Source of the DNA: Candidatus Omnitrophota bacterium
GTDB lineage: Bacteria; Omnitrophota; Gorgyraeia; Gygaellales; Profunditerraquicolaceae
Direction: 5' to 3'
Assembly (NCBI GenBank): GCA_028717885.1
Contig: JAQUMX010000004.1
Span: 2,145-66,144, forward strand
DNA length: 64,000 bases
The notes under the pieces: model-generated
The model's database searches: none
The model's input: the letters and a program-made list of their open reading frames with translations, nothing else
Told to the model about the DNA's origin: nothing
Shown here: piece after piece, positions 1-64,000 of the stretch
How positions within the stretch are numbered: the stretch's first letter is position 1
Layout of the letters: every line of letters starts with the position of its first letter
Program-made: the position numbers and the translations under genes

Positions 1-3000
1 TTCCGCGATAGGCATAAACGCGATATTCGTAGGCGGATAATTCCGTAAGGTCTGTACTGGCGTCCAAATAAGTTTTAACATTCGCTGCGACGGTACCTAT
101 AGACTGAAAAGCAGCGCTACCCTTACGGCGTTCAATCTTAAACCCGTTTTCATCGGCTGAGTTATCCAACCAGCTCAAAGAAACCTGCGCTATTTTAGCA
201 TCAGCAATAGCAGAAAGATTAGAAGGCGCGGCCGGGCCATCCGCAGGCGTAGTTGCATTCACCTCCTGGGAATAAGGCGAATCTCCGTTTGCATTATGGC
301 AACGCAACCTGTAATAATATTTGGTATTGGCAGACAAGCTGCTGTCATTGTATGTTTGCGTTTCTCCGGCTACCGCTATACTCTCAATTTGAGCATATGC
401 GCTTGATTCAGTGCGCCGTTCAATACGTACTTCAGGAACTGAAACGAAGGTATTATTCTTCCAGCTCAGCTTTAAAGCCTGGCTATTGACAGCCGAAAGA
501 TTTAAATTTGTCGGCGCAACCAAAGGAAAAATAACCGAGGCTTCATTTGAATAAGCTGACCTATTTGCAGCATTGTAAGCCAGGACGCGGAATGTACAAG
601 CCACACCCGGCTGATAGCCTGTGGTAATATAGTTAGTTTTATTAGGCTGCGGCCAATTAACCAACTCTATAAACTGCGTAAACCCCGAAGGTTTTTCTTC
701 GATAATAAAACCTGCCTCATTATCCGCATTATCATCCCAAGTTAATCTTACTTCTCCCGGAGTACCGGTAAGCTCGGCCCTGAGATTCGTTGGTGCAGCC
801 AATTGCTTACGCACGTCGAGAGTATAACGTACGGTAGCTACTTCGATTTCCGGCTTTCCGGAAATCGATTCGAATACTTTTCCTGTACCGGCATAAATTC
901 CTGCTGGCCTGCCATTCCAACAAAATGTCTTTACAGTATAGGATGCACCGGCATTGATTCCGCCAGTTGACCATTGAAAACCAAAATCTGTGGCTGTTAC
1001 AGACTGAGCAGCTCCTCCCGGAGGAGTAAAAGTAGCATCATTATTTGCGCTTACCCTAAAACCGGTAAGCGAACCATTGTTGGTAATAATAAACCCGGTT
1101 CCGTAAGTATATAGCGTAGTATCGCTGCCCAACTGCAAAACCTCTGATACCGCGGTAGCTGAGACCTGCAATGCAGACAAAGTATGAATCTGCAGAACAT
1201 TACTATAAGCAGAATCTCCGGATTCGTTAAAAGCTTTGATCCGATAATAATAGGTCATGCCACTGGCTAAGTCTTTGTCTTCATAAGCCGTCGTATTCGC
1301 TCCTAAATTAGCTATCTGGGTAAAACCGTTTGCTTGTGCGGCGCTACGCTCCAGCTTAAACCCGTTTTCATTATTTGCATTATCCGTCCAGCTTAAGTTT
1401 ATCTGGTTCACCAGCGCAGAACTGGCAACAAGATTGCTCGGTGCGGCTGCAGGCAAAGGCATAGTTACAGAAACCTCGTTGGAATAACCGGAATCTCCCG
1501 TATCATTAGTCGCACGGATACGATAATAATATTTTGTGCCAGGAGTTAAATTAGTATCACTGTAAGTTGTTGGCTCAATTTCCGGCATAGCAATCTGGCT
1601 ATACGCGGTGTTATCGGTTTTTCGTTCCAGCTTGAACTTGGTTAAATTATTGGCATTATTCACCCAAGTTAGATTGATTTGCGTGCCGGAAATAACAGTA
1701 GCTGTAAGGTCGCTGGGCGCGGCCAAAATACCTACGTAGGAAACATTAGAATATCCGGAAAAATTTACACCCTTATAGGCGCGGATAACGAAATAATAAG
1801 TCGTGCCCGCGGAAAAATTACTTGTACGGGTAAAAGTAGTGGCGTTGGCCGGGACAGTTTCCACATCATAGAAAGGCCCGGTTGATTTAGTACCCTCTCC
1901 TATCTTAAAACCATCCTCGTTATTAGAATTATCCTGCCAAGTGAATCTTACCTGGTTACTGGAAATTGCGGCTGCAGTTAAGTTTCCCGGTATGGCAGGG
2001 ATTGGTGGATCCATTACTACTGCAATAGTATTAGAAGCAACGGAGTAATTTGTGCCCTTATACGCTTTAACGTTATAGTAATAAGTACTGCCTGGATTAA
2101 AAGCAGTCAAATGCCTAAAACTCGTAGCGTTTGCCGACACTGTTTTTACATGCTCAAATGGGCCATTATTGCTGGTTGCCGTAAAGATTTCAAAGCCATC
2201 TTCATTATTGGAATTATCTATCCAGCTTAAATCGATTTCTCCGCTAGAGATTGCCGCTCCGGAAAGCCCGCTAGGAGCAATCGGCGCACCTTCCTCCACC
2301 ACAATACTAAAATGAATCGTAGCAATATCAATACGCACGTTATCTATATATTCCTGCAATTTATAGGAACCGGCATATCTGCCTGCGGCTTTATTGTTAT
2401 TGATATAACCGCGGACAGTAAGCGTATGCCCTGCGCTTAAACCGCCTGAAGCTTCATAAAATCCGAATCCCTGGATAAGGACGGATTGCGGTTGTCCTCC
2501 AGGAGATGTAAAGGTACCGTCCTGATTAGGCGTTAATAACCAAGTAGTCCCTCCAGTGCTGCAGACATTAGTGATTACAAAAGCGTTTGTATAAGTATAT
2601 TCACCAGGAGGGCCTTTCACTAATCTTAAGGCAACATCAGTTGCGGAAGCGGTGATGGCAAAAGTCCTGGCAGCAATCGGGCCCGCATAATCCGATTCCA
2701 CGCTGGAATTCAAAGCACAGATCTTATAATAATACTTAATGCCAGGATTTAATCCTGTATTGTTGTAGCTTCTGGCAGATGCGTTTGTTACGGTTACGAC
2801 ATCCGGGAAGGTTGATCCGTTAGTGCCGCGGATAACCTTAAAACCGGTTAAGTTTACGCCATTATGCTGCCAAGCCAAGTTAACCTGAGTAGTAGAAATA
2901 GTACTGCCTGTGAAGCTGGTAGGTACTGACGGTATAGGCGCAAATGTAGCGGCACTTGCTTCTACAACATCAGAATCGCCACCGGAATTACTAGCCTTTA

Positions 3001-6000
3001 ACCGATAATAGTAGGTGGTAGCTGCTGTAAGGTTAGCATCGGAATAGCTGGTAGTATTAGGCGGTAAAACTTTCAAAGCCGCGTATGCGCTATCGCTGGA
3101 CCTGCGTTCCAGCTTAAATTCAGATTCATTATCAGCATTATCATGCCAGCTTAAATCGATCTGATGCCCGGAAACAGCCTTGGCGTTAAAGCCACTGGGT
3201 GCTGCCGGCGGATTCATAAATGTAGTTGCACTGGCGATATTGGAATAAGCAGAATTACCCGCAGCATTAATAGCTCTAATCCGGTAATAATAAGTAGTGC
3301 CGCTTGAGGCTTTCTTATCCTCATAAACGGTCGTATTCTGCTCCAAGGAAACTATTTGTACAAAACCTTCGTTTTGCTTAGTGCTGCGCTCCAATTGAAA
3401 AGCAGCTTCATTATCCGAAGCATCTACCCACTCCAAATTTATCTGTGTAGTAGAAGCAGCTATTGCTGCCAGGTCCTTAGGCGCAGCCGGAGGATTGATC
3501 GGCGTCGTAACATTTACTTCCACGCTATCGGAATCACCGCTGGCGTTAGTAGCTCTCAAACGATAATAATACTTAGTGCCTTCACTAAGGTTAACATCAG
3601 AATGATTTTCTGTATTGGCTGCCAAAGTTTCCAGAAGGTTGTACGCTTCCCCTTCTTTCTTACGCTCTAATTTGAACCCGGTTTCATTGACGGCATTATC
3701 TGTCCATAACAAATCAATTTTTTCGGGGTTAACCGCCTGGCCGCTAAAACCTGTCGGAGCAGCGGGAATGCCGGGCTGTGTAGTTGCCTGTGCCCGGTTG
3801 GAAAATTCAGAATCTATCCATTGCTTGTGAGCAGCCACCTTATAATGATAGGTAGTCCCCGCACTAAGGTTAGTCTCCTGATAAGTAATATTATCCGCGC
3901 CTTGCACAGTAGCGATAATCTCATAGTTTCCTCCGGCAGTATCACTGCGGCCAATATGGAACCCTTCGGCAGTAGGCGCATTGTTTTGCCAACTTAAATC
4001 AATTGCGCTGCTGGACACGGTTCTCGCAATAAGATTGCTGGGTGCTGATAACAAGGTAATTGCTCCGGCATTATTAGAGTATTCGGAAAATGTATTACCG
4101 CGGCTGGCGCGCAGGCGGTAATCATAGGATTCGCCTTCGATGAGAGCATCGCTATCATCATAACTTCTTACCTCTGCACCTAAAGTTGCAATCTGGGTAA
4201 ATGTAACGCCTCCGGAAAGTTTACGTTCCAGCTTAAAACCATCGTGATCGCTTTGAACGGCATCATCCCAAGAAAGATTAATCTGCGATACAGATACTCC
4301 TTGCGCCTTGAGGTTAAACGGCGCAGGCGGCGGATTAATTAAAGTCATAGCATTCGCCGGTTCGGAGTAACCTGATTCCGCGGTCGAATTCAAAGCACAA
4401 ATTTTATAGTAATAGGCAGTCCCTTCTCCTAATCCTGTATTATGGTAACTTCTCTCCAGTGCGCTGTTTATTACAAAGGTATCCGGAAAATTTAACCCGT
4501 CCGTACCGCGGATAATTCTAAATCCGGTGACATTGACCCCGCTATGTTCCCAGTTTAAATCGATTTGAGAAGTATTTATCGCTGTAGCCTGTAAATTCTG
4601 CGGCACAGTCGGTACAGGTATAGGAGTCGTGGCATCCGCGGTATTTGAATAAGCAGAATCACCCGCAGAATTTGTAGCCCTGATCCTATAATAATACTTA
4701 GTGCCTTCGCTTAAATTTTCATCGGCAAAACCTGTAGCATTAGCTTGGGCAACTGCGATTTCCGCAAAATCACTTTGCTGTGTTCTACGTTCGATCTTAA
4801 AGCCGGTTTCATTAGAAGAACTATCCTGCCAATCTAAATTAATATGCTCAGAGTCAATGGCTGTGGCGGTTAGATTCTCTGGTGCCAAAGGAAGATTAAC
4901 CGGCGTGACCGCATCTGCGGTGTTCGAATTAGCGGAATCACCGACCAAATTAAATGCGCGCACACGGTAATGATACTTCGTCCCTTCGGCTACGCGCGTA
5001 TCGCTATAAACATATACATTGGCATTGACAATACGGATCTCTTCGAAATTTCCGCCTTCGATTTTACGCTCGATCTTAAAACCGGTTTCGTTATGAGAGT
5101 TATCCTGCCAATTAAGGTTAATTTGCATCAGAGGCAACTGCGCAGCCGAAGCCAAAAGCTGGCTGGGGGCTTCGGGGATTCCGGTAATTGTCGTAGCGCT
5201 GGCAATATTCGTATACGCGGAATTACCGGCATTATTATGAGCACGCACCCTGTAATAATATGTGGTGTCGGCGATCAATCCGGTATTACTGAATGTCTCA
5301 ACCCCTTTTGCAACTGTGCCGATTTGAACAAATTCATCATCAGGATTAATTTTACGTTCGATTTTATACCCGTCTTCATTTATGGAATTACGCACCCAAT
5401 AGAGCCTGATCTCGGTAGAAGATGCCGCAGCCGCAGCTAAAGCTGTAGGCGCAGCAGGAACCCCCTGAGGTGTAGTTGCGCTAGCAGTATTGGAATATTG
5501 CGAATCGCCAATCAGGTTCATTGCCCTGACGCGATAATAATACTTTGTTACCGGAGAAACCTGAGTATCGCTATAGGCATTCACATCCGCATTTACAATT
5601 TTAATTTCCACAAACTGAGAAGCTGACCCGTTTTCCTCAATAGCCCTCTCGATTTTAAAGCCGGTTTCATTATTCGAATTATCTGTCCACTTTAAATCGA
5701 TTTGTATTGGAGACTGCGCGGATGCGCCTAAATTACTGGGAGCTAAAGGAGAAGTCTGTGCCGTAGTAGCAACAGCAATATTAGTAAATGGGGAATTCCC
5801 AGCTGCGTTATAGGCAAAAACTCGGTAATAGTAAGCGGTATCAGCTATTAATTCCTTATTACTATAAGTTTCTACTCCCGCGCCGACTGTGGCAATCAGA
5901 TTGAAATTTCCTTCGGGAGTGAGGCTACGTTCGATCTTAAAGCCGGTTTCATTGGTTGAATTGCGTACCCAATATAGATTAATTTCGCTGGCCGATGCGG

Positions 6001-9000
6001 TAACTGCTGCCAAAGCCGTAGGGGCGTAAGGAATGGCCTGTACGGTAGTAGCGGAAACCTTATTAGAGTATTTCGAGTTCCCGATCAAATTAAATGCCCG
6101 TACCCTGTAATAGTATTTTGTCTGTTCGGATAATTGAGTATCACTATAGGTATTTTCCCCGGCATTAAGGATTCTGATTTCCGTGAAATTCCCTCCTTCA
6201 ATGCGGCGTTCGATTTTAAACCCTGTCTCATTATCGGAATTATCAACCCAGGCTAAATTAATTCCTGAGCTTGAAATTGCTGTAGCAACAAGCCCGCCCG
6301 GAGCCAGGGGGATCGCCGGATTAACGGGAGCTGTCCCGACATTGGTATATTCGGAATTTCCCGCATCGTTAAAAGCGCAAACCCTGTAATAATATGTGTT
6401 ATCCAAATTGATATTGGTATCATCGAAAATATTGGTGTTTGCAAAAGTAGTAGCAATCTGGGCAAAGCCGCTATCCGGATTAAGGCTACGCTCCACCTTG
6501 AACCCATCTTCATTATTGGCATTATCCACCCAGGTAATCCTGATTTGCGTTGCAGAACTAATACTGACGCCCAAAGCAGTCGGCGCAACCGGGGTACTTT
6601 GCGGCGTTTTAGCATTGACAGTATTGGAATAATCGGATTCCCCGACAGCGTTATATGCGCGTACCCGATAATAGAACCTAGTATTCGGGCTGATACCTAT
6701 ATCCTGGAAGTTAACCACATCTGCATTCACGATCGCGATTACCGCAAATTCCTCTCCTTCTAAATGGCGCTCGACCCAGAAACCTGCTTCATTATTAGCA
6801 TTGTCTTTCCAATTTAAATCGACCTCGCTGGCAGAAACTGCCGAAGCGGTAAGGCCGCTTGGCGCACCAGGAGCGGTATTATACGTAGAGGTTCCGTTAA
6901 TATTGCTGTATCCTGAATCCCCCGCGCTATTATAGGCACGCACGCGATAATAATATGCCGTATTAGACGATAAATCCTTGTCATTATAGTTGGAGATATC
7001 CGCCCCTAGCGTAGTAATTTGCTGGAATTCCGTATCGGGCTTGAGGCTGCGTTCGATTTTAAAACCCTCTTCATTATTAGCATTATCCACCCAGGTAAGG
7101 CCGATCTCTGTCGTAGAAACCGGATACACGCCTAAAGCCGTAGGAGCATAAGGCACGATTTGTGGTGTAGTAGCATCGGCAATATTCGAATAAGGCGATT
7201 CCCCTGCTATATTATAAGCACGCACGCGATAATAGAATTTAGCCAAGGGGCTTAATCCGGTATCGCTGTACCTGTTCTGGCCGGCGCCCACGATGTAAAC
7301 TACGTCAAATTCTGTGCCTTCCATCCGGCGCTCAATCATAAAACCGACTTCATTATGTGAATTATCTTCCCAGTTTAAGTCGATTTGCGTAGCTGAAGCA
7401 GCTACTGCGCTAAGGCCGCTCGGCGCATTAGGAATGCCGCTTGAGGTAGTAGCAGAAATAGTATTAGAGTATTCGGAATCCCCTAAATTATTGAACGCCC
7501 TGACACGAAAATAATATTTGGAATCCGGAGTTAAATTTGTATTCACATAATCCATAACATTGGGGGCAACTAGGCCGATCTGAACGAATTCATTATTTTC
7601 TGTACGGCGCTCGATCTTAAATCCATCTTCATCTTCGGAATTATCCACCCAGGTCAAGGAAATCTGCGTCGGAGAATTTACGCTTGCCCCCAAAGCTGTC
7701 GGGCCAGCGGGCACGCCTTTAGGGGTAGTGCCTTCAGCGATATTGGAATCAGCTGATACCGCTGTCTGATTATAAGCACGCACGCGATAGAAATACTTCG
7801 TGCTGGATTTAGCCTGCGCATCTTCAAAAGATAATGTTTTATTATTGACTGTCGCAATAGTTTTAAAATCGGTTTTTGCAGTACGGCGGTCGATTTTATA
7901 CCCAAGGATGTTTGCGGAAAGGGTAGAAACCGCCAAACCTGACCTGATCCTTGCATCACGAACCCCCTGTTTCCAATGCAACGTAATCCGCGAACTGGAA
8001 ACCACGGTGGCAGTAAGATTAGCCGGCGCGGGAATTGCTGAATCAACCGGGGTTTTTACGATTAAAGCATCTGACCTGCATTCCGTGTATAATTCTCCAT
8101 CGGGCGTGGCATAAACCCGGTAATGGTATTCTGTATTGCCTCTCACGGTTTTATCCGTATAGGAAAGTGCTGTTCTGGCTACTTTATCGTCGATAGTGAT
8201 ATACCCGGCATTCGGAGCCCGGGTAAGGTCTTTGCGCCGGATAATAAAATTCTTTAAGAGATCGCTATTAGGACGGTTAAAATCGTAAGCCCAATTGATA
8301 ATAGCTTCGTTTGCCATAATATTCGTGGCATTCAGATTTGTTGCCGGCGGAGGCAAAACTAAAGCTTCTACCGTAACTCTAATACCATTACTCTCTCCGG
8401 CAGCGTTAATTACCTTAACCAGCCCGGTAACAGCACCAGCCGGGACTTTGCAGGTAATCTCATTGTCTTTCCAGGCCACGATTTCACAGGTTGCCTTATT
8501 TTCAAAAATTACCCTGCCATTTTCTTGCATGCTCCCAAAATCCTTACCCTTAATCACCATCTCCGTTTCCGGATTCACGGTTTGCGGTTCAATACTATGC
8601 ACAACCGGGGCAAATGCGACTCTTCCCAGATAAATATTGTCCTTATCTCTCCAGGCAATCCGGTTACCGAAAATCTTCGGGTAGGAATAATTTCCGCTGG
8701 CCACTTTTACTTCCATATCCCTGGCAATGTCATAAAGGTAAATCCCTTCCCCTCTTACTTTATCATTACCCCAGGTAATTTTTCCCTGATCGATATCCAA
8801 GCCGGATGCATTACCTATATCTGCAGCAACCAGAGTTTCTTTTTTCGCAGCTAAATTATAAAGGTAAAGGTCGCTTATAGAATGGCGCAATGAACGGCGG
8901 AAATCTATCCAGATAATATCGTCTCCGGAAATTTGCGGGGAGTCCGAACTGTAGCGGCAGATTTGTTTTTTACTCTGATCGGTAAAATCATACAAATAAA

Positions 9001-10216
9001 TCCCTCTTGAATTAATTTCCCGGGTAAAATTCCCAAATACCAGCTTTTCCCCATCCAAAGCAAAACTATAGGCGTTTGCCCCCAGAATCCTTCCTTTTTT
9101 ATGCGTAGACAGATTTACCGCATTCAAAGATTTACCGTCGTCCCAAACTACCCTGTTTTGGCCGATTTTTGCCCTGAATGCCTTTCCTGCTATATCTATT
9201 CTTTCTGTCAAACCGGTTGAAAGGTCATAAAGAGAAATATTGCCCTTACCCAGCTGGTTCCTTGTAATCCATACCAGCTTATTCTGGCTAAAATCATCTA
9301 TCGGATGATAAGAAAGGATTCTGTTTTTTTGCTTGGTATTTAAGTCATATTTATAGATGCCTGCGCCCCTGCCGATTTCGTTCCAAACCAAGTTGTCGCC
9401 TTCAATAAAAAGAGAGACCAAGAATTCCGGATAAGAAAATGTATTTATCTTCTTTTCCTTAATATCCACCACCGCGAATTCTAATTCTTTTGTTACGGTG
9501 TGAGTGTCGTCTTTGGCAACAAAAATTACCTTGTATGCTCTACCCTTATCTTTTTGAGAAGGATTCCAGGAAACTATCCCCGTTTGCGGGTTAAAACTGA
9601 ACCTGGGAACCTTGTTTGCATCAGGGCAAGAAAGCTTAAGCCTTCCCTGAACAGTAGCCGGGTCATCGGGGTCTTTGACATTAAGGCGGAACTTTAACAT
9701 CCTTCCCGCTGCCGTACCGTGATTATGCTGATTAACGAACTCCGGGGGCTCGCTTACATTATCAATGGTAAAATTTACTGAATCAGTTAACTCTATTTGT
9801 TGCTGATTCCGGACAGCTTTAACCTTTAAAATCAGAATGTATTCGCCATCTTTTATTCCGGCGGTATCCCAGAAACACAGAGAACTATCCCTGATCATGG
9901 TAGTTGCCGGGCGCTCGAGGATTTTTTTCATTTCCAAGGGGTTTGCCGCTGAGGCATAGTAAAGCTGGTATTCTTTGAAGCCAGCGTCTAAATAAGCGCT
10001 GCCCACGACATTGACCTTATTATTCGGCTCTGTATGCAGATATGCCCCTTCCTGGGGGCTGGAAATATACACCATCTGAGGCAACAATGCGGTTTGCCCC
10101 GGCAACCCCGCAGTGCCGTCGGCAAGGGTATTATAGGTAAAGGAAAATGGCGACAACAAAATAACCGAAATAATAAATGCTAATCCGCGTTTACTGTTCA
10201 ATAAATGTTTTTTCAT
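1..10216 (-). CDS. Giant secreted/cell-surface protein, N-terminal 3,405 codons; the 3' end of the gene lies beyond the left window edge. Signal peptide, two Ig/cadherin-like domains, ~7 beta-propeller-like blades, an IPT/TIG domain, then >=27 FN3 modules interrupted by two copies of an unassigned ~125-aa module
   Basis: Absent from the supplied ORF track because no stop codon falls inside the window. Own reverse-complement translation starts at ATG 10216-10214, preceded by GGAGGA (+ strand cctcctc 10221-10227), and reads MKKHLLNSKRGLAFIISVILLSPFSFTYNTLADG... The frame was checked base by base at several points (7441 downward: SGIPNAPSGLSAVA; 1201 downward: NVLQIHTLSALQVS) and read through to position 2. 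The + strand ORFs listed for 253-9697 are short antisense shadows. Confidence 0.9.
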   Translation of the reverse strand, partial: MKKHLLNSKRGLAFIISVILLSPFSFTYNTLADGTAGLPGQTALLPQMVYISSPQEGAYLHTEPNNKVNVVGSAYLDAGFKEYQLYYASAANPLEMKKILERPATTMIRDSSLCFWDTAGIKDGEYILILKVKAVRNQQQIELTDSVNFTIDNVSEPPEFVNQHNHGTAAGRMLKFRLNVKDPDDPATVQGRLKLSCPDANKVPRFSFNPQTGIVSWNPSQKDKGRAYKVIFVAKDDTHTVTKELEFAVVDIKEKKINTFSYPEFLVSLFIEGDNLVWNEIGRGAGIYKYDLNTKQKNRILSYHPIDDFSQNKLVWITRNQLGKGNISLYDLSTGLTERIDIAGKAFRAKIGQNRVVWDDGKSLNAVNLSTHKKGRILGANAYSFALDGEKLVFGNFTREINSRGIYLYDFTDQSKKQICRYSSDSPQISGDDIIWIDFRRSLRHSISDLYLYNLAAKKETLVAADIGNASGLDIDQGKITWGNDKVRGEGIYLYDIARDMEVKVASGNYSYPKIFGNRIAWRDKDNIYLGRVAFAPVVHSIEPQTVNPETEMVIKGKDFGSMQENGRVIFENKATCEIVAWKDNEITCKVPAGAVTGLVKVINAAGESNGIRVTVEALVLPPPATNLNATNIMANEAIINWAYDFNRPNSDLLKNFIIRRKDLTRAPNAGYITIDDKVARTALSYTDKTVRGNTEYHYRVYATPDGELYTECRSDALIVKTPVDSAIPAPANLTATVVSSSRITLHWKQGVRDARIRSGLAVSTLSANILGYKIDRRTAKTDFKTIATVNNKTLSFEDAQAKSSTKYFYRVRAYNQTAVSADSNIAEGTTPKGVPAGPTALGASVNSPTQISLTWVDNSEDEDGFKIERRTENNEFVQIGLVAPNVMDYVNTNLTPDSKYYFRVRAFNNLGDSEYSNTISATTSSGIPNAPSGLSAVAASATQIDLNWEDNSHNEVGFMIERRMEGTEFDVVYIVGAGQNRYSDTGLSPLAKFYYRVRAYNIAGESPYSNIADATTPQIVPYAPTALGVYPVSTTEIGLTWVDNANNEEGFKIERSLKPDTEFQQITTLGADISNYNDKDLSSNTAYYYRVRAYNSAGDSGYSNINGTSTYNTAPGAPSGLTASAVSASEVDLNWKDNANNEAGFWVERHLEGEEFAVIAIVNADVVNFQDIGISPNTRFYYRVRAYNAVGESDYSNTVNAKTPQSTPVAPTALGVSISSATQIRITWVDNANNEDGFKVERSLNPDSGFAQIATTFANTNIFDDTNINLDNTYYYRVCAFNDAGNSEYTNVGTAPVNPAIPLAPGGLVATAISSSGINLAWVDNSDNETGFKIERRIEGGNFTEIRILNAGENTYSDTQLSEQTKYYYRVRAFNLIGNSKYSNKVSATTVQAIPYAPTALAAVTASASEINLYWVRNSTNETGFKIERSLTPEGNFNLIATVGAGVETYSNKELIADTAYYYRVFAYNAAGNSPFTNIAVATTAQTSPLAPSNLGASAQSPIQIDLKWTDNSNNETGFKIERAIEENGSASQFVEIKIVNADVNAYSDTQVSPVTKYYYRVRAMNLIGDSQYSNTASATTPQGVPAAPTALAAAAASSTEIRLYWVRNSINEDGYKIERKINPDDEFVQIGTVAKGVETFSNTGLIADTTYYYRVRAHNNAGNSAYTNIASATTITGIPEAPSQLLASAAQLPLMQINLNWQDNSHNETGFKIERKIEGGNFEEIRIVNANVYVYSDTRVAEGTKYHYRVRAFNLVGDSANSNTADAVTPVNLPLAPENLTATAIDSEHINLDWQDSSSNETGFKIERRTQQSDFAEIAVAQANATGFADENLSEGTKYYYRIRATNSAGDSAYSNTADATTPIPVPTVPQNLQATAINTSQIDLNWEHSGVNVTGFRIIRGTDGLNFPDTFVINSALERSYHNTGLGEGTAYYYKICALNSTAESGYSEPANAMTLINPPPAPFNLKAQGVSVSQINLSWDDAVQSDHDGFKLERKLSGGVTFTQIATLGAEVRSYDDSDALIEGESYDYRLRASRGNTFSEYSNNAGAITLLSAPSNLIARTVSSSAIDLSWQNNAPTAEGFHIGRSDTAGGNYEIIATVQGADNITYQETNLSAGTTYHYKVAAHKQWIDSEFSNRAQATTQPGIPAAPTGFSGQAVNPEKIDLLWTDNAVNETGFKLERKKEGEAYNLLETLAANTENHSDVNLSEGTKYYYRLRATNASGDSDSVEVNVTTPINPPAAPKDLAAIAASTTQINLEWVDASDNEAAFQLERSTKQNEGFVQIVSLEQNTTVYEDKKASSGTTYYYRIRAINAAGNSAYSNIASATTFMNPPAAPSGFNAKAVSGHQIDLSWHDNADNESEFKLERRSSDSAYAALKVLPPNTTSYSDANLTAATTYYYRLKASNSGGDSDVVEASAATFAPIPSVPTSFTGSTISTTQVNLAWQHNGVNLTGFKVIRGTNGSTFPDVVTVTNASARSYNNTGLNPGIKYYYKICALNSSVESDYAGPIAARTFAITASATDVALRLVKGPPGEYTYTNAFVITNVCSTGGTTWLLTPNQDGTFTSPGGQPQSVLIQGFGFYEASGGLSAGHTLTVRGYINNNKAAGRYAGSYKLQEYIDNVRIDIATIHFSIVVEEGAPIAPSGLSGAAISSGEIDLSWIDNSNNEDGFEIFTATSNNGPFEHVKTVSANATSFRHLTAFNPGSTYYYNVKAYKGTNYSVASNTIAVVMDPPIPAIPGNLTAAAISSNQVRFTWQDNSNNEDGFKIGEGTKSTGPFYDVETVPANATTFTRTSNFSAGTTYYFVIRAYKGVNFSGYSNVSYVGILAAPSDLTATVISGTQINLTWVNNANNLTKFKLERKTDNTAYSQIAMPEIEPTTYSDTNLTPGTKYYYRIRATNDTGDSGYSNEVSVTMPLPAAAPSNLVASSALVNQINLSWTDNANNENGFKLERSAAQANGFTQIANLGANTTAYEDKDLASGMTYYYRIKAFNESGDSAYSNVLQIHTLSALQVSATAVSEVLQLGSDTTLYTYGTGFIITNNGSLTGFRVSANNDATFTPPGGAAQSVTATDFGFQWSTGGINAGASYTVKTFCWNGRPAGIYAGTGKVFESISGKPEIEVATVRYTLDVRKQLAAPTNLRAELTGTPGEVRLTWDDNADNEAGFIIEEKPSGFTQFIELVNWPQPNKTNYITTGYQPGVACTFRVLAYNAANRSAYSNEASVIFPLVAPTNLNLSAVNSQALKLSWKNNTFVSVPEVRIERRTESSAYAQIESIAVAGETQTYNDSSLSANTKYYYRLRCHNANGDSPYSQEVNATTPADGPAAPSNLSAIADAKIAQVSLSWLDNSADENGFKIERRKGSAAFQSIGTVAANVKTYLDASTDLTELSAYEYRVYAYRG
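812..1200 (-). other. Non-FN3 insert module X1 (~125 aa) within the FN3 array
   Basis: Translation LQIHTLSALQVSATAVSEVLQLGSDTTLYTYGTGFIITNNGSLTGFRVSANNDATFTPPGGAAQSVTATDFGFQWSTGGINAGASYTVKTFCWNGRPAGIYAGTGKVFESISGKPEIEVATVRYTLDVRKQ. It lacks the FN3 signature and is homologous to X2 (shared TY..F.ITN ... TF..PGG..QSV ... FGF ... GG..AG ... AG.YAG). Confidence 0.6.
2293..2665 (-). other. Non-FN3 insert module X2 (~125 aa), paralogous to X1
   Basis: Translation FAITASATDVALRLVKGPPGEYTYTNAFVITNVCSTGGTTWLLTPNQDGTFTSPGGQPQSVLIQGFGFYEASGGLSAGHTLTVRGYINNNKAAGRYAGSYKLQEYIDNVRIDIATIHFSIVVEEG. Confidence 0.6.
8365..8620 (-). other. IPT/TIG-like Ig domain of the giant protein
   Basis: PVVHSIEPQTVNPETEMVIKGKDFGSMQENGRVIFENKATCEIVAWKDNEITCKVPAGAVTGLVKVINAAGESNGIRVTV. 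This is the classic IPT/TIG pattern (P.I.SI.P......T...I.G..FG......V.F.......I..W....I.C.VP.G...G.V.V). Confidence 0.7.
8625..9440 (-). repeat. About seven ~40-45-aa beta-propeller-like blades in the N-terminal part of the giant protein
   Basis: Seven units of the form (G/Q)(D/N).(L/I/V)(V/I)W ... (G)IY(L/K)YD(L/F/I).(T/A) ... For example GDNLVWNEIGRGAGIYKYDLNT, QNKLVWITRNQLGKGNISLYDLST, GEKLVFGNFTREINSRGIYLYDFTD, GDDIIWIDFRRSLRHSISDLYLYNLAA, QGKITWGNDKVRGEGIYLYDIAR, GNRIAWRDKDNIYLGRV. Confidence 0.6.
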
Positions 10217-10235
10217 TTTTCCTCCTCAGCAATAT

Positions 10236-10258
10236 TAAATAAAAAACCCTCAAAGGGT
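10236..10258 (-). terminator. Short hairpin plus U-run between the riboswitch terminator and the RBS of the giant gene (a second terminator-like or SD-context element)
   Basis: Minus strand ACCCU-UUG-AGGGU followed by UUUUUAUUU. The stem is only 5 bp. Confidence 0.35.
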
Positions 10259-10282
10259 AACTAGCGCCCAATGAGGGGGAGG

Positions 10283-10319
10283 AAAAATAAAAAAACCCTA
10301 AAAGGCTTTTTTAGGGTTT
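10283..10319 (-). terminator. Intrinsic terminator, the candidate expression platform of the c-di-GMP riboswitch
   Basis: Minus strand AAACCCUAAAA-AAGCC-UUUUAGGGUUU (11-bp perfect stem) followed by UUUUAUUUUU. It lies about 65 nt upstream of the giant-gene ATG and directly after the aptamer. Confidence 0.75.
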
Positions 10320-10321
10320 GA

Positions 10322-10410
10322 TTCCTCTTTGGCAACCCCGCTATCCTTATATTAGGTAAGGACCGGAAGCTTTGCGCCCCAGCATTACTGCTAGTTAGCC
10401 TTTATCAGTA
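10322..10410 (-). promoter_or_regulatory. c-di-GMP-I (GEMM-I) riboswitch aptamer in the 5' leader of the giant surface-protein gene
   Basis: Minus-strand RNA UACUGAUAAAGGCUAACUAGCAGUAAUGCUGGGGCGCAAAGCUUCCGGUCCUUACCUAAUAUAAGGAUAGCGGGGUUGCCAAAGAGGAAU. It carries the conserved GEMM-I blocks as I recall them from the V. cholerae Vc2 aptamer (..GGCAAAC-[hairpin with GNRA loop]-GGGACGCAAAGCCUCCGG ... UAGCGGGGUUACC..). Here these are GGCUAAC, hairpin CUAGCA-GUAA-UGCUGG, GGGGCGCAAAGCUUCCGG, hairpin UCCUUA/UAAGGA, and UAGCGGGGUUGCC. P1 GGC(U)AAC/GUUGCC is complementary. Confidence 0.8.
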
Positions 10411-10452
10411 GGTACAAAATACCAAATTGTCAAAATTACATCTTATATATGA

Positions 10453-10480
10453 AATATAGCATATTTTTAGGCAATTTCAA
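10453..10480 (-). promoter_or_regulatory. Sigma70-like promoter for the riboswitch and giant gene
   Basis: Minus strand TTGAAA (10480-10475), 16 nt spacer, TATATT (10458-10453), about 40 nt upstream of the aptamer. Confidence 0.5.
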
Positions 10481-10503
10481 GGCAGGCAGCATGTTTGGCC
10501 GCC

Positions 10504-11025
10504 TTAATCTGCGGCTAGCTGCGAAATGGTAAACGCGCCTTCTAAGAGCTGGGAATTAGGCTTAGTGTTGAGATCCAGCTTCTTAACCTCCAGAAGAGAC
10601 AGGGAATTTTCCAGGCTATAGATGAATTTTATGTAACCATCGAGGCTACCCTCAGCCCTTACATCAATAATAATCTCTTTGTAGAGATCAAGGCTTCTGG
10701 GCGTCTGCGGGCGGATATCGACAATCCGGATATTCGCGTCTTTAGCGAGATTTTCCAATTCGGCTAAGGTATCTACTAAAGTATCTTTTTCCGATAAAGA
10801 TAGCTTTGCGCCCGAAGTGTATTTGTTATTCTGGATCGCCTCTTTCTGGTTCAGCAACCAGAGGTATTTTTTCAACTTTGCCCGGGTGGTAGTAATCTGG
10901 CGGTTTAAAAGCTCGTTTTTCTTAAATACAGGGGCGAGCAAAAAATTAAAAATTAGGCTAAAAATAATTATCGCTACGGTCAAATAAAAGATCAGCTTTT
11001 CTCTTTTGGAAATTATCCTTTGCAT
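10504..11025 (-). CDS. PilO/GspM-like assembly-platform protein
   Basis: 173 aa. N-terminal TM helix, coiled coil and a C-terminal alpha/beta domain. Last gene of the T2SS-like operon, 1 nt after the upstream gene. Confidence 0.7.
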   Translation of the reverse strand: MQRIISKREKLIFYLTVAIIIFSLIFNFLLAPVFKKNELLNRQITTTRAKLKKYLWLLNQKEAIQNNKYTSGAKLSLSEKDTLVDTLAELENLAKDANIRIVDIRPQTPRSLDLYKEIIIDVRAEGSLDGYIKFIYSLENSLSLLEVKKLDLNTKPNSQLLEGAFTISQLAAD

Positions 11026-11026
11026 T

Positions 11027-12460
11027 TTATTTATTTAAGCAGGCAATTTCGAATTCCACGATTTCCCCGGTTTTAGTCTTCCTCTTACTGGCATATCTGA
11101 CTTTAATATTAAAGTTTTTCAGTTCCGGCATTTTCTCCAACGCAGAGACAAAAACAAACACCGGATTCAACTCCTGCGCCTGGCCGCGTAAAATAACTTG
11201 CTTGCCTTCTTCGTAGCTAAAACTGATAAGATACGCAGAACTGGGCAGGGATTTAAAACATCCGGTTAAAAGCTCCAGGCTCGAAGACCTTTTAGCGCTC
11301 TGGCTATCCAATATCTTCGACCTTTTTTCGATTTCTTCTAGCGGCCGGGCATCTTTGCTGACCTTCTCCAATTCTGTTTTTAAACGTTGCAGGTATTTTG
11401 ATTTGTTATCGATGTTCTTGAATGTCGCTACGGACCAAATCAATGCCAAAACTGCGGCAAAAACAAACGTCCGTAAACTTTTTTGGTATACTTTCAGCTG
11501 CTTGCCTTTTTCCCTGACTTCTTCGGGCACAAGGTTAAGGGTATCTTCTATCGTATCCACCCCGAAACCAAAAAGGCTGACAAAAGAACACCCGTAAGAT
11601 TGAGCCTTTTGCGCCAAGGCATCGGAAAGATTAATTTTTTTATAAAAAGGTACCTGCTCAATTGACAAAGGGACCTTTTCTTTTAATAAATTGAAACATT
11701 CTTCCATCATCTTGCCGCTCCCCAAAATCATGATTTTTTGCGGCTGCTCTTTCGAAAATTCTTTTGTATAAGCCTCAAGGGAACGGTTGACTTCCTCGAC
11801 GAAAACAAACTTCCAGTCTTCTCTTGAACGGTTTAGTTTGAAATACCTGCTAAAGGCCATTTTCCTTTTGGAAACTACCACCAGCTCAACCTGATTAAAA
11901 TCGATATCGACGATCATTACCGGAGGATTATCCTGCGGAAAAAGGTAGTTGTATAAATTACATATCCCGTATGATCCAAGATGGATGAAAAATTTTTTTA
12001 TTTTCAGGGCCTTAAATATTTCCAGGTAACGGGAAACAATGTCTTTGTGGACAATAACCAGATTGATCGCTGAATACCCCCCGGTTTGCGTAGAAATCAC
12101 TTGATAGCCGGTAATTAATTCGTCGATCGGATAAGGCAGGTACCTCGGAGCCTGCAAGGAAGCGATCTTTGCTATTTCCTGAGGGGATTGGGCCGGAAGG
12201 ATAGCGTGCCGGCAGGTGGCCTGGTTGCGCGCCAGCGAAAGGATTACCGGGTAATTATTGATCCCGAGCTTTTGGGCAGCCGCTAATAACTTCTGCGTCA
12301 ACTTTTGATTATCGGCGCTTTCTGCCAAAGCTTCAAATTCAAGGCCGAGAAATTCTTTTTTCCCGTCTCTAGAGCATTTTACCGCTTTAAAGGCATTGTC
12401 GGTTATCTGCAGGATAAAAACAGTATTCTTGTTGCCTAGGCTACTCAACAGCTTCTTCAT
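11027..12460 (-). CDS. PilM-PilN fusion / GspL-like assembly-platform protein
   Basis: 477 aa. The ~330-aa N-terminus is actin-like and PilM-type, followed by a TM helix (LRTFVFAAVLALIWSVATF) and a ~120-aa periplasmic PilN/GspL-like domain. Confidence 0.75.
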   Translation of the reverse strand: MKKLLSSLGNKNTVFILQITDNAFKAVKCSRDGKKEFLGLEFEALAESADNQKLTQKLLAAAQKLGINNYPVILSLARNQATCRHAILPAQSPQEIAKIASLQAPRYLPYPIDELITGYQVISTQTGGYSAINLVIVHKDIVSRYLEIFKALKIKKFFIHLGSYGICNLYNYLFPQDNPPVMIVDIDFNQVELVVVSKRKMAFSRYFKLNRSREDWKFVFVEEVNRSLEAYTKEFSKEQPQKIMILGSGKMMEECFNLLKEKVPLSIEQVPFYKKINLSDALAQKAQSYGCSFVSLFGFGVDTIEDTLNLVPEEVREKGKQLKVYQKSLRTFVFAAVLALIWSVATFKNIDNKSKYLQRLKTELEKVSKDARPLEEIEKRSKILDSQSAKRSSSLELLTGCFKSLPSSAYLISFSYEEGKQVILRGQAQELNPVFVFVSALEKMPELKNFNIKVRYASKRKTKTGEIVEFEIACLNK

Positions 12461-12475
12461 TATTTTTTTATGATA

Positions 12476-13474
12476 CTATATTTGCCGCCAAAAGACAATT
12501 TTTTTGTTTTTCCGGTCATAAATAGCACTGATTTTCATCAATGTCCTGCCGGAATTACTGCTCGAATCAATACGAAAAACACTCGATTTAAAAGTAAGGC
12601 TGCCGGCAAGCTTATTTAAAAAATTCCCTTCTGCGGTGCTTAATTGGGCCAGCGTCCTGATATCGCCTTCCCCATTGACCGGTTGGGCATTGCGCAAAGT
12701 AATAATTTTTTCGCTAAGGCTTGCGGCAGCGGAAATTTCTTCTGCATTAGTGGCAAGGGCATTAGCCATGATTGCCAGCGCTTCCGGAGAAACAGTATTT
12801 ACATTTACCGCACTGGATGGGCTATAAACAGTAATGTAATTTTCCAGCTGCTTATAGACATCCCAGGCCTTTTTCTGGTAATCCGCGATTTTTCCTTTGT
12901 AAAAATACTCCAAAAGACTGACTAATTCTGCGCAATTGGAAAACTTATCTTTTTTTAACTGTGGGTAATTTAAAGTTACATCAAGCGCCGGGTCATTACG
13001 CCAGTAAAGAGCGTAATTGACCAATTCGTTTACCCCGCTTTCCACCCCGCCTTTTGCAAATATCCCGGAGAGTACAGCCGGTGAAACAAAGTTAAGATTG
13101 ACCCTACTCTCTTCATCGCTCATGCAATGATAATTATTCCCCTGATCGAGGAAACCAATGGTAAATTTATTTCCTGAGCCCTGGCTTAACTCTATTTCCT
13201 TGAAAATATAATTTTTCGTATCCGGATCTATGCCTATGCTCCAAGGATCAGTCAAACAATCCGAATCCTTTGAAACAGCAGACGCTGCGCTGCTTAAAAA
13301 CAGGATAGCTTTCTCTATTCCTGATTGTGCCAGAAGCTCTGAGGCGAGCCGCTCTTTCTGGGAACGCGCTAATTTCAAATTAATCATGGCGCGGTTTCCT
13401 AAACCGATAACAAAAACTACCAGGATCGCCAATACCCAGAGGCAAATCATCAAAATCGAACCGCGGCGCCTCAT
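12476..13474 (-). CDS. gspK: Minor pseudopilin GspK-like
   Basis: 332 aa. N-terminal hydrophobic helix without Glu5 (MRRRGSILMICLWVLAILVVFVIGL) and a helix-hairpin-helix-like VNVNTVSPEALAIMA motif typical of T2SS protein K. Confidence 0.75.
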   Translation of the reverse strand: MRRRGSILMICLWVLAILVVFVIGLGNRAMINLKLARSQKERLASELLAQSGIEKAILFLSSAASAVSKDSDCLTDPWSIGIDPDTKNYIFKEIELSQGSGNKFTIGFLDQGNNYHCMSDEESRVNLNFVSPAVLSGIFAKGGVESGVNELVNYALYWRNDPALDVTLNYPQLKKDKFSNCAELVSLLEYFYKGKIADYQKKAWDVYKQLENYITVYSPSSAVNVNTVSPEALAIMANALATNAEEISAAASLSEKIITLRNAQPVNGEGDIRTLAQLSTAEGNFLNKLAGSLTFKSSVFRIDSSSNSGRTLMKISAIYDRKNKKIVFWRQI

Positions 13475-14109
13475 GGGTTTCCTCCTAAGGGAATAGCGAT
13501 TGTCCTTAAAAAATCTACGGCAGAAACTTCTTCGCCGTGCCTATCCTTCTCAATCAAGGTAAGTTTTATTCTTACTGCCAAAGGCAATGACTTTTCCTGG
13601 TCCTGGTTCTGCTCCGCCGGCCAGGTATCTTGCCAGGCAATAGGATTATTCGCATCGGAAGACCGATAAGCAAACTCCAGCGAGATGTCTTTTATATCCG
13701 CAGCTAATTCTTGCGGCTCGAGCAGAGAATTTGTTTCGCTCGCCTCCAGCCCACGGTAAAAGTAGCGTTTCAAAACTTTATCCGTAAGTTCATACCGCAC
13801 CCGGCAAGGCAAAATCCGGCTCTCTCCTTTTTCGAAAACCTCGGATACCGAAAAAAATTCTAAACCGGACTGGGCTTTACCGCCTTTAAACCCTGAGCCG
13901 GATTGCATATAACAATAGGAATTCTTTAGATCGCTTTCCATGCGGTTTAAAATTACTTTTGCCGTCTGGTAAATTCCTGCCGCAGATTCCTGTTTTTCGT
14001 AGCTTAGGATCCCGGTCTGCAAGGCAGAATAAACACCCACTACGATCACCGCAGAAAGCGAAACTGCAAGCAATACTTCAATTAAGGTAAAACCTTTTTT
14101 CTTGATCAT
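13471..14109 (-). CDS. gspJ: Minor pseudopilin GspJ-like
   Basis: 212 aa. Prepilin leader MIKKKG|FTLIEVLLAV. Overlaps neighbouring genes by 4 nt. Confidence 0.75.
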   Translation of the reverse strand: MIKKKGFTLIEVLLAVSLSAVIVVGVYSALQTGILSYEKQESAAGIYQTAKVILNRMESDLKNSYCYMQSGSGFKGGKAQSGLEFFSVSEVFEKGESRILPCRVRYELTDKVLKRYFYRGLEASETNSLLEPQELAADIKDISLEFAYRSSDANNPIAWQDTWPAEQNQDQEKSLPLAVRIKLTLIEKDRHGEEVSAVDFLRTIAIPLGGNP

Positions 14110-14495
14110 TGGCTTTGCGCAGGTATGAGGGCTAAGAAATTAAGCATTGATTTCTCCCGGCTATTCTTACTCGGTAAAAACACCTTAAAATCCAACAACA
14201 ATAACCCTTGGTCGGCAGAATCCGATAAAGAACAATTCCAGTCAAACTGACTTTGCTGCAGTGTCGCGGCGCCTTCCTGGAACCTGGTTACGGAGGCAGA
14301 ATTTTTTTGTATTGCGCTAATCTCGAAGATTTTTTCTTCCGCTAAAAATGTAGCGGTAATCATATCCTGTGCCAGCCTTTGCGAAGCAAGTAATGTGACA
14401 AAGGAACGAAAAATAAAAATAATCGCCGTAGAAACTATGGCAATAGTGATCAAAACTTCAATAAGGGTAAACCCTTTATTTGACCTGGATTCCAC
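14106..14495 (-). CDS. gspI: Minor pseudopilin GspI-like
   Basis: 129 aa. Prepilin leader ..SNKG|FTLIEVLITIAIV. Confidence 0.75.
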   Translation of the reverse strand: MESRSNKGFTLIEVLITIAIVSTAIIFIFRSFVTLLASQRLAQDMITATFLAEEKIFEISAIQKNSASVTRFQEGAATLQQSQFDWNCSLSDSADQGLLLLDFKVFLPSKNSREKSMLNFLALIPAQSQ

Positions 14496-14934
14496 CTGAG
14501 GCTCCGCTAAAAATTAATGACAACTTATCCTTGTTCTGGTTTTCAAAAACTAAGCTCGCTTTACCGGTACTGGCATCCGGATAAAAGTAGACTCCTTGGT
14601 CCGCAGCAGGATCAAGCGAAACCTCTACTCCGCGCGGCGCCTGGTAGACCTTGGCAAACCTGCCGCTAAGATTCTTGAATTCCGCATTCTCCAAGGTTAA
14701 AGCCTGTAATTGGCCGCTTTCAATATTGACTGCCAGAAAATAGGTCTTCCCCTGCGAAATAGCGCTATCCTGCAAATAGCGGCTTAAGAAATAAATATCC
14801 TTGGAAAAATTTTGCAGTTCAAAACGGCAAAAGGTACTTTTGAAGCGCGGGAAGGCAACCGCCGAGGCGACCCCGATAATGATAATTACTATAAAAAGCT
14901 CGATAAAAGTAAAGCTTCTAATTTTGCGTATCAT
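14476..14934 (-). CDS. gspH: Minor pseudopilin GspH-like. The track ORF extends to 15039, but the likely start is ATG 14934
   Basis: MIRKIRS|FTFIELFIVIIIIG from ATG 14934. The longer ORF would overlap gspG by 120 nt. Ser rather than Gly sits at position -1 of the prepilin site. Confidence 0.7.
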   Translation of the reverse strand: MIRKIRSFTFIELFIVIIIIGVASAVAFPRFKSTFCRFELQNFSKDIYFLSRYLQDSAISQGKTYFLAVNIESGQLQALTLENAEFKNLSGRFAKVYQAPRGVEVSLDPAADQGVYFYPDASTGKASLVFENQNKDKLSLIFSGASGGIQVK

Positions 14935-15292
14935 TGCAGATTTGGCCTTCGGACTTGGTTTCATCAGGGCCGCTGGAGCAAAGCTTGTATTCTTTGCCGT
15001 CCGGAGAAGAATAGATATATGCTTTTCCCCATGGGTCAACAGGTTTTCTTTTCAGGTACGGCCCCTTTCCGGTTTTGGCGGTCAAATCATCGAGGCTGGC
15101 AGGGTATTTGCCGTTATCCATTTCATACATATCCAAGGCCGTAGCAATATTGGCATTAATATCCGCTTTAGCAGCAGCAATCCTGGCTTCTTCCGAACGG
15201 CCAACCAGACGCGGCATTACCATTGCCGCCAATACTCCGATAATAATTACCACTAACATTAACTCAATAAGCGTAAACCCTTTATTTCTCAT
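14918..15292 (-). CDS. gspG: Major pseudopilin GspG
   Basis: 124 aa. MRNKG|FTLIELMLVVIIIGVLAAMVMPRL..., DMYEMDNGKYPASLDDL and DPWGKAYIY are hallmark GspG motifs. Confidence 0.9.
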   Translation of the reverse strand: MRNKGFTLIELMLVVIIIGVLAAMVMPRLVGRSEEARIAAAKADINANIATALDMYEMDNGKYPASLDDLTAKTGKGPYLKRKPVDPWGKAYIYSSPDGKEYKLCSSGPDETKSEGQICNDTQN

Positions 15293-15314
15293 CGTATCCT
15301 CCTTTAGAGCTAAA

Positions 15315-16523
15315 TTATCTGGCCAGCAAATTAATTTGGAATATTGGTAAAAGCATGGAGATCACGATAAACCCTACGATTATCCCCATTACCAAAATAA
15401 TTACCGGTTCGAGCATCCGGGTTAAGTTCTTTATCGTGGAGTCCACTTCTTTTTCATAATCCTGCGAAATACGCAATAGCGCCTTCTCCAGCGTCCCGGT
15501 TTCTTCCCCTACACTCACAATACTATTTACCATGCTCGGGAATAATTTCGATTCGCTTAAACACCTGGACAAGCTTAAGCCGTCATTGATCCGTTCCCTA
15601 AACCGCAAAAGCTCGATCCGTAAGATTTCATTTTCCGCGAGGGCCGCGGAGATATCCAAAGAAGAAGTAATGGTAATGCCGCTAGAAAGCAGCAGCGCCA
15701 ACGTGTGCATCAGCCGGCTGATTTCGCTCTTTAAGATAATATCCCCGAAAAAAACTAATTTCAATTTTATCCTGTCCCAAACGATTTTATTGGCAACTAC
15801 TCGCTGTGAACGCCGAAACAAGAATACGCCGGTAATTACAATTGCCAGGATCATCCACCAATAAATGCGCAACGCATTAGAAGCTGCAATCAAGGCTCGC
15901 GTAGGAAGAGGTAACACCTGGCCCATATCTTCGAACATTACGGTTAAGCGCGGAATGACAAAGGTGAGCAGTACTATTATCGTGCCAATACCCACCAGCA
16001 TGATAAAAATAGGATAGATCAAAGCCGAACTCAGGGAATCGCTGAAATCCTGTTCTTTTTCCAAAAACCCGCTTAGGCGCTCCAGCGCCCCGTCGATATT
16101 CCCCCCCACCTCACCGGAATGGATGAGCTGTACATAGAGGTTAGAAAAAATTTGCGGGTGATAATTTAGGCTATCCGATAAAGATTTCCCGTCTTTGATC
16201 TTGCTTACGACGTCATTAATCACCGCCCTAAAATATTTATTCGTGGTCTGGCGGGAAATAATATTCAAACCATTGATGATATTGATTCCGGAACCGATCA
16301 GATTGGATAGCTGGCGGGTAAAAACTACGACTTCCTGTTTGCTGACCTTGCGAAAAGGAAAAAAACTTTTTCTTTCCAGGGAGATATTTAGTGCTTCGAT
16401 AGAAATCGGAAAGTAGCCTAATTTCGTAAGCTTGGTGACTGCTTCACTTTCTGATTCAGCTTCGATTTCCCCTTGGATAGTTTTATCGGGTGCAGGCTTG
16501 GCAATATAGATATATTGAGGCAT
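15315..16523 (-). CDS. gspF: T2SS/T4P inner-membrane platform protein GspF/PilC
   Basis: 402 aa with two T2SSF-type repeats and 3 TM segments. The start abuts the gspE stop. Confidence 0.9.
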   Translation of the reverse strand: MPQYIYIAKPAPDKTIQGEIEAESESEAVTKLTKLGYFPISIEALNISLERKSFFPFRKVSKQEVVVFTRQLSNLIGSGINIINGLNIISRQTTNKYFRAVINDVVSKIKDGKSLSDSLNYHPQIFSNLYVQLIHSGEVGGNIDGALERLSGFLEKEQDFSDSLSSALIYPIFIMLVGIGTIIVLLTFVIPRLTVMFEDMGQVLPLPTRALIAASNALRIYWWMILAIVITGVFLFRRSQRVVANKIVWDRIKLKLVFFGDIILKSEISRLMHTLALLLSSGITITSSLDISAALAENEILRIELLRFRERINDGLSLSRCLSESKLFPSMVNSIVSVGEETGTLEKALLRISQDYEKEVDSTIKNLTRMLEPVIILVMGIIVGFIVISMLLPIFQINLLAR

Positions 16524-18245
16524 TTATTCTTCAGGCAATTCTTCCTGCTGAGTTACCCGGATTACTTCGCTAAAGGTAGTAATTCCTTCGATAACCTTGG
16601 CCAAACCATCCTGACGCAATGTCCTCATACCTTCGGAGATTGCTTTCTGTTTGGTTTGCTGAGCTGAAGCGCGGTTCATAATCAAGTCGCGGATCGCCGC
16701 GGAAACCGTGATGATCTCATGGATCCCTGTCCTGCCGTGGAATCCGGTAAACCTGCATTCTTCGCACCCCTTGCCTTCAAAAATATTGAAATCCCTGGCC
16801 CCTAAGTTCAGGTTTTTTCGGATTTCTTCCGTGATTTCCTTGCTTGCGGCTACCGGGGCTTTACATTTCGGGCAGATTACCCTCACTAATCTTTGGGCAA
16901 TCAAACATTCCAAAGAAGATGACAATAAAAACGGCTCAACACCCATATCGATTAACCGGGTCACTGCTCCGGCGGCATCATTGGTATGCAAAGTGGAAAA
17001 TACCAGGTGGCCGGTGAGCGCGGCCCGTATAGTGATCTCTGCGGTTTCATAGTCTCTGACCTCTCCGACCATGATTACATCGGGGTCATGCCTTAAAATA
17101 TGCCGTAGACCCGTTGCAAAACTTAAGCCGATTTTAGGGCTGACCTGGATCTGGTTAATCCCTTTAAGCTGATATTCAATCGGGTCTTCAACGGTAATAA
17201 TCTTCACGGAATCAGAATTGATCCTGGATAGTGCCGCATAAAGCGTAGTGGATTTTCCTGATCCGGTAGGGCCGGTGACAAAAATCACTCCGTGAGGTAT
17301 CTTGATTACTTTTTCGATAATTGCCAAATCTTCCGGCGACAATCCGATATTGCCTAGCTCCAGGAAAAATTGCGGGCTTAAAATCCTCAAATGCACCGCT
17401 TCTCCGAAAGCCGTAGGCATAGTGGAAACGCGTAAATCAAGCTCATGTTCCTCAACCTTAATTTTGATCCTACCATCCTGCGGCAGCCGGTGTTCGGCGA
17501 TATTCAGGTGCGCCATTATTTTTATGCGCGAAACAATCGCCGGGTGGAAATATTTTATGGTTTCGGGGATATTAATGTTATAAAGTATGCCGTCTATGCG
17601 AAAACGCGTGCGCAACTCATCATGAAAAGGCTCCAAGTGCACATCCGTTGCCCGGCTCTTGATTGCTTCAGAAAGAATTTGGTTGACGAACTTGATGATC
17701 GAGGCATCTTCCGCCATATCTTCCAAGTCTTGCGCCTCTTCCGCTTCTATCCTGCTTTCTTTTAGGTCGGATTTCTGCGTAATCATCCTTTCCAGGGTTT
17801 CCGCGCCCACGCCGTAATACCTGCGGATCGCATCCTGGATATCCGACTCGCTGGCCAATACGCCCTTAACTTCCAGGCCCAAAAGCAACCTCAGGTCATC
17901 AAGGGTACGCACATCCAAGGGATCAGTCATGGCGATAATCAGGCTGTTATCTTTAAATTCAAGGGGGATGATTTTATAGTGGCTTGCGAATTTCGCCGGG
18001 ACCTTTTGGATAATCAGGTCTTCGATATCTTTATTCTTCAATTTTATATAGGGGATGTTTAACTGGTGGGAAAGGATCTCAAAAAGACGCTCTTCCTTGG
18101 CAAACCCAAGCTCGACCAAAGTCCGGCAGATAAAATGGCCGCTGTTCCTCTGCTCTTTAAGGCCGATCTCCAATTGCTCAGAGGTAATCACGCCTTCATC
18201 AATCAGGATCTGGCCGATAAGAATGCCGCTTCTGCTGACTACCAT
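16524..18245 (-). CDS. gspE: T2SS/T4P assembly ATPase GspE with an MshEN-type N-terminal domain
   Basis: 573 aa. Walker A GPTGSGKST, a tetracysteine motif (CPKC...CEEC), and N-terminal T2SSE_N repeats. Confidence 0.92.
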   Translation of the reverse strand: MVVSRSGILIGQILIDEGVITSEQLEIGLKEQRNSGHFICRTLVELGFAKEERLFEILSHQLNIPYIKLKNKDIEDLIIQKVPAKFASHYKIIPLEFKDNSLIIAMTDPLDVRTLDDLRLLLGLEVKGVLASESDIQDAIRRYYGVGAETLERMITQKSDLKESRIEAEEAQDLEDMAEDASIIKFVNQILSEAIKSRATDVHLEPFHDELRTRFRIDGILYNINIPETIKYFHPAIVSRIKIMAHLNIAEHRLPQDGRIKIKVEEHELDLRVSTMPTAFGEAVHLRILSPQFFLELGNIGLSPEDLAIIEKVIKIPHGVIFVTGPTGSGKSTTLYAALSRINSDSVKIITVEDPIEYQLKGINQIQVSPKIGLSFATGLRHILRHDPDVIMVGEVRDYETAEITIRAALTGHLVFSTLHTNDAAGAVTRLIDMGVEPFLLSSSLECLIAQRLVRVICPKCKAPVAASKEITEEIRKNLNLGARDFNIFEGKGCEECRFTGFHGRTGIHEIITVSAAIRDLIMNRASAQQTKQKAISEGMRTLRQDGLAKVIEGITTFSEVIRVTQQEELPEE

Positions 18246-18287
18246 AAATTAGATTATATTCCTTATTTGGGAAAAGTAAAGCTGACT

Positions 18288-19250
18288 TTAAGGATGGTAC
18301 TGCGAAAGCCGCTTGATTCTTTTAAGCATGTTCGGATGCGTACTCAACAGCTCCATCATCCTATCGCCGAGATTTAAACGCATGGTTTTATTCCTTAATA
18401 ACTCCAGTTCCGACGGATCGATGGAACCGCTTCTGTCCAAATCAAGCTGGCTTAATTCACGGATTTCATTCATTGCCCGGGAAGGATCGTTCAAGAAAAA
18501 TGCTTTTAGCCCCTCTGCTTCCTTTAGGGAATCTTTATCCATGCGTGCTGCCCCATAAACAAGCTTATAAAGGCTGGAAGCCAGCCACGCAGGCTTATTC
18601 CCTAATTCCACAGACCCCTTATCCGCAAAATATTCACGGATACGCGAAGCATAAAGCACCAGTAAATTCGTGATAAAATAAAAAAGGAAAGCCGCTAGCC
18701 CGATCAAAAGCGTATTCGAACCGCGCTCATCCCTTCTGCGGCCGTAAAAAAGGAATTGCCAGGCAATCCGGTACATCACCGTCGGGATTACGGAAAGCAG
18801 CGTAATCGTCAAAACATCCCGGTTCTTTAAATGGGTCAATTCATGCCCCAGTACCGCCCTTAGCTCATCGTCATTTAACAAACCAAGGATGCCTTCGGTT
18901 ACACATACGCGGCCGTCTTTAAGGCTCCTGCCAAAGGCAAATGCATTGGGAATATTGATCTGTGCGATACATACGCGCGGCATCGGGATATTCGCCCGCA
19001 TGCTCATGGCCTCGACAATTTGAAAAAGCCGCGGATATTCCTGCCGCTTTACATATTTTACCCGCATGCTCCATTCCACGATTTTCGGCCCCAGCATATA
19101 CTGGATAATCATCATCGCTACGGAAATAGCGATATAAAACCAGAAGTCATATACGTGGAAAAATGCGCTGCCGATAGCCACAATCAATGCGTAGATAAAC
19201 GCGAAAAGTATTGTTACCAATAACCACATCCTCAATTGCAAAGAAACCAT
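18288..19250 (-). CDS. htpX: M48-family zinc metalloprotease HtpX
   Basis: 320 aa. HELTHL zinc motif and 4 TM segments. Confidence 0.85.
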   Translation of the reverse strand: MVSLQLRMWLLVTILFAFIYALIVAIGSAFFHVYDFWFYIAISVAMMIIQYMLGPKIVEWSMRVKYVKRQEYPRLFQIVEAMSMRANIPMPRVCIAQINIPNAFAFGRSLKDGRVCVTEGILGLLNDDELRAVLGHELTHLKNRDVLTITLLSVIPTVMYRIAWQFLFYGRRRDERGSNTLLIGLAAFLFYFITNLLVLYASRIREYFADKGSVELGNKPAWLASSLYKLVYGAARMDKDSLKEAEGLKAFFLNDPSRAMNEIRELSQLDLDRSGSIDPSELELLRNKTMRLNLGDRMMELLSTHPNMLKRIKRLSQYHP

Positions 19251-19302
19251 CTTAATTCCTCCTAAAAATATATTTTGGGTGAAAAAATGCGGGCTGGAAT
19301 AA

Positions 19303-19695
19303 TTATTTGTTTACGTCGGCTTTTATTATAAACCTTATTACGGGATTGTCAAGATTATCGGTATCTACATACACATACTGCATTACCGGCCCGGAATACC
19401 CCTTACTTTTAAATTTAACTTCGATAACCGTACTTTCTCCTGGCGAAAGCGCCTTATCTTTGATCTTCGGAACCGTACAGCCGCAAGAAGCAGTTATGTC
19501 TTTAATCTTCAAAACCTTCTTTGAATCATTATGAAACTTAAATTCATGAGTTACGATTGTACCCTCTTTTATTTTTCCGAAATCCCATAAAAACGGATCG
19601 GCAACCTGCTCCTGCTTTACCTCGAATTTAGCATTCTGCGCCAGGCAGCCGGAAAAAACAAACACCAGGATTAACAAACCCGGGATTCTTTTCAT
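19303..19695 (-). CDS. DUF1573 domain lipoprotein
   Basis: 130 aa. Lipobox FSGC, WDFGKIKEG...HEFKFHN...LKIKDITASCGCT. Confidence 0.75.
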   Translation of the reverse strand: MKRIPGLLILVFVFSGCLAQNAKFEVKQEQVADPFLWDFGKIKEGTIVTHEFKFHNDSKKVLKIKDITASCGCTVPKIKDKALSPGESTVIEVKFKSKGYSGPVMQYVYVDTDNLDNPVIRFIIKADVNK

Positions 19696-19697
19696 TA

Positions 19698-20861
19698 TTA
19701 AGCTCTCCAGATAAGAAATGCCCCTAACAGGAAAAATAAAGCTGCCATGAGCGCCTTAATCAGAAGCATATTCTTTTTTAAAATCCTGGTAAATTCCTGC
19801 GAGGTAGTTCCGTATAGCGCAAAAACAAAAATCAATAAAAGCGGCAGGACAAACATAAAGTTATAAAGCAAAAGATAAAGAAAAGCGCTTAATTTAAGGC
19901 TGGTGGTCTTTAAAACAAAAACTATTGTCGGCAAATAAGTCTGCCCCGTACAAACAGCTTCCAGGATAGAAACCAGAAATCCGGTTACAAAAGCGCTGGC
20001 GATCAATTTCCCTATAGGATGCGTACTCTCGTCCTGCTGCCCGGATTCTTTCATGCGATAATGCATGCCGATAACCTTCTGGATCTTTCTTTTTACCGAT
20101 TCCGGAAGCTTAAGGAGCATCTGTTCGCTATTCTTATTCTCTCGGAACTTCAAGAAATCAAGAACCGACAATACTCCGAGTATTATGCTAAATACTCCGA
20201 TAGAAAAATTGACCAGCTTTACCAATCCCCAGAACCCTTTGATCCTATAGAGAAAACCAAAAATCCCCAGGCCCAATAACAAATAAGTCAGGAATACCGC
20301 AAAGATAAAGGTAAGCCCGATTGCCGCTAATTCCCGTTTACGGTATCCCTGAAGGGCAAGAAAGGAAATAAAAAAGACGATTACCGTAAAGGCGCAAGGG
20401 TTTATCCCGTCTATCGCCCCGGAGCTGATAATTGTTAAAGGCACGAAACTTTTAAAACGCTCCACGAGGCTTATTCCGTTCCCCGCATTAACAGTGACCG
20501 GAGAAGAAAGTAAATTATTGGAAATAAATTCCTGTAGTTTTTCGCCGGTTAAGCCCGGCCCGCCGTTTAAAAATTTTCCGTTCATGAAAAATACCGGAAG
20601 GGCCAGATTCATCCCCGGCTCGAATTTTTCTTTTAACCCGAATAACAATTTATAATTTTCCGCGTCGGAAATATCATAGTAATTGAATTCGGCTTTCCCG
20701 GCAAAGTTTTTTTCCTGCTGGGGGATAATTTTTTCTTTTGCGCTTAGGCATTCGTGGCAGGTAGGCGAATGAAAGATGTAAAGCTGCGCTTTTTTTCCCG
20801 AAGCAAAAGCAGGGCAGAAAAAGAAAAACACCATAATCATGGCCAAAATTTTAAATCTCAT
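19698..20861 (-). CDS. Thiol:disulfide interchange membrane protein (N-terminal thioredoxin-like CxxC domain plus a DsbD/CcdA transmembrane domain). The track ORF extends to 20903
   Basis: The signal-peptide-like start MRFKILAMIMVFFFFCPAFA is at 20861. CHEC motif, and INPCAF motif in the TM domain. Confidence 0.7.
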   Translation of the reverse strand: MRFKILAMIMVFFFFCPAFASGKKAQLYIFHSPTCHECLSAKEKIIPQQEKNFAGKAEFNYYDISDAENYKLLFGLKEKFEPGMNLALPVFFMNGKFLNGGPGLTGEKLQEFISNNLLSSPVTVNAGNGISLVERFKSFVPLTIISSGAIDGINPCAFTVIVFFISFLALQGYRKRELAAIGLTFIFAVFLTYLLLGLGIFGFLYRIKGFWGLVKLVNFSIGVFSIILGVLSVLDFLKFRENKNSEQMLLKLPESVKRKIQKVIGMHYRMKESGQQDESTHPIGKLIASAFVTGFLVSILEAVCTGQTYLPTIVFVLKTTSLKLSAFLYLLLYNFMFVLPLLLIFVFALYGTTSQEFTRILKKNMLLIKALMAALFFLLGAFLIWRA

Positions 20862-20910
20862 AGGGAAAAGTATATAGCGTTTAGCGGCCCCGGTCAATAT
20901 CAAAGTGTAA

Positions 20911-20939
20911 TTGACACCCGGAAATTTTTATATTACAAT
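20911..20939 (+). promoter_or_regulatory. Near-consensus sigma70 promoter of the GGDEF-like gene
   Basis: TTGACA (20911-20916), 17 nt spacer, TACAAT (20934-20939). The TTG that the ORF track uses as a start codon is the first triplet of the -35 box. Confidence 0.6.
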
Positions 20940-20949
20940 GTCGGTTAAG

Positions 20950-22254
20950 ATGAGGCTGACATTACAGAGCAGGATTATCAATATGATGATCGTTTCTAGC
21001 GTGCTGCTGGTAAGCGCCTTCACCTTTATCCAGGTCAATAACCAAGTCCAGAATATCAGCCGCTATAATTCCTACCAAGCAAACCTTTCAACCGTATTGG
21101 TAAAAAACAACCTTCAGGCAATGCTTAAGGGCGCAGCAGCAGAAGATGTGCCGGGATTTTTGCGCGTGGCGATTGCTTCCCTGGCGGAAGCGGAGATCAC
21201 GAATCATTTGATTGTTTATGATAAAGACGGAAAAATCATCGCTTCTTCGAATAACCAGGTCGGAGAAACGGTTTCATTCAAGGATTTAAGCAAAGCGGAT
21301 GATTTAAAAAGCCTCCTATCGCAGAACAAATGGTATTTCAGTTCTATTGACCGTCTTAAGCACCAATTGAACATCTATGTAGCGCTTACGGAACAGCCGG
21401 GGATACTGGGATATGTGGCAAAAATATCTTTACCCCTGGCTAGTATTGGCGAAGCCCTAAACCAAGTGTATATACCGGTAATTATCGCCATCCTCGTGGT
21501 TATCGCCGCAAACATTATCTTAAGTTACATACTTTCCCGTACCGTGGTCGGCCCGATAAAAATGCTTAATGAGGTCACTAAAATCATCGCTGCCGGAGAT
21601 TTAGCTGTCCGGACAGATATCCATACCGAGGATGAAATCGAAGAACTGGGCGCGACTTTCAATTACATGGCCGGAGAACTGGTAAAAATGAAAGAACGCG
21701 CGGAAAACGCCAATCCGCTGACAAAACTTCCGGGCAATATCGTCATCCACGAACAGATAGACAAGCGGATCAACAGCAAAGAAAAATTCATGGTTATCTA
21801 TTGCGACTTGGATAACTTCAAGGCTTTTAACGATAAATACGGCATTGCCAAAGGCGATGAGGCAATTAAACTTACATCCGAGGTATTTAAAGAATCGGTA
21901 AAAGTTAAGGGCGGGCCCGATGATTTTCTCGGCCACGAAGGCGGCGATGACTTCCTTTTACTCACTACTCCCGACAGAGCAGAGGGGGTTGCCGAATATA
22001 TTACCAGCGAATTTGACAAAAGGGTACGCTCCCTTTACAGCGAAGAGGATCTAAAGGCAGGCAAGATTATCGCTCATGCACGCGACGGTTCGATCAAAGA
22101 ATTCCCCATTATGACTATATCGCTTGCCGGTGTTACCAATGCACACCGGCCAATCATCAGCTACGTCGAAGTAACCAATATTGCGGCTGAAATAAAGAAG
22201 AAATCCAAAGCTATTCCCGGAAGCAGTTTTGTAGTAGATAAAAGGAAGGATTAG
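20950..22254 (+). CDS. Membrane sensor with HAMP and a GGDEF-family domain (variant signature GGDDF). The start is uncertain: ATG 20938, 20950 or 20983
   Basis: Two TM segments flank a periplasmic region. HAMP segment (VGPIKMLNEVTKIIAAGDL...). GGDEF-type domain NPLTKLPGN...IYCDLDNFKAFNDKYG...GHEGGDDFLLL. GGDDF is encoded at 21940-21954. Confidence 0.8.
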   Translation: MRLTLQSRIINMMIVSSVLLVSAFTFIQVNNQVQNISRYNSYQANLSTVLVKNNLQAMLKGAAAEDVPGFLRVAIASLAEAEITNHLIVYDKDGKIIASSNNQVGETVSFKDLSKADDLKSLLSQNKWYFSSIDRLKHQLNIYVALTEQPGILGYVAKISLPLASIGEALNQVYIPVIIAILVVIAANIILSYILSRTVVGPIKMLNEVTKIIAAGDLAVRTDIHTEDEIEELGATFNYMAGELVKMKERAENANPLTKLPGNIVIHEQIDKRINSKEKFMVIYCDLDNFKAFNDKYGIAKGDEAIKLTSEVFKESVKVKGGPDDFLGHEGGDDFLLLTTPDRAEGVAEYITSEFDKRVRSLYSEEDLKAGKIIAHARDGSIKEFPIMTISLAGVTNAHRPIISYVEVTNIAAEIKKKSKAIPGSSFVVDKRKD

Positions 22255-23897
22255 TCTTTTTGGAGCCCAGCGTCCCTTGCCCGCAGTTTTTCTGCCCTTT
22301 TCCTTGCTAAGGCATATTCAGGATCAATGCGCAGAGTATTTTCAAAAGCGATAATTGCCTTTTCGTAAAGCGCCTGGCTTTCGTAAATTACGCCTATATT
22401 ATATTGCGCGTCGGCGTATTCAGGATTGATCTCCGTAGCTTTCCTTAAGGCCTCGAGGGCATCGCCAAACCTGCCCTCATACCATAAACAATAGCCAAGG
22501 TTATTGTAAGCAAAGGCAAAACCCGGCTTTAATGCAACTGCTTTCTTTAAACTCACGATTCCTTTGGCATACTTTTCCTGTTTTGCATAGGCGTACCCTA
22601 AATTATAATAAATCTCGGCAATTTTTGAATTCAATCCGGTTGACCTGCGCAGCTCTTCTATTGCCGAATCAAACAATCCTAACTGTATATAGATATACCC
22701 GAGGTTGGCAACGGAAACCCAGTCGTTTTCGTTAAGCCTCACCCCTTCGCGCGCCTCTTGCAACGCTTCCTCTTTCTTGCCTAACCCTAAAAATGCCACG
22801 CCTAGCCCGGTATATGATTGGGCATCTTGTTCGTTGACTTTGATTGCACGGGAAAAAGCTTCGCTGGCAGCTTCATAACGTTTCCTGGAAAGTAAATAAT
22901 AGCCGCGGCTACGGTATTTTTTAGAGATAAAAGGAGTGACTTTGTTATCAATATATTTAATTAGCGGTTGCTCTTTCCAGGTTTCGCCGATCTTATCAAA
23001 AGCCTTGACCGCTTCATCGAAATTATTCAAATCGTAAAGGTAGGTAGCGCCCACTTTGAATTGCGCCATCTGCGCCACAGGCGCTCCGGTATATTCGCTG
23101 GCAAACTCCTCATTTGCCTTGATGGATTCATTTATCTTGCCCTGCTTATAAAGGATATCCGCAGATTCGTATTTACTTAAAACCGCTAATTCCGAATTTG
23201 GGTAATCCCGGATAATTTCATCAAAAACTGCTTTCGCCTGGTCTAGATCGCCTTTAGTTTTGTAGTCCCAAGCCTTGGTAAATTTGACCTTTGCCGCGCG
23301 GTAGATTTGGGGGTCTAATTCGATGAGTTTTGAAGAAACCTCTTCTGCTTTCTTGTACTCATTAAGCTTCTGGTAGACAACATTAAGCTGTGAATAAAGC
23401 TCCTGGATCTCTTCGGGCTTGGCGGTATTAATTTTTTCTTTCAACTTCACCTCTTCTTTTCGCAAATTATTTATTGTTTCTTTCTGCTGAATCGGCAAGA
23501 AGGTTTTGCTCATCGTATCTAACGATGCCATTAAGGGGCCTCTCTCCTGGCTCTTCTTGGCAATGACCCTCCTTAAGAAAAATTTGACATCTTCGAGCTG
23601 ATTCAGGTTTTTAGGATTAGAAAGGACGTCATTGACATATTCGAGATCGGCCAAAGTAGACATATCGATTTTTTGCTTGCTGATTTCTTTGCGTAAAGGA
23701 TAACTTAAGGCCTGTTCTATTTTCTTTACGTCTTCCAAAGTCCTGGCGTCAGAGATCTCATCCAAAGCCAGCTTAAGATTTACCAGAGAATGGTCAACCA
23801 GGTAAGTATTGTAACCGAGGAAAAAGATTACGGCACAGATAACAATAACGAAGATCAGGTAGGTTTTTTTAAAAAAGGCTAAAAAATTATTTTCCAT
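22251..23897 (-). CDS. TM-anchored TPR-repeat protein
   Basis: 548 aa. N-terminal TM helix and multiple TPR units (..YNLGYAYAKQEKYAKGIVSLKKAVALKP..). Confidence 0.8.
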   Translation of the reverse strand: MENNFLAFFKKTYLIFVIVICAVIFFLGYNTYLVDHSLVNLKLALDEISDARTLEDVKKIEQALSYPLRKEISKQKIDMSTLADLEYVNDVLSNPKNLNQLEDVKFFLRRVIAKKSQERGPLMASLDTMSKTFLPIQQKETINNLRKEEVKLKEKINTAKPEEIQELYSQLNVVYQKLNEYKKAEEVSSKLIELDPQIYRAAKVKFTKAWDYKTKGDLDQAKAVFDEIIRDYPNSELAVLSKYESADILYKQGKINESIKANEEFASEYTGAPVAQMAQFKVGATYLYDLNNFDEAVKAFDKIGETWKEQPLIKYIDNKVTPFISKKYRSRGYYLLSRKRYEAASEAFSRAIKVNEQDAQSYTGLGVAFLGLGKKEEALQEAREGVRLNENDWVSVANLGYIYIQLGLFDSAIEELRRSTGLNSKIAEIYYNLGYAYAKQEKYAKGIVSLKKAVALKPGFAFAYNNLGYCLWYEGRFGDALEALRKATEINPEYADAQYNIGVIYESQALYEKAIIAFENTLRIDPEYALARKRAEKLRARDAGLQKD

Positions 23898-24330
23898 GGC
23901 CTCGAGGACTAAAAAATAATTTCCTTTTTAGGAAGATATAAGAAATCATAACAGAATTAATGATAATATTCAAGATGATTATCACCTCTTGGTTGAATGA
24001 ATATTCCAGGGAACCTTTTACCCCCGCAATACGTACCGCTGGATAGATTTGTGGTGCGTATTTTTCAGCAAGCATCAGCGTGCTGTTTCCTATTAAAAAT
24101 AGGTGGAATACGCAAGCTGTAAAAAAAGAACTTATTTTTAATTTAGGGAGGGTTAAAAAAAGGTATATGGAAATAAATAAGAATACGAACCTGATGATTT
24201 TTGCAGAAAATGGCGATATCTGGTGCCCAAAGACAAAAACGCGGCTATAGAAAAAAAATGCTGAGCACAGAAAAAATAATGCGCTCAGCAAATAAATCTT
24301 TGCAATTACGCGGATTACTGCCAGATTCAA
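23887..24330 (-). CDS. Small polytopic membrane protein, function unknown
   Basis: 147 aa with about 4 hydrophobic segments. Wedged between two co-directional genes (an 11-nt overlap on one side, a 1-nt gap on the other). Confidence 0.55.
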   Translation of the reverse strand: MNLAVIRVIAKIYLLSALFFLCSAFFFYSRVFVFGHQISPFSAKIIRFVFLFISIYLFLTLPKLKISSFFTACVFHLFLIGNSTLMLAEKYAPQIYPAVRIAGVKGSLEYSFNQEVIIILNIIINSVMISYIFLKRKLFFSPRGHGK

Positions 24331-24331
24331 G

Positions 24332-24697
24332 CTATTTTCCGCTTTTAGCAGTAGGCTCAGCTTTTGTTTCTGCGGCCTTCTGCCCCTCTTCTGTTGCAGC
24401 AGGCACTGCTTGCTGCACCGCTTCGCCCTCTTTCACCTCTGCAGGAGCTTCTGCTGTCTCTTCGGGTTTTGCTGCCTCTTCGGCTTTCTCTTCCTCGCCA
24501 GGCGAAACAACAACCGGTTCGCTTAATTCAAGCGGAGCAGTCTCAGTGGCTTTTTGGCTCATTTTTGCCCTCTCCTGCTCCTGCTTCTCCTGAGGAGTAG
24601 ACGGAGAAGCACTGCCTTGTGCCCAAGAAATTCCCGCGCCAAAAAATAAAACCGTTAATATAACCAACATATTTTTCAACAATTTATAATTTTTCAT
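24332..24697 (-). CDS. Secreted acidic E/A/K/P/T-rich low-complexity protein
   Basis: ATG 24697 with GGAGGG 6 nt upstream. Signal peptide MKNYKLLKNMLVILTVLFFGAGISWAQ. The mature ~95 aa have no Cys and no aromatic residues. Confidence 0.6.
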   Translation of the reverse strand: MKNYKLLKNMLVILTVLFFGAGISWAQGSASPSTPQEKQEQERAKMSQKATETAPLELSEPVVVSPGEEEKAEEAAKPEETAEAPAEVKEGEAVQQAVPAATEEGQKAAETKAEPTAKSGK

Positions 24698-24761
24698 CTC
24701 ACCCTCCTTGCCCACAAGGGCAGACCGGCCTTCTCTATAAGTCCGGGGTGTCTATATATAA

Positions 24762-24790
24762 AGTATACCTTAAAATAAACCTGAAGTCAA
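24762..24790 (-). promoter_or_regulatory. Sigma70-like promoter of the acidic-protein/membrane-protein/TPR operon
   Basis: Minus strand TTGACT (24790-24785), 17 nt spacer, TATACT (24767-24762). Confidence 0.55.
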
Positions 24791-24801
24791 TATTATCGAG
24801 G

Positions 24802-25884
24802 CTAAATAAACTTAAACAACAGCTTTTCCAATATCCCCTGCACCCCTTTTAAGCGGAAAAGCCGTAAAATAATATCGGAATGCCGGTCAAAATCCGCAAA
24901 TTTTTCCAGGATCGAGCGGTTATTTTTTAATAATCTAAACACTTTTACCAGGCTCTCGTCATCCAATTCCTCATAAAGGCGCTTAATCTTTAAACCCACG
25001 GCAATATCCTCCCCAAACTTTTGCCGCCAGTTCCTTTCGTATAAGTTCAAGCGCCGGTTAATAATACAATCAGAGAGGATCTCCGCGCAGCTCATTCCAT
25101 AGTAGATGCCTCCGTGGGTAAGAGGCTTGATTTGACAGGCAGCATCCCCGACCAGGGCAATATTATCTTTTTGGCTAAGGCAGCTGCCCAAAGGCATGAT
25201 CCCGCCAAATTTCTCCAGGATCTGGCCTTCGATTTTAAGCTCCTTGATAAACTTCAAAAGTTCAGAATGAGGATTCTGCCCGATCAATCCCACGCGGATA
25301 ATTTCCTCTGACTCCGGGACCAACCAGGAAAAATATGGCTTTTTCATAAAAACTTGCGCAATATGCTGTTTTACCGCCCTGGTTTTAATCCTGGCCTGGG
25401 CACCGAAATAATATTTTATATCCTGTTCGTCATCGATAATTTTCCGCACGCTGGAATTTGCGCCATCGGCACCGATAATCAGATCCGCGCTTAAATCCCC
25501 CTTCTCCGTAAGGACTATATATTTATTTTTGCTTTTTTCCAGCCCCAAAAAACGGTTATTATAAACTACGTCGATATTCTGGCTTAGGAGATAATCGAAC
25601 ATCCTGCGGTCCAGGACAATTGCGACTCTTTTCTTCTTTATCTGAAAAGAATCTCCGTTTAAATGAAATTGCGCGCCGTCGATATAATTAATCACAGCCG
25701 CCCGCGGCAGGCTAAAAAATGTACGGCTAAAAAGGGAATCGCTCACCAGTCCCGTACAATGCAATGGCTGCCCCGAAGAAGAGTGCTCTTCGATAATGGT
25801 CACGCCAAGCGTTTTGTCTTTTTGTTTCAAAAGATGCGCCAAATAGCAGCCTACTGGCCCTGCCCCGATAATCAGTATTTTCAT
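24802..25884 (-). CDS. FAD-dependent oxidoreductase, geranylgeranyl reductase family
   Basis: 360 aa. N-terminal dinucleotide fold MKILIIGAGPVGCYLA, with length and motifs typical of the GGR family. Confidence 0.75.
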   Translation of the reverse strand: MKILIIGAGPVGCYLAHLLKQKDKTLGVTIIEEHSSSGQPLHCTGLVSDSLFSRTFFSLPRAAVINYIDGAQFHLNGDSFQIKKKRVAIVLDRRMFDYLLSQNIDVVYNNRFLGLEKSKNKYIVLTEKGDLSADLIIGADGANSSVRKIIDDEQDIKYYFGAQARIKTRAVKQHIAQVFMKKPYFSWLVPESEEIIRVGLIGQNPHSELLKFIKELKIEGQILEKFGGIMPLGSCLSQKDNIALVGDAACQIKPLTHGGIYYGMSCAEILSDCIINRRLNLYERNWRQKFGEDIAVGLKIKRLYEELDDESLVKVFRLLKNNRSILEKFADFDRHSDIILRLFRLKGVQGILEKLLFKFI

Positions 25885-25900
25885 ATTAATGCTTTCTTAT

Positions 25901-26755
25901 TTAGAAGAATGATTCAGGGACAACGATAGTGTCTCCAGGCAACAAAATTACATCGTAACTTTTACTGCCTTTCATGATTGCGGATATTTTGACAGGAAAA
26001 ACACGTTTTTTACCATTCTCTTCTCGGACCACCCTCGTAGCATCCATATCAGCAATTTTGGTAAAACCCCCTGCCAAAGCAATTGCCTCCAGGACAGTAA
26101 GGTCTTTTTTCAAAACGAAACTACCCGGCTTATTCACCTGTCCCAATACAGAAACCCTTCCATATTCTTCAACAGATACTACGTCTCCGGGCAAAAGCTC
26201 AATATCTTCTGATTTATCCCCTTGCTCGGTTATCTTAGTGGTATCAATTTCGTATATTTTTTCCCGGTCTCCGACTTTACGGATTACCTTAACCGTAACG
26301 GGATTCCCGGTCTCTGTAAAATCACCGGCTAAAGCAATGGCTTCCATGAGCGTTAAGCTCCCTTTTAATTCAAAAGAACCGGGTTTTTTCACCTGGCCTA
26401 AAACAGATACCTTGCTACCATACTCTTTCAGAAAGACGTGCACCTGCGGATTAACCAAATAATCTTCTTCCAGTAAATCCATAATATGTTTCTCTAGCCC
26501 TCTAATCGACAAGCCACTGGCTTTAATAATACCTAAAAGCGGGTAATTCACTGTCCCTGCTTCAGAAACCCTTACGGTTTTATCCAGGTCAGGCTCGTTA
26601 TAAACGCTGATCTCTAAAACATCATTTGGATGGATTATATAATCTGATTCCGTGTCATTATTTTTTGCTTGCGCATAAGCATAAGAAAAAATCAATCCCC
26701 ATACTACCCCCAAAAATATCAATCTGTTTTTCTTCACTTTAGAAAATCCCCACAA
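25901..26755 (-). CDS. Polysaccharide export protein (Poly_export plus two SLBB domains, Wza-like but short)
   Basis: 284 aa. Signal peptide, HPNDVLEISVY...YPLLG...GLS...LE..I, and two ..VLGQV.KPG.F.L... SLBB units. Confidence 0.85.
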   Translation of the reverse strand: MWGFSKVKKNRLIFLGVVWGLIFSYAYAQAKNNDTESDYIIHPNDVLEISVYNEPDLDKTVRVSEAGTVNYPLLGIIKASGLSIRGLEKHIMDLLEEDYLVNPQVHVFLKEYGSKVSVLGQVKKPGSFELKGSLTLMEAIALAGDFTETGNPVTVKVIRKVGDREKIYEIDTTKITEQGDKSEDIELLPGDVVSVEEYGRVSVLGQVNKPGSFVLKKDLTVLEAIALAGGFTKIADMDATRVVREENGKKRVFPVKISAIMKGSKSYDVILLPGDTIVVPESFF

Positions 26756-28043
26756 ACTTTATAGACATAATATGATCGACATAGGTATTGGCATCTAGGT
26801 TCGAGTAATCTTCTTTCCATTCATATTTTAACAAAGTATAAAACCAGCGCTGCAGATCATACTTTAATGCAGTACTGATTCCAAACAAATTATCCAGGCG
26901 TTCTTTTGTTGCAGGGTCAACGGGAGAAGGAAAATCGTCATATTCATAAAAACTTTCCATTCTAAATAGCAATTTCGGGTTAGAAGCAAATTGGTGCACC
27001 AGTCCCAGATCCAGGCGGTTTCTTTCATAATAATTCTGGTTATTGTAATCGGATTGTGCAGTGGTCTTAAGTAATTTTAGGAGAATTGAAGTTCTCTCCT
27101 TGAATTGATAGCTTAAATCAAAACCTAAAACCGGTTTATTCCAGTCCCCCCCGTTATTAAACTTACGGAACTGATAACCAGCCTTCATAAAACCATTGAT
27201 TTTGGTGGTGATATCGCCTTTAATCCCAAACCAGAATTGATTATAAGAGTTATCTTTCGAAGGAGAAGGTTTTTTAGGATAGCGCACTATGCCGTGGTCA
27301 TATTCCGCAAGAAGCCTTGTCTTAGGTGCAATTTGATAATACCCGGTAAGCGTAGGGATAGTTTCATTATAGGAATTGTCTCTTTTGAAATCCTTTCTGT
27401 AGAAATAATCATTGCGCGTCACAGAAGGCTCAATGGAAAACAAATTCATCTCCCGGCCGACCTTCAGATTGAAAACATTGTACTGATAGACATTGAACCC
27501 TGACGTATCTGCCACAATACTGCTGTTCGGGGTAGTCTCGTACCTGAATGCCTCATCTAATTTTAGATAATTACGCCCGTAAGTGTTATCTACGAAAAAG
27601 GTAATAAATGGGTTTTGCGTATTATTGGTCCAATGATGATAAAATGAATTTAGCTTCGCGCCGGCATCCATTTCAAAATGCTTATTGTCGCCAAGAGAAA
27701 TAAATTTTATCCCAGGGGTATAGGTAGTGATAACATCGCTGGATCTGGAGGGGGTTAGATAAATATTGTCTTCGTACTTCGTTTCAATTTCGAGATAAGG
27801 ATGCCAATAGCGCAACAGCTCATCCAGCTTTTCCGATTTCTCTTCGCGGGACAGTTCTTCCAAAGTCTTCAGTTGCGCTTCCTTAAAGCTTGACTCTATG
27901 GCTTTTTGCTTGCCCTCATAATCATCCAAATAGATGGTCATGCTTTCTTTATTTTTCGTAACAGCATCCCCTTCTTTAGCAAAAGCCATATTTGAGCCAT
28001 ATAATATAGTTATTAAAATAAAAAAAAATTTTTTGTTTTTCAT
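26739..28043 (-). CDS. Outer-membrane beta-barrel protein of the export operon. The track ORF extends to 28082
   Basis: Start MKNKKFFFILITILYGSNMAFA (signal peptide) at 28043. Alternating aromatic/polar beta-strand pattern and a C-terminal ...KFVGIF ending in Phe. Confidence 0.7.
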   Translation of the reverse strand: MKNKKFFFILITILYGSNMAFAKEGDAVTKNKESMTIYLDDYEGKQKAIESSFKEAQLKTLEELSREEKSEKLDELLRYWHPYLEIETKYEDNIYLTPSRSSDVITTYTPGIKFISLGDNKHFEMDAGAKLNSFYHHWTNNTQNPFITFFVDNTYGRNYLKLDEAFRYETTPNSSIVADTSGFNVYQYNVFNLKVGREMNLFSIEPSVTRNDYFYRKDFKRDNSYNETIPTLTGYYQIAPKTRLLAEYDHGIVRYPKKPSPSKDNSYNQFWFGIKGDITTKINGFMKAGYQFRKFNNGGDWNKPVLGFDLSYQFKERTSILLKLLKTTAQSDYNNQNYYERNRLDLGLVHQFASNPKLLFRMESFYEYDDFPSPVDPATKERLDNLFGISTALKYDLQRWFYTLLKYEWKEDYSNLDANTYVDHIMSIKFVGIF

Positions 28044-28065
28044 TAAGGATGTTTGATTCTTTCCT

Positions 28066-28461
28066 TTATTTCTTTTTGACAATCTCCTTTTCTTCCTGTA
28101 TTTTTTTGTTTACGAATTTGATCGCTTCGTCCATAAGAGCAGTTTTCTGCTCGTCGATTCCGATAAATCTTGCGCCGATTTCAAAATAACTGGGTTTGGC
28201 CTTTATCTCTTTAGCCCTGACAACTTTTGCAAGCGTGCGTATCGGCTCTTCCAGGCTAGGAAAATTGATTTTCAGGTCCAATATCGTATCTACCGGCAAA
28301 GATTCTTCTGTCCTAAAAAGGATACCGCTAGCGCTAATATTGAGCACGGCAGACAAAGTATACTCCCCTTCCTTCACCTGGTCAAAAAGGCGGTATTTTA
28401 CCAGGTGATAGCCGGACATGCGCTCCTTGATCCTTTTTTCTTTATATTCCGTATAGTCCAT
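28066..28461 (-). CDS. Stand-alone PilZ-domain protein (c-di-GMP receptor)
   Basis: 131 aa. RIKER (RxxxR) at aa 10-14 and NISASG ((D/N)xSxxG) at aa 41-46. Confidence 0.8.
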   Translation of the reverse strand: MDYTEYKEKRIKERMSGYHLVKYRLFDQVKEGEYTLSAVLNISASGILFRTEESLPVDTILDLKINFPSLEEPIRTLAKVVRAKEIKAKPSYFEIGARFIGIDEQKTALMDEAIKFVNKKIQEEKEIVKKK

Positions 28462-28474
28462 TTTTTCAGTCTAA

Positions 28475-28502
28475 TATTTACACACTTAGACGATAATGTC
28501 AA
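28475..28502 (-). promoter_or_regulatory. Sigma70-like promoter upstream of the PilZ gene
   Basis: Minus strand TTGACA (28502-28497), 16 nt spacer, TAAATA (28480-28475), inside the only sizeable gap (119 nt) of the glycan locus. Confidence 0.5.
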
Positions 28503-28580
28503 GAAAAATCGCCTATAAGCTGTTTTTTTGCCAAAAAGAAATGCGTTAACGGAGCCATATCCAAGCTACCGCTGCCAAAT

Positions 28581-29276
28581 TTAGGTTTTTATTAGCCCAA
28601 TCTGACTCTCTATCCTGTATTTTAGGCCTCGGCCTAAATAATGAAACCTGTCATTTCCGTCTTCCCACTTGCCTCTAAAAGTGATCAAAAAAGAAAGCAA
28701 GATAAGGTAAAGATCGAGAAAAAAATCCCGATTCCTAATATACCAGATATCATATTTGAATTTCAACTCCCGTTCGATATCCCGAGGCGCATAAACCTGC
28801 GCAACTCCGGTTAGCCCGGGGCAGACTTTAGACCTCTCCCGGAAACCCGGAACATCAAATATGTTTGTGGCGAGCTTATTTTGAGCTTCGGTTTCGCAGG
28901 CAACCAATGCCCGAGGACCAACAAAACTCATTTCACCTTTTAAAATATTCCAAAGCTGCGGCAATTCATCCATGGCAGTAATTCTTAAGAACCGGCCGAT
29001 TCTGGTTACCCGGGAATCATCCTTCTTTGCCTGCATGAAACTACCGCCCTCCTCCTGTTCATTAACCATAGAACGGAATTTTATTTCTTTAAAAAGCTTA
29101 CCGTTCTTTCCTACTCTCTCTTGAAAATAAAAAACCGGCCAGCCATCGTTTAATAATATAAGCAGAAATATAATTGCCGAAACCGGAAGGCTTAAAATTA
29201 TCCCACATAAAGAAAAAATAAAATCAAAAATCCTTTTCGCAGTATTATCCATTCGATAATCGGCCAGAATTCCCAT
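28581..29276 (-). CDS. Initiating polyprenyl-phosphate sugar phosphotransferase (bacterial sugar transferase family, WbaP C-terminal type)
   Basis: 231 aa. RIFDFIFSLCGIILSLP..., KFRSM, DELPQLWNILKGEMSFVGPRA. Confidence 0.9.
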   Translation of the reverse strand: MGILADYRMDNTAKRIFDFIFSLCGIILSLPVSAIIFLLILLNDGWPVFYFQERVGKNGKLFKEIKFRSMVNEQEEGGSFMQAKKDDSRVTRIGRFLRITAMDELPQLWNILKGEMSFVGPRALVACETEAQNKLATNIFDVPGFRERSKVCPGLTGVAQVYAPRDIERELKFKYDIWYIRNRDFFLDLYLILLSFLITFRGKWEDGNDRFHYLGRGLKYRIESQIGLIKT

Positions 29277-30012
29277 AAAACTGGCGGACCTTATTTAAAT
29301 TTTTCCTTATCAGTGAAACCGGGCTGATGCCATAAATCCGCATTATTTTATAATCTTCGCAACTCTTCCTGAAAATGTGCCAAAGACTACGGTTAGAATT
29401 CCCGCCCATGCTCATTTTTATCAGCGTTTCATTTATATAATACGTCGAGAGCTTATATTTATATAAGAAACGCAGGATAATCTCATAATCCGAAGCTATT
29501 TTAAATTCCAGGTTAAATACTCCGTACTTATCATATACCCGCTTCCTCACGCAGAAAGTAGGGTGCGGCACCATCCATCCGCAAGCAAGAAGAGAATAAT
29601 CAAATTCTCCCGACTTCCAAAATCGTATCACCTTGTTATTATCCTTCCTGCTTACGTAAACAAGGTCTCCGTAACAACTTTCGGTACCCGGGTTATTCGT
29701 AAAAACTTCTGCGAATTTCTTTATGATATTATTATTGTAATAAGTATCATCAGAATTAAGAAAAGCTACAATATCTCCGGATGCTAACTTAATGCCCTTA
29801 TTGAGAGCGTGGTATATGCCATTATCTTTTTCTGAAACTATTCTTATCCTCTTGTCTTGATACTGCTTTACTATATCCAATGTCCCGTCTGTGGAACAGT
29901 TATCAATTATTAAATATTCAATCTCTCCATACGATTGCCCAAGGACACTTTCAATAGTAGCCCTAATGGTATCTTTAGAATTAGAAGATGCGGTGATGAT
30001 GGAAAAAAGCAT
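29245..30012 (-). CDS. Family 2 glycosyltransferase
   Basis: 255 aa. FSIITASSN...YLIIDNCSTDGT...LNSDD. Confidence 0.85.
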   Translation of the reverse strand: MLFSIITASSNSKDTIRATIESVLGQSYGEIEYLIIDNCSTDGTLDIVKQYQDKRIRIVSEKDNGIYHALNKGIKLASGDIVAFLNSDDTYYNNNIIKKFAEVFTNNPGTESCYGDLVYVSRKDNNKVIRFWKSGEFDYSLLACGWMVPHPTFCVRKRVYDKYGVFNLEFKIASDYEIILRFLYKYKLSTYYINETLIKMSMGGNSNRSLWHIFRKSCEDYKIMRIYGISPVSLIRKNLNKVRQFYGNSGRLSNG

Positions 30013-30013
30013 G

Positions 30014-30568
30014 TTAGACGGTTATTGCCCTTTCTCTTTTGACTACGGCAGGATTGCCCTGGTAAACTTTGTAAGGCTCAAGATTATGGGTTGCAACAGA
30101 GCCAACGGTTAATACTGCATGGCTTGCGCATTTTACATTTCCACAGACAATCGCCCTGGCAGCTATCCATACCCCATCTTCAATAATAATCTGATACAAC
30201 AAGAGGTCGAAAGCGGCCTTTTTATAATCATGCCCTGCGCCGATAAGCGCGGCCCCTTGCGACAAGCATACATTATTGCCTAATTTAACCTTGGAAAAAT
30301 TCTCTATCAAAACCCCCTCCCCTAACCAGACATTATCGCCTATCTCCAAAAACCAAGGGCACCTGATATTCACAGATGGCTTAATGACCAAACCTTTACC
30401 CACTTGTGCGCCGAACAGCCTTAAGATAATGGCTTTAAAAAAATACGAGTAAGCCAAAAAGGGGTTTCTAAATATAAGCATGCTTACGATAAACCAACTG
30501 ATCCTCCTTAATAAGCCTGCCTGCATATATTGCTTATTTGAAAACTTGGCTAATTCTACTTTTTCCAT
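30014..30568 (-). CDS. Hexapeptide-repeat O-acetyltransferase (WcaF-like)
   Basis: 184 aa with a left-handed beta-helix repeat pattern. The N-terminal hydrophobic segment resembles that of WcaF. Confidence 0.8.
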   Translation of the reverse strand: MEKVELAKFSNKQYMQAGLLRRISWFIVSMLIFRNPFLAYSYFFKAIILRLFGAQVGKGLVIKPSVNIRCPWFLEIGDNVWLGEGVLIENFSKVKLGNNVCLSQGAALIGAGHDYKKAAFDLLLYQIIIEDGVWIAARAIVCGNVKCASHAVLTVGSVATHNLEPYKVYQGNPAVVKRERAITV

Positions 30569-30600
30569 CCGTTGCTCCCTTTTTCTTTTCCTTGGAATAA

Positions 30601-31521
30601 CTAACCTTTTGCAGCGAGTTTAACAGAGTAGTTATTCTCGATAAACTTTTTTATGTTATCTTTACCTCTCCCGGCTTTTTTATATATTTCGTAGATTTTG
30701 GCGTCGATCAAAAAACGGTACCAAAAACCCTGGAGAAAATGCCAAATCAACCCTTCCCTGCCGTCCAAGAAGCCAAACCTAAAGAGATAGCGGTAGATAA
30801 AATAAAAAAACGCCCTGAGAAAAAGCGGCATGTGGAGGTACACCCTTTCTTTCAGCCATCTCTTTTCCTGTTCCTGGCTTTTAAATAAAGCTCCACCCAA
30901 AAAGTCATTACCTGAAAAATTATATTTTAAATCAAGTATGTCTACAGCTTCCCTTGTAGCATAGGCGTTATGTTTGCCTATCCACCAATGCAGGCTTTTA
31001 TTATTATCATCAATAATATCATTCTCCAGAGACAAAATGCTTCCTTCTTTAATTTTAACATGCTCGTCCATCCAGCGTTCCTCATAACGGGCCTTTTCCT
31101 TACGCCATACCCTTAGAAGCCATTGTGGATAATACCCCCCGTGTTTTATCCAGCGCCCCATGAAGAAAACCTTCCTCTTCATGCGTAAACCGGAAATCCC
31201 GCTTTCTAAACCTACGAGCTTATCTGACAGCTCTGCGGCCAATTCCGGGGTAACTTTCTCGTCGGCATCTAAACGCATAACCCATTGCGAATTAATAGGC
31301 AGGTTTTCCAATGCCCAATTAAATTGTTTTGCCTGATTCTCGAAGGAATGGGAAAAAATTTTATCCGTGTATGCGCGAGAGATTTCCAGCGTCCTATCTG
31401 TGCTGAATGAATCCACTATGAATATTTCGCCTGCCCAGGCCTTTAGGCTTTCCAGGCAATTCCTTATATTCACTTCTTCGTTAAAGGTAAGAATTATTAC
31501 TGATATCGGCAGCTTGTTCAT
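30601..31521 (-). CDS. Family 2 glycosyltransferase
   Basis: 306 aa. ISVIILTFNEEVNIRNCLESL...IVDSFSTDRT...LDADE. Confidence 0.85.
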   Translation of the reverse strand: MNKLPISVIILTFNEEVNIRNCLESLKAWAGEIFIVDSFSTDRTLEISRAYTDKIFSHSFENQAKQFNWALENLPINSQWVMRLDADEKVTPELAAELSDKLVGLESGISGLRMKRKVFFMGRWIKHGGYYPQWLLRVWRKEKARYEERWMDEHVKIKEGSILSLENDIIDDNNKSLHWWIGKHNAYATREAVDILDLKYNFSGNDFLGGALFKSQEQEKRWLKERVYLHMPLFLRAFFYFIYRYLFRFGFLDGREGLIWHFLQGFWYRFLIDAKIYEIYKKAGRGKDNIKKFIENNYSVKLAAKG

Positions 31522-31555
31522 TTAATTGCTTTCTCTTAAATAATTATTCGTTATA

Positions 31556-32746
31556 TTATCGCGCGTTACTCATCTTTGCGCTAATGATATTTTCGTAGGC
31601 CCTGATAAGTTTAACAGCAACGCTATCCCAGTTAAATTCTTTCAATACTAATTCTTTCCCTCTTTGCCCAGCCGCTCTTTCATGCTCAATATTATGCAGG
31701 AATGTTTTTATGGCAGAGGTAATGTTGGCAATATCCAGTTTTACCACATAGCCGCAGCGCTCTTTCTTAATTAAATTTGCTGCAGCAACCCCTTGCGAAA
31801 CTAAAACAGGTAACCCTGCTGCCATTGCTTCAAAAACGGCAACAGCAAAGTTTTCGGAATTCGAAGTAAGCACTAAAATATCCGACCCCTGCAGCAGCAA
31901 ATCTTTCTTCTCACCCGTAATAAAACCGAACCGATGAGTACGTTCGCTAATTTTATATGATTTCAAAAGTTGTTCTATTTTTAATTCATAACTAGGCTCT
32001 CCGCTACCCGCTATCACGAAAGTAAACCTCATATCCGCCAAACTAGCTAACGCAGGAATAAGGTATTCCAGGCCTTTCTTAGGATGCAAACGGGACATAA
32101 AAAGTATAACTGGTTCATTTTCCGTTAATTTCAATAATCCCCTTAATTTACTCCTGGCATCCGGCACAAAATTAGGAATAGACACTCCGTGAGGCAATAT
32201 AATACCCGGCGCTTTAAATCCCAGGCGAGAAGATTCCAAGGCTTCCTGATCGGAGGTAAAATGAATGGCCTGGCTCTGATTAATATTGCTGCCCTCGATT
32301 ATACTCAAGTAAATTCTTTTTTTGAACGATTTCTGCTTCAGGCAATACCTCTCCAGCGCGCCAGCCGGCCTGATAATATAAGGAACATGTTTTATGCGCG
32401 CAATACGCATGGCTATAGTAGAAGGATATGAAAAAATAGAGTGGATATGCAAAAGATCGAAATCGCAAACATGCTTCCAAAGCCAGCCTGTCAATGAAGA
32501 AGAAAATGCGAATTCCCGGACAAACTTCAGAGGCGGAGAAAACCTGTGAAAAAACCAAACAGGCACCTGCTTATATTCCGTGCGCTGTTTTAACGCTACG
32601 CTTAAAACTCCCGGTCCATCGTCATCGGTAGTTGCGATTTCTGCTTCGATATTATGCGCGCGCAATGCTTTTACCATTGCCAGGACCGCTTGGCTGGGGC
32701 CTCCGCGCAGCAAAGAAACCGATGGGATCACATGCAGAACCTTCAT
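31556..32746 (-). CDS. Family 4 (GT-B) glycosyltransferase
   Basis: 396 aa. MKVLHVIPS...GGPSQ and a C-terminal E..FAVAVFEAMAAGLPV motif. Confidence 0.85.
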   Translation of the reverse strand: MKVLHVIPSVSLLRGGPSQAVLAMVKALRAHNIEAEIATTDDDGPGVLSVALKQRTEYKQVPVWFFHRFSPPLKFVREFAFSSSLTGWLWKHVCDFDLLHIHSIFSYPSTIAMRIARIKHVPYIIRPAGALERYCLKQKSFKKRIYLSIIEGSNINQSQAIHFTSDQEALESSRLGFKAPGIILPHGVSIPNFVPDARSKLRGLLKLTENEPVILFMSRLHPKKGLEYLIPALASLADMRFTFVIAGSGEPSYELKIEQLLKSYKISERTHRFGFITGEKKDLLLQGSDILVLTSNSENFAVAVFEAMAAGLPVLVSQGVAAANLIKKERCGYVVKLDIANITSAIKTFLHNIEHERAAGQRGKELVLKEFNWDSVAVKLIRAYENIISAKMSNAR

Positions 32747-33864
32747 ATCAATACCTTTCTTAACAAAGAATCCCTTTCTGCCAGGACGTTTTCTTTGCTA
32801 AATTCCAAAATTATCCTCTTGGCATTGTCGGATAGCCTTTTACGCAAATTTTCATCAGAAGATACTTTTAACATTGCTGTTGACAAAGCAGCAACATCGC
32901 CTACCGGCACTGCAATACAAGCGCCGTTTGCCTCAAATTCATTGACCCATGAAGTACTTCTTGTCGTAATTACCGGGGTGCCGGCGGCCAATGCCTCTAG
33001 AATCGAATAAGGCAGCCCTTCATAGCGCGATGGAGCAACAAAAGCAACTGCCTTAGCGTGGAGAGGAATGACATCGTCAACCCATCCTAAAAAGAATACC
33101 TTATCTGAAATACCAAGCTGCCCGGCTAACTTTTTCATTTCTGGCAATAAAGGGCCATCCCCTGCTATGACCAGATTTGAATTTATCTTTTCTTTGATTA
33201 GCGTATATGCCTTCAGTAAACAATCAAAGCCTTTAGCTTTTACGAAACGCCCCGCCGCCAAAAAGTAAAACCCGCTTTCCTGCATGCCTTCCACTTGGGG
33301 GCCAGGAATTCTCTGCCGGATTTTCTCGATTTGGACAAAATTTTTTACGACTTTTACTTTTTCGGTTTTACAGCCGTAAATCTTGACCGCATCTTCTGCC
33401 GCACCTACCGAATTACATAAAAGCAGGTCTGACTTTGGATAAACCTTGCGCTCTAATACTGTCCATATTTTCCAGCCTACAGAAGGTTCTACTTCAGAGG
33501 GCTTGCTTAACTGGCTAATAACAGTCATTACAGTTTTTACCTGGCGGCCAGATAACTTTACTGCCAAGTAGTTAACAATATTGGAACAACGGCTGAATGA
33601 ATGGACTAAATGGATATCCTCATTGCGGATAAACTTAGCCAATCTATAAATAGCCCTGGGATAATCCAGCCAGGAACCCCATCCCAAAGAAAATACATTT
33701 TTCCCTTCTATTTCTAATTTACCTTCTACTTTAAAAAGCGAAAAAAAGAACCGCCTATTACCCTCTCTTAAAAGGTTAGGCGCAAACTGGTAGAAATCGA
33801 CTTTATCTCCGCCGCGTATTAATGAAGTTGCAAGAAAAACTATATTTGCCTGTTTGATTTCCAT
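32743..33864 (-). CDS. Family 4 (GT-B) glycosyltransferase. The track ORF extends to 33960; the likely start is MEIKQANIVFL at 33864
   Basis: EGLPYSILEALAAGTPVITT motif. The longer ORF would overlap the upstream gene by 120 nt. Confidence 0.8.
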   Translation of the reverse strand: MEIKQANIVFLATSLIRGGDKVDFYQFAPNLLREGNRRFFFSLFKVEGKLEIEGKNVFSLGWGSWLDYPRAIYRLAKFIRNEDIHLVHSFSRCSNIVNYLAVKLSGRQVKTVMTVISQLSKPSEVEPSVGWKIWTVLERKVYPKSDLLLCNSVGAAEDAVKIYGCKTEKVKVVKNFVQIEKIRQRIPGPQVEGMQESGFYFLAAGRFVKAKGFDCLLKAYTLIKEKINSNLVIAGDGPLLPEMKKLAGQLGISDKVFFLGWVDDVIPLHAKAVAFVAPSRYEGLPYSILEALAAGTPVITTRSTSWVNEFEANGACIAVPVGDVAALSTAMLKVSSDENLRKRLSDNAKRIILEFSKENVLAERDSLLRKVLI

Positions 33865-34814
33865 ATCCGCTTTACCTTCAAGCTGGCCGTTCGAATGAAG
33901 TATAAAAAAGGGGAAAAACTTTTCGGTGTAACTGAGATTAGAAACGCAATGGGCAACCAAAATCCCAGCAACCTTTTATAATCATGCAATAATACATGTA
34001 TAATCTTTTTATCTTTTTTCTCCAAAGATTCCGCTACTGCTCTTTCCGCCAGAAATCTTGCGGTAGGTAAGAAATATGAATTTTCTTTAATAAGCCCGGA
34101 ATTCTCTTTCAATAAAACTAAGGCATTCATGGCCTTTCCATGAGAAGACGACTTTTTATGCTTGCGCCTCAATATTGCTGCCGGCCAGGCAAATCCAATC
34201 CTGCGGTATCCGCTGGCAATTTTAAAAAAAAGGTCGAAATCTTCGTTAGTTTCAAAACTAACATTAAATAATCCTTTTTCCTCTAAGGCTTTCTTTTTTA
34301 TCAGCATCCCCGATAATATAAATGGAGCGCCACAGGCAAAAGCAGCAAAAAAATTATCAAATAACTCACCGTGTAAAAATAATCTTTTCCATTTATCCGA
34401 AAAGATAAAATTCTCGCTGCCTTGCCCCTGAAGCTGCATGCCTGAACAAGCCCAAACCAACCCGTATTTATTTATTATCTGCGCCAGCCTTTCCAAATGG
34501 CCGGGCTTCCAAATATCATCGGAATCAAGAAAAGCAATCCATTCGGATCCGGAGTTTTCTATCCCCAAATTTCTCGCGGAGGATACGCCCGAGTGCGTTT
34601 TATAAATATATTTCACCTCCGAGAAGCTTTTAACGACTTCGGCAGTATTATCGTTTGAGCCATCATCAACGACGATGATTTCCTTTGGTTTAAGTTTCTG
34701 TGATAGGGCCGACCGGATGGCTTCTGCGACAAACTCTTGCGCATTATAAGCCGGAATAACTACGGATATTGAACCTACTTTATTATTATCTTGAATAAGG
34801 TTATCTTTCATCAA
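33840..34814 (-). CDS. Family 2 glycosyltransferase
   Basis: 324 aa. ISVVIPAYNAQEFVAEAIRSALSQ...VVDDGSNDNT...LDSDD. Confidence 0.85.
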   Translation of the reverse strand: MMKDNLIQDNNKVGSISVVIPAYNAQEFVAEAIRSALSQKLKPKEIIVVDDGSNDNTAEVVKSFSEVKYIYKTHSGVSSARNLGIENSGSEWIAFLDSDDIWKPGHLERLAQIINKYGLVWACSGMQLQGQGSENFIFSDKWKRLFLHGELFDNFFAAFACGAPFILSGMLIKKKALEEKGLFNVSFETNEDFDLFFKIASGYRRIGFAWPAAILRRKHKKSSSHGKAMNALVLLKENSGLIKENSYFLPTARFLAERAVAESLEKKDKKIIHVLLHDYKRLLGFWLPIAFLISVTPKSFSPFLYFIRTASLKVKRIWKSNRQI

Positions 34815-34824
34815 TAATTAATGC

Positions 34825-35703
34825 TTAAATATTATCCAGATGATTGCAAAATTTTAGTTTTAACCTCTTCGCTTTAAGAATCACTCTTTTCATAAAAGGG
34901 AAGGCCAGGTATAACTTAGTCAGATAAAGGAAAATTAATGAGAGAAAATTAATTCTTATGCCTTTACTGTCCAGCCTGTAAATGATGTCTTCCGCATAAA
35001 AATAAAGTGCTTCCCCTCCAAGAGATTTATTATAATCGGCTTCTTGCCCTTTCCAGGTTTTACCTTGATTCTGGCCTAAAATATGAGAATAATCATGCGC
35101 CTGGTGAACGCTATAGATAAAACCTGAAACATCGATAACCGCAGTATGATGTAAACTCAAATAGTATACGAGCCAATTATCCCACGCGCCCCTCCCCAAC
35201 GCGAAAGGCGGTATTCTTTTGAAAGTACCCTTTGGAAATAAAAAATAATCACTGCCGTAAGGCTGTATCCTGCCCCGGGCCTTGAGCCGGAGCAGAAGCT
35301 CTTCCTGCCAATTTCCGGAAATCTCTAAATCACAATTGTCAAGATCGTATCTTCTTCCGGTTAAAAGAAATTTTTTAAATTTCTTTTGCGCAGCTTTAAG
35401 CGCAAAAGAAAAATTTCCGAAAAACAGGATATCGGTATTGACATAACAGATCAAAGGAAAAGAAGCCGCGGCTTCTGCTTTCTCAAAAATTGAATTAACC
35501 AGAGGCGTACCTAATGCATTTTTTTCTATATCCGGCAGATGGCGCAAACCGAAGTCATTAGCGACCTTACAAGTATCAAGCGCATCCCCTAACAGCAATA
35601 TCTCTGCAGCCGGCTTAACCTGCATCCAGCTTCTTATCGCCTTAAGCTGAAGATCCAGCATTTGCCCGACAAAAGGTTTCGGGCATGTAAAAATTGTAAA
35701 CAT
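34825..35703 (-). CDS. Conserved hypothetical protein of the glycan locus (possibly a GT-A-like transferase); start ATG 35703
   Basis: MFTIFTCPKPFVGQ...NTDILF. GGAG lies upstream of ATG 35703. I recognised no family confidently. Confidence 0.5.
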   Translation of the reverse strand: MFTIFTCPKPFVGQMLDLQLKAIRSWMQVKPAAEILLLGDALDTCKVANDFGLRHLPDIEKNALGTPLVNSIFEKAEAAASFPLICYVNTDILFFGNFSFALKAAQKKFKKFLLTGRRYDLDNCDLEISGNWQEELLLRLKARGRIQPYGSDYFLFPKGTFKRIPPFALGRGAWDNWLVYYLSLHHTAVIDVSGFIYSVHQAHDYSHILGQNQGKTWKGQEADYNKSLGGEALYFYAEDIIYRLDSKGIRINFLSLIFLYLTKLYLAFPFMKRVILKAKRLKLKFCNHLDNI

Positions 35704-35704
35704 G

Positions 35705-36544
35705 CTATTTCTCCGCCTCAATTACTAAAAACCAGCCAAAATGCCTTTCCAGGATTTTCATTCTTCGGAGTAACCCAAAGAACCTGCTTTTTCCGTGTTC
35801 GAATGCTTCTGCCTTAACGCACCTAAAATCCGAAAACATCTTTCTCGCCTCTTTTCTGGTATAGACTTTAGAAAGCGGGTTTCCCGCGCCATCGGTACAG
35901 GCAGAAAGCAATCCTTCGCTATCCATTTTTTCATAACAAAAATCTTTGCTCTCCGAAGGCACTAATCTCCTTAATGGAAAGAACACCTTGCTGATTTTTT
36001 TAAACCATCCTCTGCTAAAAAGGTACTGCCGCCTATAATAAGCGCAGAGAAAAGAACGCTTGTTATAAAGCATGACAATAGCCTTACCACCATCCGGTTT
36101 TAAACATCGGTATAGCTCGCTGATTGCTTTCTTTGTTCCCGGCGTATGATGCAGCACCCCCCAGGAAAATACCAGATCAAAAACACCGTTTTTAAAAGGA
36201 AGGTGTTCCGCATCAGCAACGCATAAAGACCCTTTCAGGTTAAATAATCCCAACCTTCTTTTTGTCAATTCCAGCGAGCCTGCCGATAAATCAATGCCCG
36301 TAGCCCTGGCGCCGTTACCGACAAAGCGCGAAAAATCTTTCCCTAACCCTACACCTATTTCGAGGACGCGCTTTCCGGACCAATCAGGATAACGCGCTAT
36401 TGTATTAGTGAAAGGCTCATAGGTGTCTTTATATAAATCGACCTGCTTAAAGAATTCTTTCGACCCCCATTCGGAATCAGCCTGATTCCCGCAGCAGGGG
36501 TGACTATCCCACCAGGCCCGGACTTTCTTTTTTATCTCTTCCAT
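35705..36544 (-). CDS. Class I SAM-dependent methyltransferase
   Basis: 279 aa. VLEIGVGLGKD (motif I) and DLVFSWGVLHH. Confidence 0.8.
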   Translation of the reverse strand: MEEIKKKVRAWWDSHPCCGNQADSEWGSKEFFKQVDLYKDTYEPFTNTIARYPDWSGKRVLEIGVGLGKDFSRFVGNGARATGIDLSAGSLELTKRRLGLFNLKGSLCVADAEHLPFKNGVFDLVFSWGVLHHTPGTKKAISELYRCLKPDGGKAIVMLYNKRSFLCAYYRRQYLFSRGWFKKISKVFFPLRRLVPSESKDFCYEKMDSEGLLSACTDGAGNPLSKVYTRKEARKMFSDFRCVKAEAFEHGKSRFFGLLRRMKILERHFGWFLVIEAEK

Positions 36545-36553
36545 CTCGATATA

Positions 36554-37894
36554 TTATTTTACGGCAGCGCTATTTACCCCCAAAGGCACATACTCAATAC
36601 CCTGTTTTCTTTCAAGGCCACGATTAAAGAAAACCCTCCAACAATCAATAACGATCAGGCGGCGCCGGTTATTTTCGAAAACAGAATTTTTTATCCGCAT
36701 AAATTCCGGATCGGAATTAGCAATTACCGCTATATCGGAATTAAGGACTGCCTGCCTTGCCGACTTGGCATATGATACTTTTTTCCCAAAAACCATTTTC
36801 AGGTTATTCATTGCCAAAGGATCATAGAGAACAACTCTATACCCTGATTTGAGGAGCTTTTTTGCCAAAAAGACCGGCTGCGATTCTTCTATTACATTCG
36901 ACAATGGCTTATAAGATAACCCCAATATTCCTATACTATCACTCTTCTTGGCCTTTGCGGCAATAAGCTTAAACACTGATAGGATCACTTGCCGGTTAAA
37001 CTTATCCGTAGCCTTCGGTATCGTTGCCTCGATCCCCAATTTCCCGGCTACTGCAGACAGCGCTGAATTGTCTCGGGGAAAACACGGCCCTCCGAAACCT
37101 AACCCTCCTTTTAGATAACGGCTGCCGATACGCGAATCATAGCCCAGAGCCTTTGTTACAACATCTACATTACCGCCCGGTAGCTTTTGGGCCATAAAAG
37201 AAAGCATATTGGCAAAGGTAATCTTAGTAGTAACAAAAGAATTGACGGATATCTTTGTTAATTCAGCATTAATAAAGTCCATCCTGGCTATGGCCGGTTT
37301 ATTTTCGCAGATATTACGGTAAAATTTTTCCAGCAGGAAACCGGAATTTTTATCGGACTCGCCGATCAAAACAAAATCCGGATTAAGGAAATTTTTAATA
37401 ACTGTGCCCAGGGCGATAAATTCCGGATTATAGCACAAGCCAAAATCCTTAGCGCATTTCTTACCGGAAAATCTTTCCAGAAGCGGTTTTACGCAATTAT
37501 CCATTGTGCCCGGCAAAACCGTGCTGGTAAGAACAACGGTATGGTATGATTGTTTTTGTGCTAATGCTTTACCCAGCTCTTTTGCGGCCTTAGCTACAAA
37601 AGAAAGCGAAAATTCCCCATTTGCCAGAGAAGGCGTAGGCACCACAATGAAACTGATATCAGAATTTAATACTGCTGTGTAATAATCGGTGCTTGCAGAA
37701 ATTTTCTTTTTATAGCGGCGGAAGAATTGTTCCAGCCTCGGCTCAAATAAGGGGGCGTGCCCCTGATTAACAATCTTTACCCTCGCCGCGTCGTTGTCGA
37801 CCCCGATAACCTTAACCCCCTTGCTGGCTATGCCAGCCAACATACAAGCGCCTAACTTTCCGAGGCCGATAACAGAGACTCTCTTAATATCCAT
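36554..37894 (-). CDS. Nucleotide-sugar 6-dehydrogenase (UDP-glucose/GDP-mannose dehydrogenase family)
   Basis: 446 aa. VSVIGLGKLGACMLAG NAD fold and catalytic-Cys motif GGPCFPRD. Confidence 0.85.
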   Translation of the reverse strand: MDIKRVSVIGLGKLGACMLAGIASKGVKVIGVDNDAARVKIVNQGHAPLFEPRLEQFFRRYKKKISASTDYYTAVLNSDISFIVVPTPSLANGEFSLSFVAKAAKELGKALAQKQSYHTVVLTSTVLPGTMDNCVKPLLERFSGKKCAKDFGLCYNPEFIALGTVIKNFLNPDFVLIGESDKNSGFLLEKFYRNICENKPAIARMDFINAELTKISVNSFVTTKITFANMLSFMAQKLPGGNVDVVTKALGYDSRIGSRYLKGGLGFGGPCFPRDNSALSAVAGKLGIEATIPKATDKFNRQVILSVFKLIAAKAKKSDSIGILGLSYKPLSNVIEESQPVFLAKKLLKSGYRVVLYDPLAMNNLKMVFGKKVSYAKSARQAVLNSDIAVIANSDPEFMRIKNSVFENNRRRLIVIDCWRVFFNRGLERKQGIEYVPLGVNSAAVK

Positions 37895-37928
37895 ATAAAT
37901 ACCTTCCTTTTTTAAAACGACCGTGGTT

Positions 37929-38726
37929 TCAAAAAGTAACCGAGATCAGAGATGTAGAAAAACCTTTTCTGTAATTAACAAAACCTTCCAATTCACGAAG
38001 ATAGCATGCGTCCAAACATCCGGACAGCGACAAATATGGAAAATTGAGAGTCAACCTGCGCTTTCTCACATAATTCAATAACTCCGGAACTTCATCGTAA
38101 CCGACGATCCCGGCAGGCGGAGGCCCTTCCCACTGGACACAACAATGATCCTTGTAGTTTAACGGGTCATTTTTTTTAACCAGGAGGAAATCTTTTTTTG
38201 TCATCCCCGGAAAATAGGAAAAATCATGAAAAATGGCAAGGTGCCTTTTTTGCTTTAAAATAGGCGCGTATCTACCAAGAAAATGCCTGATGAGCTTTTT
38301 TCCGTGGATATCATATAGTATCAATATATCGTCGGCATTTAAGAAAGCTGAACCGTCATATTTTAAAAAATTCCTTGTGGTTATTTTGATCGCGGGGTTT
38401 AAATTATACCCTGCCTGTGCTTCGACCTTTTTTTTGCTTTCAAAAATGGTGTCTGCTAAACATACGGACTCAATCAACTCCGGCTGATAACCTAAGCTAT
38501 CGGCAGCAATACTAATAGTATAGAGGCTGTTGCCAAAAGCCCTGCCTAACTCCAGGATATATTTCGGCTTAAAATACAGGATCATCCCATAAAGCAGAAT
38601 AAATTCTGTTAATCCCCAGAAATCTTTGTGCCCGATCGCATCAAAGATTTTTTCGAATAGCTTTGCTTTATCTAAAATCGCCCGGTGGTTAGCTGCTAAA
38701 AAATTGGCAAACTCCTGATTCTCCAC
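37929..38726 (-). CDS. Hypothetical protein of the glycan locus (possible methyltransferase-like fold)
   Basis: 265 aa. ILELGRAFGNS resembles a degenerate SAM motif I. No confident assignment. Confidence 0.45.
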   Translation of the reverse strand: MENQEFANFLAANHRAILDKAKLFEKIFDAIGHKDFWGLTEFILLYGMILYFKPKYILELGRAFGNSLYTISIAADSLGYQPELIESVCLADTIFESKKKVEAQAGYNLNPAIKITTRNFLKYDGSAFLNADDILILYDIHGKKLIRHFLGRYAPILKQKRHLAIFHDFSYFPGMTKKDFLLVKKNDPLNYKDHCCVQWEGPPPAGIVGYDEVPELLNYVRKRRLTLNFPYLSLSGCLDACYLRELEGFVNYRKGFSTSLISVTF

Positions 38727-38747
38727 TGTAAATCGCTCCTCCCTTAT

Positions 38748-39764
38748 TTATCTTTCCGTCAACATTCTTTTTAAAATCATCTTTACTTGCTTACTGTCTT
38801 TAACTGAGAAATACCAATCGATGGTCCGGTGCAGGCCATCCATAAACTTCATCTGCGGTTCCCAGCCCAATAATTTTTTTGCCAGGGCATTATCAGCCAC
38901 CCTGTTGTACGGCCCGGTAGGCATAGAAGGCTGCAATATTATCCTGGCCTTGTGGCCGGTATAGCGCAATACTTCTTTCACTGCGCTAATCACGCTAGTC
39001 CGCTCCCGGGTGCCCAAGTTAATTGCTGTTGCATCGCTGATCTTCTCTGCTGCCAGTATCGTCCCTTCGACAATATCTCCGACATATGTCCAGTTGCGTA
39101 TTTGCTTACCTGTGCCCCAGACAAAAAAGGGATCCTGTTTTATAAAGGCCCTGGCAATCATTGCTATTACAGCATGATTTTCCACGCCCCGCTCACCATA
39201 CACTGTAAAATAACGGCAACTGGCTGACTTCATTCCATAATCCTTGTAATATGCCTTTAGCGTCATTTCTGCCATTAGCTTTGCCCATCCATACATATTA
39301 TCCGCCTCATAAGGCGGGCCGACCATTTTTTCGGTCAAATATAAGATTTTCTTTGGGTTCGTCTGAAGATAATTCGGATAAACGCACCCCGAAGAAGCAT
39401 ATACAACTTTCTCTATCCTTTGTTGCCTACAGGCGTCAAAGATCAGCCCATCCAGCATCAGATTGGAAGCACAGGCAGCTTGATGCAAATCCACATATCC
39501 CCTGCCACCATGGTCAGCAGCAAGATGAAATACTATATCGATCCCCTTGACCGCCTCTTTCGCAGCCTTACTTTCTTTAAGGTCCGCCTTGATAAATTTT
39601 ACTTTACCGGACTTCAGGTGCCCATCTATATTCTTTATCTTACCGCTGCTTAAATTATCTACCACCCTGACTTTGGCTTGGCGTTTAACCAAAGCATCTA
39701 CTAAATGCGACCCGATAAAAGAAGCGCCTCCGGTTACCAATACATTTTTTTTCGGCCAATTCAT
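38748..39764 (-). CDS. NAD-dependent nucleotide-sugar epimerase/dehydratase (extended SDR)
   Basis: 338 aa. VLVTGGASFIGSHLVDAL, and an S...YxxxK catalytic triad (YGWAKLMAE). Confidence 0.85.
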   Translation of the reverse strand: MNWPKKNVLVTGGASFIGSHLVDALVKRQAKVRVVDNLSSGKIKNIDGHLKSGKVKFIKADLKESKAAKEAVKGIDIVFHLAADHGGRGYVDLHQAACASNLMLDGLIFDACRQQRIEKVVYASSGCVYPNYLQTNPKKILYLTEKMVGPPYEADNMYGWAKLMAEMTLKAYYKDYGMKSASCRYFTVYGERGVENHAVIAMIARAFIKQDPFFVWGTGKQIRNWTYVGDIVEGTILAAEKISDATAINLGTRERTSVISAVKEVLRYTGHKARIILQPSMPTGPYNRVADNALAKKLLGWEPQMKFMDGLHRTIDWYFSVKDSKQVKMILKRMLTER

Positions 39765-39790
39765 CTTCTTCTCCTTTTTTGTATATGATC

Positions 39791-40660
39791 CTATCTTTTC
39801 TTATAGATAATTTCAGCAGGCTCTTTTACGATCGCCCATTTTTCCTCTCCAAAATCATAATTTAGCGCAGAATAACGGTACCTGATTAAGTTTTTCAATA
39901 CCGGTAGCCGCGAAATCCTATAGCGGGTTTCATGATAGAAAATCGAAAAAATATTGTTATGGTAATAATCATCGAGGATTTTTCTGCTGTTTTTGTTATA
40001 GTCAAGAATACCTGGCTCCTGCCCCTGATGGTGCCTGATTCCTGCTAGGGGGCTCCAGAGAGAATAGAGTGTGGCGTGTTGCCAGAATCTTAGCCACAGC
40101 TCGAAATCCGTAATCTTGATACTACTCTCAACGCGCCCGCCGGCACGCAACCAGAGAGATTTTTTCCAAAAAGTCGATTCCTGCTGGATACAGCCCCGAA
40201 TCGGAAGGTAGTGGCCGTCAAAGAAAGCTTCTTTGCTAAAACCGGTCCTTCTGTAATAGCGTAAAGGCATATCCCTGGTAATCCAGCCGAAAGGCGTGGC
40301 TGAAGTAAGCCACTCTACCTCGGGTAAAGCGCTGAATATTTGGCTGACTACTTCAAATGTCCAGGGAAAATATTTGTCCCCGCATCCAAGCCAGCCCATA
40401 ATCTCGCCTGTTGCATGCTGGAAGCCTTTGTTAAGAGTAAACCCCAGGCCCATATTCTTCTCATTGGTTAAACAAGTAATCCTTGAACTATATTTTTTAA
40501 TCACCTCTTGGGTTGCATCTTCGGAGCCATCATCCACAACGATATACTCAAAATTAGGGTACTCCTGGGATAATACGGACTGGATAGTGGCTTCCAGGTA
40601 ATCCGCCTGATTGAAAGACGGAGTTACGACCGAGATTTTAGGCTTTTTACGATCGCCCAT
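39791..40660 (-). CDS. GT2 paralog A of the tandem array
   Basis: 289 aa. KISVVTPSFNQADYLEATIQSVLSQ... The head resembles paralog F; the middle and tail are near-identical to paralog B. Confidence 0.85.
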   Translation of the reverse strand: MGDRKKPKISVVTPSFNQADYLEATIQSVLSQEYPNFEYIVVDDGSEDATQEVIKKYSSRITCLTNEKNMGLGFTLNKGFQHATGEIMGWLGCGDKYFPWTFEVVSQIFSALPEVEWLTSATPFGWITRDMPLRYYRRTGFSKEAFFDGHYLPIRGCIQQESTFWKKSLWLRAGGRVESSIKITDFELWLRFWQHATLYSLWSPLAGIRHHQGQEPGILDYNKNSRKILDDYYHNNIFSIFYHETRYRISRLPVLKNLIRYRYSALNYDFGEEKWAIVKEPAEIIYKKR

Positions 40661-41484
40661 TTTCCCTCTCCAAAATCATATTTTACCGCAGAATAACGGT
40701 ACCTGATTAAGTTTTTCAATACCGGTAGCCGCGAAATCCTATAGCGGGTTTCATGATAGAAAATCGAAAAAATATTGTTATGGTAATAATCATCGAGGAT
40801 TTTTCTGCATATTTCAAAATGGCTTAAGACAGCTCCCCCCTGGCTAGGATGGTGCCGCAACCCTGCCAAGGGACTCCAGAGAGAATAGAGTGTGGCGTAT
40901 TGCCAGAACCGCAGCCACAGTTCGAAATCCGGCATGATCTTTAAAGCGCTCTCAACGTGCCCTCTTGAGCGCAACCAGAGAGATTTTTTCCAAAAAGTCG
41001 ATTCCTGCTGGATACAGCCTCGGATAGGCAGATATTGCCCGTCAAAGAAAGCTTCCTTGCTAAAACCGGTCCTTCTGTAATAGCGTAAAGGCATATCCCT
41101 GGTAATCCAGCCGAAAGGCGTGGCTGAAGTCAGCCATTCTACCTCGGGTAAAGCGCTGAATATTTGGCTGACTACTTCAAATGTCCAGGGAAAATATTTG
41201 TCCCCGCAGCCAAGCCAGCCCATAATCTCGCCTGTTGCATGCTGAAAGCCTTTGTTAATCGCCTCCCCCCGCCCCTTATCCGGCTCACTTACCCAATAAC
41301 TAATCCGGTCAGAATATCTTCTGATGATTTCTACGCTGCCGTCGGTCGAGCCGCCGTCAATGATGATGTATTCCAGGTTAGGATAGTTCTGGGAGAGGAC
41401 AGATTTAATAGTCTCTTCCAAATACTCTGCCTGGTTAAAGGACGGAGTTACGATTGAGATCTTGGGGAAAACTTTTTCACGCAT
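40624..41484 (-). CDS. GT2 paralog B
   Basis: 286 aa. Its first ~115 aa are identical to paralog C; the tail matches paralog A. Confidence 0.85.
   Translation of the reverse strand: MREKVFPKISIVTPSFNQAEYLEETIKSVLSQNYPNLEYIIIDGGSTDGSVEIIRRYSDRISYWVSEPDKGRGEAINKGFQHATGEIMGWLGCGDKYFPWTFEVVSQIFSALPEVEWLTSATPFGWITRDMPLRYYRRTGFSKEAFFDGQYLPIRGCIQQESTFWKKSLWLRSRGHVESALKIMPDFELWLRFWQYATLYSLWSPLAGLRHHPSQGGAVLSHFEICRKILDDYYHNNIFSIFYHETRYRISRLPVLKNLIRYRYSAVKYDFGEGKWAIVKSLKSRS
41141..41470. repeat. 330-bp block, 100% identical to 41929-42258 (5' part of GT2 paralogs B and C)
   Basis: Compared base by base in the window; offset 788 bp. The identical 97-aa antisense ORFs in the track (41164-41457 and 41952-42245) independently show this. 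Confidence 0.95.
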
Positions 41485-42275
41485 TTTAGCAAAAAGGAAA
41501 TAATTTTTAAGCTGGCTCTATAGAGCCGCGACTTTAGAGTACGGGATTCAAAAGTAGTTAGTTTCCACTTATATTCTTCCCACCAGTCAAAAATTACTAC
41601 GTTGCACCTTACCATGCGCCTTTGCAAAGTTACCGGCCCGCTAGATTCTTTATGGCGAGCTAAGGCAGGACGGCTGCCGCCTAACGGAGTGGAAACATTA
41701 TTCAATCTCGCTAATTTCAATAACTCCAGCCAAAATTCAGCAGTTTCGCCATTAGGCAGGCTTTTATTCTTATGCATAGTAATATGATTATAAAGAGACA
41801 TCCTCCAGAAAGTCGATTCTCTGCTGATATGCTCTAGATTTATTCTATACAAATCCAGAGATTCATCTAAAAAACAAGGGCTGCCTTCTTTATTAAGCAT
41901 CATTTTAATGTCTGAAGTAAGCCACTTCACCTCGGGTAAAGCGCTGAATATTTGGCTGACTACTTCAAATGTCCAGGGAAAATATTTGTCCCCGCAGCCA
42001 AGCCAGCCCATAATCTCGCCTGTTGCATGCTGAAAGCCTTTGTTAATCGCCTCCCCCCGCCCCTTATCCGGCTCACTTACCCAATAACTAATCCGGTCAG
42101 AATATCTTCTGATGATTTCTACGCTGCCGTCGGTCGAGCCGCCGTCAATGATGATGTATTCCAGGTTAGGATAGTTCTGGGAGAGGACAGATTTAATAGT
42201 CTCTTCCAAATACTCTGCCTGGTTAAAGGACGGAGTTACGATTGAGATCTTGGGGAAATTATTTTGTTTTGTCAT
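41448..42275 (-). CDS. GT2 paralog C
   Basis: 275 aa. The head is identical to B. The C-terminal half is strongly divergent, retaining only the ESTFWR motif. Confidence 0.8.
   Translation of the reverse strand: MTKQNNFPKISIVTPSFNQAEYLEETIKSVLSQNYPNLEYIIIDGGSTDGSVEIIRRYSDRISYWVSEPDKGRGEAINKGFQHATGEIMGWLGCGDKYFPWTFEVVSQIFSALPEVKWLTSDIKMMLNKEGSPCFLDESLDLYRINLEHISRESTFWRMSLYNHITMHKNKSLPNGETAEFWLELLKLARLNNVSTPLGGSRPALARHKESSGPVTLQRRMVRCNVVIFDWWEEYKWKLTTFESRTLKSRLYRASLKIISFLLKCVKKFSPRSQS
41929..42258. repeat. Second copy of the 330-bp identical block
   Basis: See 41141-41470. Confidence 0.95.
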
Positions 42276-43098
42276 TTTTATATTTAATCACCCTCCTGTC
42301 TGCCAAAAATAAAATCCTGCATAAATTTGGCCTGCGAATCAGCATCCTGGGAATAAATAAACTTTTTTCGGATGGCATCCTGCCAAAACGGCTTGTAAAT
42401 ATCCTCTTCTCCTCTGCGAGGCATGCGTTATATTGATCGGAAGTAGCTTGGCCTTTATGCCGGCGAAAAATCCCTAACGGGACAGTAGCCGAATACAATT
42501 CACTCATCTCCCAAAATCGCGACCATAATTCAAAATCCGGCATAACGCGGGAAGCCTCATTTATATACCCGCCGGCCCTCTCCCACAAGGGCCGCCGCCA
42601 AAAAGTCGATTCCTGCGAAATGACATTATCGCTGGCAAAAAGGTAAAAACCTTTTTTAAAGCCGCTTCTGCCGAAATTTACAAAGGTAAGCTCCTTATGC
42701 GCCAGGTTGTCTATTTCCAGAGAAACTCTCCTGGCAGTAGTCAGCCACTCAACTTTCGGATAGGCGCTAAAAATCTCGGATACTGCTTTAAACGCCCAGG
42801 GAAAATATAAATCATCTGAATTTAACCAGGCCATAATCTCGCCCGTAGAATGCTTAAATCCTTTGTTCAAAGCATCACCATGCCCCTTATCCGGCTCACT
42901 AACCCAGTAGCTTAAGCGATCAGCATATTTCTTAATAATATCAATGCTCCCGTCGGTTGATCCGCCGTCAATAATGATATATTCCAGGTTAGGGTAGTTT
43001 TGGGAAAGGACGGATTTTATAGTCTCCTCCAGGTACTTTCCCTGGTTAAAAGACGGGGTGACGATAGAGATTTTAGGAAAATTATTTTGTTTTGTCAT
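42259..43098 (-). CDS. GT2 paralog D
   Basis: 279 aa. The first ~118 aa are identical to E apart from the first few residues. The tail is related to E and F. Confidence 0.85.
42737..43077. repeat. 341-bp block, 100% identical to 43557-43897 (5' part of GT2 paralogs D and E)
   Basis: Compared in 10-mer blocks; offset 820 bp. A further shared segment cgccggccctctcccacaagggccgccgccaaaaagtcgattcctgc occurs at the same offset (about 42570 and 43390). Confidence 0.95.
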
Positions 43099-43912
43099 TT
43101 TTGTATTCGATCGTTCTTTTTCTATTCCTGAAAAACAGGTAATAGAAATAAGGCCTCTTCAATAAAAACTGGGGCAGAAACGTATAAAATTTCCCGGGCA
43201 AATGGCCGGCCCGCTCTTTAAATATCTCTCTGCACATATCACAACAATAATTAAATAAACGGCTGGTAACTTGTTCTTCATGTTTCCTAAATGCCGCCAG
43301 GGAAGTTGTAACAGAATATAATTCCGCCTTTTCGCTAAACCGCGACCATAATTCATAATCAGGCACAATCTTTTCTTTATCAATATGCCCGCCGGCCCTC
43401 TCCCACAAGGGCCGCCGCCAAAAAGTCGATTCCTGCTGCAGGCAGTTAACGGTTTCAGGCAGGTAAAAACCTTTTTTAAAACCGCTTGACCCAAAGTTCA
43501 GGAAAATAAACCTGCAGGTTTCATTGCCATTTTTATCAACTACAACCTTTTTCTCCGTAGTCAGCCACTCAACTTTCGGATAGGCGCTAAAAATCTCGGA
43601 TACTGCTTTAAACGCCCAGGGAAAATATAAATCATCTGAATTTAACCAGGCCATAATCTCGCCCGTAGAATGCTTAAATCCTTTGTTCAAAGCATCACCA
43701 TGCCCCTTATCCGGCTCACTAACCCAGTAGCTTAAGCGATCAGCATATTTCTTAATAATATCAATGCTCCCGTCGGTTGATCCGCCGTCAATAATGATAT
43801 ATTCCAGGTTAGGGTAGTTTTGGGAAAGGACGGATTTTATAGTCTCCTCCAGGTACTTTCCCTGGTTAAAAGACGGGGTGACGATAGAGATTTTAGGGTA
43901 CACTTTATTCAT
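43082..43912 (-). CDS. GT2 paralog E
   Basis: 276 aa; see paralog D. Confidence 0.85.
43557..43897. repeat. Second copy of the 341-bp identical block
   Basis: See 42737-43077. Confidence 0.95.
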
Positions 43913-44864
43913 CTAATTCACGATTAAGCCAAACTTGCACACCATCATCAAAATAAATAGCGCCATACGCAGTATCGCTTGTCCTTTTGCACGGATAATC
44001 GTAAAGGCATTTCCATCCTAAATTATTAAAAAGGGCGCGTAAGCCTGCTTCGATCTCCGGGCTATGTGTGCCGATATGCACACGCTTGACCTTTTGAGCT
44101 ATCTCATTTTTGGCTGAACTAAATACCTTACTCTCCGCACCCTGGATATCTGCATGAATAAGATCTACGCAACCGCAAGGAGCAAGCAATGATTTTAGGC
44201 AAACTGCCCTTACCTTCTTTTCCTCTATAAAACCATGCACCGCTTTGCCGCTCTTCGAATCAGTAAGCGTTAATTTTCTCTTCCCCGGATGCCGATTCTT
44301 TCCAGAAACAAATAAAAAAATGCCTTCTGTTAGATGGCGCAGATGCACCAATTTGTTGACTACGGCATTTCCATAATTAGCAGGGAATCCTATTTGAAAA
44401 AAAACGTTTCCATCTTTATCATAAACTGCGGCATTAATCAGCCGGTGCTTCTTAGGGTCAATATGATTATCGATAAAATTTTGCTTTAACCATGCGAAAT
44501 GCGTCTCTTCTGCCTCTATCCCTGTAAGATAGCACGGGAAGCCTTCTCCGTGGAAGCTTCGCACAGCCAGATAGGCATTTACCAGGTGGAAGCCAAAACC
44601 TGCTCCCAACTCAAACATGGTAAACCTCTTTTTAGCCTGAACAACACTTTCTAGAACGCTAATCCACTCGAAATAACCTTCGGAAAAGTCCGGGTATCTG
44701 GCACAACCACGCTCTTGCTGCCTATCGGTATGCGCTAATTTTTCAGCATAAAAATAATCGAGATATTCTTTTCTTACGATTGCTCCGAGAAAATTAGTGC
44801 AAAACTGCGCTCCGGGATTAAGCCTGACTTGCTTAAAGTTCGCAAAAACCTCGTGATGCTGCAT
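43905..44864 (-). CDS. FkbM-family methyltransferase
   Basis: 319 aa. [10 protein letters not shown] and [16 protein letters not shown] are FkbM-type motifs. Confidence 0.7.
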
Positions 44865-44873
44865 TAAAATCCT

Positions 44874-45848
44874 TTATCTTCTTAAAAACCCTAAACCTTT
44901 GGACAACAACATTGCCCTCAATAACCTTAGCCTGCCAACGAATGATATATTCTGTGGTTTAAATATCTCCTCGTCTTTATATCCTAATTGTTTGCAGGCA
45001 GAACGATAAGTACCGTATTCATAAATAGTATTATAATTACAGCCGCAATATAAGTATGGGCATTTTTCCATTCCCGGAGGAAAAAATTTATCTTTATTCA
45101 CCGAAAAACCATCCAGGAAATTCCCCATTTTTAACCTGGGTTTATCGTAACGGCTATTGCACCAAAGGCCGTAATAGAAAGAGGCATCCGCAAGAATGAT
45201 GTAATAAAAATACCCCAATGCGCATCTTTTCCCTAAACTTGTTACAAAATTTCTTGCAGCTTCAACTTCTTTTTCTTTACTGATTTTTCCGGTTACGGTC
45301 CAGGGAGGTATGTAACTTTGAAAGAATATTCTTTGGCCTGTTTTGCTCTCGATTTCGCATAGCCTCTTTCTGTCAGCGATAGATAGGCCATAATCTACCT
45401 GCGCCAGCGATAACGCAGTAATATTTTTAAGTTTATTTATCCTCGAAATTAAAAATTCAACATCGGCATCGCTCCTATACTTGATATGCAAACTGGCCAC
45501 GATTTGTGACAGCTTCGGCACATGGTCCATTATCCTGTCTATGGAAATAAGGTTGGTAATCAGCCTGGTTTCGATATTGGGTACTGCACTCAATATTTCG
45601 ATAACTTCAACGATATTCCTGGCCAGCAGAGGTTCCCCTCCGGAAAAGACTACTATAACTTTCTTAGCGAATTGGCTTATTTCGGCGATTTTCCTTGCGA
45701 TCTCAATTTCGCGCCCGGGAGAATAGCTTATTTTAGTCCGTTCTTTCTGCGAATATTCCCCCTTGTTGACACAGTAACTACAATTAAGGTTACAATCGTC
45801 AATTACCGCCCAATCAAAAAACAATAAATCTTTTTTTTCCGGCGTCAT
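44874..45848 (-). CDS. Radical SAM protein
   Basis: 324 aa. CNLNCSYC (CxxxCxxC) near the N-terminus, a GGEPLL motif, and a Cys-rich C-terminal region (CPYLYCGC). Confidence 0.8.
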   Translation of the reverse strand: MTPEKKDLLFFDWAVIDDCNLNCSYCVNKGEYSQKERTKISYSPGREIEIARKIAEISQFAKKVIVVFSGGEPLLARNIVEVIEILSAVPNIETRLITNLISIDRIMDHVPKLSQIVASLHIKYRSDADVEFLISRINKLKNITALSLAQVDYGLSIADRKRLCEIESKTGQRIFFQSYIPPWTVTGKISKEKEVEAARNFVTSLGKRCALGYFYYIILADASFYYGLWCNSRYDKPRLKMGNFLDGFSVNKDKFFPPGMEKCPYLYCGCNYNTIYEYGTYRSACKQLGYKDEEIFKPQNISFVGRLRLLRAMLLSKGLGFLRR

Positions 45849-46753
45849 AGTTGGAAAACTTTTTTTCTTAAACCCCTCAATAAACCGGCCATTCTTCTTA
45901 AGTTAAACATTAGCGAATACCATTTGATGGCCCCATGGCTATAGTCGATTATCCTTTTTTTATTTCTTAATAAGGCAATTGTGTTAAAAACCGGGACCCT
46001 GATCTTAATAGATTGGACAAGGCGTATAATCCTAGGAGGGAAATTACCGTTGTGTTTGCGCCATACTGCCATCGCTTGTTCACAACAGGCACCAAAGATC
46101 CGGCTTGACTTCTGGTTGGCATGCCAACGAAAAATCCCTAAGGGTACAGGCACGCTATAAAGATCGGCTGCTTCCCAAAACCTTGACCAAAGCTCAAAAT
46201 CAGGGACATTCAAAAAATCCTTATCGATATATCCTCCCGTTTTTTCCCATAATGAACGCCGCCAAAAAGTTGATTCCTGCGTAATGCAATTTCCGCTATC
46301 CGGCAGATAGAGGCCGTCTTTATAGGCTTTTTTCCCAAGGTTCAAAAATACTCTCTGCTTAAAATCCTTTCCGCTTGAGCCAACCACAGTCGGGGTTTCC
46401 GTAGTCAACCATTCTACATGCGGATATTTAGTAAAAATTGCGGATATCGTGGCTAAAGTCCAGGGGAAATATAAATCATCTGCATTAAGCCACCCCATAA
46501 TCTCACCGCAGGAAGATTGAAAACCTTTATTCAAAGTAAATCCCAACCCCATATTTTTTTCATTAGCCAAAAAACTAATCCGGTGGCCGTACTTACTTAT
46601 AATCTCCCGGCTGTTATCTGTAGAACAATCTTCAACGACAATATATTCAAGATTAGGATAAGACTGGGAGAGAACCGAACATATGGCCTCTTCCAGATAC
46701 TGCGCCTGGTTAAAAGACGGGGTGACGATGGAAATTTTGATACTATGAGCCAT
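45845..46753 (-). CDS. GT2 paralog F (sixth, more divergent member of the family)
   Basis: 302 aa. [26 protein letters not shown]...QESTFWRR...[10 protein letters not shown]. Confidence 0.85.
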   Translation of the reverse strand: MAHSIKISIVTPSFNQAQYLEEAICSVLSQSYPNLEYIVVEDCSTDNSREIISKYGHRISFLANEKNMGLGFTLNKGFQSSCGEIMGWLNADDLYFPWTLATISAIFTKYPHVEWLTTETPTVVGSSGKDFKQRVFLNLGKKAYKDGLYLPDSGNCITQESTFWRRSLWEKTGGYIDKDFLNVPDFELWSRFWEAADLYSVPVPLGIFRWHANQKSSRIFGACCEQAMAVWRKHNGNFPPRIIRLVQSIKIRVPVFNTIALLRNKKRIIDYSHGAIKWYSLMFNLRRMAGLLRGLRKKVFQL

Positions 46754-46759
46754 GGAACA

Positions 46760-48160
46760 CTAAGCCTCGTTTTTCTTGAAAAGAAAAACACCGACGCCGA
46801 ATATTATCCACATCTGGCTGATATTTAAAAAAAACAGGTTATAAGAATCGAATACCCCGTTAAATAAAAAAGCGATCGTGGCGCCAATAATACCGATATG
46901 GGATGGCAAGTCCATCGAAACTCTCTTCTTTAGAGGCGCAAAGATTTTCTTGAACCATGTAAAAACAAACCAGAGAAAACCAAACAGGCCAATGAGCCCC
47001 TGTGCCAGGCCGATCGACAAATAAATATTGTGCGCCGTAGTAAAAAGAGAGCCAAATTTATAATACTCTTCAAAGCCTATTCCCATAGGATTTGAAAAAA
47101 CCTCCACCGCAGCAGATTTCCAGATAACAAAACGATCAAGTAAGCTTATATCTTGAGAAACATTTTTCAGGGATTCGATTCTTCTCCATAATTCCACCCC
47201 TAAAAAATCGGCATTAACTATAAATAAACACCCGATGGCAAAAAGCAGAATTGCAAAAGTAACCCTTAATAAATGCGGCCTGGAATATCTTATAGTCAGG
47301 ATAAAAACAGCTACCAAGCCTAAAATTGCACCAAACCAACAACTACGGCTTCCTGTCAAGACCAAAAGATAGGAAAGCGCGCATAACGCACCTAGCCCAA
47401 TATACCTTTTAAAACGCGAAGGGCTTAACAGGAACAAGGAAAACGATAGAACGATCAAACTGCTTAAATAATCAGCCAGCGCCAAAGCATGGACAGCAAA
47501 TATGTTATTCGCAAATTCAATCTTGCCCCCCAGCCTTAAAGTCTCCACGGAATCATTGAGCATATCCGGGCTATACTTAAAAATATACCAATAACGGCTC
47601 CCTAATACGCAGCCTCCGATAATCATCGCAATAATGCAATTATTCAAATGTGATTTATTTTTTATAAGTTTCGAACAAAGAAAATACGTGATGAGGCCGT
47701 AAAAACAATTCTCCCTGACTAAATCGTAGGCAAGCTCCCTTCCTGCCGGCTGCCCGGACCCTAAGAGAAATGCAGCCATTCCTCCCAGAAAAAATAAAAA
47801 TAAAGGCAAAAAAAGAGGAACCGTTACAATGTAGCGCAGATCTTCTTTGGAACGGACCGACAGCAAAGCTTTAACTAACCAACCGATAAAACCTGCATAG
47901 AGCCCAACTTCAACTAATGATGCATCATGCAAGAGGTCTTGCAGCGGCCCCAGCTGCAGATACCGCGGGAACCAGAAGAAAGCGATAAACAAATAGAGAA
48001 AGAAAATTTCCTTTGAATACAATAAAACCAAAACCGCTATAAAAAAACCGAATAACGCAAAACGTAAGCTTCTGGCATAAGATACCCAGACAAAAGCAAT
48101 AAACAACGCGGCAATAATACTAAAAATAAGGTTAAGATTCTTCCTGCGTGTTTCAATCAT
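46760..48160 (-). CDS. O-antigen ligase/polymerase (Wzy_C-type) polytopic membrane protein
   Basis: 466 aa with at least 10 TM segments and the LTGSRSCWFGAILGL motif. Confidence 0.75.
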   Translation of the reverse strand: MIETRRKNLNLIFSIIAALFIAFVWVSYARSLRFALFGFFIAVLVLLYSKEIFFLYLFIAFFWFPRYLQLGPLQDLLHDASLVEVGLYAGFIGWLVKALLSVRSKEDLRYIVTVPLFLPLFLFFLGGMAAFLLGSGQPAGRELAYDLVRENCFYGLITYFLCSKLIKNKSHLNNCIIAMIIGGCVLGSRYWYIFKYSPDMLNDSVETLRLGGKIEFANNIFAVHALALADYLSSLIVLSFSLFLLSPSRFKRYIGLGALCALSYLLVLTGSRSCWFGAILGLVAVFILTIRYSRPHLLRVTFAILLFAIGCLFIVNADFLGVELWRRIESLKNVSQDISLLDRFVIWKSAAVEVFSNPMGIGFEEYYKFGSLFTTAHNIYLSIGLAQGLIGLFGFLWFVFTWFKKIFAPLKKRVSMDLPSHIGIIGATIAFLFNGVFDSYNLFFLNISQMWIIFGVGVFLFKKNEA

Positions 48161-48162
48161 TA

Positions 48163-49431
48163 TTATGAATTAACCTCGGTAACCGTCCATTCATGGTCCA
48201 TAAGCATCACTCCAACTCCGGAATCCGGCAATTTGCTATTCGCAAAAAATGAACCCACTTCCACATCGAATTTTCCGGCATCATGAAGCATATCCGAAAT
48301 TACCCCTTCCACCCGGCAAAAAACGTTAAAAGTATAGCTGCCGGGCACAAGCGGCAATTTCTTTATCCTGCACCTTACTATTCCCCGCGATGGGGCCTGC
48401 GGCCAGATTTCCCCAGAAACCCGGTTAGCCAAATCAGTAATATTATTACCCAAAAAATCATTAAGCACAAAAGAAACCGATACATTTTGCAATCTTTCAT
48501 GCGGATGAGAAACATACTCTACGGCTATCACCGCCTCCTCCCCGCTTCGAAAAGCCTTTACGCTTTGCCCTTGTGCATTTTCGAGGTGATAGTTTACAAA
48601 TTTCATTACCCCGCTGCCGGAACGATCAGAACGGCTGCCTAAGTCGGTCTCCATAAGCTGGTAGATGCGGTTAATATATTCATTAATTACCGCTTCCTTA
48701 TTGCCTTCTGCCAGGATCCTCCCTTTGTCTAATAATATCGCGCGTGAACAAAGCGCATTGATCACCGACATGTTATGGCTGATAAACAATACAGTCCTTT
48801 CCTTCTTAATCTCCTCCCCTATCTTTTCGAAGCATTTTTTCTGAAAACGAGTATCGCCAACGCTTAATATCTCATCGATCAAGAGGATATCCGTATCCAA
48901 GTGAGCCGCGACAGCAAATGCCAAGCGCACATACATGCCATTTGAATAGAATTTAATTGGGGTATCCAAAAATTCGCCTATCCCGGAAAATTCCACTATT
49001 TCCTCAAATCTACGGCTGATTTCTCTGTGCTTCATCCCCAAAATTATGCCATTAAAATAAATATTTTCCCGGCCTGTTAAATCGGGATGAAACCCTGTGC
49101 CCACTTCCAATAAAGAGCCGACCCGGCCGTGCACCCTGACACATCCGGAAGTCGGCTTGGTGATCTTTGACATAATTTTAAAAAGTGTGGTCTTGCCGGC
49201 GCCATTGCGCCCAATTATCCCTACAACTTCACCCTGTTTTATCTCGAAAGAGACATTATCCAGAGCCCTCACCATGCCTGTGCCCTGCCCATAGGCAGAA
49301 GGCCGCCGGTTTATAGGCTTTAAAAACAATCTCGATAAACTCTCCTTTATGTTTAACGGGCTATTTTCGGTATACTTACGAAGATTATATTCCTTCCCAA
49401 GATTCTCGGCTACAACCGCCAACTGTCCCAT
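48163..49431 (-). CDS. wzt: Polysaccharide ABC exporter ATP-binding protein with a C-terminal Wzt_C-like carbohydrate-binding domain
   Basis: 422 aa. Walker A GRNGAGKTT, signature YSNGMYVRL, and a ~160-aa beta-rich extension beginning DRSGSGVMKFVNYHL. Confidence 0.85.
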   Translation of the reverse strand: MGQLAVVAENLGKEYNLRKYTENSPLNIKESLSRLFLKPINRRPSAYGQGTGMVRALDNVSFEIKQGEVVGIIGRNGAGKTTLFKIMSKITKPTSGCVRVHGRVGSLLEVGTGFHPDLTGRENIYFNGIILGMKHREISRRFEEIVEFSGIGEFLDTPIKFYSNGMYVRLAFAVAAHLDTDILLIDEILSVGDTRFQKKCFEKIGEEIKKERTVLFISHNMSVINALCSRAILLDKGRILAEGNKEAVINEYINRIYQLMETDLGSRSDRSGSGVMKFVNYHLENAQGQSVKAFRSGEEAVIAVEYVSHPHERLQNVSVSFVLNDFLGNNITDLANRVSGEIWPQAPSRGIVRCRIKKLPLVPGSYTFNVFCRVEGVISDMLHDAGKFDVEVGSFFANSKLPDSGVGVMLMDHEWTVTEVNS

Positions 49432-49450
49432 ATGGTTTTAAGATCCCCTC

Positions 49451-50296
49451 CTAAACTATATCCGCAAACGAATCTTCTGTTTTTAAAAAATAAAGTAACC
49501 CGCCGAGGAATATAAGAAATAAAATTATGAACGCCAGCGGAAAACTATCCGTAAAGATCAATGGTGTACCTAAGAAACTCCAGCGAAAACCATCGATAAT
49601 CACTGCCATGGGGTTAAGATAATACAAGAATTTCCAATGTGCAGGGATGATTTTTGCCGTATAAGCTACCGGCGAACAATAAAACCAGATTTGAATCAGA
49701 AAAGGAACGGCATTACGGATATCCCGGTATCTGACATTCAAGGCAGATAACCAGAAACTTACCCCCATGGCCAAAATTATTCCTAACAACAGGAACAGCG
49801 GAAGATAAACAATTCCGGGGCTGATTCTTATGTTGTAAATAAATAGAATAACTACAAAAAACGCCGTTGTAATACAAAAATCTATCAGGTTTTTTAAAAT
49901 AATGTAGGTGGGCAGGATAATCCTGGGAAAATAAACTTTTGTCACCAGGTCCCGGCTCATCACTAAACTATCTACGGACATTGAGGTGCTATTCGCAAAT
50001 AAGTTCCAGGGCAGGAATGCACACAAAACAATAACTAAATAAGGGTGGCTCCCGGAAGAACCCAGCCCGAGAAAACGGCCGAATATAACGCTGAATATCA
50101 GAGAGGAAAGGAACGGCTGAATAATTACCCAGCTGACACCGATTAAGGTTTGCCGGTACTTAATTTTCAGGTCTCTCAAGATCAGAAAAAGAAGCAATTC
50201 GCGATAGGACCAAATCTCTCCGGCACTCACAGAAAGGCTGTCTCTTTCAGAACAAATTCTACGCATACCGGATTTTTCTTGAAGATGGACGCTCAT
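49451..50296 (-). CDS. wzm: Polysaccharide ABC exporter permease (ABC-2 type)
   Basis: 281 aa. RDLKIKYRQTLIGVSWVIIQP is the typical Wzm/TagG N-terminal motif. 6 TM segments. Confidence 0.85.
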   Translation of the reverse strand: MSVHLQEKSGMRRICSERDSLSVSAGEIWSYRELLLFLILRDLKIKYRQTLIGVSWVIIQPFLSSLIFSVIFGRFLGLGSSGSHPYLVIVLCAFLPWNLFANSTSMSVDSLVMSRDLVTKVYFPRIILPTYIILKNLIDFCITTAFFVVILFIYNIRISPGIVYLPLFLLLGIILAMGVSFWLSALNVRYRDIRNAVPFLIQIWFYCSPVAYTAKIIPAHWKFLYYLNPMAVIIDGFRWSFLGTPLIFTDSFPLAFIILFLIFLGGLLYFLKTEDSFADIV

Positions 50297-50300
50297 ATTA

Positions 50301-51383
50301 TTATATTTTATTTAATCTCGCTCTTGCTTCCTTCTTTATGGTTTCCGCTTCATCCCCCGAAGCAGACCTGATAGCTTCCTCAAAGAAAAATTTTGCTTTG
50401 TCTTTTAAACCCAGCATTTCATAAGAATAGCCCAAACAGAGCATCTCTATGCTGCGAGTAGGGTCAATCGCTAAGGCCGTTTCAAAAGATTCGCTTGCCT
50501 GCCCATACTGCTTAAGCCTGAAATAACAGTCTCCGAGGTTGTGCGCAAAAACAGCGTTACGGGGCGATAATTGCACTGCTTGCTCGAAATATGGCAGCGC
50601 CTCGCTAAATTGTTTTTTCTCAAACGAGTATATTACCCCGATCCAATTGTAAGCTTCAGCCTGTGTATTCTTGTCATTTTCCTTACGCGCAAGGATAATA
50701 GATTTTTTATATTCCCGTATACTTTCCGGATATTTCTTCTTTCCCCGCAGGAACTGTGCGAAAGAGAACCGCAAATTAGCGTTATTCGGGACGATCCCCG
50801 CCAAGAAAACATAGTCACCGCGGTATAGAGAAAAAATTTCCTCAAAAATATCTACCCCCACACCCTTTTCCCATAAAGATATCGCTTTTTTAAACTCCGC
50901 ACGCGCCCGTTGCCGGCCAAAGCTTTCGGTACGCAGAGAGTAAAACTTTGCTAATTCATAATGGGTCAAGAAACTCATAGGCCCTAAATTAAGCGCCTTT
51001 AAGAACTCTGTTTCAGCCGGGGCAGTTTCATTCATTGAAGCTAAAATATTGGCTAGTTCCAAATGATAAAAATAATTAGTAGGCTCCAGCAACAAAGCAT
51101 CAACAGCCTTCTTTTTCGCCAAGACAAAATCATTTTGGCTTAGAAACACCTGTGCTAACTTAAATTGGTATTCCGAAACCAAGGGATTTAGCCTCACGGC
51201 AGATCTTAAGGAATTCATCACTTCTTCCTTTATCAGCCCAAGTCCGTTCGCAATATCCACTTTTTTATTCTTTTCATAAATTCGTGCGGCGGCATACTTC
51301 TGCCAGAGGAAATACTGGAGAAAAAAAATACAAAGTGCGAAGAATATGAAATTATATATTGCTATTTGCCTGGTTAATTTCAT
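50301..51383 (-). CDS. TM-anchored TPR-repeat protein
   Basis: 360 aa with an N-terminal TM helix and TPR units. Confidence 0.75.
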   Translation of the reverse strand: MKLTRQIAIYNFIFFALCIFFLQYFLWQKYAAARIYEKNKKVDIANGLGLIKEEVMNSLRSAVRLNPLVSEYQFKLAQVFLSQNDFVLAKKKAVDALLLEPTNYFYHLELANILASMNETAPAETEFLKALNLGPMSFLTHYELAKFYSLRTESFGRQRARAEFKKAISLWEKGVGVDIFEEIFSLYRGDYVFLAGIVPNNANLRFSFAQFLRGKKKYPESIREYKKSIILARKENDKNTQAEAYNWIGVIYSFEKKQFSEALPYFEQAVQLSPRNAVFAHNLGDCYFRLKQYGQASESFETALAIDPTRSIEMLCLGYSYEMLGLKDKAKFFFEEAIRSASGDEAETIKKEARARLNKI

Positions 51384-52680
51384 TTGTCCTATCCTTCAAA
51401 AAAACACATTTATAAGTAACAGCCATCACGATAGTAAAGAGCAGCGCATTTGCCGGAATTTGTAGATTAAAATCAAAAAAACTGTGTGCCAAGATCGAAA
51501 TTATAGAGCAAATTCCACCCAAGGCAATACCTTTAAAAAATGGATGGTGGCGGGAAAACCAAGCCGGAAAAATATCCTTAAAAAATAAACAAAGGAATAA
51601 AAAAGCTATTCCCACCCCTAAGAATCCGGTCTCCGAAACTAACTGTAAAACATCGCTATGGGCCTGCGAAAAAACGGCTTGGCTGGCAATGGTCTTATAC
51701 ATCGGATAAATATTATGAAAGGTGCCTAAGCCGGACCCAAATACTGGAAAATCAGAGATTATTTTTAACGTATCTTTCCAGATAAACCAGCGCGTTTCCG
51801 CAGTAATCGATTCGGACCTGGCCATACTCAGCATTCTTTCCCAAAACGGCCCAGCCCCGGCAAAAAACAAAAACATCAAAGCAAAGATAAATAAACTAAA
51901 GACCAATATTGACCTTTTCTGGATCGTTTTACGTAATTGCAATAAATAGAACATTGTGGCCAAGGCAATTAAAAAACTAAAAAAACCCGCGCGGGAAAGG
52001 GATAAAAATATCCCCAAGGTCATAATTATCGCCATAAAAGAAAAAACGATCCTTTTTTGCCTATCCATATCGGTCAGCAATAATCCTATCCCTAAGAACA
52101 AGACCATTTCCAGGTAACCGGCATAATGGTTACGGTTAATAAAAGGATAGGCAAAATTTCTTGCTATTCCGATGATAGCGACCAAAAACCCGAGAGAAAC
52201 AATAAAAATTACCAGGCGCTTTATTTGTTTTTTCGATTCCAGGTTATTGACTAAAACAAAAAAAACCGATATATAACTTAACAGTTCCAAAAGTTTTAAG
52301 ACGGTTGCATTCCTGTAAGCCGTAATACAGTATTGTACCCTGGAGATAACTTCCGATGGCACGAAGTTGCTATAAATATAGAGATGTTTAGGGGATAAAG
52401 CCCCCAGAAGGTGCTTTGGCAAAGATACCAGCTGAAAAATAACCAAACAGATAAAAAGGATAACTGGCAGCCAGAAAGATGCCTTTACGATGCATAGCTC
52501 TTCGCAGAATAAAGACTTTAGCAACCAAACAAAAAGGATAACGAAACTTAAGGATTCCAAGAATGTTACAGATGAGATTTCTACGCTACCGAAGGCAAAG
52601 GGTGCAAAAATCAACAAAGAATATACCAATCCTTCGATTATATAAGCGCAGATATTTTCTCCAGATAATTGCATACACAA
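51352..52680 (-). CDS. O-antigen ligase family (Wzy_C) membrane protein
   Basis: 442 aa, polytopic, with the LSLSRAGFFSFLIAL motif. Confidence 0.75.
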   Translation of the reverse strand: MCMQLSGENICAYIIEGLVYSLLIFAPFAFGSVEISSVTFLESLSFVILFVWLLKSLFCEELCIVKASFWLPVILFICLVIFQLVSLPKHLLGALSPKHLYIYSNFVPSEVISRVQYCITAYRNATVLKLLELLSYISVFFVLVNNLESKKQIKRLVIFIVSLGFLVAIIGIARNFAYPFINRNHYAGYLEMVLFLGIGLLLTDMDRQKRIVFSFMAIIMTLGIFLSLSRAGFFSFLIALATMFYLLQLRKTIQKRSILVFSLFIFALMFLFFAGAGPFWERMLSMARSESITAETRWFIWKDTLKIISDFPVFGSGLGTFHNIYPMYKTIASQAVFSQAHSDVLQLVSETGFLGVGIAFLFLCLFFKDIFPAWFSRHHPFFKGIALGGICSIISILAHSFFDFNLQIPANALLFTIVMAVTYKCVFLKDRTNEINQANSNI

Positions 52681-52691
52681 TAAAAAACTTT

Positions 52692-54506
52692 TTACCCTTC
52701 TTTATTGCCCTCGTTCCTATAATAATAATGATAATAATAGTATGAATCTTTTTTCTTTACCTCAACGTCATTTAAGATTACCCCTAAAATTTTCGCTTTG
52801 GCTTCAAGTAACCGTTGTTTGCCATGCAAGACGTGGTCCAGGTTTATCCTGCCGGCGCGGATGATCTCAACAACGCCTTCGCACATATTTGCCAGGATCG
52901 AAGCATCTGCCACTGTCATTACCGGAGGCGCGTCCACAATAATCCGGTCGAATTTTATCTTTAAGCCTTCAAATAATTCTTTTGTCTTTACGGAAGTTAA
53001 AAGTTCCGCCGGGTTAGGCGGTGTCGGCCCGGAAGGTATCAAGTACAGGTTGGGTATGGGCGTTTTTTTGATTACCCTCTCTAACGTTGCCGTCCCCGTA
53101 AGATAGCTGCTTAAGCCCTCTTTATTATCCAAATCAAAGGATTTTGCTATGCGGTGTTTACGCATATCCCCTTCCACAATCACTACCTGCTCATTCTTTT
53201 GCGCAAAAACAATCGCCAAATTTATCGAATTTGTGGTTTTACCCTCTTCGGGGAAAGTGCTGGTAACCAGGATGACTTTTAGCGGCCGGTCTTCCGGCGA
53301 AGAAAAGATTATAGAAGTACGGATACTGCGGAATGCTTCTGCAATAGTAGTAGCCTGCTGCGAATAGCAGATCAGGTCTGCGCTCCTATCCGAAGACACC
53401 TCCTTCTTAAAAGAAGGCACATAACCCAAAAAAGGAAGCTTTACATAGAGCTCGACATCTTCTGAGGTCTTGATTGTGGAATCGATGTATTCAAGCAGTA
53501 TTGCGATACAAAAACCTCCCAAAAGCCCTAAAATAGCCGCTGAGATTATATTGCGCGGCTTATTAGGCCCCAGAGGCTGCTTAGGAACTTCCGCGGGATC
53601 AACAATCCTGATATTAGAAGTCTGTAATTCCTCCGAAACACTGGTTTCTTTTGCGCGTTTAAGCAGGGATTCATAAAGCTCTTTATTCGATTCCACTTCA
53701 CGCTTTAGGATATTGTATTCTCCCATTTTCTGATTTAAACTGAGTAAACGGTTAGTTTCAATATTAATTTTATCTTTTATTGATTTTAACTCGGAATAAA
53801 GCCCGATCATTTTCGGGTGTCTTTCTTTATAACGCTTAGACGATTCTTGTATCTCCGTCTCAACCCTGGCCTGGTCTTTTTTCAATGTTTCTAAGAGGCT
53901 CTCGCTTTGCTCCTGCATTGTAGGGATTGAAACGATTTTATTTTCCTGGATATAGCTGTTTAGCTTACCTTCCGCGTTCTCCAGTTTCTTCTTGATACCC
54001 ACCAACTGTTCTTCGAGCCAGCCTACGGCCTGGCGCGAAGTAGACGATTTATTTTCTAAGTCCTGCTGGATATAAAGGCGGGCAAAGGTATTCACGATCT
54101 TCGCGGCTTTCACCGGATCGTAACTATTAAAGCTCACATTCACTAAACGGCTTTCTTTTACTGGCTCAACAAAAAGTTTCCTTATGAAAGCACTGACAAT
54201 ATCGCCTGCTTTCTGGAATTCTTCATCCTGGCCTAATCTTAACTCATCAACTGTTTTTTTTACGAGCGTGCGGCTGGTAAGGATTTTGTACTGCGTCTGA
54301 TAATATTCTTTATCAGCGATACCTGATTGGTAAACCTCTTCTATGGAAACTATTTTTGGCGGGGTCCTTTCTATCAGGATACTGGTGGTAGCCCGGTAGA
54401 TCGGGATCATACGCATGGTAAAAACAGTAACCGTTCCTACCAGCACAAAAAAGAACGCAAAGATAACCCAAAACCTTTTCTGGATTATCTTCAGATAATC
54501 CTGCAT
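52692..54506 (-). CDS. wzc: Polysaccharide co-polymerase / BY-tyrosine autokinase (Wzc-like). The track ORF extends to 54539
   Basis: Wzz-type periplasmic coiled-coil domain between 2 TM segments. Walker A FPEEGKTT. C-terminal Tyr cluster DSYYYYHYYYRNEG. Confidence 0.85.
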   Translation of the reverse strand: MQDYLKIIQKRFWVIFAFFFVLVGTVTVFTMRMIPIYRATTSILIERTPPKIVSIEEVYQSGIADKEYYQTQYKILTSRTLVKKTVDELRLGQDEEFQKAGDIVSAFIRKLFVEPVKESRLVNVSFNSYDPVKAAKIVNTFARLYIQQDLENKSSTSRQAVGWLEEQLVGIKKKLENAEGKLNSYIQENKIVSIPTMQEQSESLLETLKKDQARVETEIQESSKRYKERHPKMIGLYSELKSIKDKINIETNRLLSLNQKMGEYNILKREVESNKELYESLLKRAKETSVSEELQTSNIRIVDPAEVPKQPLGPNKPRNIISAAILGLLGGFCIAILLEYIDSTIKTSEDVELYVKLPFLGYVPSFKKEVSSDRSADLICYSQQATTIAEAFRSIRTSIIFSSPEDRPLKVILVTSTFPEEGKTTNSINLAIVFAQKNEQVVIVEGDMRKHRIAKSFDLDNKEGLSSYLTGTATLERVIKKTPIPNLYLIPSGPTPPNPAELLTSVKTKELFEGLKIKFDRIIVDAPPVMTVADASILANMCEGVVEIIRAGRINLDHVLHGKQRLLEAKAKILGVILNDVEVKKKDSYYYYHYYYRNEGNKEG

Positions 54507-54550
54507 TGTTACTTCACGGACCTGAGCAGACGGCAACATGCGCTAATGCC

Positions 54551-55036
54551 CTAAAGGGCTTTTGGGACCAAAGAAATTATTTTCAGGATTTCTTTCTTGT
54601 CTTTAGCTTTCTTCAACAGTTCAACCGTATATTTATCTTTGACCAGCCGGGAAATCTCTGCGAGAATTTTCAAATGCGCGCCCACTTCTTTTTCCGGGGA
54701 TGCCAGCACGAAAAACAAATATGTCCTCTCCCCGTCCAGCGCGCCGAAATCTATTCCTTCTTGCTTACGTCCAAACGCAAGGATAAAACTTTTCGTGGCG
54801 TCCGACTTGGCATGCGGGATAGCTACTCCGCTGCCAATCCCCGTTGAACCAAGCGCTTCTCTTTTCATCAGTGCGGCCAAAAACATCTTCTTGTTTTTGA
54901 GCTTTTTTGACCGGCCGATCAAATCCACTAACTCAACAAGAATTTCTTTCTTGGTTTTTCCCTGCAGGCCCAACTCAATAAACTTTTCTTTCAAAACCTC
55001 GGACAACCTTATTTCAGTGTTTTTTTCTAGAGCCAT
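54551..55036 (-). CDS. ptsN: PTS EIIA(Ntr)-type regulatory protein
   Basis: 161 aa. GIGSGVAIPHAK phospho-His motif. Confidence 0.75.
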   Translation of the reverse strand: MALEKNTEIRLSEVLKEKFIELGLQGKTKKEILVELVDLIGRSKKLKNKKMFLAALMKREALGSTGIGSGVAIPHAKSDATKSFILAFGRKQEGIDFGALDGERTYLFFVLASPEKEVGAHLKILAEISRLVKDKYTVELLKKAKDKKEILKIISLVPKAL

Positions 55037-55142
55037 TTCTTTTTAGCCTTTTTGTGTTTACTTATTATACCACAAAAACTTACAATACAAGAAATTTTCT
55101 TAATAATCTTTCAGGGCTTAACTTTTCAAAATTTAATTTTGC

Positions 55143-55775
55143 TTAAAAAAGGTAGGAAATTCCGCAAATCCCGTAATTGGTATTGATACCGGAATTCGGG
55201 CTATCTATTCCGGCATTGGAAAGGTGGCGCCAACGGAATTCCGCGGTAAGGGCGATGTTCTTCTTAAAAAAATAATGCATGCCGATACCCGCGTATTCAT
55301 TGAAGTTGAATTGCGTACCCTGCTCTCTCGTATGCTGTGTAATATAAACTACGCCAACCCCACCTTTGAAATAAGGCTGGACCTTGGAAGATTCGGGAAG
55401 AAAACCAATCTTGATCAGGAAGTTATTTCCGATTTCTGCATTATTATCCGGCTCCGAAACATAGCTTGCAAAAGGCTCAATTATACCCTGGATCATAATG
55501 GAGGGGTTAATCCCGATCTTTTTGGTGAGCGGTTTAAGGTCAAAATCGAGGTCTATCAGGAAAGGAGTAACATGATAAGAGCCTTTTTCACGGATTCTTG
55601 CAACGCCAAAACCCGTAAGGAACTCTATCCCCTTAAGGGAGTGCGGTTTCTCTTGCGCCGGTTCTACTGCAGCCGTTTCTTTTGTTGTTTCTGTAATTGC
55701 TTCTTCTGCCTGACAGGTACCAGCAAAAATGATTACAATTGCGCAAAGAATAAAAAATCTCTTAAAGTCAATCAT
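55143..55775 (-). CDS. Acyloxyacyl hydrolase / lipid A deacylase (PagL-like) outer-membrane protein
   Basis: 210 aa. Signal peptide, a small beta-barrel, and a C-terminal FRWRHLSNAGI...N.GIN motif ending in Phe. Confidence 0.6.
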   Translation of the reverse strand: MIDFKRFFILCAIVIIFAGTCQAEEAITETTKETAAVEPAQEKPHSLKGIEFLTGFGVARIREKGSYHVTPFLIDLDFDLKPLTKKIGINPSIMIQGIIEPFASYVSEPDNNAEIGNNFLIKIGFLPESSKVQPYFKGGVGVVYITQHTREQGTQFNFNEYAGIGMHYFFKKNIALTAEFRWRHLSNAGIDSPNSGINTNYGICGISYLF

Positions 55776-55848
55776 TGTAAGTAATTATATTAGGCTTTTT
55801 TTCTTTGTCAAGATTTAAATTTTTAAAAGCACACCTTAATTTTTGATT

Positions 55849-57882
55849 TTAATCAAAATATTCTTTGATGGTATCCAAGAATTTTTTATTCTCTTCTGAA
55901 GAAGCCTGGCTCCCTGTAAAATCTTCCAAATCAGTATCTGCAAAATCCCCGGATAGATTTTCCGTGGCCAGCAAGGTATCTAAAATGTCCTGGCGGTCCA
56001 GAAAACGGGTCATCCGGGTAAAGACCATTCCTCCTTCATCAAAAACCCCTTTGGGCGAACGGTCCAGGTGCGGCTTTAAAAAATAAAGCTCGTCCTTTGC
56101 CCGGGTAATTGCCACATAAAATAACCTGCGCTCTTCTTCCAGTTCTTCATCGCTTTCTAGCGATAAATACGAAGGGATATGCCCTTCTGCGGCGTAAATA
56201 ATAAAAACCGCTTTCCATTCCAGGCCCTTGGCAGAATGTATAGTAGAAAGTGTCAGCCGCATATCATCCTTATCGCGCTTGCCCGGTTCGATAATGTTCC
56301 TCTCCGGAGGCTCCAGCGCCATATCGGAAAGAAAATCCTCTAACGAATCATAGCGGGAAGCAATCCTTTGCAAAGAATCAAGATCATTGACCCGCTTATG
56401 GAAATCATCGTACTTTTCTTTTAATAACGGCTGGTAATATTCTAGGAATGCATCGATCAATTCGGCAGGAGAAAATTCCTCCCCCCGGGTTTTCTGGAAC
56501 AGTTCGAAAAATTTCTTTAAATCTTCCGATTGCGCTGCGCGCTTATTTTCCAGGTTCAGCCCTTTTTTATTCTTGATAATTTCATTGATCACGATTGCCG
56601 CGGTCTTTGGGCCAATCCCGCGCATCAATAAAAGCTCGCGGTACCAGCTCACCTCATCGAAAAGGTTCTGTTTAATGCGCAAAAATCCTAACACATCTTT
56701 AATGTGCGCTGCTTCCACGAATTTTTGCCCTCCGTATTTTACAAACGGGATATTACGGCTGGCAAGCTCGATTTCCAGGTCATTCGAATGCCAGGAAGAA
56801 CGAAAAAGCACGGCAATGTCGCTTAGCTCTGCGCCTTCCTCCCTTAACTCCAGGATCCTGTCCGCGATATAACGCGACTGTGCATGCTCATCTGGAGCAT
56901 CCACAAAAACCGGCAGGTTCTCGCTGTTCCTTTTGGTAAAAAGCGTTTTTTCGAATTTTTCTTTGGCGGCATAGATAACTTCATTCGCTAAATTCAGGAT
57001 CGGCTGAGTGGAGCGGTAATTTTCTTCCAGGGTAATAACCCTGGCATCTTTAAAAATCTTGGGGAAATCGATGATATTTTTAAAATTTGCCCCCCGGAAA
57101 GAATAAATGCTTTGCGAATCATCGCCTACCACCATGATATTGCCGTGCACGGAAGATAAAAGGCAGGTAATGTGCGCCTGTAATTTATTGGTATCCTGGT
57201 ATTCATCCACCATGATGTATTTATACTTTTTTGCCAGTGACAAACGGATATGCTCGTGTTGTGTAAGCAGGTCCCTTAAAAAAACCAGCAGGTCATCGTA
57301 ATCCAGCAGGGATTTTGCACGCTTAAACTTAACGTATTCATCCCGGATTTTCTTGATCTCTTCTTCCCATTCGATAAACTGCGGGTATTCTTCGTAAAGC
57401 ACTGTTCCCAAATCTTCGGATTTATTGATGCTTTTGGAAATCACCTCGAGGATTGCTTTCTTCCTGGGAAAACGCTTGTCGGTTTTGTTAAAGCCTAATT
57501 GCGTGCGCACCAAATTAACCGTATCCTCCGCATCGCTCTCATCGAGAATAGAGAAATTATTCTTCAGCCCCAGCACTTGCGCATACTTCCTTAAAGTATA
57601 GTTGGCAAAAGAATGGAATGTGCCGCCGCTTACTTTCCGGCAGCGCTCATCCAATAATAATGATGCCCGGCGCAGCATCTCCTCTGCCGCCTTACGGGTA
57701 AAAGTGAGCAATAAAATCTCTTCCGGAGCCACACCCTTTTCTACTAAGTGCGCTACCCGAAAAACCAAAGTGCGGGTTTTGCCGCTGCCTGCTCCGGCAA
57801 TTACCAAATACGCCCCTTCGCTGGATTGTACAGCCTCCAATTGAGCAGGGTTCAATTCTTTTTTATAATCGATTTTTTGCAT
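55849..57882 (-). CDS. UvrD/PcrA/Rep-family ATP-dependent DNA helicase
   Basis: 677 aa. AGAGSGKT Walker A, VDEYQDTN, and other SF1 motifs. Confidence 0.9.
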   Translation of the reverse strand: MQKIDYKKELNPAQLEAVQSSEGAYLVIAGAGSGKTRTLVFRVAHLVEKGVAPEEILLLTFTRKAAEEMLRRASLLLDERCRKVSGGTFHSFANYTLRKYAQVLGLKNNFSILDESDAEDTVNLVRTQLGFNKTDKRFPRKKAILEVISKSINKSEDLGTVLYEEYPQFIEWEEEIKKIRDEYVKFKRAKSLLDYDDLLVFLRDLLTQHEHIRLSLAKKYKYIMVDEYQDTNKLQAHITCLLSSVHGNIMVVGDDSQSIYSFRGANFKNIIDFPKIFKDARVITLEENYRSTQPILNLANEVIYAAKEKFEKTLFTKRNSENLPVFVDAPDEHAQSRYIADRILELREEGAELSDIAVLFRSSWHSNDLEIELASRNIPFVKYGGQKFVEAAHIKDVLGFLRIKQNLFDEVSWYRELLLMRGIGPKTAAIVINEIIKNKKGLNLENKRAAQSEDLKKFFELFQKTRGEEFSPAELIDAFLEYYQPLLKEKYDDFHKRVNDLDSLQRIASRYDSLEDFLSDMALEPPERNIIEPGKRDKDDMRLTLSTIHSAKGLEWKAVFIIYAAEGHIPSYLSLESDEELEEERRLFYVAITRAKDELYFLKPHLDRSPKGVFDEGGMVFTRMTRFLDRQDILDTLLATENLSGDFADTDLEDFTGSQASSEENKKFLDTIKEYFD

Positions 57883-57889
57883 AGGAAGG

Positions 57890-59293
57890 TTATTTCTCTT
57901 CTTCTAAAATCTTAACGAAGACATCCACGATACGCGGGTTAAACTGCGTGCCTTTACTGCGCTTCAATTCTTCGATTGCCTGTTCTTTGCTGAGTGCCGG
58001 GCGGTAAGCGCGCACCGAGGTCATCGCGTCATAAGAATCGATGATCGAAAGGATTTGCGCAAAAAGATGGATATTGTTACCGCTGAGCTTATCGGGATAG
58101 CCGGTGCCGTCAAAACGCTCATGATGGCCCCTGACTATCGCCAACATCTCCGGGTTAATCATAATCGGCCGTAAAATGTCCTCTCCGATCACCGGGTGCT
58201 TCTTTATCAACTCCCACTCTTCCGGGGTAAGTTTTTCTTTTTTATTCAAGACATTTTCCTGGATGCCTAATTTACCGATATCATGCAACACCGCGGTTTC
58301 ATGCAGCAATTCCATTTTTTCCGGGGAGAGCCCCCATCTCTGGCCGATTTTCAGCGCATACTCCGCAACCCGCTCAGAATGGCCCCGCGTATAAGAATCC
58401 TTGGCTTCGATAATCCTGATCAACGACTGGATTACCCGGTAAACGTAATTCTGCATCCGCCTTCTGGCCTTATAAAGTGAACGCGCCATGCGGTTAAAAT
58501 TCCTGCCTAATTCGCTGATCTCATCATTACCCGCAACCTCTACCTGGTAATTCAAATTTCCCGAGGCAATACTGCGCGTACCGGCAACGATTTTTTCGAT
58601 CGGCTTGGTGATCCTTCTGGAAAATACGACCCCTAAGAGCACAGAAAGGATAATCCCGATAATCAATACAAAAAGTGCGCGCCTTAAAATTTCATTCTGC
58701 GCCTTATAAACATCGGTAGCTGCGATATCCGCGCCTAAGATCGCAATGGTTTTACCATCATTATCAACTATCGGCGCATAACCGGAAAGCGTAGCCCCCC
58801 ACTGGTCGACTTCCAGCTTTGTATCGGAAGACGGGCCCTCGAAACCGCTAAGCATTTCCGGAAAACGCGTAGCATCGTACCTATCTCCCGGCAAAGCGCT
58901 TAATTTGTCTTTTCCGCGGCCGATGATCAAAGGGTCAGCATCAACCACAAACTGCAAAACCCCATCCTGGCTGGTTTTTGCCAAAGTATAGATAAAACGG
59001 ATCTGGCGGTTTGCTTTTTTGATTCGCCGCAACCTCTCTAACACAATCTTGTAGGCATCGCTAGCAGCTCCTTCATGGTTCAAAGGCACGCGGGCGAGCA
59101 CATCGCCGTCTACCAATAACGCGGCAGTGCGCGCGACAATCTTGATTTTATCCCTTAATTGGTTGAACTGGGAATCCAGGGAAACTTTATAAATCAGGAA
59201 ATTGCTCATGCCGCCGACAAAGAGCATCGATGCCACCAGCGCCAGAGTTACTTTAAACTGAAAACTCTCGAAGTATGACCTGATTTTTGTCAT
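57890..59293 (-). CDS. Membrane sensor with a periplasmic Cache-like domain, HAMP and an HD-GYP c-di-GMP phosphodiesterase domain
   Basis: 467 aa. HDIGK and HHERFDGTGYP motifs, with a HAMP segment after the second TM helix. Confidence 0.85.
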   Translation of the reverse strand: MTKIRSYFESFQFKVTLALVASMLFVGGMSNFLIYKVSLDSQFNQLRDKIKIVARTAALLVDGDVLARVPLNHEGAASDAYKIVLERLRRIKKANRQIRFIYTLAKTSQDGVLQFVVDADPLIIGRGKDKLSALPGDRYDATRFPEMLSGFEGPSSDTKLEVDQWGATLSGYAPIVDNDGKTIAILGADIAATDVYKAQNEILRRALFVLIIGIILSVLLGVVFSRRITKPIEKIVAGTRSIASGNLNYQVEVAGNDEISELGRNFNRMARSLYKARRRMQNYVYRVIQSLIRIIEAKDSYTRGHSERVAEYALKIGQRWGLSPEKMELLHETAVLHDIGKLGIQENVLNKKEKLTPEEWELIKKHPVIGEDILRPIMINPEMLAIVRGHHERFDGTGYPDKLSGNNIHLFAQILSIIDSYDAMTSVRAYRPALSKEQAIEELKRSKGTQFNPRIVDVFVKILEEEK

Positions 59294-59349
59294 GAATATT
59301 ATTTTAGCGGGGAATCAGCAAATTGGCAACAGATTTATCAATAAAATAA

Positions 59350-60477
59350 TTACCCTAAGGTTTTGCGGAAACGCAGGGCGCTAAAATTAATTACAATCAA
59401 ACCGATAACAAATAACGGCAGAAGTTGGTCCCAAAGGATATCCAGCCCAACCCCCTTCAAGAAAATATTCCTGATAATCACCATAAAATAACGCAATGGG
59501 TTAAAAAATGTAGCCCATTGGATTAGCTGCGGCATATTGCCTATAGGATAAGCAAACCCGGAAAGCAGCACTGTCGGCATATAATAAAGGAATACCGACA
59601 TCATCGCTTCCTGTTGTGTGGCGGAAATCGTGGAGATGAACAAACCGATGCCTAAAGTAGTAAATAAATATATGCCGGTACAAAATAAGAGCAATAAAAT
59701 ATTCCCCCGTAAAGGTATATGGAACCATAATATCCCTAAAGCCGTAATCAGGATGATTTGCACCAAAGCGATTACCGCAAAAGGAAGCAATTTTCCCACA
59801 ATCAGCTCAATCGGGCTTATAGGACTGACAATCAGCTGCTCCATGGTGCCGATTTCTTTTTCTTTTACGATTGCCATCGCGGTAAGTAAAAGCGACATCA
59901 TCGTCACGATAGTAGCGATAACCCCCGGCAGATAATAATTGCGGGTAATCAGGTTAACGTTAAACCAGGCGCGGTCCCGCAGGTCAACGCTGGGTACACC
60001 GCGCGGCAACCCATGCTCCATCGCCCTTCGCATTAATATATCATACGTATAAGTACTGACGATAGTATTGGCATAACCCATAACAATCATCGCGGTATTG
60101 GAATCCGAACCATCATAAGCTAATTGTATTTCCGCGTCTTTTCCTGCATTAAGGTCCCTTCCGAAGCCGCGGTCAATATGAATCACTACCGTAACCAGCG
60201 CTTTGTTCAATAACTCATTCTGCTCGTTTTCGGAAAAGATATAGTGCTCGGGAATGAAGTATTTCGAATAAGTAAACCTGCGCAAAAGTTCGCGGCTCTC
60301 CAGGGTATTGTCTCGGTCAAGGATTGCTGTTGGAACATAAGTGATATCCCTGTTCGCGGCATAGCCAAAAAGAATAATCTGAAAAAGAGGCGTGACAAAA
60401 ATTACCATTTTCATCCTGGGGTCGCGGAAAATCTGTTTAAATTCTTTTACCAGGATTGCCAGTGCGCGCTCAAACAC
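59350..60477 (-). CDS. ABC-2 family permease (YbhS/YbhR-like)
   Basis: 375 aa. N-terminal TM helix, a large periplasmic loop, and 5 C-terminal TM segments. Confidence 0.8.
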   Translation of the reverse strand: MFERALAILVKEFKQIFRDPRMKMVIFVTPLFQIILFGYAANRDITYVPTAILDRDNTLESRELLRRFTYSKYFIPEHYIFSENEQNELLNKALVTVVIHIDRGFGRDLNAGKDAEIQLAYDGSDSNTAMIVMGYANTIVSTYTYDILMRRAMEHGLPRGVPSVDLRDRAWFNVNLITRNYYLPGVIATIVTMMSLLLTAMAIVKEKEIGTMEQLIVSPISPIELIVGKLLPFAVIALVQIILITALGILWFHIPLRGNILLLLFCTGIYLFTTLGIGLFISTISATQQEAMMSVFLYYMPTVLLSGFAYPIGNMPQLIQWATFFNPLRYFMVIIRNIFLKGVGLDILWDQLLPLFVIGLIVINFSALRFRKTLG

Positions 60478-60497
60478 GTTTTTCCCCTTTTTTTTAA

Positions 60498-61640
60498 CTA
60501 GGCTACCCGCTTATGGAATCTCTTCATTGCCAGGCCCAGCATTAAAATAGCAAAAATAAATAAAAATACCGCTTCGTCCCAGAGAACACGTATTCCTCCG
60601 CCTTTTAAAAACAATTCTCTTAATACCACGATATAATAGCGCGCCGGAATAAAATAAGTAATCGCCTGGACAAATTTAGGCATATTAAAAATCGGATAAA
60701 TAAACCCCGAAAGCAGCAATGTCGGCAGCATAGTGGTCAAAGCTGCCATTTGGCTGGCCATTAATTGCGAACGGGCAACTACGGAAATATATATTCCCTG
60801 GGAAAGCGCTCCGGTTAAGAAAAAAGCGCTTAAGATAAACAACAAAATATAGCTGCCACGGAACGGGACATTAAACAAAAACCTTGCCATGATCAATCCA
60901 ATGCTTAAATCAAAAAAACCAATGGCAAAATAGGGGATAAACTTTCCGATGATCAGTTCCGGGCCTTTTACCGGAGTAGAGATCAGTTGTTCCATAGTGC
61001 CCCTCTCCCATTCGCGGGCAATGCAAATTGAGGTGAGCAATGCCGCAATAATCATCAGGATCATTGCCATGACTCCCGGGACGATAAACCAGGTGCTGGT
61101 TAACCCCATATTAAACCAAATTCTCGGCCGCGCGTCGAAAGACGGCAGCGGAGCTTTACCTGCCTGTTTTAAAGCCGAAGCCACAAGATTAATATTATAT
61201 GAGCCGACTACCGAACGCACATAACCCATAGCAATCATCGCTGTATTAGCGTCACTGCCGTCTACGATCAGTTGCAGGGGCGCTGTTTTCCCTGATTCTA
61301 AAAAATGGGAAAAATCTTTTGGTATAATCAACGCCAACATCACATCGCCTTTATCTATTGCATGCGTGATCTCGCGGTAATTATCGGTGTAGCCGACGAT
61401 TTTGAAATATTTCGAATTGCTGAAATTAAGCAGGAAATTCTGGGAAAGCTGCGATGAAGCATCCTGGTTCCAAACCAGGGTACGCACATGATCGATATCC
61501 AAGGAAAGCCCGTAACCGAAAATCAATAAAAGAAAAACCGGGATGCCTAAGGCTAGCCCGAGGCTGCGCGGGTCGCGCCTGATCTGGACGAATTCCTTCC
61601 AGGCAATTGCCTTAATTCTTTTTAGGATTTGCGCGGTCAT
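60498..61640 (-). CDS. ABC-2 family permease (YbhS/YbhR-like)
   Basis: 380 aa, paralogous to the preceding permease. Confidence 0.8.
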   Translation of the reverse strand: MTAQILKRIKAIAWKEFVQIRRDPRSLGLALGIPVFLLLIFGYGLSLDIDHVRTLVWNQDASSQLSQNFLLNFSNSKYFKIVGYTDNYREITHAIDKGDVMLALIIPKDFSHFLESGKTAPLQLIVDGSDANTAMIAMGYVRSVVGSYNINLVASALKQAGKAPLPSFDARPRIWFNMGLTSTWFIVPGVMAMILMIIAALLTSICIAREWERGTMEQLISTPVKGPELIIGKFIPYFAIGFFDLSIGLIMARFLFNVPFRGSYILLFILSAFFLTGALSQGIYISVVARSQLMASQMAALTTMLPTLLLSGFIYPIFNMPKFVQAITYFIPARYYIVVLRELFLKGGGIRVLWDEAVFLFIFAILMLGLAMKRFHKRVA

Positions 61641-62568
61641 ATTCTTCTATGGAACAGACAAACACGTCTTCCAGCGAAGGAAGAATTTTATTGATGTTAA
61701 ACCCCGTAACTTTATTCTGCTCTAAGAATGCTTTAACCGCTGCAATAGCTTTTACGGTATCGAAAGTTACGGCGTGGATATTCGAGCCGAAGAGCGCTGC
61801 TTCCTTGATTCCTTCTAACTTGCTGATTGCTTCCAGCCAGTTTTGCGAATCCGGCAGGGTAATCTCCAAAACATCGTTTTTCATGCAGGTAGTCTTCATT
61901 TCAGATGGTGTGCCTTTTGCAATGATCGTGCCGTGATAAATCAACACCATACGGTTACAATTTTCCGCCTCGTCCATATAATGAGTAGTCACAAAAATAG
62001 TTACCCCTTGAGATGATAACTGTTTGATGATCGCCCAGAAATTCCGGCGCGTTAAAGGGTCCACTCCGGAAGTCGGCTCATCAAGAAAAATAATATTCGG
62101 CTTATGGATTAAAGCGCACCCTAAAGCCAGGCGCTGCTTCCATCCTCCGGCAAGGGTTGCGGTAAGCCGCGACTCCATCCCTTCTAATCCGGCAGTATGG
62201 ATAATATCGTTAAAACGCTCTTTTTTTTCTTTTTTGGGGATCTTGTATATGCCACTATAGAAGTTAATATTTTCTTCGATGCTCAAATCATTATAAAGCG
62301 AAAATTTCTGCGACATGTATCCGATATGTTCCTTAATCTTATACTGTTCTTTAATAATATCGAACCCGCCTACAGTGCCTTTTCCGGAAGTAGGAGGAAT
62401 AATCCCGCAGAGCATTCTGATGGTAGTAGATTTTCCCGCGCCATTCGGCCCTAAGAACCCAAAGATTTCTCCTTTTTTCACATCAAAATCAATGTGATTG
62501 ACTGCGGTAAAATCTCCGAATTTTTTTTCCAAGCCCCGGACACTGACCGCTAATTCGCTATTATCCAT
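61612..62568 (-). CDS. ABC transporter ATP-binding protein
   Basis: 318 aa. GPNGAGKST, LAGGWKQRL, IIFLDEPTSG. Confidence 0.9.
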   Translation of the reverse strand: MDNSELAVSVRGLEKKFGDFTAVNHIDFDVKKGEIFGFLGPNGAGKSTTIRMLCGIIPPTSGKGTVGGFDIIKEQYKIKEHIGYMSQKFSLYNDLSIEENINFYSGIYKIPKKEKKERFNDIIHTAGLEGMESRLTATLAGGWKQRLALGCALIHKPNIIFLDEPTSGVDPLTRRNFWAIIKQLSSQGVTIFVTTHYMDEAENCNRMVLIYHGTIIAKGTPSEMKTTCMKNDVLEITLPDSQNWLEAISKLEGIKEAALFGSNIHAVTFDTVKAIAAVKAFLEQNKVTGFNINKILPSLEDVFVCSIEEYDRANPKKN

Positions 62569-63303
62569 TTAATTGGCTTTGTCTGTTTCTTTGATGATCT
62601 GAACGAATGCTTCTTCCAAGGTTTTTACGGAACATTCCTTTTTGATTGCTTCGGGAGTATCGCAGCGCAAGAGCCTGCCCTTATGCATTAGCCCCACCCT
62701 GCGGCAGCGCTCTGCTTCATCCAGATAACAGGTCGAGCAAAAAATCGTCACTTTTTCTTTTAAGAGGTCGTAAAGGATATTCCAGAAATCACGGCGGGAA
62801 ACCGGGTCTACGCCATTAGTGGGCTCATCAAGGAATAATACCCGGGGAGTATGGATTAAAGCGCAGGCCAGCCCTAATTTTTGTTTCATCCCTCCGGAAA
62901 GTTTCCCGGCAAAGCGCTCTTTAAAAGGAAGCAGCCCGGAAAACCCCAGTAAACGCTCGATAGCCTCCTGCCGCTTTTCTTTTCCTACTCCATAAACATC
63001 AGCGTAAAAATTTATATTCTCTAAAACGGTTAATTCTTCATACAGGCCGAAGCGCTGCGACATGTAAGCAATCAGCTCTTTAAGCTTTTCCGCTTCTTTA
63101 ACCGTGTGTTTTTCGTAAACCCAGGCCTCTCCCTGGGTGGGATTAAGGATACCGGTTAAAAGCCGCATAGTGGTAGTTTTTCCTGCGCCGTCAGGGCCGA
63201 CTAAACCAAAGATCTCCCCTTCTTCTACCTCCAGGCTTAGCCCATCCAGGGCAGTAAGGCTTCCGAATTTACGCGTCAACCCTTGCGTTTTTATGGTAAT
63301 CAT
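62569..63303 (-). CDS. ABC transporter ATP-binding protein
   Basis: 244 aa. GPDGAGKTT, LSGGMKQKL, VLFLDEPTNG. Confidence 0.9.
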   Translation of the reverse strand: MITIKTQGLTRKFGSLTALDGLSLEVEEGEIFGLVGPDGAGKTTTMRLLTGILNPTQGEAWVYEKHTVKEAEKLKELIAYMSQRFGLYEELTVLENINFYADVYGVGKEKRQEAIERLLGFSGLLPFKERFAGKLSGGMKQKLGLACALIHTPRVLFLDEPTNGVDPVSRRDFWNILYDLLKEKVTIFCSTCYLDEAERCRRVGLMHKGRLLRCDTPEAIKKECSVKTLEEAFVQIIKETDKAN

Positions 63304-64000
63304 TTATTTTAAGATAATGTAAGCATCTGCCGGCATGCCGGGTTTTAATTCAAGGCTGGAATTATCTACTCTTACTTTGACACGGTAAACATATTTCACG
63401 CGCTCTTCGGTAGTCTGGATATATTTCGGGGTAAATTCTGCCTGGTCGGAAAGAAAGGAAACCCAGCCGTCATATTTTTTTCCTTTATAACTGTCGGTCT
63501 CTACGTATGCCTTTTGCCCAAGTTTTACTTTTCCTAAATCGGTTTCATTCACATAGGCAGTAACCCAGATATTATTCAGGTCTATGGCAGTAAAAACCGG
63601 CGCGCCGGATTGCACTACTTCGCCAGGCAAAGCGCTTTTCACTAAAACATAACCATTAAGCGGAGAAGCGAGGTCAGTCCAGCCTAACTTGGTATTTGCC
63701 AACTCTAAGGAAGCCCTGAGCTGGTCGATATTGGCTTTATCGGTTTCGGCTTTGGTTTTCGCTGCATCCCTCTGCTGCACGGAGATCGCTCCGGCTTTAA
63801 GCAGGTTTTCCGCACGCTGATAATCATCGTAATCCAGTTTATACTGGTATTGCGCTAATTTTAAAGCTGCGTCTGCCTGCGCCTGGATTTTGCTTAGCTC
63901 ATCCTTATTCAGCCGCGCGACAATATCGTCTTTCTTGATCACCATGCCTTCATCGGTCAAAAGGTCAGTGATCTGCCCGTCCACGCGGAAAGAGATCCGT
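63304..64000 (-). CDS. HlyD-family membrane-fusion protein, C-terminal part (the 5' end lies beyond the right window edge)
   Basis: The frame stays open upstream of the GTG used by the ORF track (..RISFRVDGQITDLLTDEGMVIKKDDIVARL..). Lipoyl-like, coiled-coil and beta-barrel regions are typical of HlyD/YbhG. Confidence 0.85.
   Translation of the reverse strand, partial: RISFRVDGQITDLLTDEGMVIKKDDIVARLNKDELSKIQAQADAALKLAQYQYKLDYDDYQRAENLLKAGAISVQQRDAAKTKAETDKANIDQLRASLELANTKLGWTDLASPLNGYVLVKSALPGEVVQSGAPVFTAIDLNNIWVTAYVNETDLGKVKLGQKAYVETDSYKGKKYDGWVSFLSDQAEFTPKYIQTTEERVKYVYRVKVRVDNSSLELKPGMPADAYIILK

Follow-up and report, generated by a model that had tools for sequence, protein, structure and literature searches.

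Organization of the locus

The DNA analysed was a stretch of 64,000 nucleotides (the window) from Candidatus Omnitrophota. It contains an operon of nine genes on the minus strand, spanning positions 18245 to 10504: gspE-F-G-H-I-J-K come first, followed by a gene for a PilM-PilN fusion and a PilO/GspM-like gene, here called pilO (Table 1). Nine tightly packed or overlapping genes had been proposed in the initial annotation; the open reading frames were found where it placed them, and the identities it gave them were upheld by matches to Pfam and NCBIfam models. The gspE and gspF genes abut, gspF and gspG are separated by 22 nt, and gspG overlaps gspH by 17 nt, provided that gspH begins at the ATG at 14934. 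Overlaps of 20 nt for gspH/gspI and of 4 nt each for gspI/gspJ and gspJ/gspK are followed by gaps of 15 nt between gspK and the PilM-PilN fusion and of 1 nt between the fusion and pilO. The gene upstream of gspE is htpX, as previously assigned (Peptidase_M48, 2e-37), and the spacer of 42 nt between the two genes holds a promoter-like site. The order of the genes from E to M, E-F-G-H-I-J-K-L(MN)-M(O), is kept in 28 Omnitrophota genomes and is the canonical gsp order. The giant gene previously placed downstream of the operon begins, as described, after a spacer of 287 nt.

Table 1. Position of the genes and regulatory features at the locus, listed in the direction of transcription.
Feature	Position	Strand	Evidence and remarks
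Promoter-like site TTTACT-16-TATAAT, htpX-gspE spacer	18253..18280	-	Consensus match only
gspE/pilB-type assembly ATPase	16524..18245	-	Pfam T2SSE 9e-137, MshEN 2.5e-22
gspF/pilC inner-membrane platform protein	15315..16523	-	T2SSF 2e-59, two copies; TIGR02120 372.9, best match
gspG major pseudopilin, prepilin motif G/FTLIE	14918..15292	-	T2SSG 1.3e-18, N_methyl
gspH-like minor pseudopilin	14476..14934	-	TIGR01708 2e-7, under cutoff
gspI-like minor pseudopilin	14106..14495	-	TIGR01707 43.6, cutoff 44.35 (borderline); N_methyl 1.4e-7
gspJ-like minor pseudopilin	13471..14109	-	Pfam T2SSJ 42, above gathering score of 28; TIGR01711 8.7e-11
gspK-like minor pseudopilin	12476..13474	-	NF037980 T2SS_GspK 1e-19, under cutoff
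PilM-PilN fusion, in the GspL position	11027..12460	-	PilM_2 5e-12, PilN 4e-5
PilO/GspM-like protein	10504..11025	-	T2SSM_b 23.6, above cutoff of 21.7; PilO 5e-3; GspM_XpsM 4.5e-10
Promoter-like site TTGAAA-16-TGnTATATT, giant gene	10453..10480	-	Conserved in L031 and L032
c-di-GMP-I-clan (GEMM-I) riboswitch aptamer	10327..10409	-	RF03167 62.3 bits, gathering 59, E 2.5e-12
Intrinsic terminator T1, AAACCCUAAAA...UUUUAGGGUUU and U-run	10293..10319	-	11-bp stem; conserved in L031, L032 and L007
Second terminator T2, hairpin and U-run	10246..10258	-	Longer equivalent hairpin in L031 and L032
Shine-Dalgarno GAGGAGG of giant gene	10221..10227	-	Predicted pairing with CCUCCCCCUCA at ~10283-10273 (z -3.9, -3.1)
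Giant adhesin-like gene, 5' part	1..10216	-	3405 codons from ATG 10216, stop-free to window edge

Identity of the encoded components

The gspE product scored 617.8 against TIGR02533, just below the cutoff of 630, with the PilB model close at 596.5. Its nearest relative in the PDB is PilB of Myxococcus xanthus, which gave 510 bits compared with 430 for GspE of Vibrio cholerae. Residues 10–61 match the MshE-type motif (NF053729, 52.8 against a curated cutoff of 38), so that the N-terminal region is predicted to bind c-di-GMP. The major pseudopilin passed the GspG equivalog model TIGR01710 with a score of 102.5 (cutoff 88.85), and among the NCBIfam models the GspG model alone scored well against it, none of the T4aP pilin models doing so.

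For each of the H, I, J and K proteins the top NCBIfam match was the corresponding T2SS minor pseudopilin model. The start of gspH is likely to be the ATG at 14934 rather than the TTG at 15039, and its orthologue was called as a protein of 152 aa in the related loci L030 and L031. The N-terminus of the gspK product, G/SILMI, is without a glutamate at +5, as in GspK, and no match to this protein was obtained among Pfam models and PDB sequences.

GspL is the structural equivalent of PilM plus PilN, and at this locus a PilM-PilN fusion occupies its position. No GspL model matched the fusion, and only PilM and PilN models did; its profile matched M. xanthus PilM (8e-21) and, weakly, PilN. The source-named members among 96 homologues of the fusion are all from Omnitrophota/Omnitrophica, except for the weakest match, which is named just 'bacterium'. 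T2SS-type pseudopilins are indeed combined, as had been remarked, with PilM, PilN and PilO parts of the T4P type, and the ATPase is PilB-like as well; the closest solved structures are those of Myxococcus PilB and PilM. Like the ATPase, the PilM, PilN and PilO parts lie nearer to T4aP proteins than to their Gsp counterparts.

The spacer between pilO and the giant gene

The PilO-like gene had been described as having no recognisable terminator after it, but the spacer carries two, together with a promoter-like site and a riboswitch aptamer (Table 1). Promoter, aptamer and both terminators are kept in L031 and L032, while the remaining spacer has diverged. Homologous aptamers were found at the equivalent position in 11 other loci, and the orthologous sites scored 57.6–82 with RF01051 or 60–63 with RF03167. 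The best Rfam model for the window aptamer is the GGC variant RF03167, yet the G that defines the variant is an A in this aptamer. The aptamer contains the P2 and P3 hairpins and a GNRA loop, and compensatory changes were observed at 12 of the 20 pairs of the P2/P3 helices across 10 sequences. The aptamer alignments have a G before P2, an A after P2 (GC-AA-AGC) and a C after P3, which we take to be the ligand-contacting nucleotides G20, A47 and C92 of Vc2. A terminator-type expression platform accompanies the aptamer, whose predicted ligand is c-di-GMP.

T1 is the probable expression platform. Its 5' arm is complementary to a GGGUU in the 3' strand of aptamer P3, and the resulting GGGUU/AACCC/GGGUU arrangement recurs in several loci with an aptamer and a terminator. 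Of 13 loci with the aptamer, 12 also have a terminator 3' of it, the exception being L005, where no terminator was found. The terminator of L012a overlaps the 3' end of the aptamer, suggesting the opposite switch logic there. In the window the minimum-free-energy fold hides the Shine-Dalgarno sequence and AUG of the giant gene even in the read-through RNA, which the proposed switch does not explain. The coupling of operon and giant gene proposed earlier does not hold as simple co-transcription, since the giant gene has a conserved promoter-like site of its own and read-through would be gated by the riboswitch and the two terminators. The riboswitch is present at all five visible pilO-giant junctions (window, L031, L032, L005 and L007).

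The giant gene and the slot that it occupies

The part of the giant protein encoded within the window has a signal peptide of the Sec type, a region resembling a propeller, a TIG domain and approximately 30 FN3 repeats with a period of 93 aa; no transmembrane segments were predicted in it. Orthologues that are 56–68% identical lie behind pilO in L031 and L032, and the related giants of L047 and L041 have an ordinary FN3 repeat at the C-terminus and no anchor there. Giant adhesin-like genes of differing domain content follow pilO in the window, L031, L032, L005 and L007, so that the co-occurrence of operon and giant gene recurs in at least three lineages, in agreement with the association initially suggested.

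The further suggestion of a machine dedicated to the giant protein was not borne out, as the full cluster is without a giant gene in most loci. In most loci the slot that separates pilO from the relatives' secretin module (see below) is empty; elsewhere it contains PilZ and response regulators (L002 and L003), FN3 and CARDB proteins (L012), LolA-like and hydrolase-like proteins (L022), a small conserved protein, or giants of unrelated domain make-up. Nearly all of the slot proteins that are not regulators have signal peptides, and genes whose products carry a signal peptide are clustered at the locus and near it. The giant gene thus occupies a variable slot, probably gated by c-di-GMP, within a general cluster.

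The secretin module

No secretin, T2SSC or Peptidase_A24 domain was found among the window ORFs of at least 150 aa, and a tblastn search of the 64-kb window with the secretin-module proteins of relatives gave no match. Prepilin peptidase (GspO/PilD) is often unlinked in other bacteria. Outer-membrane-related genes are present in the window, encoding a Wza-like protein, a beta-barrel porin and PagL; these indicate an outer membrane, and a pseudopilus machine would then need a pore.

The secretin module of relatives comprises an AAA22 ATPase, a GspC/PilP-like gene and a secretin. In L016 its domains were Secretin (4e-45), Secretin_N, GspD N0, AAA_22 and a weak T2SSC. The GspC-like protein of relatives has about 210 aa and matched T2SSC weakly (7e-4) and GspC_delta at 0.067, and the ATPase resembles the ExeA/MshM class. 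The secretin scored marginally higher on the NCBIfam PilQ model (252) than on GspD (246), and its score of 187 against the MshL model TIGR02519 was under the cutoff of 250.

Linkage was counted in 67 related loci, each of which has pilO as well as the gene for the ATPase. The module begins within 700 nt after pilO in 54 of them, usually at about 300 nt, lies behind inserted cargo of 0.7–8.7 kb in 12, and is upstream of gspE in one. Among genome loci chosen irrespective of the presence of the module it was linked in approximately 17 of 21 informative cases. In two genome loci, L010 and L024, no such module was found up to 10 kb from pilO, so unlinked arrangements exist.

Several loci connect the giant genes with this module. 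A single contig, L007, carries the operon, the riboswitch, a small ORF, a gene for an adhesin-like protein of 2553 aa and AAA22. In L005 the operon and riboswitch are followed by a giant gene that runs off the contig, and L047 contains the C-terminus of a giant followed by AAA22, the GspC-like gene and the secretin; the two contigs are from one metagenome and share a stretch of 99 nt, at the extreme end of the L047 contig, that is 100% identical. Further large ORFs lead into AAA22 in L107 (at least 1932 aa), L034, L068 and L041. By analogy with these loci, the genome's own secretin module is most likely downstream of the giant gene, in the DNA to the left of the window. The reported lack of secretin, GspC and prepilin peptidase was correct, but for these 64 kb only: the window stops inside the giant gene, where relatives have the secretin module, and the absence of secretin and GspC is most likely an effect of the window edge. 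As a type the system does not lack them, because 66 of the 67 related loci have the module linked after pilO. Together with the variability of the slot, this linkage indicates a machine that is neither secretin-less nor dedicated to the giant protein.

Interpretation of the locus

The reading we favour, with a probability of roughly 0.7, is that the nine genes encode the inner-membrane and pseudopilus half of a T2SS-kind machine found throughout the Omnitrophota, with the secretin module beyond the giant gene and the giant gene conditionally expressed as a separate unit. The operon would supply the cytoplasmic, inner-membrane and pseudopilus parts of a type-IV-filament machine, namely a GspE/PilB-like ATPase, the GspF platform, a scaffold of the PilM-PilN fusion and the PilO/GspM-like protein, GspG, and an H-I-J-K tip set. 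The giant FN3 adhesin-like gene would have been placed into the junction of pilO and the secretin module as a conditional unit, equipped with a separate promoter, a riboswitch of the c-di-GMP-I type and a pair of intrinsic terminators. In the proposed mechanism the GGGUU of the ligand-free aptamer would pair with the AACCC of the terminator 5' arm and transcription would read through; binding of c-di-GMP would allow the terminator to form and switch expression off. The sequence arrangement thus suggests an OFF switch. The giant protein may reach the periplasm by Sec and be released or displayed through the machine, although type I or type V secretion is the usual route of giant adhesins elsewhere, which speaks against this.

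The nearest solved relatives of the ATPase and of the fusion are M. xanthus PilB and PilM/PilN, and they raise the possibility of a pilus instead of a secretion piston, as does the marginally PilQ-like secretin of relatives. The cluster would then build an adhesive MSHA/T4aP-like surface pilus. The giant FN3 protein would be a co-regulated adhesin that is either exported in a different way or borne by the fibre, and c-di-GMP would coordinate the two, acting on the pilus via the MshEN motif in the ATPase and on the adhesin via the riboswitch. The MshE-type motif, the ExeA/MshM-like class of the AAA22 ATPase and the order pilMN-pilO-(P-like)-secretin, which mirrors pilMNOPQ, are all consistent with this. 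The major subunit, however, is above the GspG equivalog cutoff and scores poorly with T4aP pilin models, the H, I, J and K proteins match T2SS minor pseudopilins best, the E-to-M order is that of gsp, and neither the window nor the flanks of the 28 genome loci examined yielded a PilT-type retraction ATPase. We consider this reading, with its coordination by c-di-GMP, unlikely. The heterogeneous content of the slot, and its being empty in most loci, could also mean that the adjacency is meaningless, the junction of pilO and the secretin module being a permissive insertion site and the giant gene a passenger. This is rather less probable, as distinct giant or large secreted proteins occupy the slot in at least three lineages, nearly all of its non-regulator proteins carry signal peptides, a c-di-GMP riboswitch consistently heads it, and T2SS-like loci beside Omnitrophota giant genes have been reported independently (West-Roberts et al. 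2023).

It is very improbable that the operon truly has no secretin and that its parts, by themselves or together with some unrelated path across the outer membrane, act as an exporter or display device dedicated to the giant protein. The absence of secretin, GspC and prepilin peptidase genes from the 64 kb and the unlinked state of L010 and L024 agree with it, but the window ends where L007 and the L005/L047 pair have the module, the module is linked in nearly all related loci counted above, and a pseudopilus machine in an organism with an outer membrane would need a pore.

Within the favoured reading of a T2SS-kind machine, the slot may be a riboswitch-gated cargo site into which lineages have installed different giant adhesins or secreted proteins, switched by c-di-GMP at the RNA level; we give this proposal slightly less than an even chance. 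If correct, the messenger sensed by the MshEN motif of the ATPase would also switch the slot genes, PilZ proteins and a response regulator/HD-GYP pair beside the secretin would sense and degrade it too, and the system would be a secretion machine with cargo genes embedded in its operon, each gated by a riboswitch.

Comparison with known systems

The T2SS of Proteobacteria (gspC-O) shares with this locus GspE, GspF, GspG, an H-I-J-K set with a GspK that has no glutamate, a GspM-like protein and the order from E to M, and the secretin of relatives has the same N0 and Secretin_N domains. It differs in that here GspL is replaced by a PilM-PilN fusion matched only by T4P models and the ATPase, which bears the MshE-type c-di-GMP motif, is closer to PilB. 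The T2SS also has C and D before E, whereas the Omnitrophota relatives have the C and D equivalents after M, with the AAA22 ATPase first; no gspO is found in the locus and the outer-membrane genes of the system were not seen in the window. The T4aP system (PilB, PilC, PilMNOPQ; M. xanthus, PDB 3jc8) supplies the best structural-sequence matches for the ATPase and for both domains of the fusion, and has the order pilM-N-O-(P-like)-secretin in common with the Omnitrophota relatives. Unlike T4aP, the locus is without a PilA-type major pilin and PilT/PilU, PilM and PilN are fused, and the pseudopilins are of the Gsp type.

The MSHA system of Vibrio (MshE, MshM, MshL) shares the MshE-type motif in the ATPase and, in relatives, an AAA22 ATPase of the ExeA/MshM class that adjoins the secretin. 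Its MshI may be a PilM-PilN-like fusion. The secretin of relatives is below the MshL cutoff, and the gene order and pilin set are different. MSHA has been described as controlled by c-di-GMP via MshE (PMC7096442).

Giant genes of Omnitrophota next to T2SS-like loci have already been published (West-Roberts et al. 2023, bioRxiv 10.1101/2023.11.21.568195; 2026 preprint 10.64898/2026.06.07.730766). They follow the same principle in the same phylum: a multi-subunit locus for secretion or a pilus, containing gspE, gspF (and gspD), directly precedes the giant gene, c-di-GMP parts (pilZ) are close by, and adhesion to prey or host is the role proposed (10.1101/2023.11.21.568195; 10.64898/2026.06.07.730766). 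The published giants have more than 30,000 aa, many transmembrane segments and SecA-like domains, whereas the protein described here is a string of FN3 repeats with a signal peptide and without transmembrane segments; the published locus was described with rcpC and a PPIase, and the present one is an operon of the gspE-M type. A riboswitch is mentioned in neither 10.1101/2023.11.21.568195 nor 10.64898/2026.06.07.730766, and the literature searched yielded none in a T2SS-like cluster in front of a giant adhesin gene, so the riboswitch-gated slot appears to be unreported. The aptamer resembles the c-di-GMP-I (GEMM-I) riboswitches of adhesin, pili and motility genes in reaching the gathering score, in the covariation of P2 and P3, in the GNRA loop and in the terminator platform, and is set apart from them by its best model, the GGC variant RF03167, and by its location inside a T2SS-like cluster before a giant adhesin gene.

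Gene content of the operon

Gene identities in the operon were assigned with Pfam and NCBIfam and are listed in the feature table. The nine ORFs all point the same way on the minus strand, one behind the other between 18245 and 10504, and either overlap by 4–20 nt or leave gaps of at most 22 nt; their order, E-F-G-H-I-J-K-(L)-(M), is the canonical gsp order. The last minor pseudopilin lacks a Glu at +5, as in GspK, and was recognised by the NCBIfam GspK model only, giving no match in Pfam or to PDB sequences. These identities bear out the gene calls of the initial annotation. Its description of a mix of T2SS and T4P parts is also a fair one, because the pseudopilins are Gsp-type while the ATPase and the PilM-PilN fusion have Myxococcus T4aP proteins as their nearest relatives by sequence among solved structures.

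The flanking genes were likewise correctly named, with an HtpX-type M48 protease gene upstream and the giant FN3 gene downstream, its ATG at 10216 lying 287 nt past the operon end. Two more genes lie upstream of htpX (19303-20903, minus strand), one encoding a protein of the DUF1573/OS_HP2 family (2e-18) and the other a DsbD-like membrane protein that includes a thioredoxin-like domain. The genes for these two proteins and htpX were all absent at E<1e-5 from the flanks of the 28 Omnitrophota genome loci described below.

Features of the window and of related loci (L-numbers, from genomes or metagenome contigs)
Feature	Sequence	Coordinates	Strand	Size	Match or motif
GspE/PilB-type ATPase	window		minus		T2SSE 9e-137; TIGR02533 617.8 bits, PilB 596.5
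GspF	window		minus		T2SSF, two copies
GspG	window		minus		TIGR01710 102.5, above curated cutoff of 88.85
Four minor pseudopilins	window		minus		best matches GspH, GspI, GspJ, GspK
PilM-PilN fusion	window		minus	477 aa	PilM domain N-terminal, PilN domain C-terminal
PilO/GspM-like protein	window		minus	173 aa	T2SSM_b, GspM and PilO
Promoter-like site	window	10480..10453	giant gene's strand		TTGAAA-16-TGnTATATT
c-di-GMP-I-clan riboswitch	window	10409..10327	giant gene's strand		Rfam 62.3 bits, gathering score 59, E 2.5e-12
Terminator T1	window	10319..10293	giant gene's strand		11-bp stem + U-run
Second hairpin	window	10258..10246	giant gene's strand		hairpin + U-run
HAMP-GGDEF protein	window	20911-22254	plus		GGDDF; 2.7 kb upstream of gspE
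HAMP-HD-GYP protein	window	57890-59293	minus		HHERFDGTGYP; further right in window
Module gene 1, AAA22 ATPase	relatives			~270 aa	ExeA/MshM/PEP-CTERM-ATPase class
Module gene 2, GspC-like	relatives			~210 aa	weak T2SSC match
Module gene 3, secretin	relatives			~640 aa	Secretin 4e-45, two Secretin_N domains, GspD N0
Small conserved protein	L002	7741-8049
Small conserved protein	L003	6038-6376
Small conserved protein	L032	3000-3230
Small conserved protein	L023	~12300-12539
Small conserved protein	L012	14714-15349
Small conserved protein	L007	12277-12540
Small conserved protein	L037	9333-9608

Related loci and the secretin module

The PilM-PilN fusion (PilMN) returned 96 homologues, and those with a named source were all from Candidatus Omnitrophota or Omnitrophica, except for the weakest match, which is named only 'bacterium'. 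A scan of one genome per species gave 28 Omnitrophota loci, with the operon in identical order in almost all of them. The species of the window is absent from the GTDB representative genomes, the nearest representative being 47% identical. An exact 50-mer from the left end of the window was absent from the metagenome contigs searched, no record identical to its GspE protein was found, and an identical PilMN was present only on one 2-kb Logan contig. The organism does occur in SRR22315506. Two operon copies (L030 and L031) occur in the MAG GCA_028717765.1, with PilMN 77% and 65% identical to that of the window; the MAG holds either two paralogous clusters or a bin mixing two related populations.

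The secretin module, consisting of an AAA22 ATPase, a GspC-like protein and a secretin, directly follows pilO in 13 of the 28 genome loci, usually after a spacer of ~300 nt. Within these 13, L019 lacks the first module gene and the contig of L009 stops inside it. The module lies past inserted genes in four further loci and upstream of gspE in one more. A second scan, of metagenomes and seeded with the AAA22 protein, gave 80 additional loci. The spacing from pilO to the AAA22 gene could be measured in 67 loci carrying both: it was within 700 nt in 54, the insert was 0.7–2 kb in 5 and 2–8.7 kb in 7, and the module was upstream in 1. The proposal in the initial annotation of a machine dedicated to the giant protein is unsupported by this distribution. 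Judged from these gene contents, the system as a type possesses a secretin and a GspC/PilP-like partner.

The Pfam scan covered the window ORFs of 150 aa or more between 20.9 kb and the right end and gave no secretin, T2SSC or Peptidase_A24 match, and the secretin-module proteins of the relatives gave no tblastn match in the window. The initial description of the system as lacking a secretin therefore holds for the 64 kb but not for the system type. As the window stops within the giant gene, its own secretin module would, on the simplest reading, lie further left, past that gene, and the tempting picture of a secretin-less T2SS is most probably an artefact of the window edge. The scanned ORFs include a GGDEF/HAMP protein, a TPR protein, UvrD, an HD-GYP protein and ABC-2 exporters. 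The window also carries a large exopolysaccharide cluster with a Wza-like exporter, a sugar transferase, many glycosyltransferases, Wzm/Wzt, O-antigen ligases and a Wzz-type kinase. At least six family-2 glycosyltransferase genes with near-identical N-terminal halves lie in a row at 39791-46753 (minus strand), a recent tandem amplification within this cluster.

The giant gene and its counterparts

The giant ORF is free of stops for 3405 codons up to the window edge. The encoded protein has a Sec-type signal peptide, a propeller-like region, a TIG domain and ~30 FN3 repeats with a 93-aa period, and no transmembrane segment within these 3405 codons. In L031 and L032, the closest relatives of the window (PilMN 65% identical), pilO is likewise followed by an orthologue of the giant gene, 56–68% identical and cut by the contig end. 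On the single contig of L007 the operon is followed by a riboswitch, a small ORF, a 2553-aa multi-Ig/PKD/FN3 protein and then the AAA22 gene. The operon and riboswitch of L005 are followed by a giant FN3 ORF reaching past the contig end, and L047, from the same metagenome, starts within a giant FN3 ORF that leads into AAA22, GspC-like and secretin genes. L047 opens with 99 nt that recur at 100% identity inside the L005 giant, while other repeats are only 77–80% identical, a match that an assembly break within one repetitive gene would produce. The secretin-module locus L062, from the same metagenome as L032, was considered as the continuation of L032 and rejected, there being no overlap and its start not lying within a giant gene. 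Further large ORFs lead into AAA22 in L107 (at least 1932 aa), L034, L068 and L041. On a rough PilMN tree, giants of differing domain make-up fill the slot between pilO and the module in three or more branches.

At the C-terminus of the L007 2553-aa protein (20200-20323), a run of Gly residues leads into GCFIATACYGSP and then a basic helical tail, which looks like a sorting or anchor signal. No such tail is present in the FN3 giants of L047 and L041, whose last element is a plain FN3 repeat. Type I secretion of the giant through the HlyD and ABC genes at 59–64 kb was discounted, as these are ABC-2 type exporters ~50 kb away with no link to the giant.

A riboswitch and terminators in the spacer

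The spacer between pilO and the giant gene contains a promoter-like site, a c-di-GMP-I-clan aptamer and, 3' of it, a terminator and a second hairpin with a U-run, so that the earlier statement that no recognisable terminator follows the PilO-like gene was wrong. All four elements are kept in L031 and L032, and the remaining spacer sequence diverges. Weak Phe_leader and miRNA matches in the spacer merely reflect a long U/A-rich helix. The top-scoring Rfam model is the 'GGC' variant, a name whose sense we take from the Rfam consensus, yet the window has an A at the position of the variant G of that model. The nucleotides that we take, from known published structures, to be equivalent to Vc2 G20, A47 and C92 would therefore be canonical, and c-di-GMP is the expected ligand. 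Compensatory changes were found at 12 of 20 pairs across 10 aptamers from related loci.

Aptamers at or above the Rfam gathering score directly follow pilO in L031, L032, L005, L012, L002, L003, L014 and L023, and an in-house model derived from these eight detects further ones in L037, L070 and L007 (the last scoring 33.6 against 35 on Rfam). An aptamer is present at all five visible junctions between pilO and a giant gene. None was found in the 13 genome loci with the module directly after pilO (in L028 by the in-house model only), nor in most metagenome loci of that arrangement, the exceptions being L081 and L082, where the aptamer is elsewhere in the cluster. More distant relatives have GEMM-I-like aptamers at such other sites: between gspE and gspF (L082, 2282-2383), directly after the secretin (L081, 8324-8431) and before a small-ORF/PilZ pair ~1.7 kb downstream of the secretin (L070, 15391-15488). 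L010 carries a fluoride riboswitch (14860-14921, 56 bits) downstream of the operon, unrelated to the present finding.

A terminator follows the aptamer within ~40 nt in 12 of 13 loci; none was found behind the L005 aptamer. In the window, L031, L032, L007, L002 and L003 the terminator 5' arm AACCCU complements both its own 3' arm and a conserved GGGUU in the 3' strand of aptamer P3. OFF switches are usually built with such dual complementarity: the aptamer strand would act as antiterminator as long as no ligand is bound, and with ligand the terminator would form and turn expression off. In the minimum-free-energy fold of the window leader the 5' sequence of the aptamer also pairs with the terminator 3' arm, again giving OFF logic. 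We infer from these pairings a putative c-di-GMP OFF switch for the giant gene.

Two riboswitches lie in the slot of L012. The first (12128-12254) precedes two signal-peptide FN3/Ig proteins, and the second (14563-14643) precedes a fusion of a small protein with PilZ and a CARDB protein. The terminator of the first overlaps the aptamer 3' end, which fits OFF logic poorly and suggests ON logic.

At 10220-10290 (minus strand) of the window, an CCUCCCCCUCA stretch and the T1 U-run are predicted to pair with GAGGAGG, the AUG and the A-rich start of the giant gene. The predicted helix is ~22 bp (z -3.1 to -3.9) and would mask the ribosome site even in read-through RNA; the Shine-Dalgarno sequence and AUG are sequestered in every predicted state, a poor fit. 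The anti-Shine-Dalgarno stretch occurs only in the window, and L031 and L032 carry a small ORF at that place.

Links to c-di-GMP

The N-terminus of the ATPase passes the curated MshE-type c-di-GMP-motif model (52.8 against 38). Right behind the riboswitch many relatives encode a small conserved protein with the motif RVIxxLNRxxxDFLDKLGKDxLFS, which has no Pfam, NCBIfam or PDB match; an early guess of a ribbon-helix-helix fold was dropped. It is fused to PilZ in L012, PilZ is the next gene in L002 and L003, and response regulators sometimes follow too. The window has lost this small protein, and its riboswitch is directly followed by the giant gene. A response regulator and a GAF/HD_5 (HD-GYP-type) gene follow the secretin in at least six relatives (L006, L016, L018, L023, L025 and L028), and this pair is another c-di-GMP link of the cluster. 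The GGDEF and HD-GYP proteins of the window are candidates for making and degrading the riboswitch ligand.

Interpretation

The locus most likely belongs to a general type-IV-filament machine of Omnitrophota that resembles a T2SS. A variable slot would lie where the inner-membrane half of the machine meets its outer-membrane half, filled here by the giant FN3 adhesin-like gene, which has a promoter of its own and is controlled by a putative c-di-GMP riboswitch. The association of giant gene and operon that the initial annotation pointed to does recur among relatives (L031, L032, L005 and L007). Slot proteins other than the giants and the regulators mostly have signal peptides, and these, together with giants in at least three PilMN branches, argue for a functional link, so the association is probably functional. 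Most simply, the giants and other slot proteins would be cargo of the machine. A real alternative is that the cluster builds a pilus, an MSHA/T4aP-like adhesive fibre, although the major subunit is GspG-type and the locus has no retraction ATPase.

Omnitrophota are ultrasmall, probably predatory or epibiotic bacteria whose giant surface proteins are thought to attach to prey, and to our knowledge they have never been grown in pure culture. If the proposed riboswitch logic is true, c-di-GMP would be central to the decision to attach or detach in this phylum.

West-Roberts et al. (2023, bioRxiv 10.1101/2023.11.21.568195) describe as the general pattern in Omnitrophota that a conserved secretion locus with over 10 subunits, among them gspD, gspE and gspF, lies in front of the giant genes and pilZ genes lie behind them, and they propose a role in prey adhesion. 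A 2026 preprint (10.64898/2026.06.07.730766) repeats the observation on secretion locus and giant gene, and the general association is therefore already known. With the present loci, the general remark that giants lie close to secretion genes becomes a specific arrangement, in which a single conserved T2SS-like cluster has a defined slot and a c-di-GMP riboswitch would decide whether the adhesin of the slot is made. Neither report mentions that a riboswitch or c-di-GMP acts on the giant gene, and a search for literature on Omnitrophota riboswitches, or on a c-di-GMP riboswitch combined with a T2SS and an adhesin, found nothing relevant. The giants of West-Roberts et al. exceed 30,000 aa and have many transmembrane segments and SecA-like domains, unlike the giant described here, and their locus contains rcpC and a PPIase, unlike the present operon. 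Relative to these systems, what appears to be new is the riboswitch-gated slot, and it is the part worth following up.

Follow-up and report, generated by a model that had tools for sequence, protein, structure and literature searches.

Concerted evolution by gene conversion occurs in bacterial paralogs such as tufA/tufB and the rRNA operons. In Neisseria, recombination between lgt paralogs accounts for the gene content of strain 15253. The lgt locus (lgtA-E, tandem LOS glycosyltransferase genes) is reported to be reduced to lgtA and lgtE in this strain (PMC2192810). The neighbouring homologous LPS glycosyltransferase genes jhp0562 and beta-(1,3)galT of Helicobacter pylori have high nucleotide identity and undergo intragenomic recombination (Pohl, Kienesberger and Blaser 2012, as related in PMC5381349); according to the same source, chimeric alleles arise in this way and one copy is lost in some strains. 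The babA/babB genes of H. pylori are mentioned in PMC2806470 as an example of gene conversion. A literature search for concerted evolution of bacterial glycosyltransferases returned mostly eukaryotic cases. Among structurally characterized enzymes, the relevant one is WrtF, a GT2 O-polysaccharide fucosyltransferase of Rhizobium tropici (PDB 9omh-9omn), for which a conserved GT-A part and a C-terminal region diverging with acceptor specificity were reported (PMC12595478).

The six GT2 genes described here, A to F, resemble the jhp0562/galT pair in being adjacent homologous glycosyltransferase genes that recombine within a genome. However, the H. pylori case concerns two genes of a host-adapted pathogen, with functional chimeras shown experimentally, whereas ours concerns 5-6 GT2 genes of an uncultured Omnitrophica bacterium; moreover, exchange is confined here to the N-terminal sub-domain and the tails are conserved. 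As in the Neisseria lgt locus, the genes are tandem paralogs encoding glycan glycosyltransferases, and their number may likewise differ between strains; the lgt genes, however, represent several GT families, and poly-G tracts make them phase-variable. Like WrtF, which the model of D matches best in structure, the proteins consist of a GT-A core and a C-terminal helical region; sequence similarity to WrtF covers residues ~9-110 only, the DXD motifs of A-F are NSDD, NADD and GCGD, and no paralog array is described for WrtF. The likeness to concerted evolution in general is that paralogs of one genome resemble each other more than they do their orthologs, that synonymous sites are homogenised and that tracts end where homology is lost. 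The difference is that a single structural sub-domain is homogenised while the rest of every gene follows an independent, orthologous course, so that the proteins are kept as a common module plus a specific module. The process is known in kind and involves no new mechanism, and it is unusually clearly documented at this locus.

Organization of the glycosyltransferase array

The window, i.e., the whole analysed stretch of 64,000 nucleotides, comes from a Candidatus Omnitrophica bacterium and contains A-F within an O-antigen-like polysaccharide locus of ~30 kb. The six ORFs named in an earlier sequence-only reading were all present on the minus strand (A-E at 39791-43912, F at 45845-46753), with two further genes between E and F:

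39791..40660, minus strand: GT2 gene A, 289 aa; N-terminal ~76 residues of the old F class, remainder B-like (GCGD segment, middle, tail)
40624..41484, minus strand: GT2 gene B, 286 aa; head as in C, tail of A/B type
41448..42275, minus strand: GT2 gene C, 275 aa; head as in B, tail of an old, separate C type
42259..43098, minus strand: GT2 gene D, 279 aa; head as in E, tail of D type
43082..43912, minus strand: GT2 gene E, 276 aa; head as in D, tail of E type
43905..44864, minus strand: FkbM-family methyltransferase-like gene, outside the repeat family
44874..45848, minus strand: radical SAM gene, with a 4-nt overlap with F
45845..46753, minus strand: GT2 gene F, 302 aa; older separate paralog

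All six GT2 genes are full-length ORFs in a co-directional string of overlapping genes, and the start-to-start distances within A-E are 824, 788, 823 and 820 nt. Their proposed membership in one GT2 family was borne out by Pfam, since Glycos_transf_2 (PF00535) was matched by 6/6 genes with E values of 1e-24 to 1e-27 and scores of 86.5-97.5 bits (gathering cut-off 23.3). The NCBIfam equivalogs (TuaG, WcaE, PgaC, EpsE and others) gave a best score of 66.8 bits for TuaG against a cut-off of 400, over the head only; as these matches are sub-threshold and head-restricted, they provide no specific enzyme name. Two identical plus-strand ORFs (41164-41457 and 41952-42245; 97 aa) mirror the repeated heads and do not represent genes.

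Two components of an ABC transporter were recognized by profile matches:

48163-49431: Wzt (ABC_tran and Wzt_C)
49451-50296: Wzm (ABC2_membrane)

Wzm and a Wzt with a C-terminal glycan-binding domain adjoin glycosyltransferases here, which is the arrangement of an ABC-transporter-dependent O-polysaccharide locus. The locus also encodes two Wzy_C proteins, a Wzz-like and a Wza-like protein and a Bac_transf initiating transferase, as well as a sugar dehydrogenase, an SDR epimerase and methyltransferases; because Wzy_C, Wzz-like and Wza-like genes stand beside Wzm/Wzt, the pathway assignment is not clean. No recombinase, invertase, transposase or reverse transcriptase was found in the ~40 ORFs of at least 150 aa scanned between 20.9 and 63.3 kb. 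Programmed diversification (shufflons, invertible cassettes, DGRs or antigenic variation from silent cassettes), recognizable by a dedicated enzyme and/or promoterless silent cassettes, was not identified, the six copies all being full-length.

Identity tracts and breakpoints

Alignment of the six genes at the nucleotide level revealed the following tracts:

41141..41470, minus strand: B/C exact head tract, B copy, 330 nt
41929..42258, minus strand: B/C exact head tract, C copy, 330 nt
42737..43077, minus strand: D/E exact head tract, D copy, 341 nt
43557..43897, minus strand: D/E exact head tract, E copy, 341 nt
42568..42616, minus strand: short second D/E conversion patch, D side, 49 nt exact, over a 15-residue motif; E counterpart 43388-43436
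40233..40434, minus strand: A/B(/C) conversion tract 1, A side, 4 mismatches in ~200 nt, 5' breakpoint at 40434; B counterpart ~41057-41258
39824..39987, minus strand: A/B conversion tract 2, A side, at the 3' end, 164 nt with 3 mismatches, 122 nt exact; B counterpart 40645-40808

Past the 330-nt tract, the identity of B and C drops to ~30-45%, and past the 341-nt tract that of D and E drops to ~40-75%. A and B are 60.9% identical in columns 1-228 and then 97.5% in columns 229-350; further 3', their identity is 75-90% in the middle and 53-66% in columns 631-690, followed by the near-identical 164-nt tract. In permutation tests, identity tracts exceeded chance length in the pairs AB, BC, DE and AC, where the longest matching runs of polymorphic sites were 100, 171, 173 and 37, respectively (p = 2e-4 for all, which is the floor of 5000 permutations). 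The global p for AC was 1.4e-3, and none of the other pairs among the six genes was globally significant. F had no recent conversion tract in common with A-E, as judged from both the permutations and the alignments.

The mosaic structure that had been proposed from inspection of the DNA was therefore recovered as B/C, D/E and A/B tracts bordered by tails ~30-60% identical, with the common heads of B/C and D/E exact over 330 and 341 nt. The maximum-chi2 method placed the breakpoint in A at 40434 (the proposal had been near 40432). The F-like head ascribed to A was confirmed in so far as A has an old head class common to F (NEKNMGLGFTLNKGFQ motif), but not as a product of recent exchange; the 5' part of A is 65.8% identical to F vs ~61% to B-E at the nucleotide level, F being closer only marginally. 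The string 'ATGGGCGATCGTAAAA' in the tail of A could have been a remnant of the start of A itself, in which case the duplication unit would not coincide with the genes. This candidate was rejected: the string represents the conserved tail codons KWAIVK, which contain A's overlapping start codon by chance.

Comparison with related lineages

The GT2 subfamily is widespread and often tandem, with at least two copies in 42/86 loci of a contig scan (the best 80 loci plus the first six anchor loci). The window's own species was absent among the best 80 loci of the genome-contig scan, and a metagenome-contig scan with C yielded one full-length C-type relative only (L090, 58%) and no further close strains. 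The arrays compared below are L002 and L087, which are effectively one comparison lineage, and the short contigs L088 and L089 (lineage 4/5).

The heads of D and E are 100% identical (bubble-collapsing during assembly could raise a head identity of ~97-99% to this value) and those of E2 and D2 of L002 are 97.6% identical, while between the lineages the values are 86.1% for E/E2 and 86.7% for D/D2. The tails are 82.3% (E/E2) and 84.5% (D/D2) identical between lineages vs 58.4% for E/D in the window. Informative sites in the comparison of D/E with L002 supported grouping by genome in the heads (42:0:0) and grouping by ortholog in the tails (124:15:1). The corresponding counts with L087 were 38:2:0 and 124:21:1 for D/E, and 30:5:0 and 155:8:5 for B/C. 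Head dS was 0.035 within the genome, for D/E and for B/C alike, vs 0.7-1.2 between orthologs, and 36/47 of the E/E2 head differences were at third codon positions. Since synonymous sites are homogenised, purifying selection does not explain the pattern; in both the converted segment and its synonymous sites, it is concerted evolution by gene conversion. Segment phylogenies, which had been suggested as a check, were strongly discordant (head vs tail NJ trees), and the concordance expected without recombination was absent.

The array itself is old. Its C-terminal halves, comprising the acceptor side, the catalytic ESTFW region and the helical end, have diverged from each other, are orthologously kept and are under purifying selection (tail ortholog dN/dS 0.09-0.23, the highest being 0.23 for C/C3). 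The order E-D-C-B in L087 is the same as in the window, and tail types and the order E-D-C-B(-A) are kept between lineages separated by dS ~0.5-1.1. By comparison, the N-terminal ~110-residue nucleotide-binding sub-domain has been overwritten repeatedly among neighbours, independently in different lineages. The tail of C, earlier described as strongly divergent, is indeed distinct from that of B, but it is no local novelty, being an old conserved type that also occurs in C3 of L087 and g3 of L006. The latter is an old array with matching tail types and without identity tracts, and head-limited similarity tracts occur in the further arrays L007, L125, L126, L134 and L165. The A/B patchwork recurs in L088/L089, with 100% identity at the same tracts; the ortholog-like counterparts of B are A5 of L089 and B3 of L087. 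Because the chimeric architecture of A is also kept in A4 of L088, it is ancient and predates the A/A4 split.

Recent tandem duplications combined with very fast tail divergence, without gene conversion, would fit the tandem layout and regular spacing of the genes. However, tail orthology dates the duplications before the lineage split and the heads are younger than this split, the tail dN/dS is well below 1, and the quartet site counts, with tails grouping by ortholog, contradict such a course of events, which we regard as extremely improbable. The explanation that we hold to be highly probable is that A-F are tandem paralogs of a widespread GT2 subfamily, forming an old array in which the heads were repeatedly gene-converted and the tails conserved.

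Reliability of the assemblies

All of the sequences come from MAGs or metagenome contigs, and short-read assemblies are prone to error where an exact repeat exceeds the k-mer size, so the identical heads might be due to the collapse or misjoining of repeats or to a mixture of strains. The L002 and L087 contigs do end at or near repeat boundaries. In the Logan read assemblies, contigs of two runs stop at 43869, 29 nt into the E copy of the D/E repeat; the proteins of A-E were found complete on NCBI contigs only, and F, with its unique head, also on four Logan contigs. These breaks are, however, as expected for a true repeat. The array is identical in a second MAG assembly, every gene is an intact ORF under purifying selection, and an independent lineage assembles in the same order with heads at 97.6% and a longest identical run of 116 nt. 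Heads at 97.6% can be resolved by an assembler and concerted evolution is still seen there, which argues against an artefact; we consider this origin of the pattern very unlikely.

Boundary of the converted segment

Conversion is limited to the N-terminal nucleotide-binding sub-domain, residues ~7-118, including the DXD position. An AlphaFold model of D (pLDDT 93.4, pTM 0.92) has a GT-A fold, and the PDB entries ranking highest against it are GT2 enzymes of this fold throughout: WrtF (TM 0.69-0.71, 23% identity), 6p61, SpsA and K4CP. In this model, the boundary falls at the end of the GT-A nucleotide-binding sub-domain, which fits the division into N-terminal and C-terminal halves made in the earlier reading. 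Similarity in a PDB sequence search covered residues ~9-110 only, and the tail had no solved relative at the sequence level in this search.

The DXD position is occupied by GCGD in A/B/C and by NSDD or NADD in D/E/F. GCGD-type motifs recur in at least 16/75 homologues, which makes them a conserved variant and not a sign of decay. Active relatives are likewise reported to carry DXD variants, GADD and N(A/S)GD (PMC12595478). Among the 75 homologues, the DXD segment is coupled to the tail type: xCGx heads are joined to A/B/C-type tails in 15/16 cases and NxDD heads to D/E/F-type tails in 42/54. Neither the window nor the L087 array showed the DXD-proximal segment crossing between classes.

Possible reshuffling and copy-number variation

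The sequence-only reading had taken the locus for a recombination-driven source of glycan diversity, in which donor-binding heads would be joined to acceptor-binding tails in ever new combinations; such a generator of specificities would be adaptive. Recombination is real according to the permutation and quartet-site results, and the F-class N-terminus of A is followed by sequence of the B class. There are also candidate hybrid alleles of the kind described in H. pylori, both on short or truncated short-read contigs and hence perhaps assembly chimeras: B3 of L087 is of B type in its head, D3-like (95-98%) in columns 121-210 and of A type in its middle, and the L089 gene beside the epimerase, a putative B/A hybrid, is of B type up to ~column 690 and identical to A4 beyond. 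Against such a generator stand the tail types and gene order kept across dS 0.5-1.1, with purifying selection on the tails; the coupled DXD-proximal segment, uncrossed in the window and L087; and the age of the A chimera, older than the A/A4 split. Furthermore, most tracts replace a head by a near-identical head, which leaves the protein class unchanged. What stands of the earlier proposal is the recombination and the candidate hybrids, whereas the dominant process is homogenisation, with conserved tails and order. We consider an adaptive generator unlikely; most exchange homogenises heads that are already similar, i.e., it is concerted evolution and does not recombine functions.

The identical heads and the A/B tracts may also be substrates for unequal crossing-over, with units lost or duplicated appreciably often and glycan heterogeneity in populations as a result. 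Exact direct repeats of 330-341 nt lie ~800 bp apart, and the more distant relative L003-L005 has a single family gene adjoining the epimerase. The configuration of L089 (C-type tail, B-type gene whose 3' end is of A type, epimerase) is that expected of a B/A crossover in the 3' identical tract, but L089 is a 1.6-kb short-read contig and may be an assembly chimera through the same tract. B3 also has the look of a B/A hybrid, its junction lying elsewhere; since the L087 contig breaks off within this gene, a downstream A3 is possible. Two assemblies of the window lineage agree on the five-gene order, the L087 array of a related lineage has E-D-C-B in that order too, and frequent variation of this kind seems unlikely to us. 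Occasional reshuffling, or loss and gain of units by unequal crossing-over, may still occur in view of the candidate hybrids B3 and L089.

Discussion

For the repeated conversion of heads in an old array, we infer a mechanism of ordinary RecA-type homologous recombination, probably non-reciprocal gene conversion between direct repeats ~800 bp apart. A double unequal crossover in place of non-reciprocal conversion would be an alternative within this putative mechanism. Tracts would extend while homology allows and halt where it collapses, i.e., on the 5' side at the tail of the preceding gene and on the 3' side just past the EVEWLT strand. The A chimera and the A/B patchwork stem from older events of like kind.

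In GT-A enzymes, contacts to the donor sugar come from the C-terminal half as well. Judging from general knowledge of GT-A enzymes and from the WrtF study (PMC12595478), the copies A-F most likely share a nucleotide-sugar donor or have similar ones, and would attach sugars to different acceptors as one glycan is built.

A further idea, which we put forward as improbable, is a modular 'one head, many tails' system, in which frequent conversion would keep the donor module identical among neighbours and thereby allow tail modules to be gained and lost at high frequency by unequal crossing-over. If true, this would be a repeat-mediated on/off switch for single sugar additions, without a dedicated recombinase or homopolymer tracts, with B3 and the L089 hybrid as natural examples of the resulting variants. 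It would also imply surface-glycan heterogeneity in natural Omnitrophica populations, e.g., against phage or for host or prey attachment.

As a case of gene conversion, the array is a clean natural example of a process limited to one structural sub-domain of an enzyme, with the tract end coinciding with the border between the nucleotide-binding and acceptor sides of a GT-A glycosyltransferase. Whole-gene trees of such GT2 paralogs are meaningless, which is a warning to annotators and phylogeneticists, and the natural chimera junctions could guide GT2 engineering by domain swapping. For the biology of the family, the array shows the growth of a polysaccharide locus by tandem duplication, with a common donor module and diversified acceptor modules.

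Organization of the GT2 genes and their locus

All six GT2 ORFs described in the sequence-only reading were found on the minus strand, and each matches Pfam Glycos_transf_2 (86-98 bits; cut-off 23.3). Genes A-E adjoin one another, with neighbours overlapping by 17-37 nt and start-to-start spacings of 824, 788, 823 and 820 nt, while F is separated from them by two other genes:

39791-40660, minus strand, GT2 gene A, 289 aa
40624-41484, minus strand, GT2 gene B, 286 aa
41448-42275, minus strand, GT2 gene C, 275 aa
42259-43098, minus strand, GT2 gene D, 279 aa
43082-43912, minus strand, GT2 gene E, 276 aa
43905-44864, FkbM-like methyltransferase gene, between E and F
44874-45848, radical SAM gene, between E and F
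45845-46753, minus strand, GT2 gene F, 302 aa

The proteins of the array are annotated as Candidatus Omnitrophica MAG proteins. The GT2 subfamily to which they belong has more than 8000 matches at E<1e-10 across many phyla, and at least two copies of the A-F family were present in 42 of 86 loci, a count that includes the first six anchor loci. F and the radical SAM gene downstream of it (44874-46753) share 4 nt, and the pair may be a split form of a GT2-radical SAM fusion, since a related Omnitrophica locus (L003; 5439-7283 and 14137-15987) encodes single proteins of 614-616 aa with GT2 and radical SAM (plus SPASM) domains.

The genes A-F lie in a co-directional polysaccharide locus of ∼30 kb (∼25.9-54.5 kb; 25900-54540), which also contains an SDR epimerase/dehydratase, a nucleotide-sugar dehydrogenase, methyltransferases, further GT2 and GT4 genes, a TPR protein and a beta-barrel protein. 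The locus mixes components of an ABC-transporter pathway (Wzm, and Wzt with a Wzt_C domain) with Wzy-pathway-like components (two Wzy_C proteins, a Wzz-like/tyrosine-kinase-like protein, a Wza-like exporter and a Bac_transf initiating transferase), and judging from this gene content it may specify either two glycans or one pathway of hybrid type. A 265-aa ORF (37929-38726, minus strand) with no match in Pfam/NCBIfam lies between the epimerase and sugar dehydrogenase genes and is retained at the same position in two other contigs (L001 and L088); at this position L003 encodes a 336-aa protein with a weak Methyltransf_24 match. Elsewhere in the window, a reading frame without stops over at least 3408 aa (2-10225, minus strand) begins with the signal-peptide-like MKKHLLNSKRGLAFIISVILL and runs past the left end. 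A c-di-GMP-I-GGC riboswitch (RF03167; 10327-10409, minus strand; 62.3 bits, E 2.5e-12) is located ∼100 nt upstream, and the giant frame resembles a gene for a surface or adhesin-like protein controlled by this riboswitch.

Nucleotide mosaic within the array

Identity was measured along a codon alignment of the GT2 genes. B and C share an exact tract of 330 nt (41141-41470 = 41929-42258), outside which their identity is ∼30-45%. D and E share 341 exact nt (42737-43077 = 43557-43897) and a further 49-nt exact patch over a 15-residue protein motif, with ∼40-75% identity outside the tract. Between A and B, identity is 60.9% as far as alignment column 228, 97.5% at columns 229-350, 75-90% in the middle and 53-66% at columns 631-690, and at the 3' end the two genes share a 164-nt tract with three mismatches (39824-39987 = 40645-40808). 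The maximum-chi2 breakpoint in A was placed at 40434 (chi2 83), 2 nt from the position (∼40432) proposed from the sequence alone. When runs of matching polymorphic sites were tested by permutation, the pairs AB, BC and DE gave p = 2e-4, the floor of 5000 permutations, and AC gave a global p of 1.4e-3; none of the remaining pairs among A-F stood out. The exact tracts, the breakpoint in A and the permutation p values together bear out the proposed nucleotide-level mosaic. Two identical 97-aa ORFs on the plus strand (41164-41457 and 41952-42245), antisense to the B and C heads, were dismissed as by-products of the exact repeat, with no evidence that they are genes.

All of the compared sequences are metagenomic. 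The array was recovered in a second MAG assembly (L001; GCA_028706935.1, contig JAQTVE010000053.1), which equals positions 36887-47022 save for three mismatches near the end of L001. NCBI contigs are the only ones on which D, E, B, C and A proteins occur in full, and F, whose head is unique, is present as well on four contigs in the Logan read assemblies of four sequencing runs. Two of these Logan contigs (L170, L171) end at position 43869, 29 nt inside the D/E exact repeat, as is expected of a k=31 graph entering a true repeat.

Heads and tails have different histories

The window was compared with a second lineage, represented by L002 (ENA; orthologs E2 and D2) and L087 (MAG GCA_028688215.1), which effectively constitute one comparison lineage. 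L087 contains the end of the FkbM gene followed by E3, D3, C3 and a partial B3, the gene order of the window. In the head, i.e., the N-terminal nucleotide-binding part (nt 22-360), paralogs within a genome are 100% (D/E; possibly inflated slightly by assembler bubble-collapsing) and 97.6% (E2/D2) identical, compared with 86.1% (E/E2) and 86.7% (D/D2) for orthologs. In the C-terminal, acceptor-side tail the relation is reversed, with 58.4% (E/D) and 57.8% (E2/D2) for paralogs and 82.3% (E/E2) and 84.5% (D/D2) for orthologs. Quartet-informative sites are divided in the same manner.

Quartet-informative sites supporting grouping by genome : by ortholog : third topology
D/E with L002: head 42:0:0; tail 15:124:1
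D/E with L087: head 38:2:0; tail 21:124:1
B/C with L087: head 30:5:0; tail 8:155:5

Head dS is 0.7-1.2 between orthologs, as against 0.035 within the window genome, where it derives wholly from the first few codons. The dN/dS of orthologs is 0.05-0.10 in heads and 0.09-0.23 in tails, and purifying selection acts on all of the genes, C and its odd tail included. Neighbour-joining trees of the two segments are discordant, and the concordance expected from simple duplication and divergence is clearly absent. Heads cluster as (D,E)(D3,E3), (B,C,A5,C3,B3) and (A,A4)+(F,P0011), and tails as (C,C3,L006-g3), (D,D3), (E,E3), (F,P0011) and (A,B,B3,A4,A5,L006-g2), where A4 and A5 are genes of contigs L088 and L089. 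The within- versus between-genome patterns show that the duplications are older than the lineage split and that the heads have been homogenized since, independently in each lineage. Recombination among the GT2 genes is thereby demonstrated, and it takes the form of concerted evolution by gene conversion acting on the heads.

The converted tract in the structural model and the DXD-position motif

The AlphaFold model of D (pLDDT 93.4, pTM 0.92) was compared with the PDB using Foldseek. The best match was WrtF, a GT2 O-polysaccharide fucosyltransferase (TM 0.69-0.71, 23% identity), followed by 6p61, SpsA and K4CP. In the model, the converted head (residues ∼7-118) spans beta1 to alpha4 and contains the DXD position (residues 93-96), and the tract ends at strand 118-121 (EWLT); sequence similarity to PDB entries likewise ends at about residue 110. 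The paper on WrtF describes the GT-A part as conserved and the C-terminal region as divergent and tied to acceptor specificity (PMC12595478).

The DXD-position motif (residues ∼92-95 in A-C) is GCGD in A, B and C, and NSDD or NADD in D, E and F. Both classes recur in many homologues, a GCGD-type motif being present in at least 16 of 75, and the variants GADD and N(A/S)GD are reported among active relatives (PMC12595478). In a crude count that ignores kinship, xCGx accompanies A/B/C-type tails in 15 of 16 cases and NxDD accompanies D/E/F-type tails in 42 of 54; on this sequence comparison, the class of motif is coupled to the type of tail. Between the two classes, the DXD-proximal segment (columns 271-350) shows 55-70% identity, and its exchange from one to the other was seen in neither the window nor the L087 array. 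The motifs suggest that the two classes differ in metal or donor handling.

Tail types and patchwork in other loci

An unrelated Logan contig (L006) carries an array of g1 (F/D/E-type tail, NSDD), g2 (A/B-type tail, DCGD), g3 (C-type tail, ACGN) and g4 (GCGD), followed by an epimerase gene. The tail types are therefore ancient, since they occur in L006, where no identity tracts were found between the array copies. A more distant relative (L003-L005) has one gene of the A-F family, adjoining the epimerase gene.

Tracts of 84-92% identity between copies were observed in unrelated organisms (e.g., a Methylomirabilota MAG): L007 (5164-6598), L125 (369-645/2947-3223), L126 (1-216/1980-2195), L134 (3743-3945/4558-4760) and L165 (1278-1432/2178-2332). 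In L126 and L134 (both copies of the pair) and in one of the L125 copies, the tract was confirmed to sit at the 5' end of a gene of the A-F family. Head-limited homogenization may be common in this GT2 subfamily.

In lineage 2, the B3/C3 heads are partially homogenized (90-95%, then 65-80%, then 95-100%), and C3 and D3 have their first 60 nt in common. B3 joins a B head to an A-type middle and, at columns 121-210, has a patch resembling D3 (95-98%). The A/B pattern recurs between A4 and A5, from two JGI samples: their identity is 100% at columns 241-480 and again from column 691 onwards, 51-78% in the head and 63-65% at columns 601-660. In L088 (JGI 3300013137), a B-type tail lies upstream of A4, and the epimerase gene comes after A4; the A chimera is old, because it is kept in A4. 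In L089 (1-1603; JGI 3300013123), a single gene lies between a C-type tail and the epimerase gene; it is B-type as far as about column 690 and matches A4 at 100% from there on. This L089 gene represents either a B/A deletion hybrid of natural origin or a short-read assembly chimera formed through the identical tract.

Mechanism and relation to known systems

Recombinase, transposase and reverse transcriptase domains were not found in the neighbouring genes scanned. The most economical mechanism would be ordinary homologous recombination between direct repeats ∼800 bp apart, with the conversion tracts probably bounded on both sides by loss of homology.

Comparable cases are known. In Helicobacter pylori, the adjacent homologous genes jhp0562 and beta-(1,3)galT are described as undergoing within-strain recombination that yields functional chimeric alleles, and some strains as having lost one copy (as summarized in PMC5381349, citing Pohl et al. 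2012). Intragenomic conversion is known for babA/babB (PMC2806470), and the gene content of the Neisseria lgt array differs among strains (PMC2192810).

The locus had been proposed to act as a generator of new donor/acceptor combinations. The recombination this supposes is real, but a generator does not emerge from the data: the main effect is homogenization of similar heads, the order and identity of the tails are stable, and the DXD segment moves with its own tail class. The candidate hybrids B3 and L089 leave alive a weaker form of the idea, in which new combinations arise occasionally. Compared with the H. pylori, babA/babB and Neisseria lgt systems, the present array is a further example, in a new phylum, and is distinguished by a conversion tract that is limited to a sub-domain across five genes.
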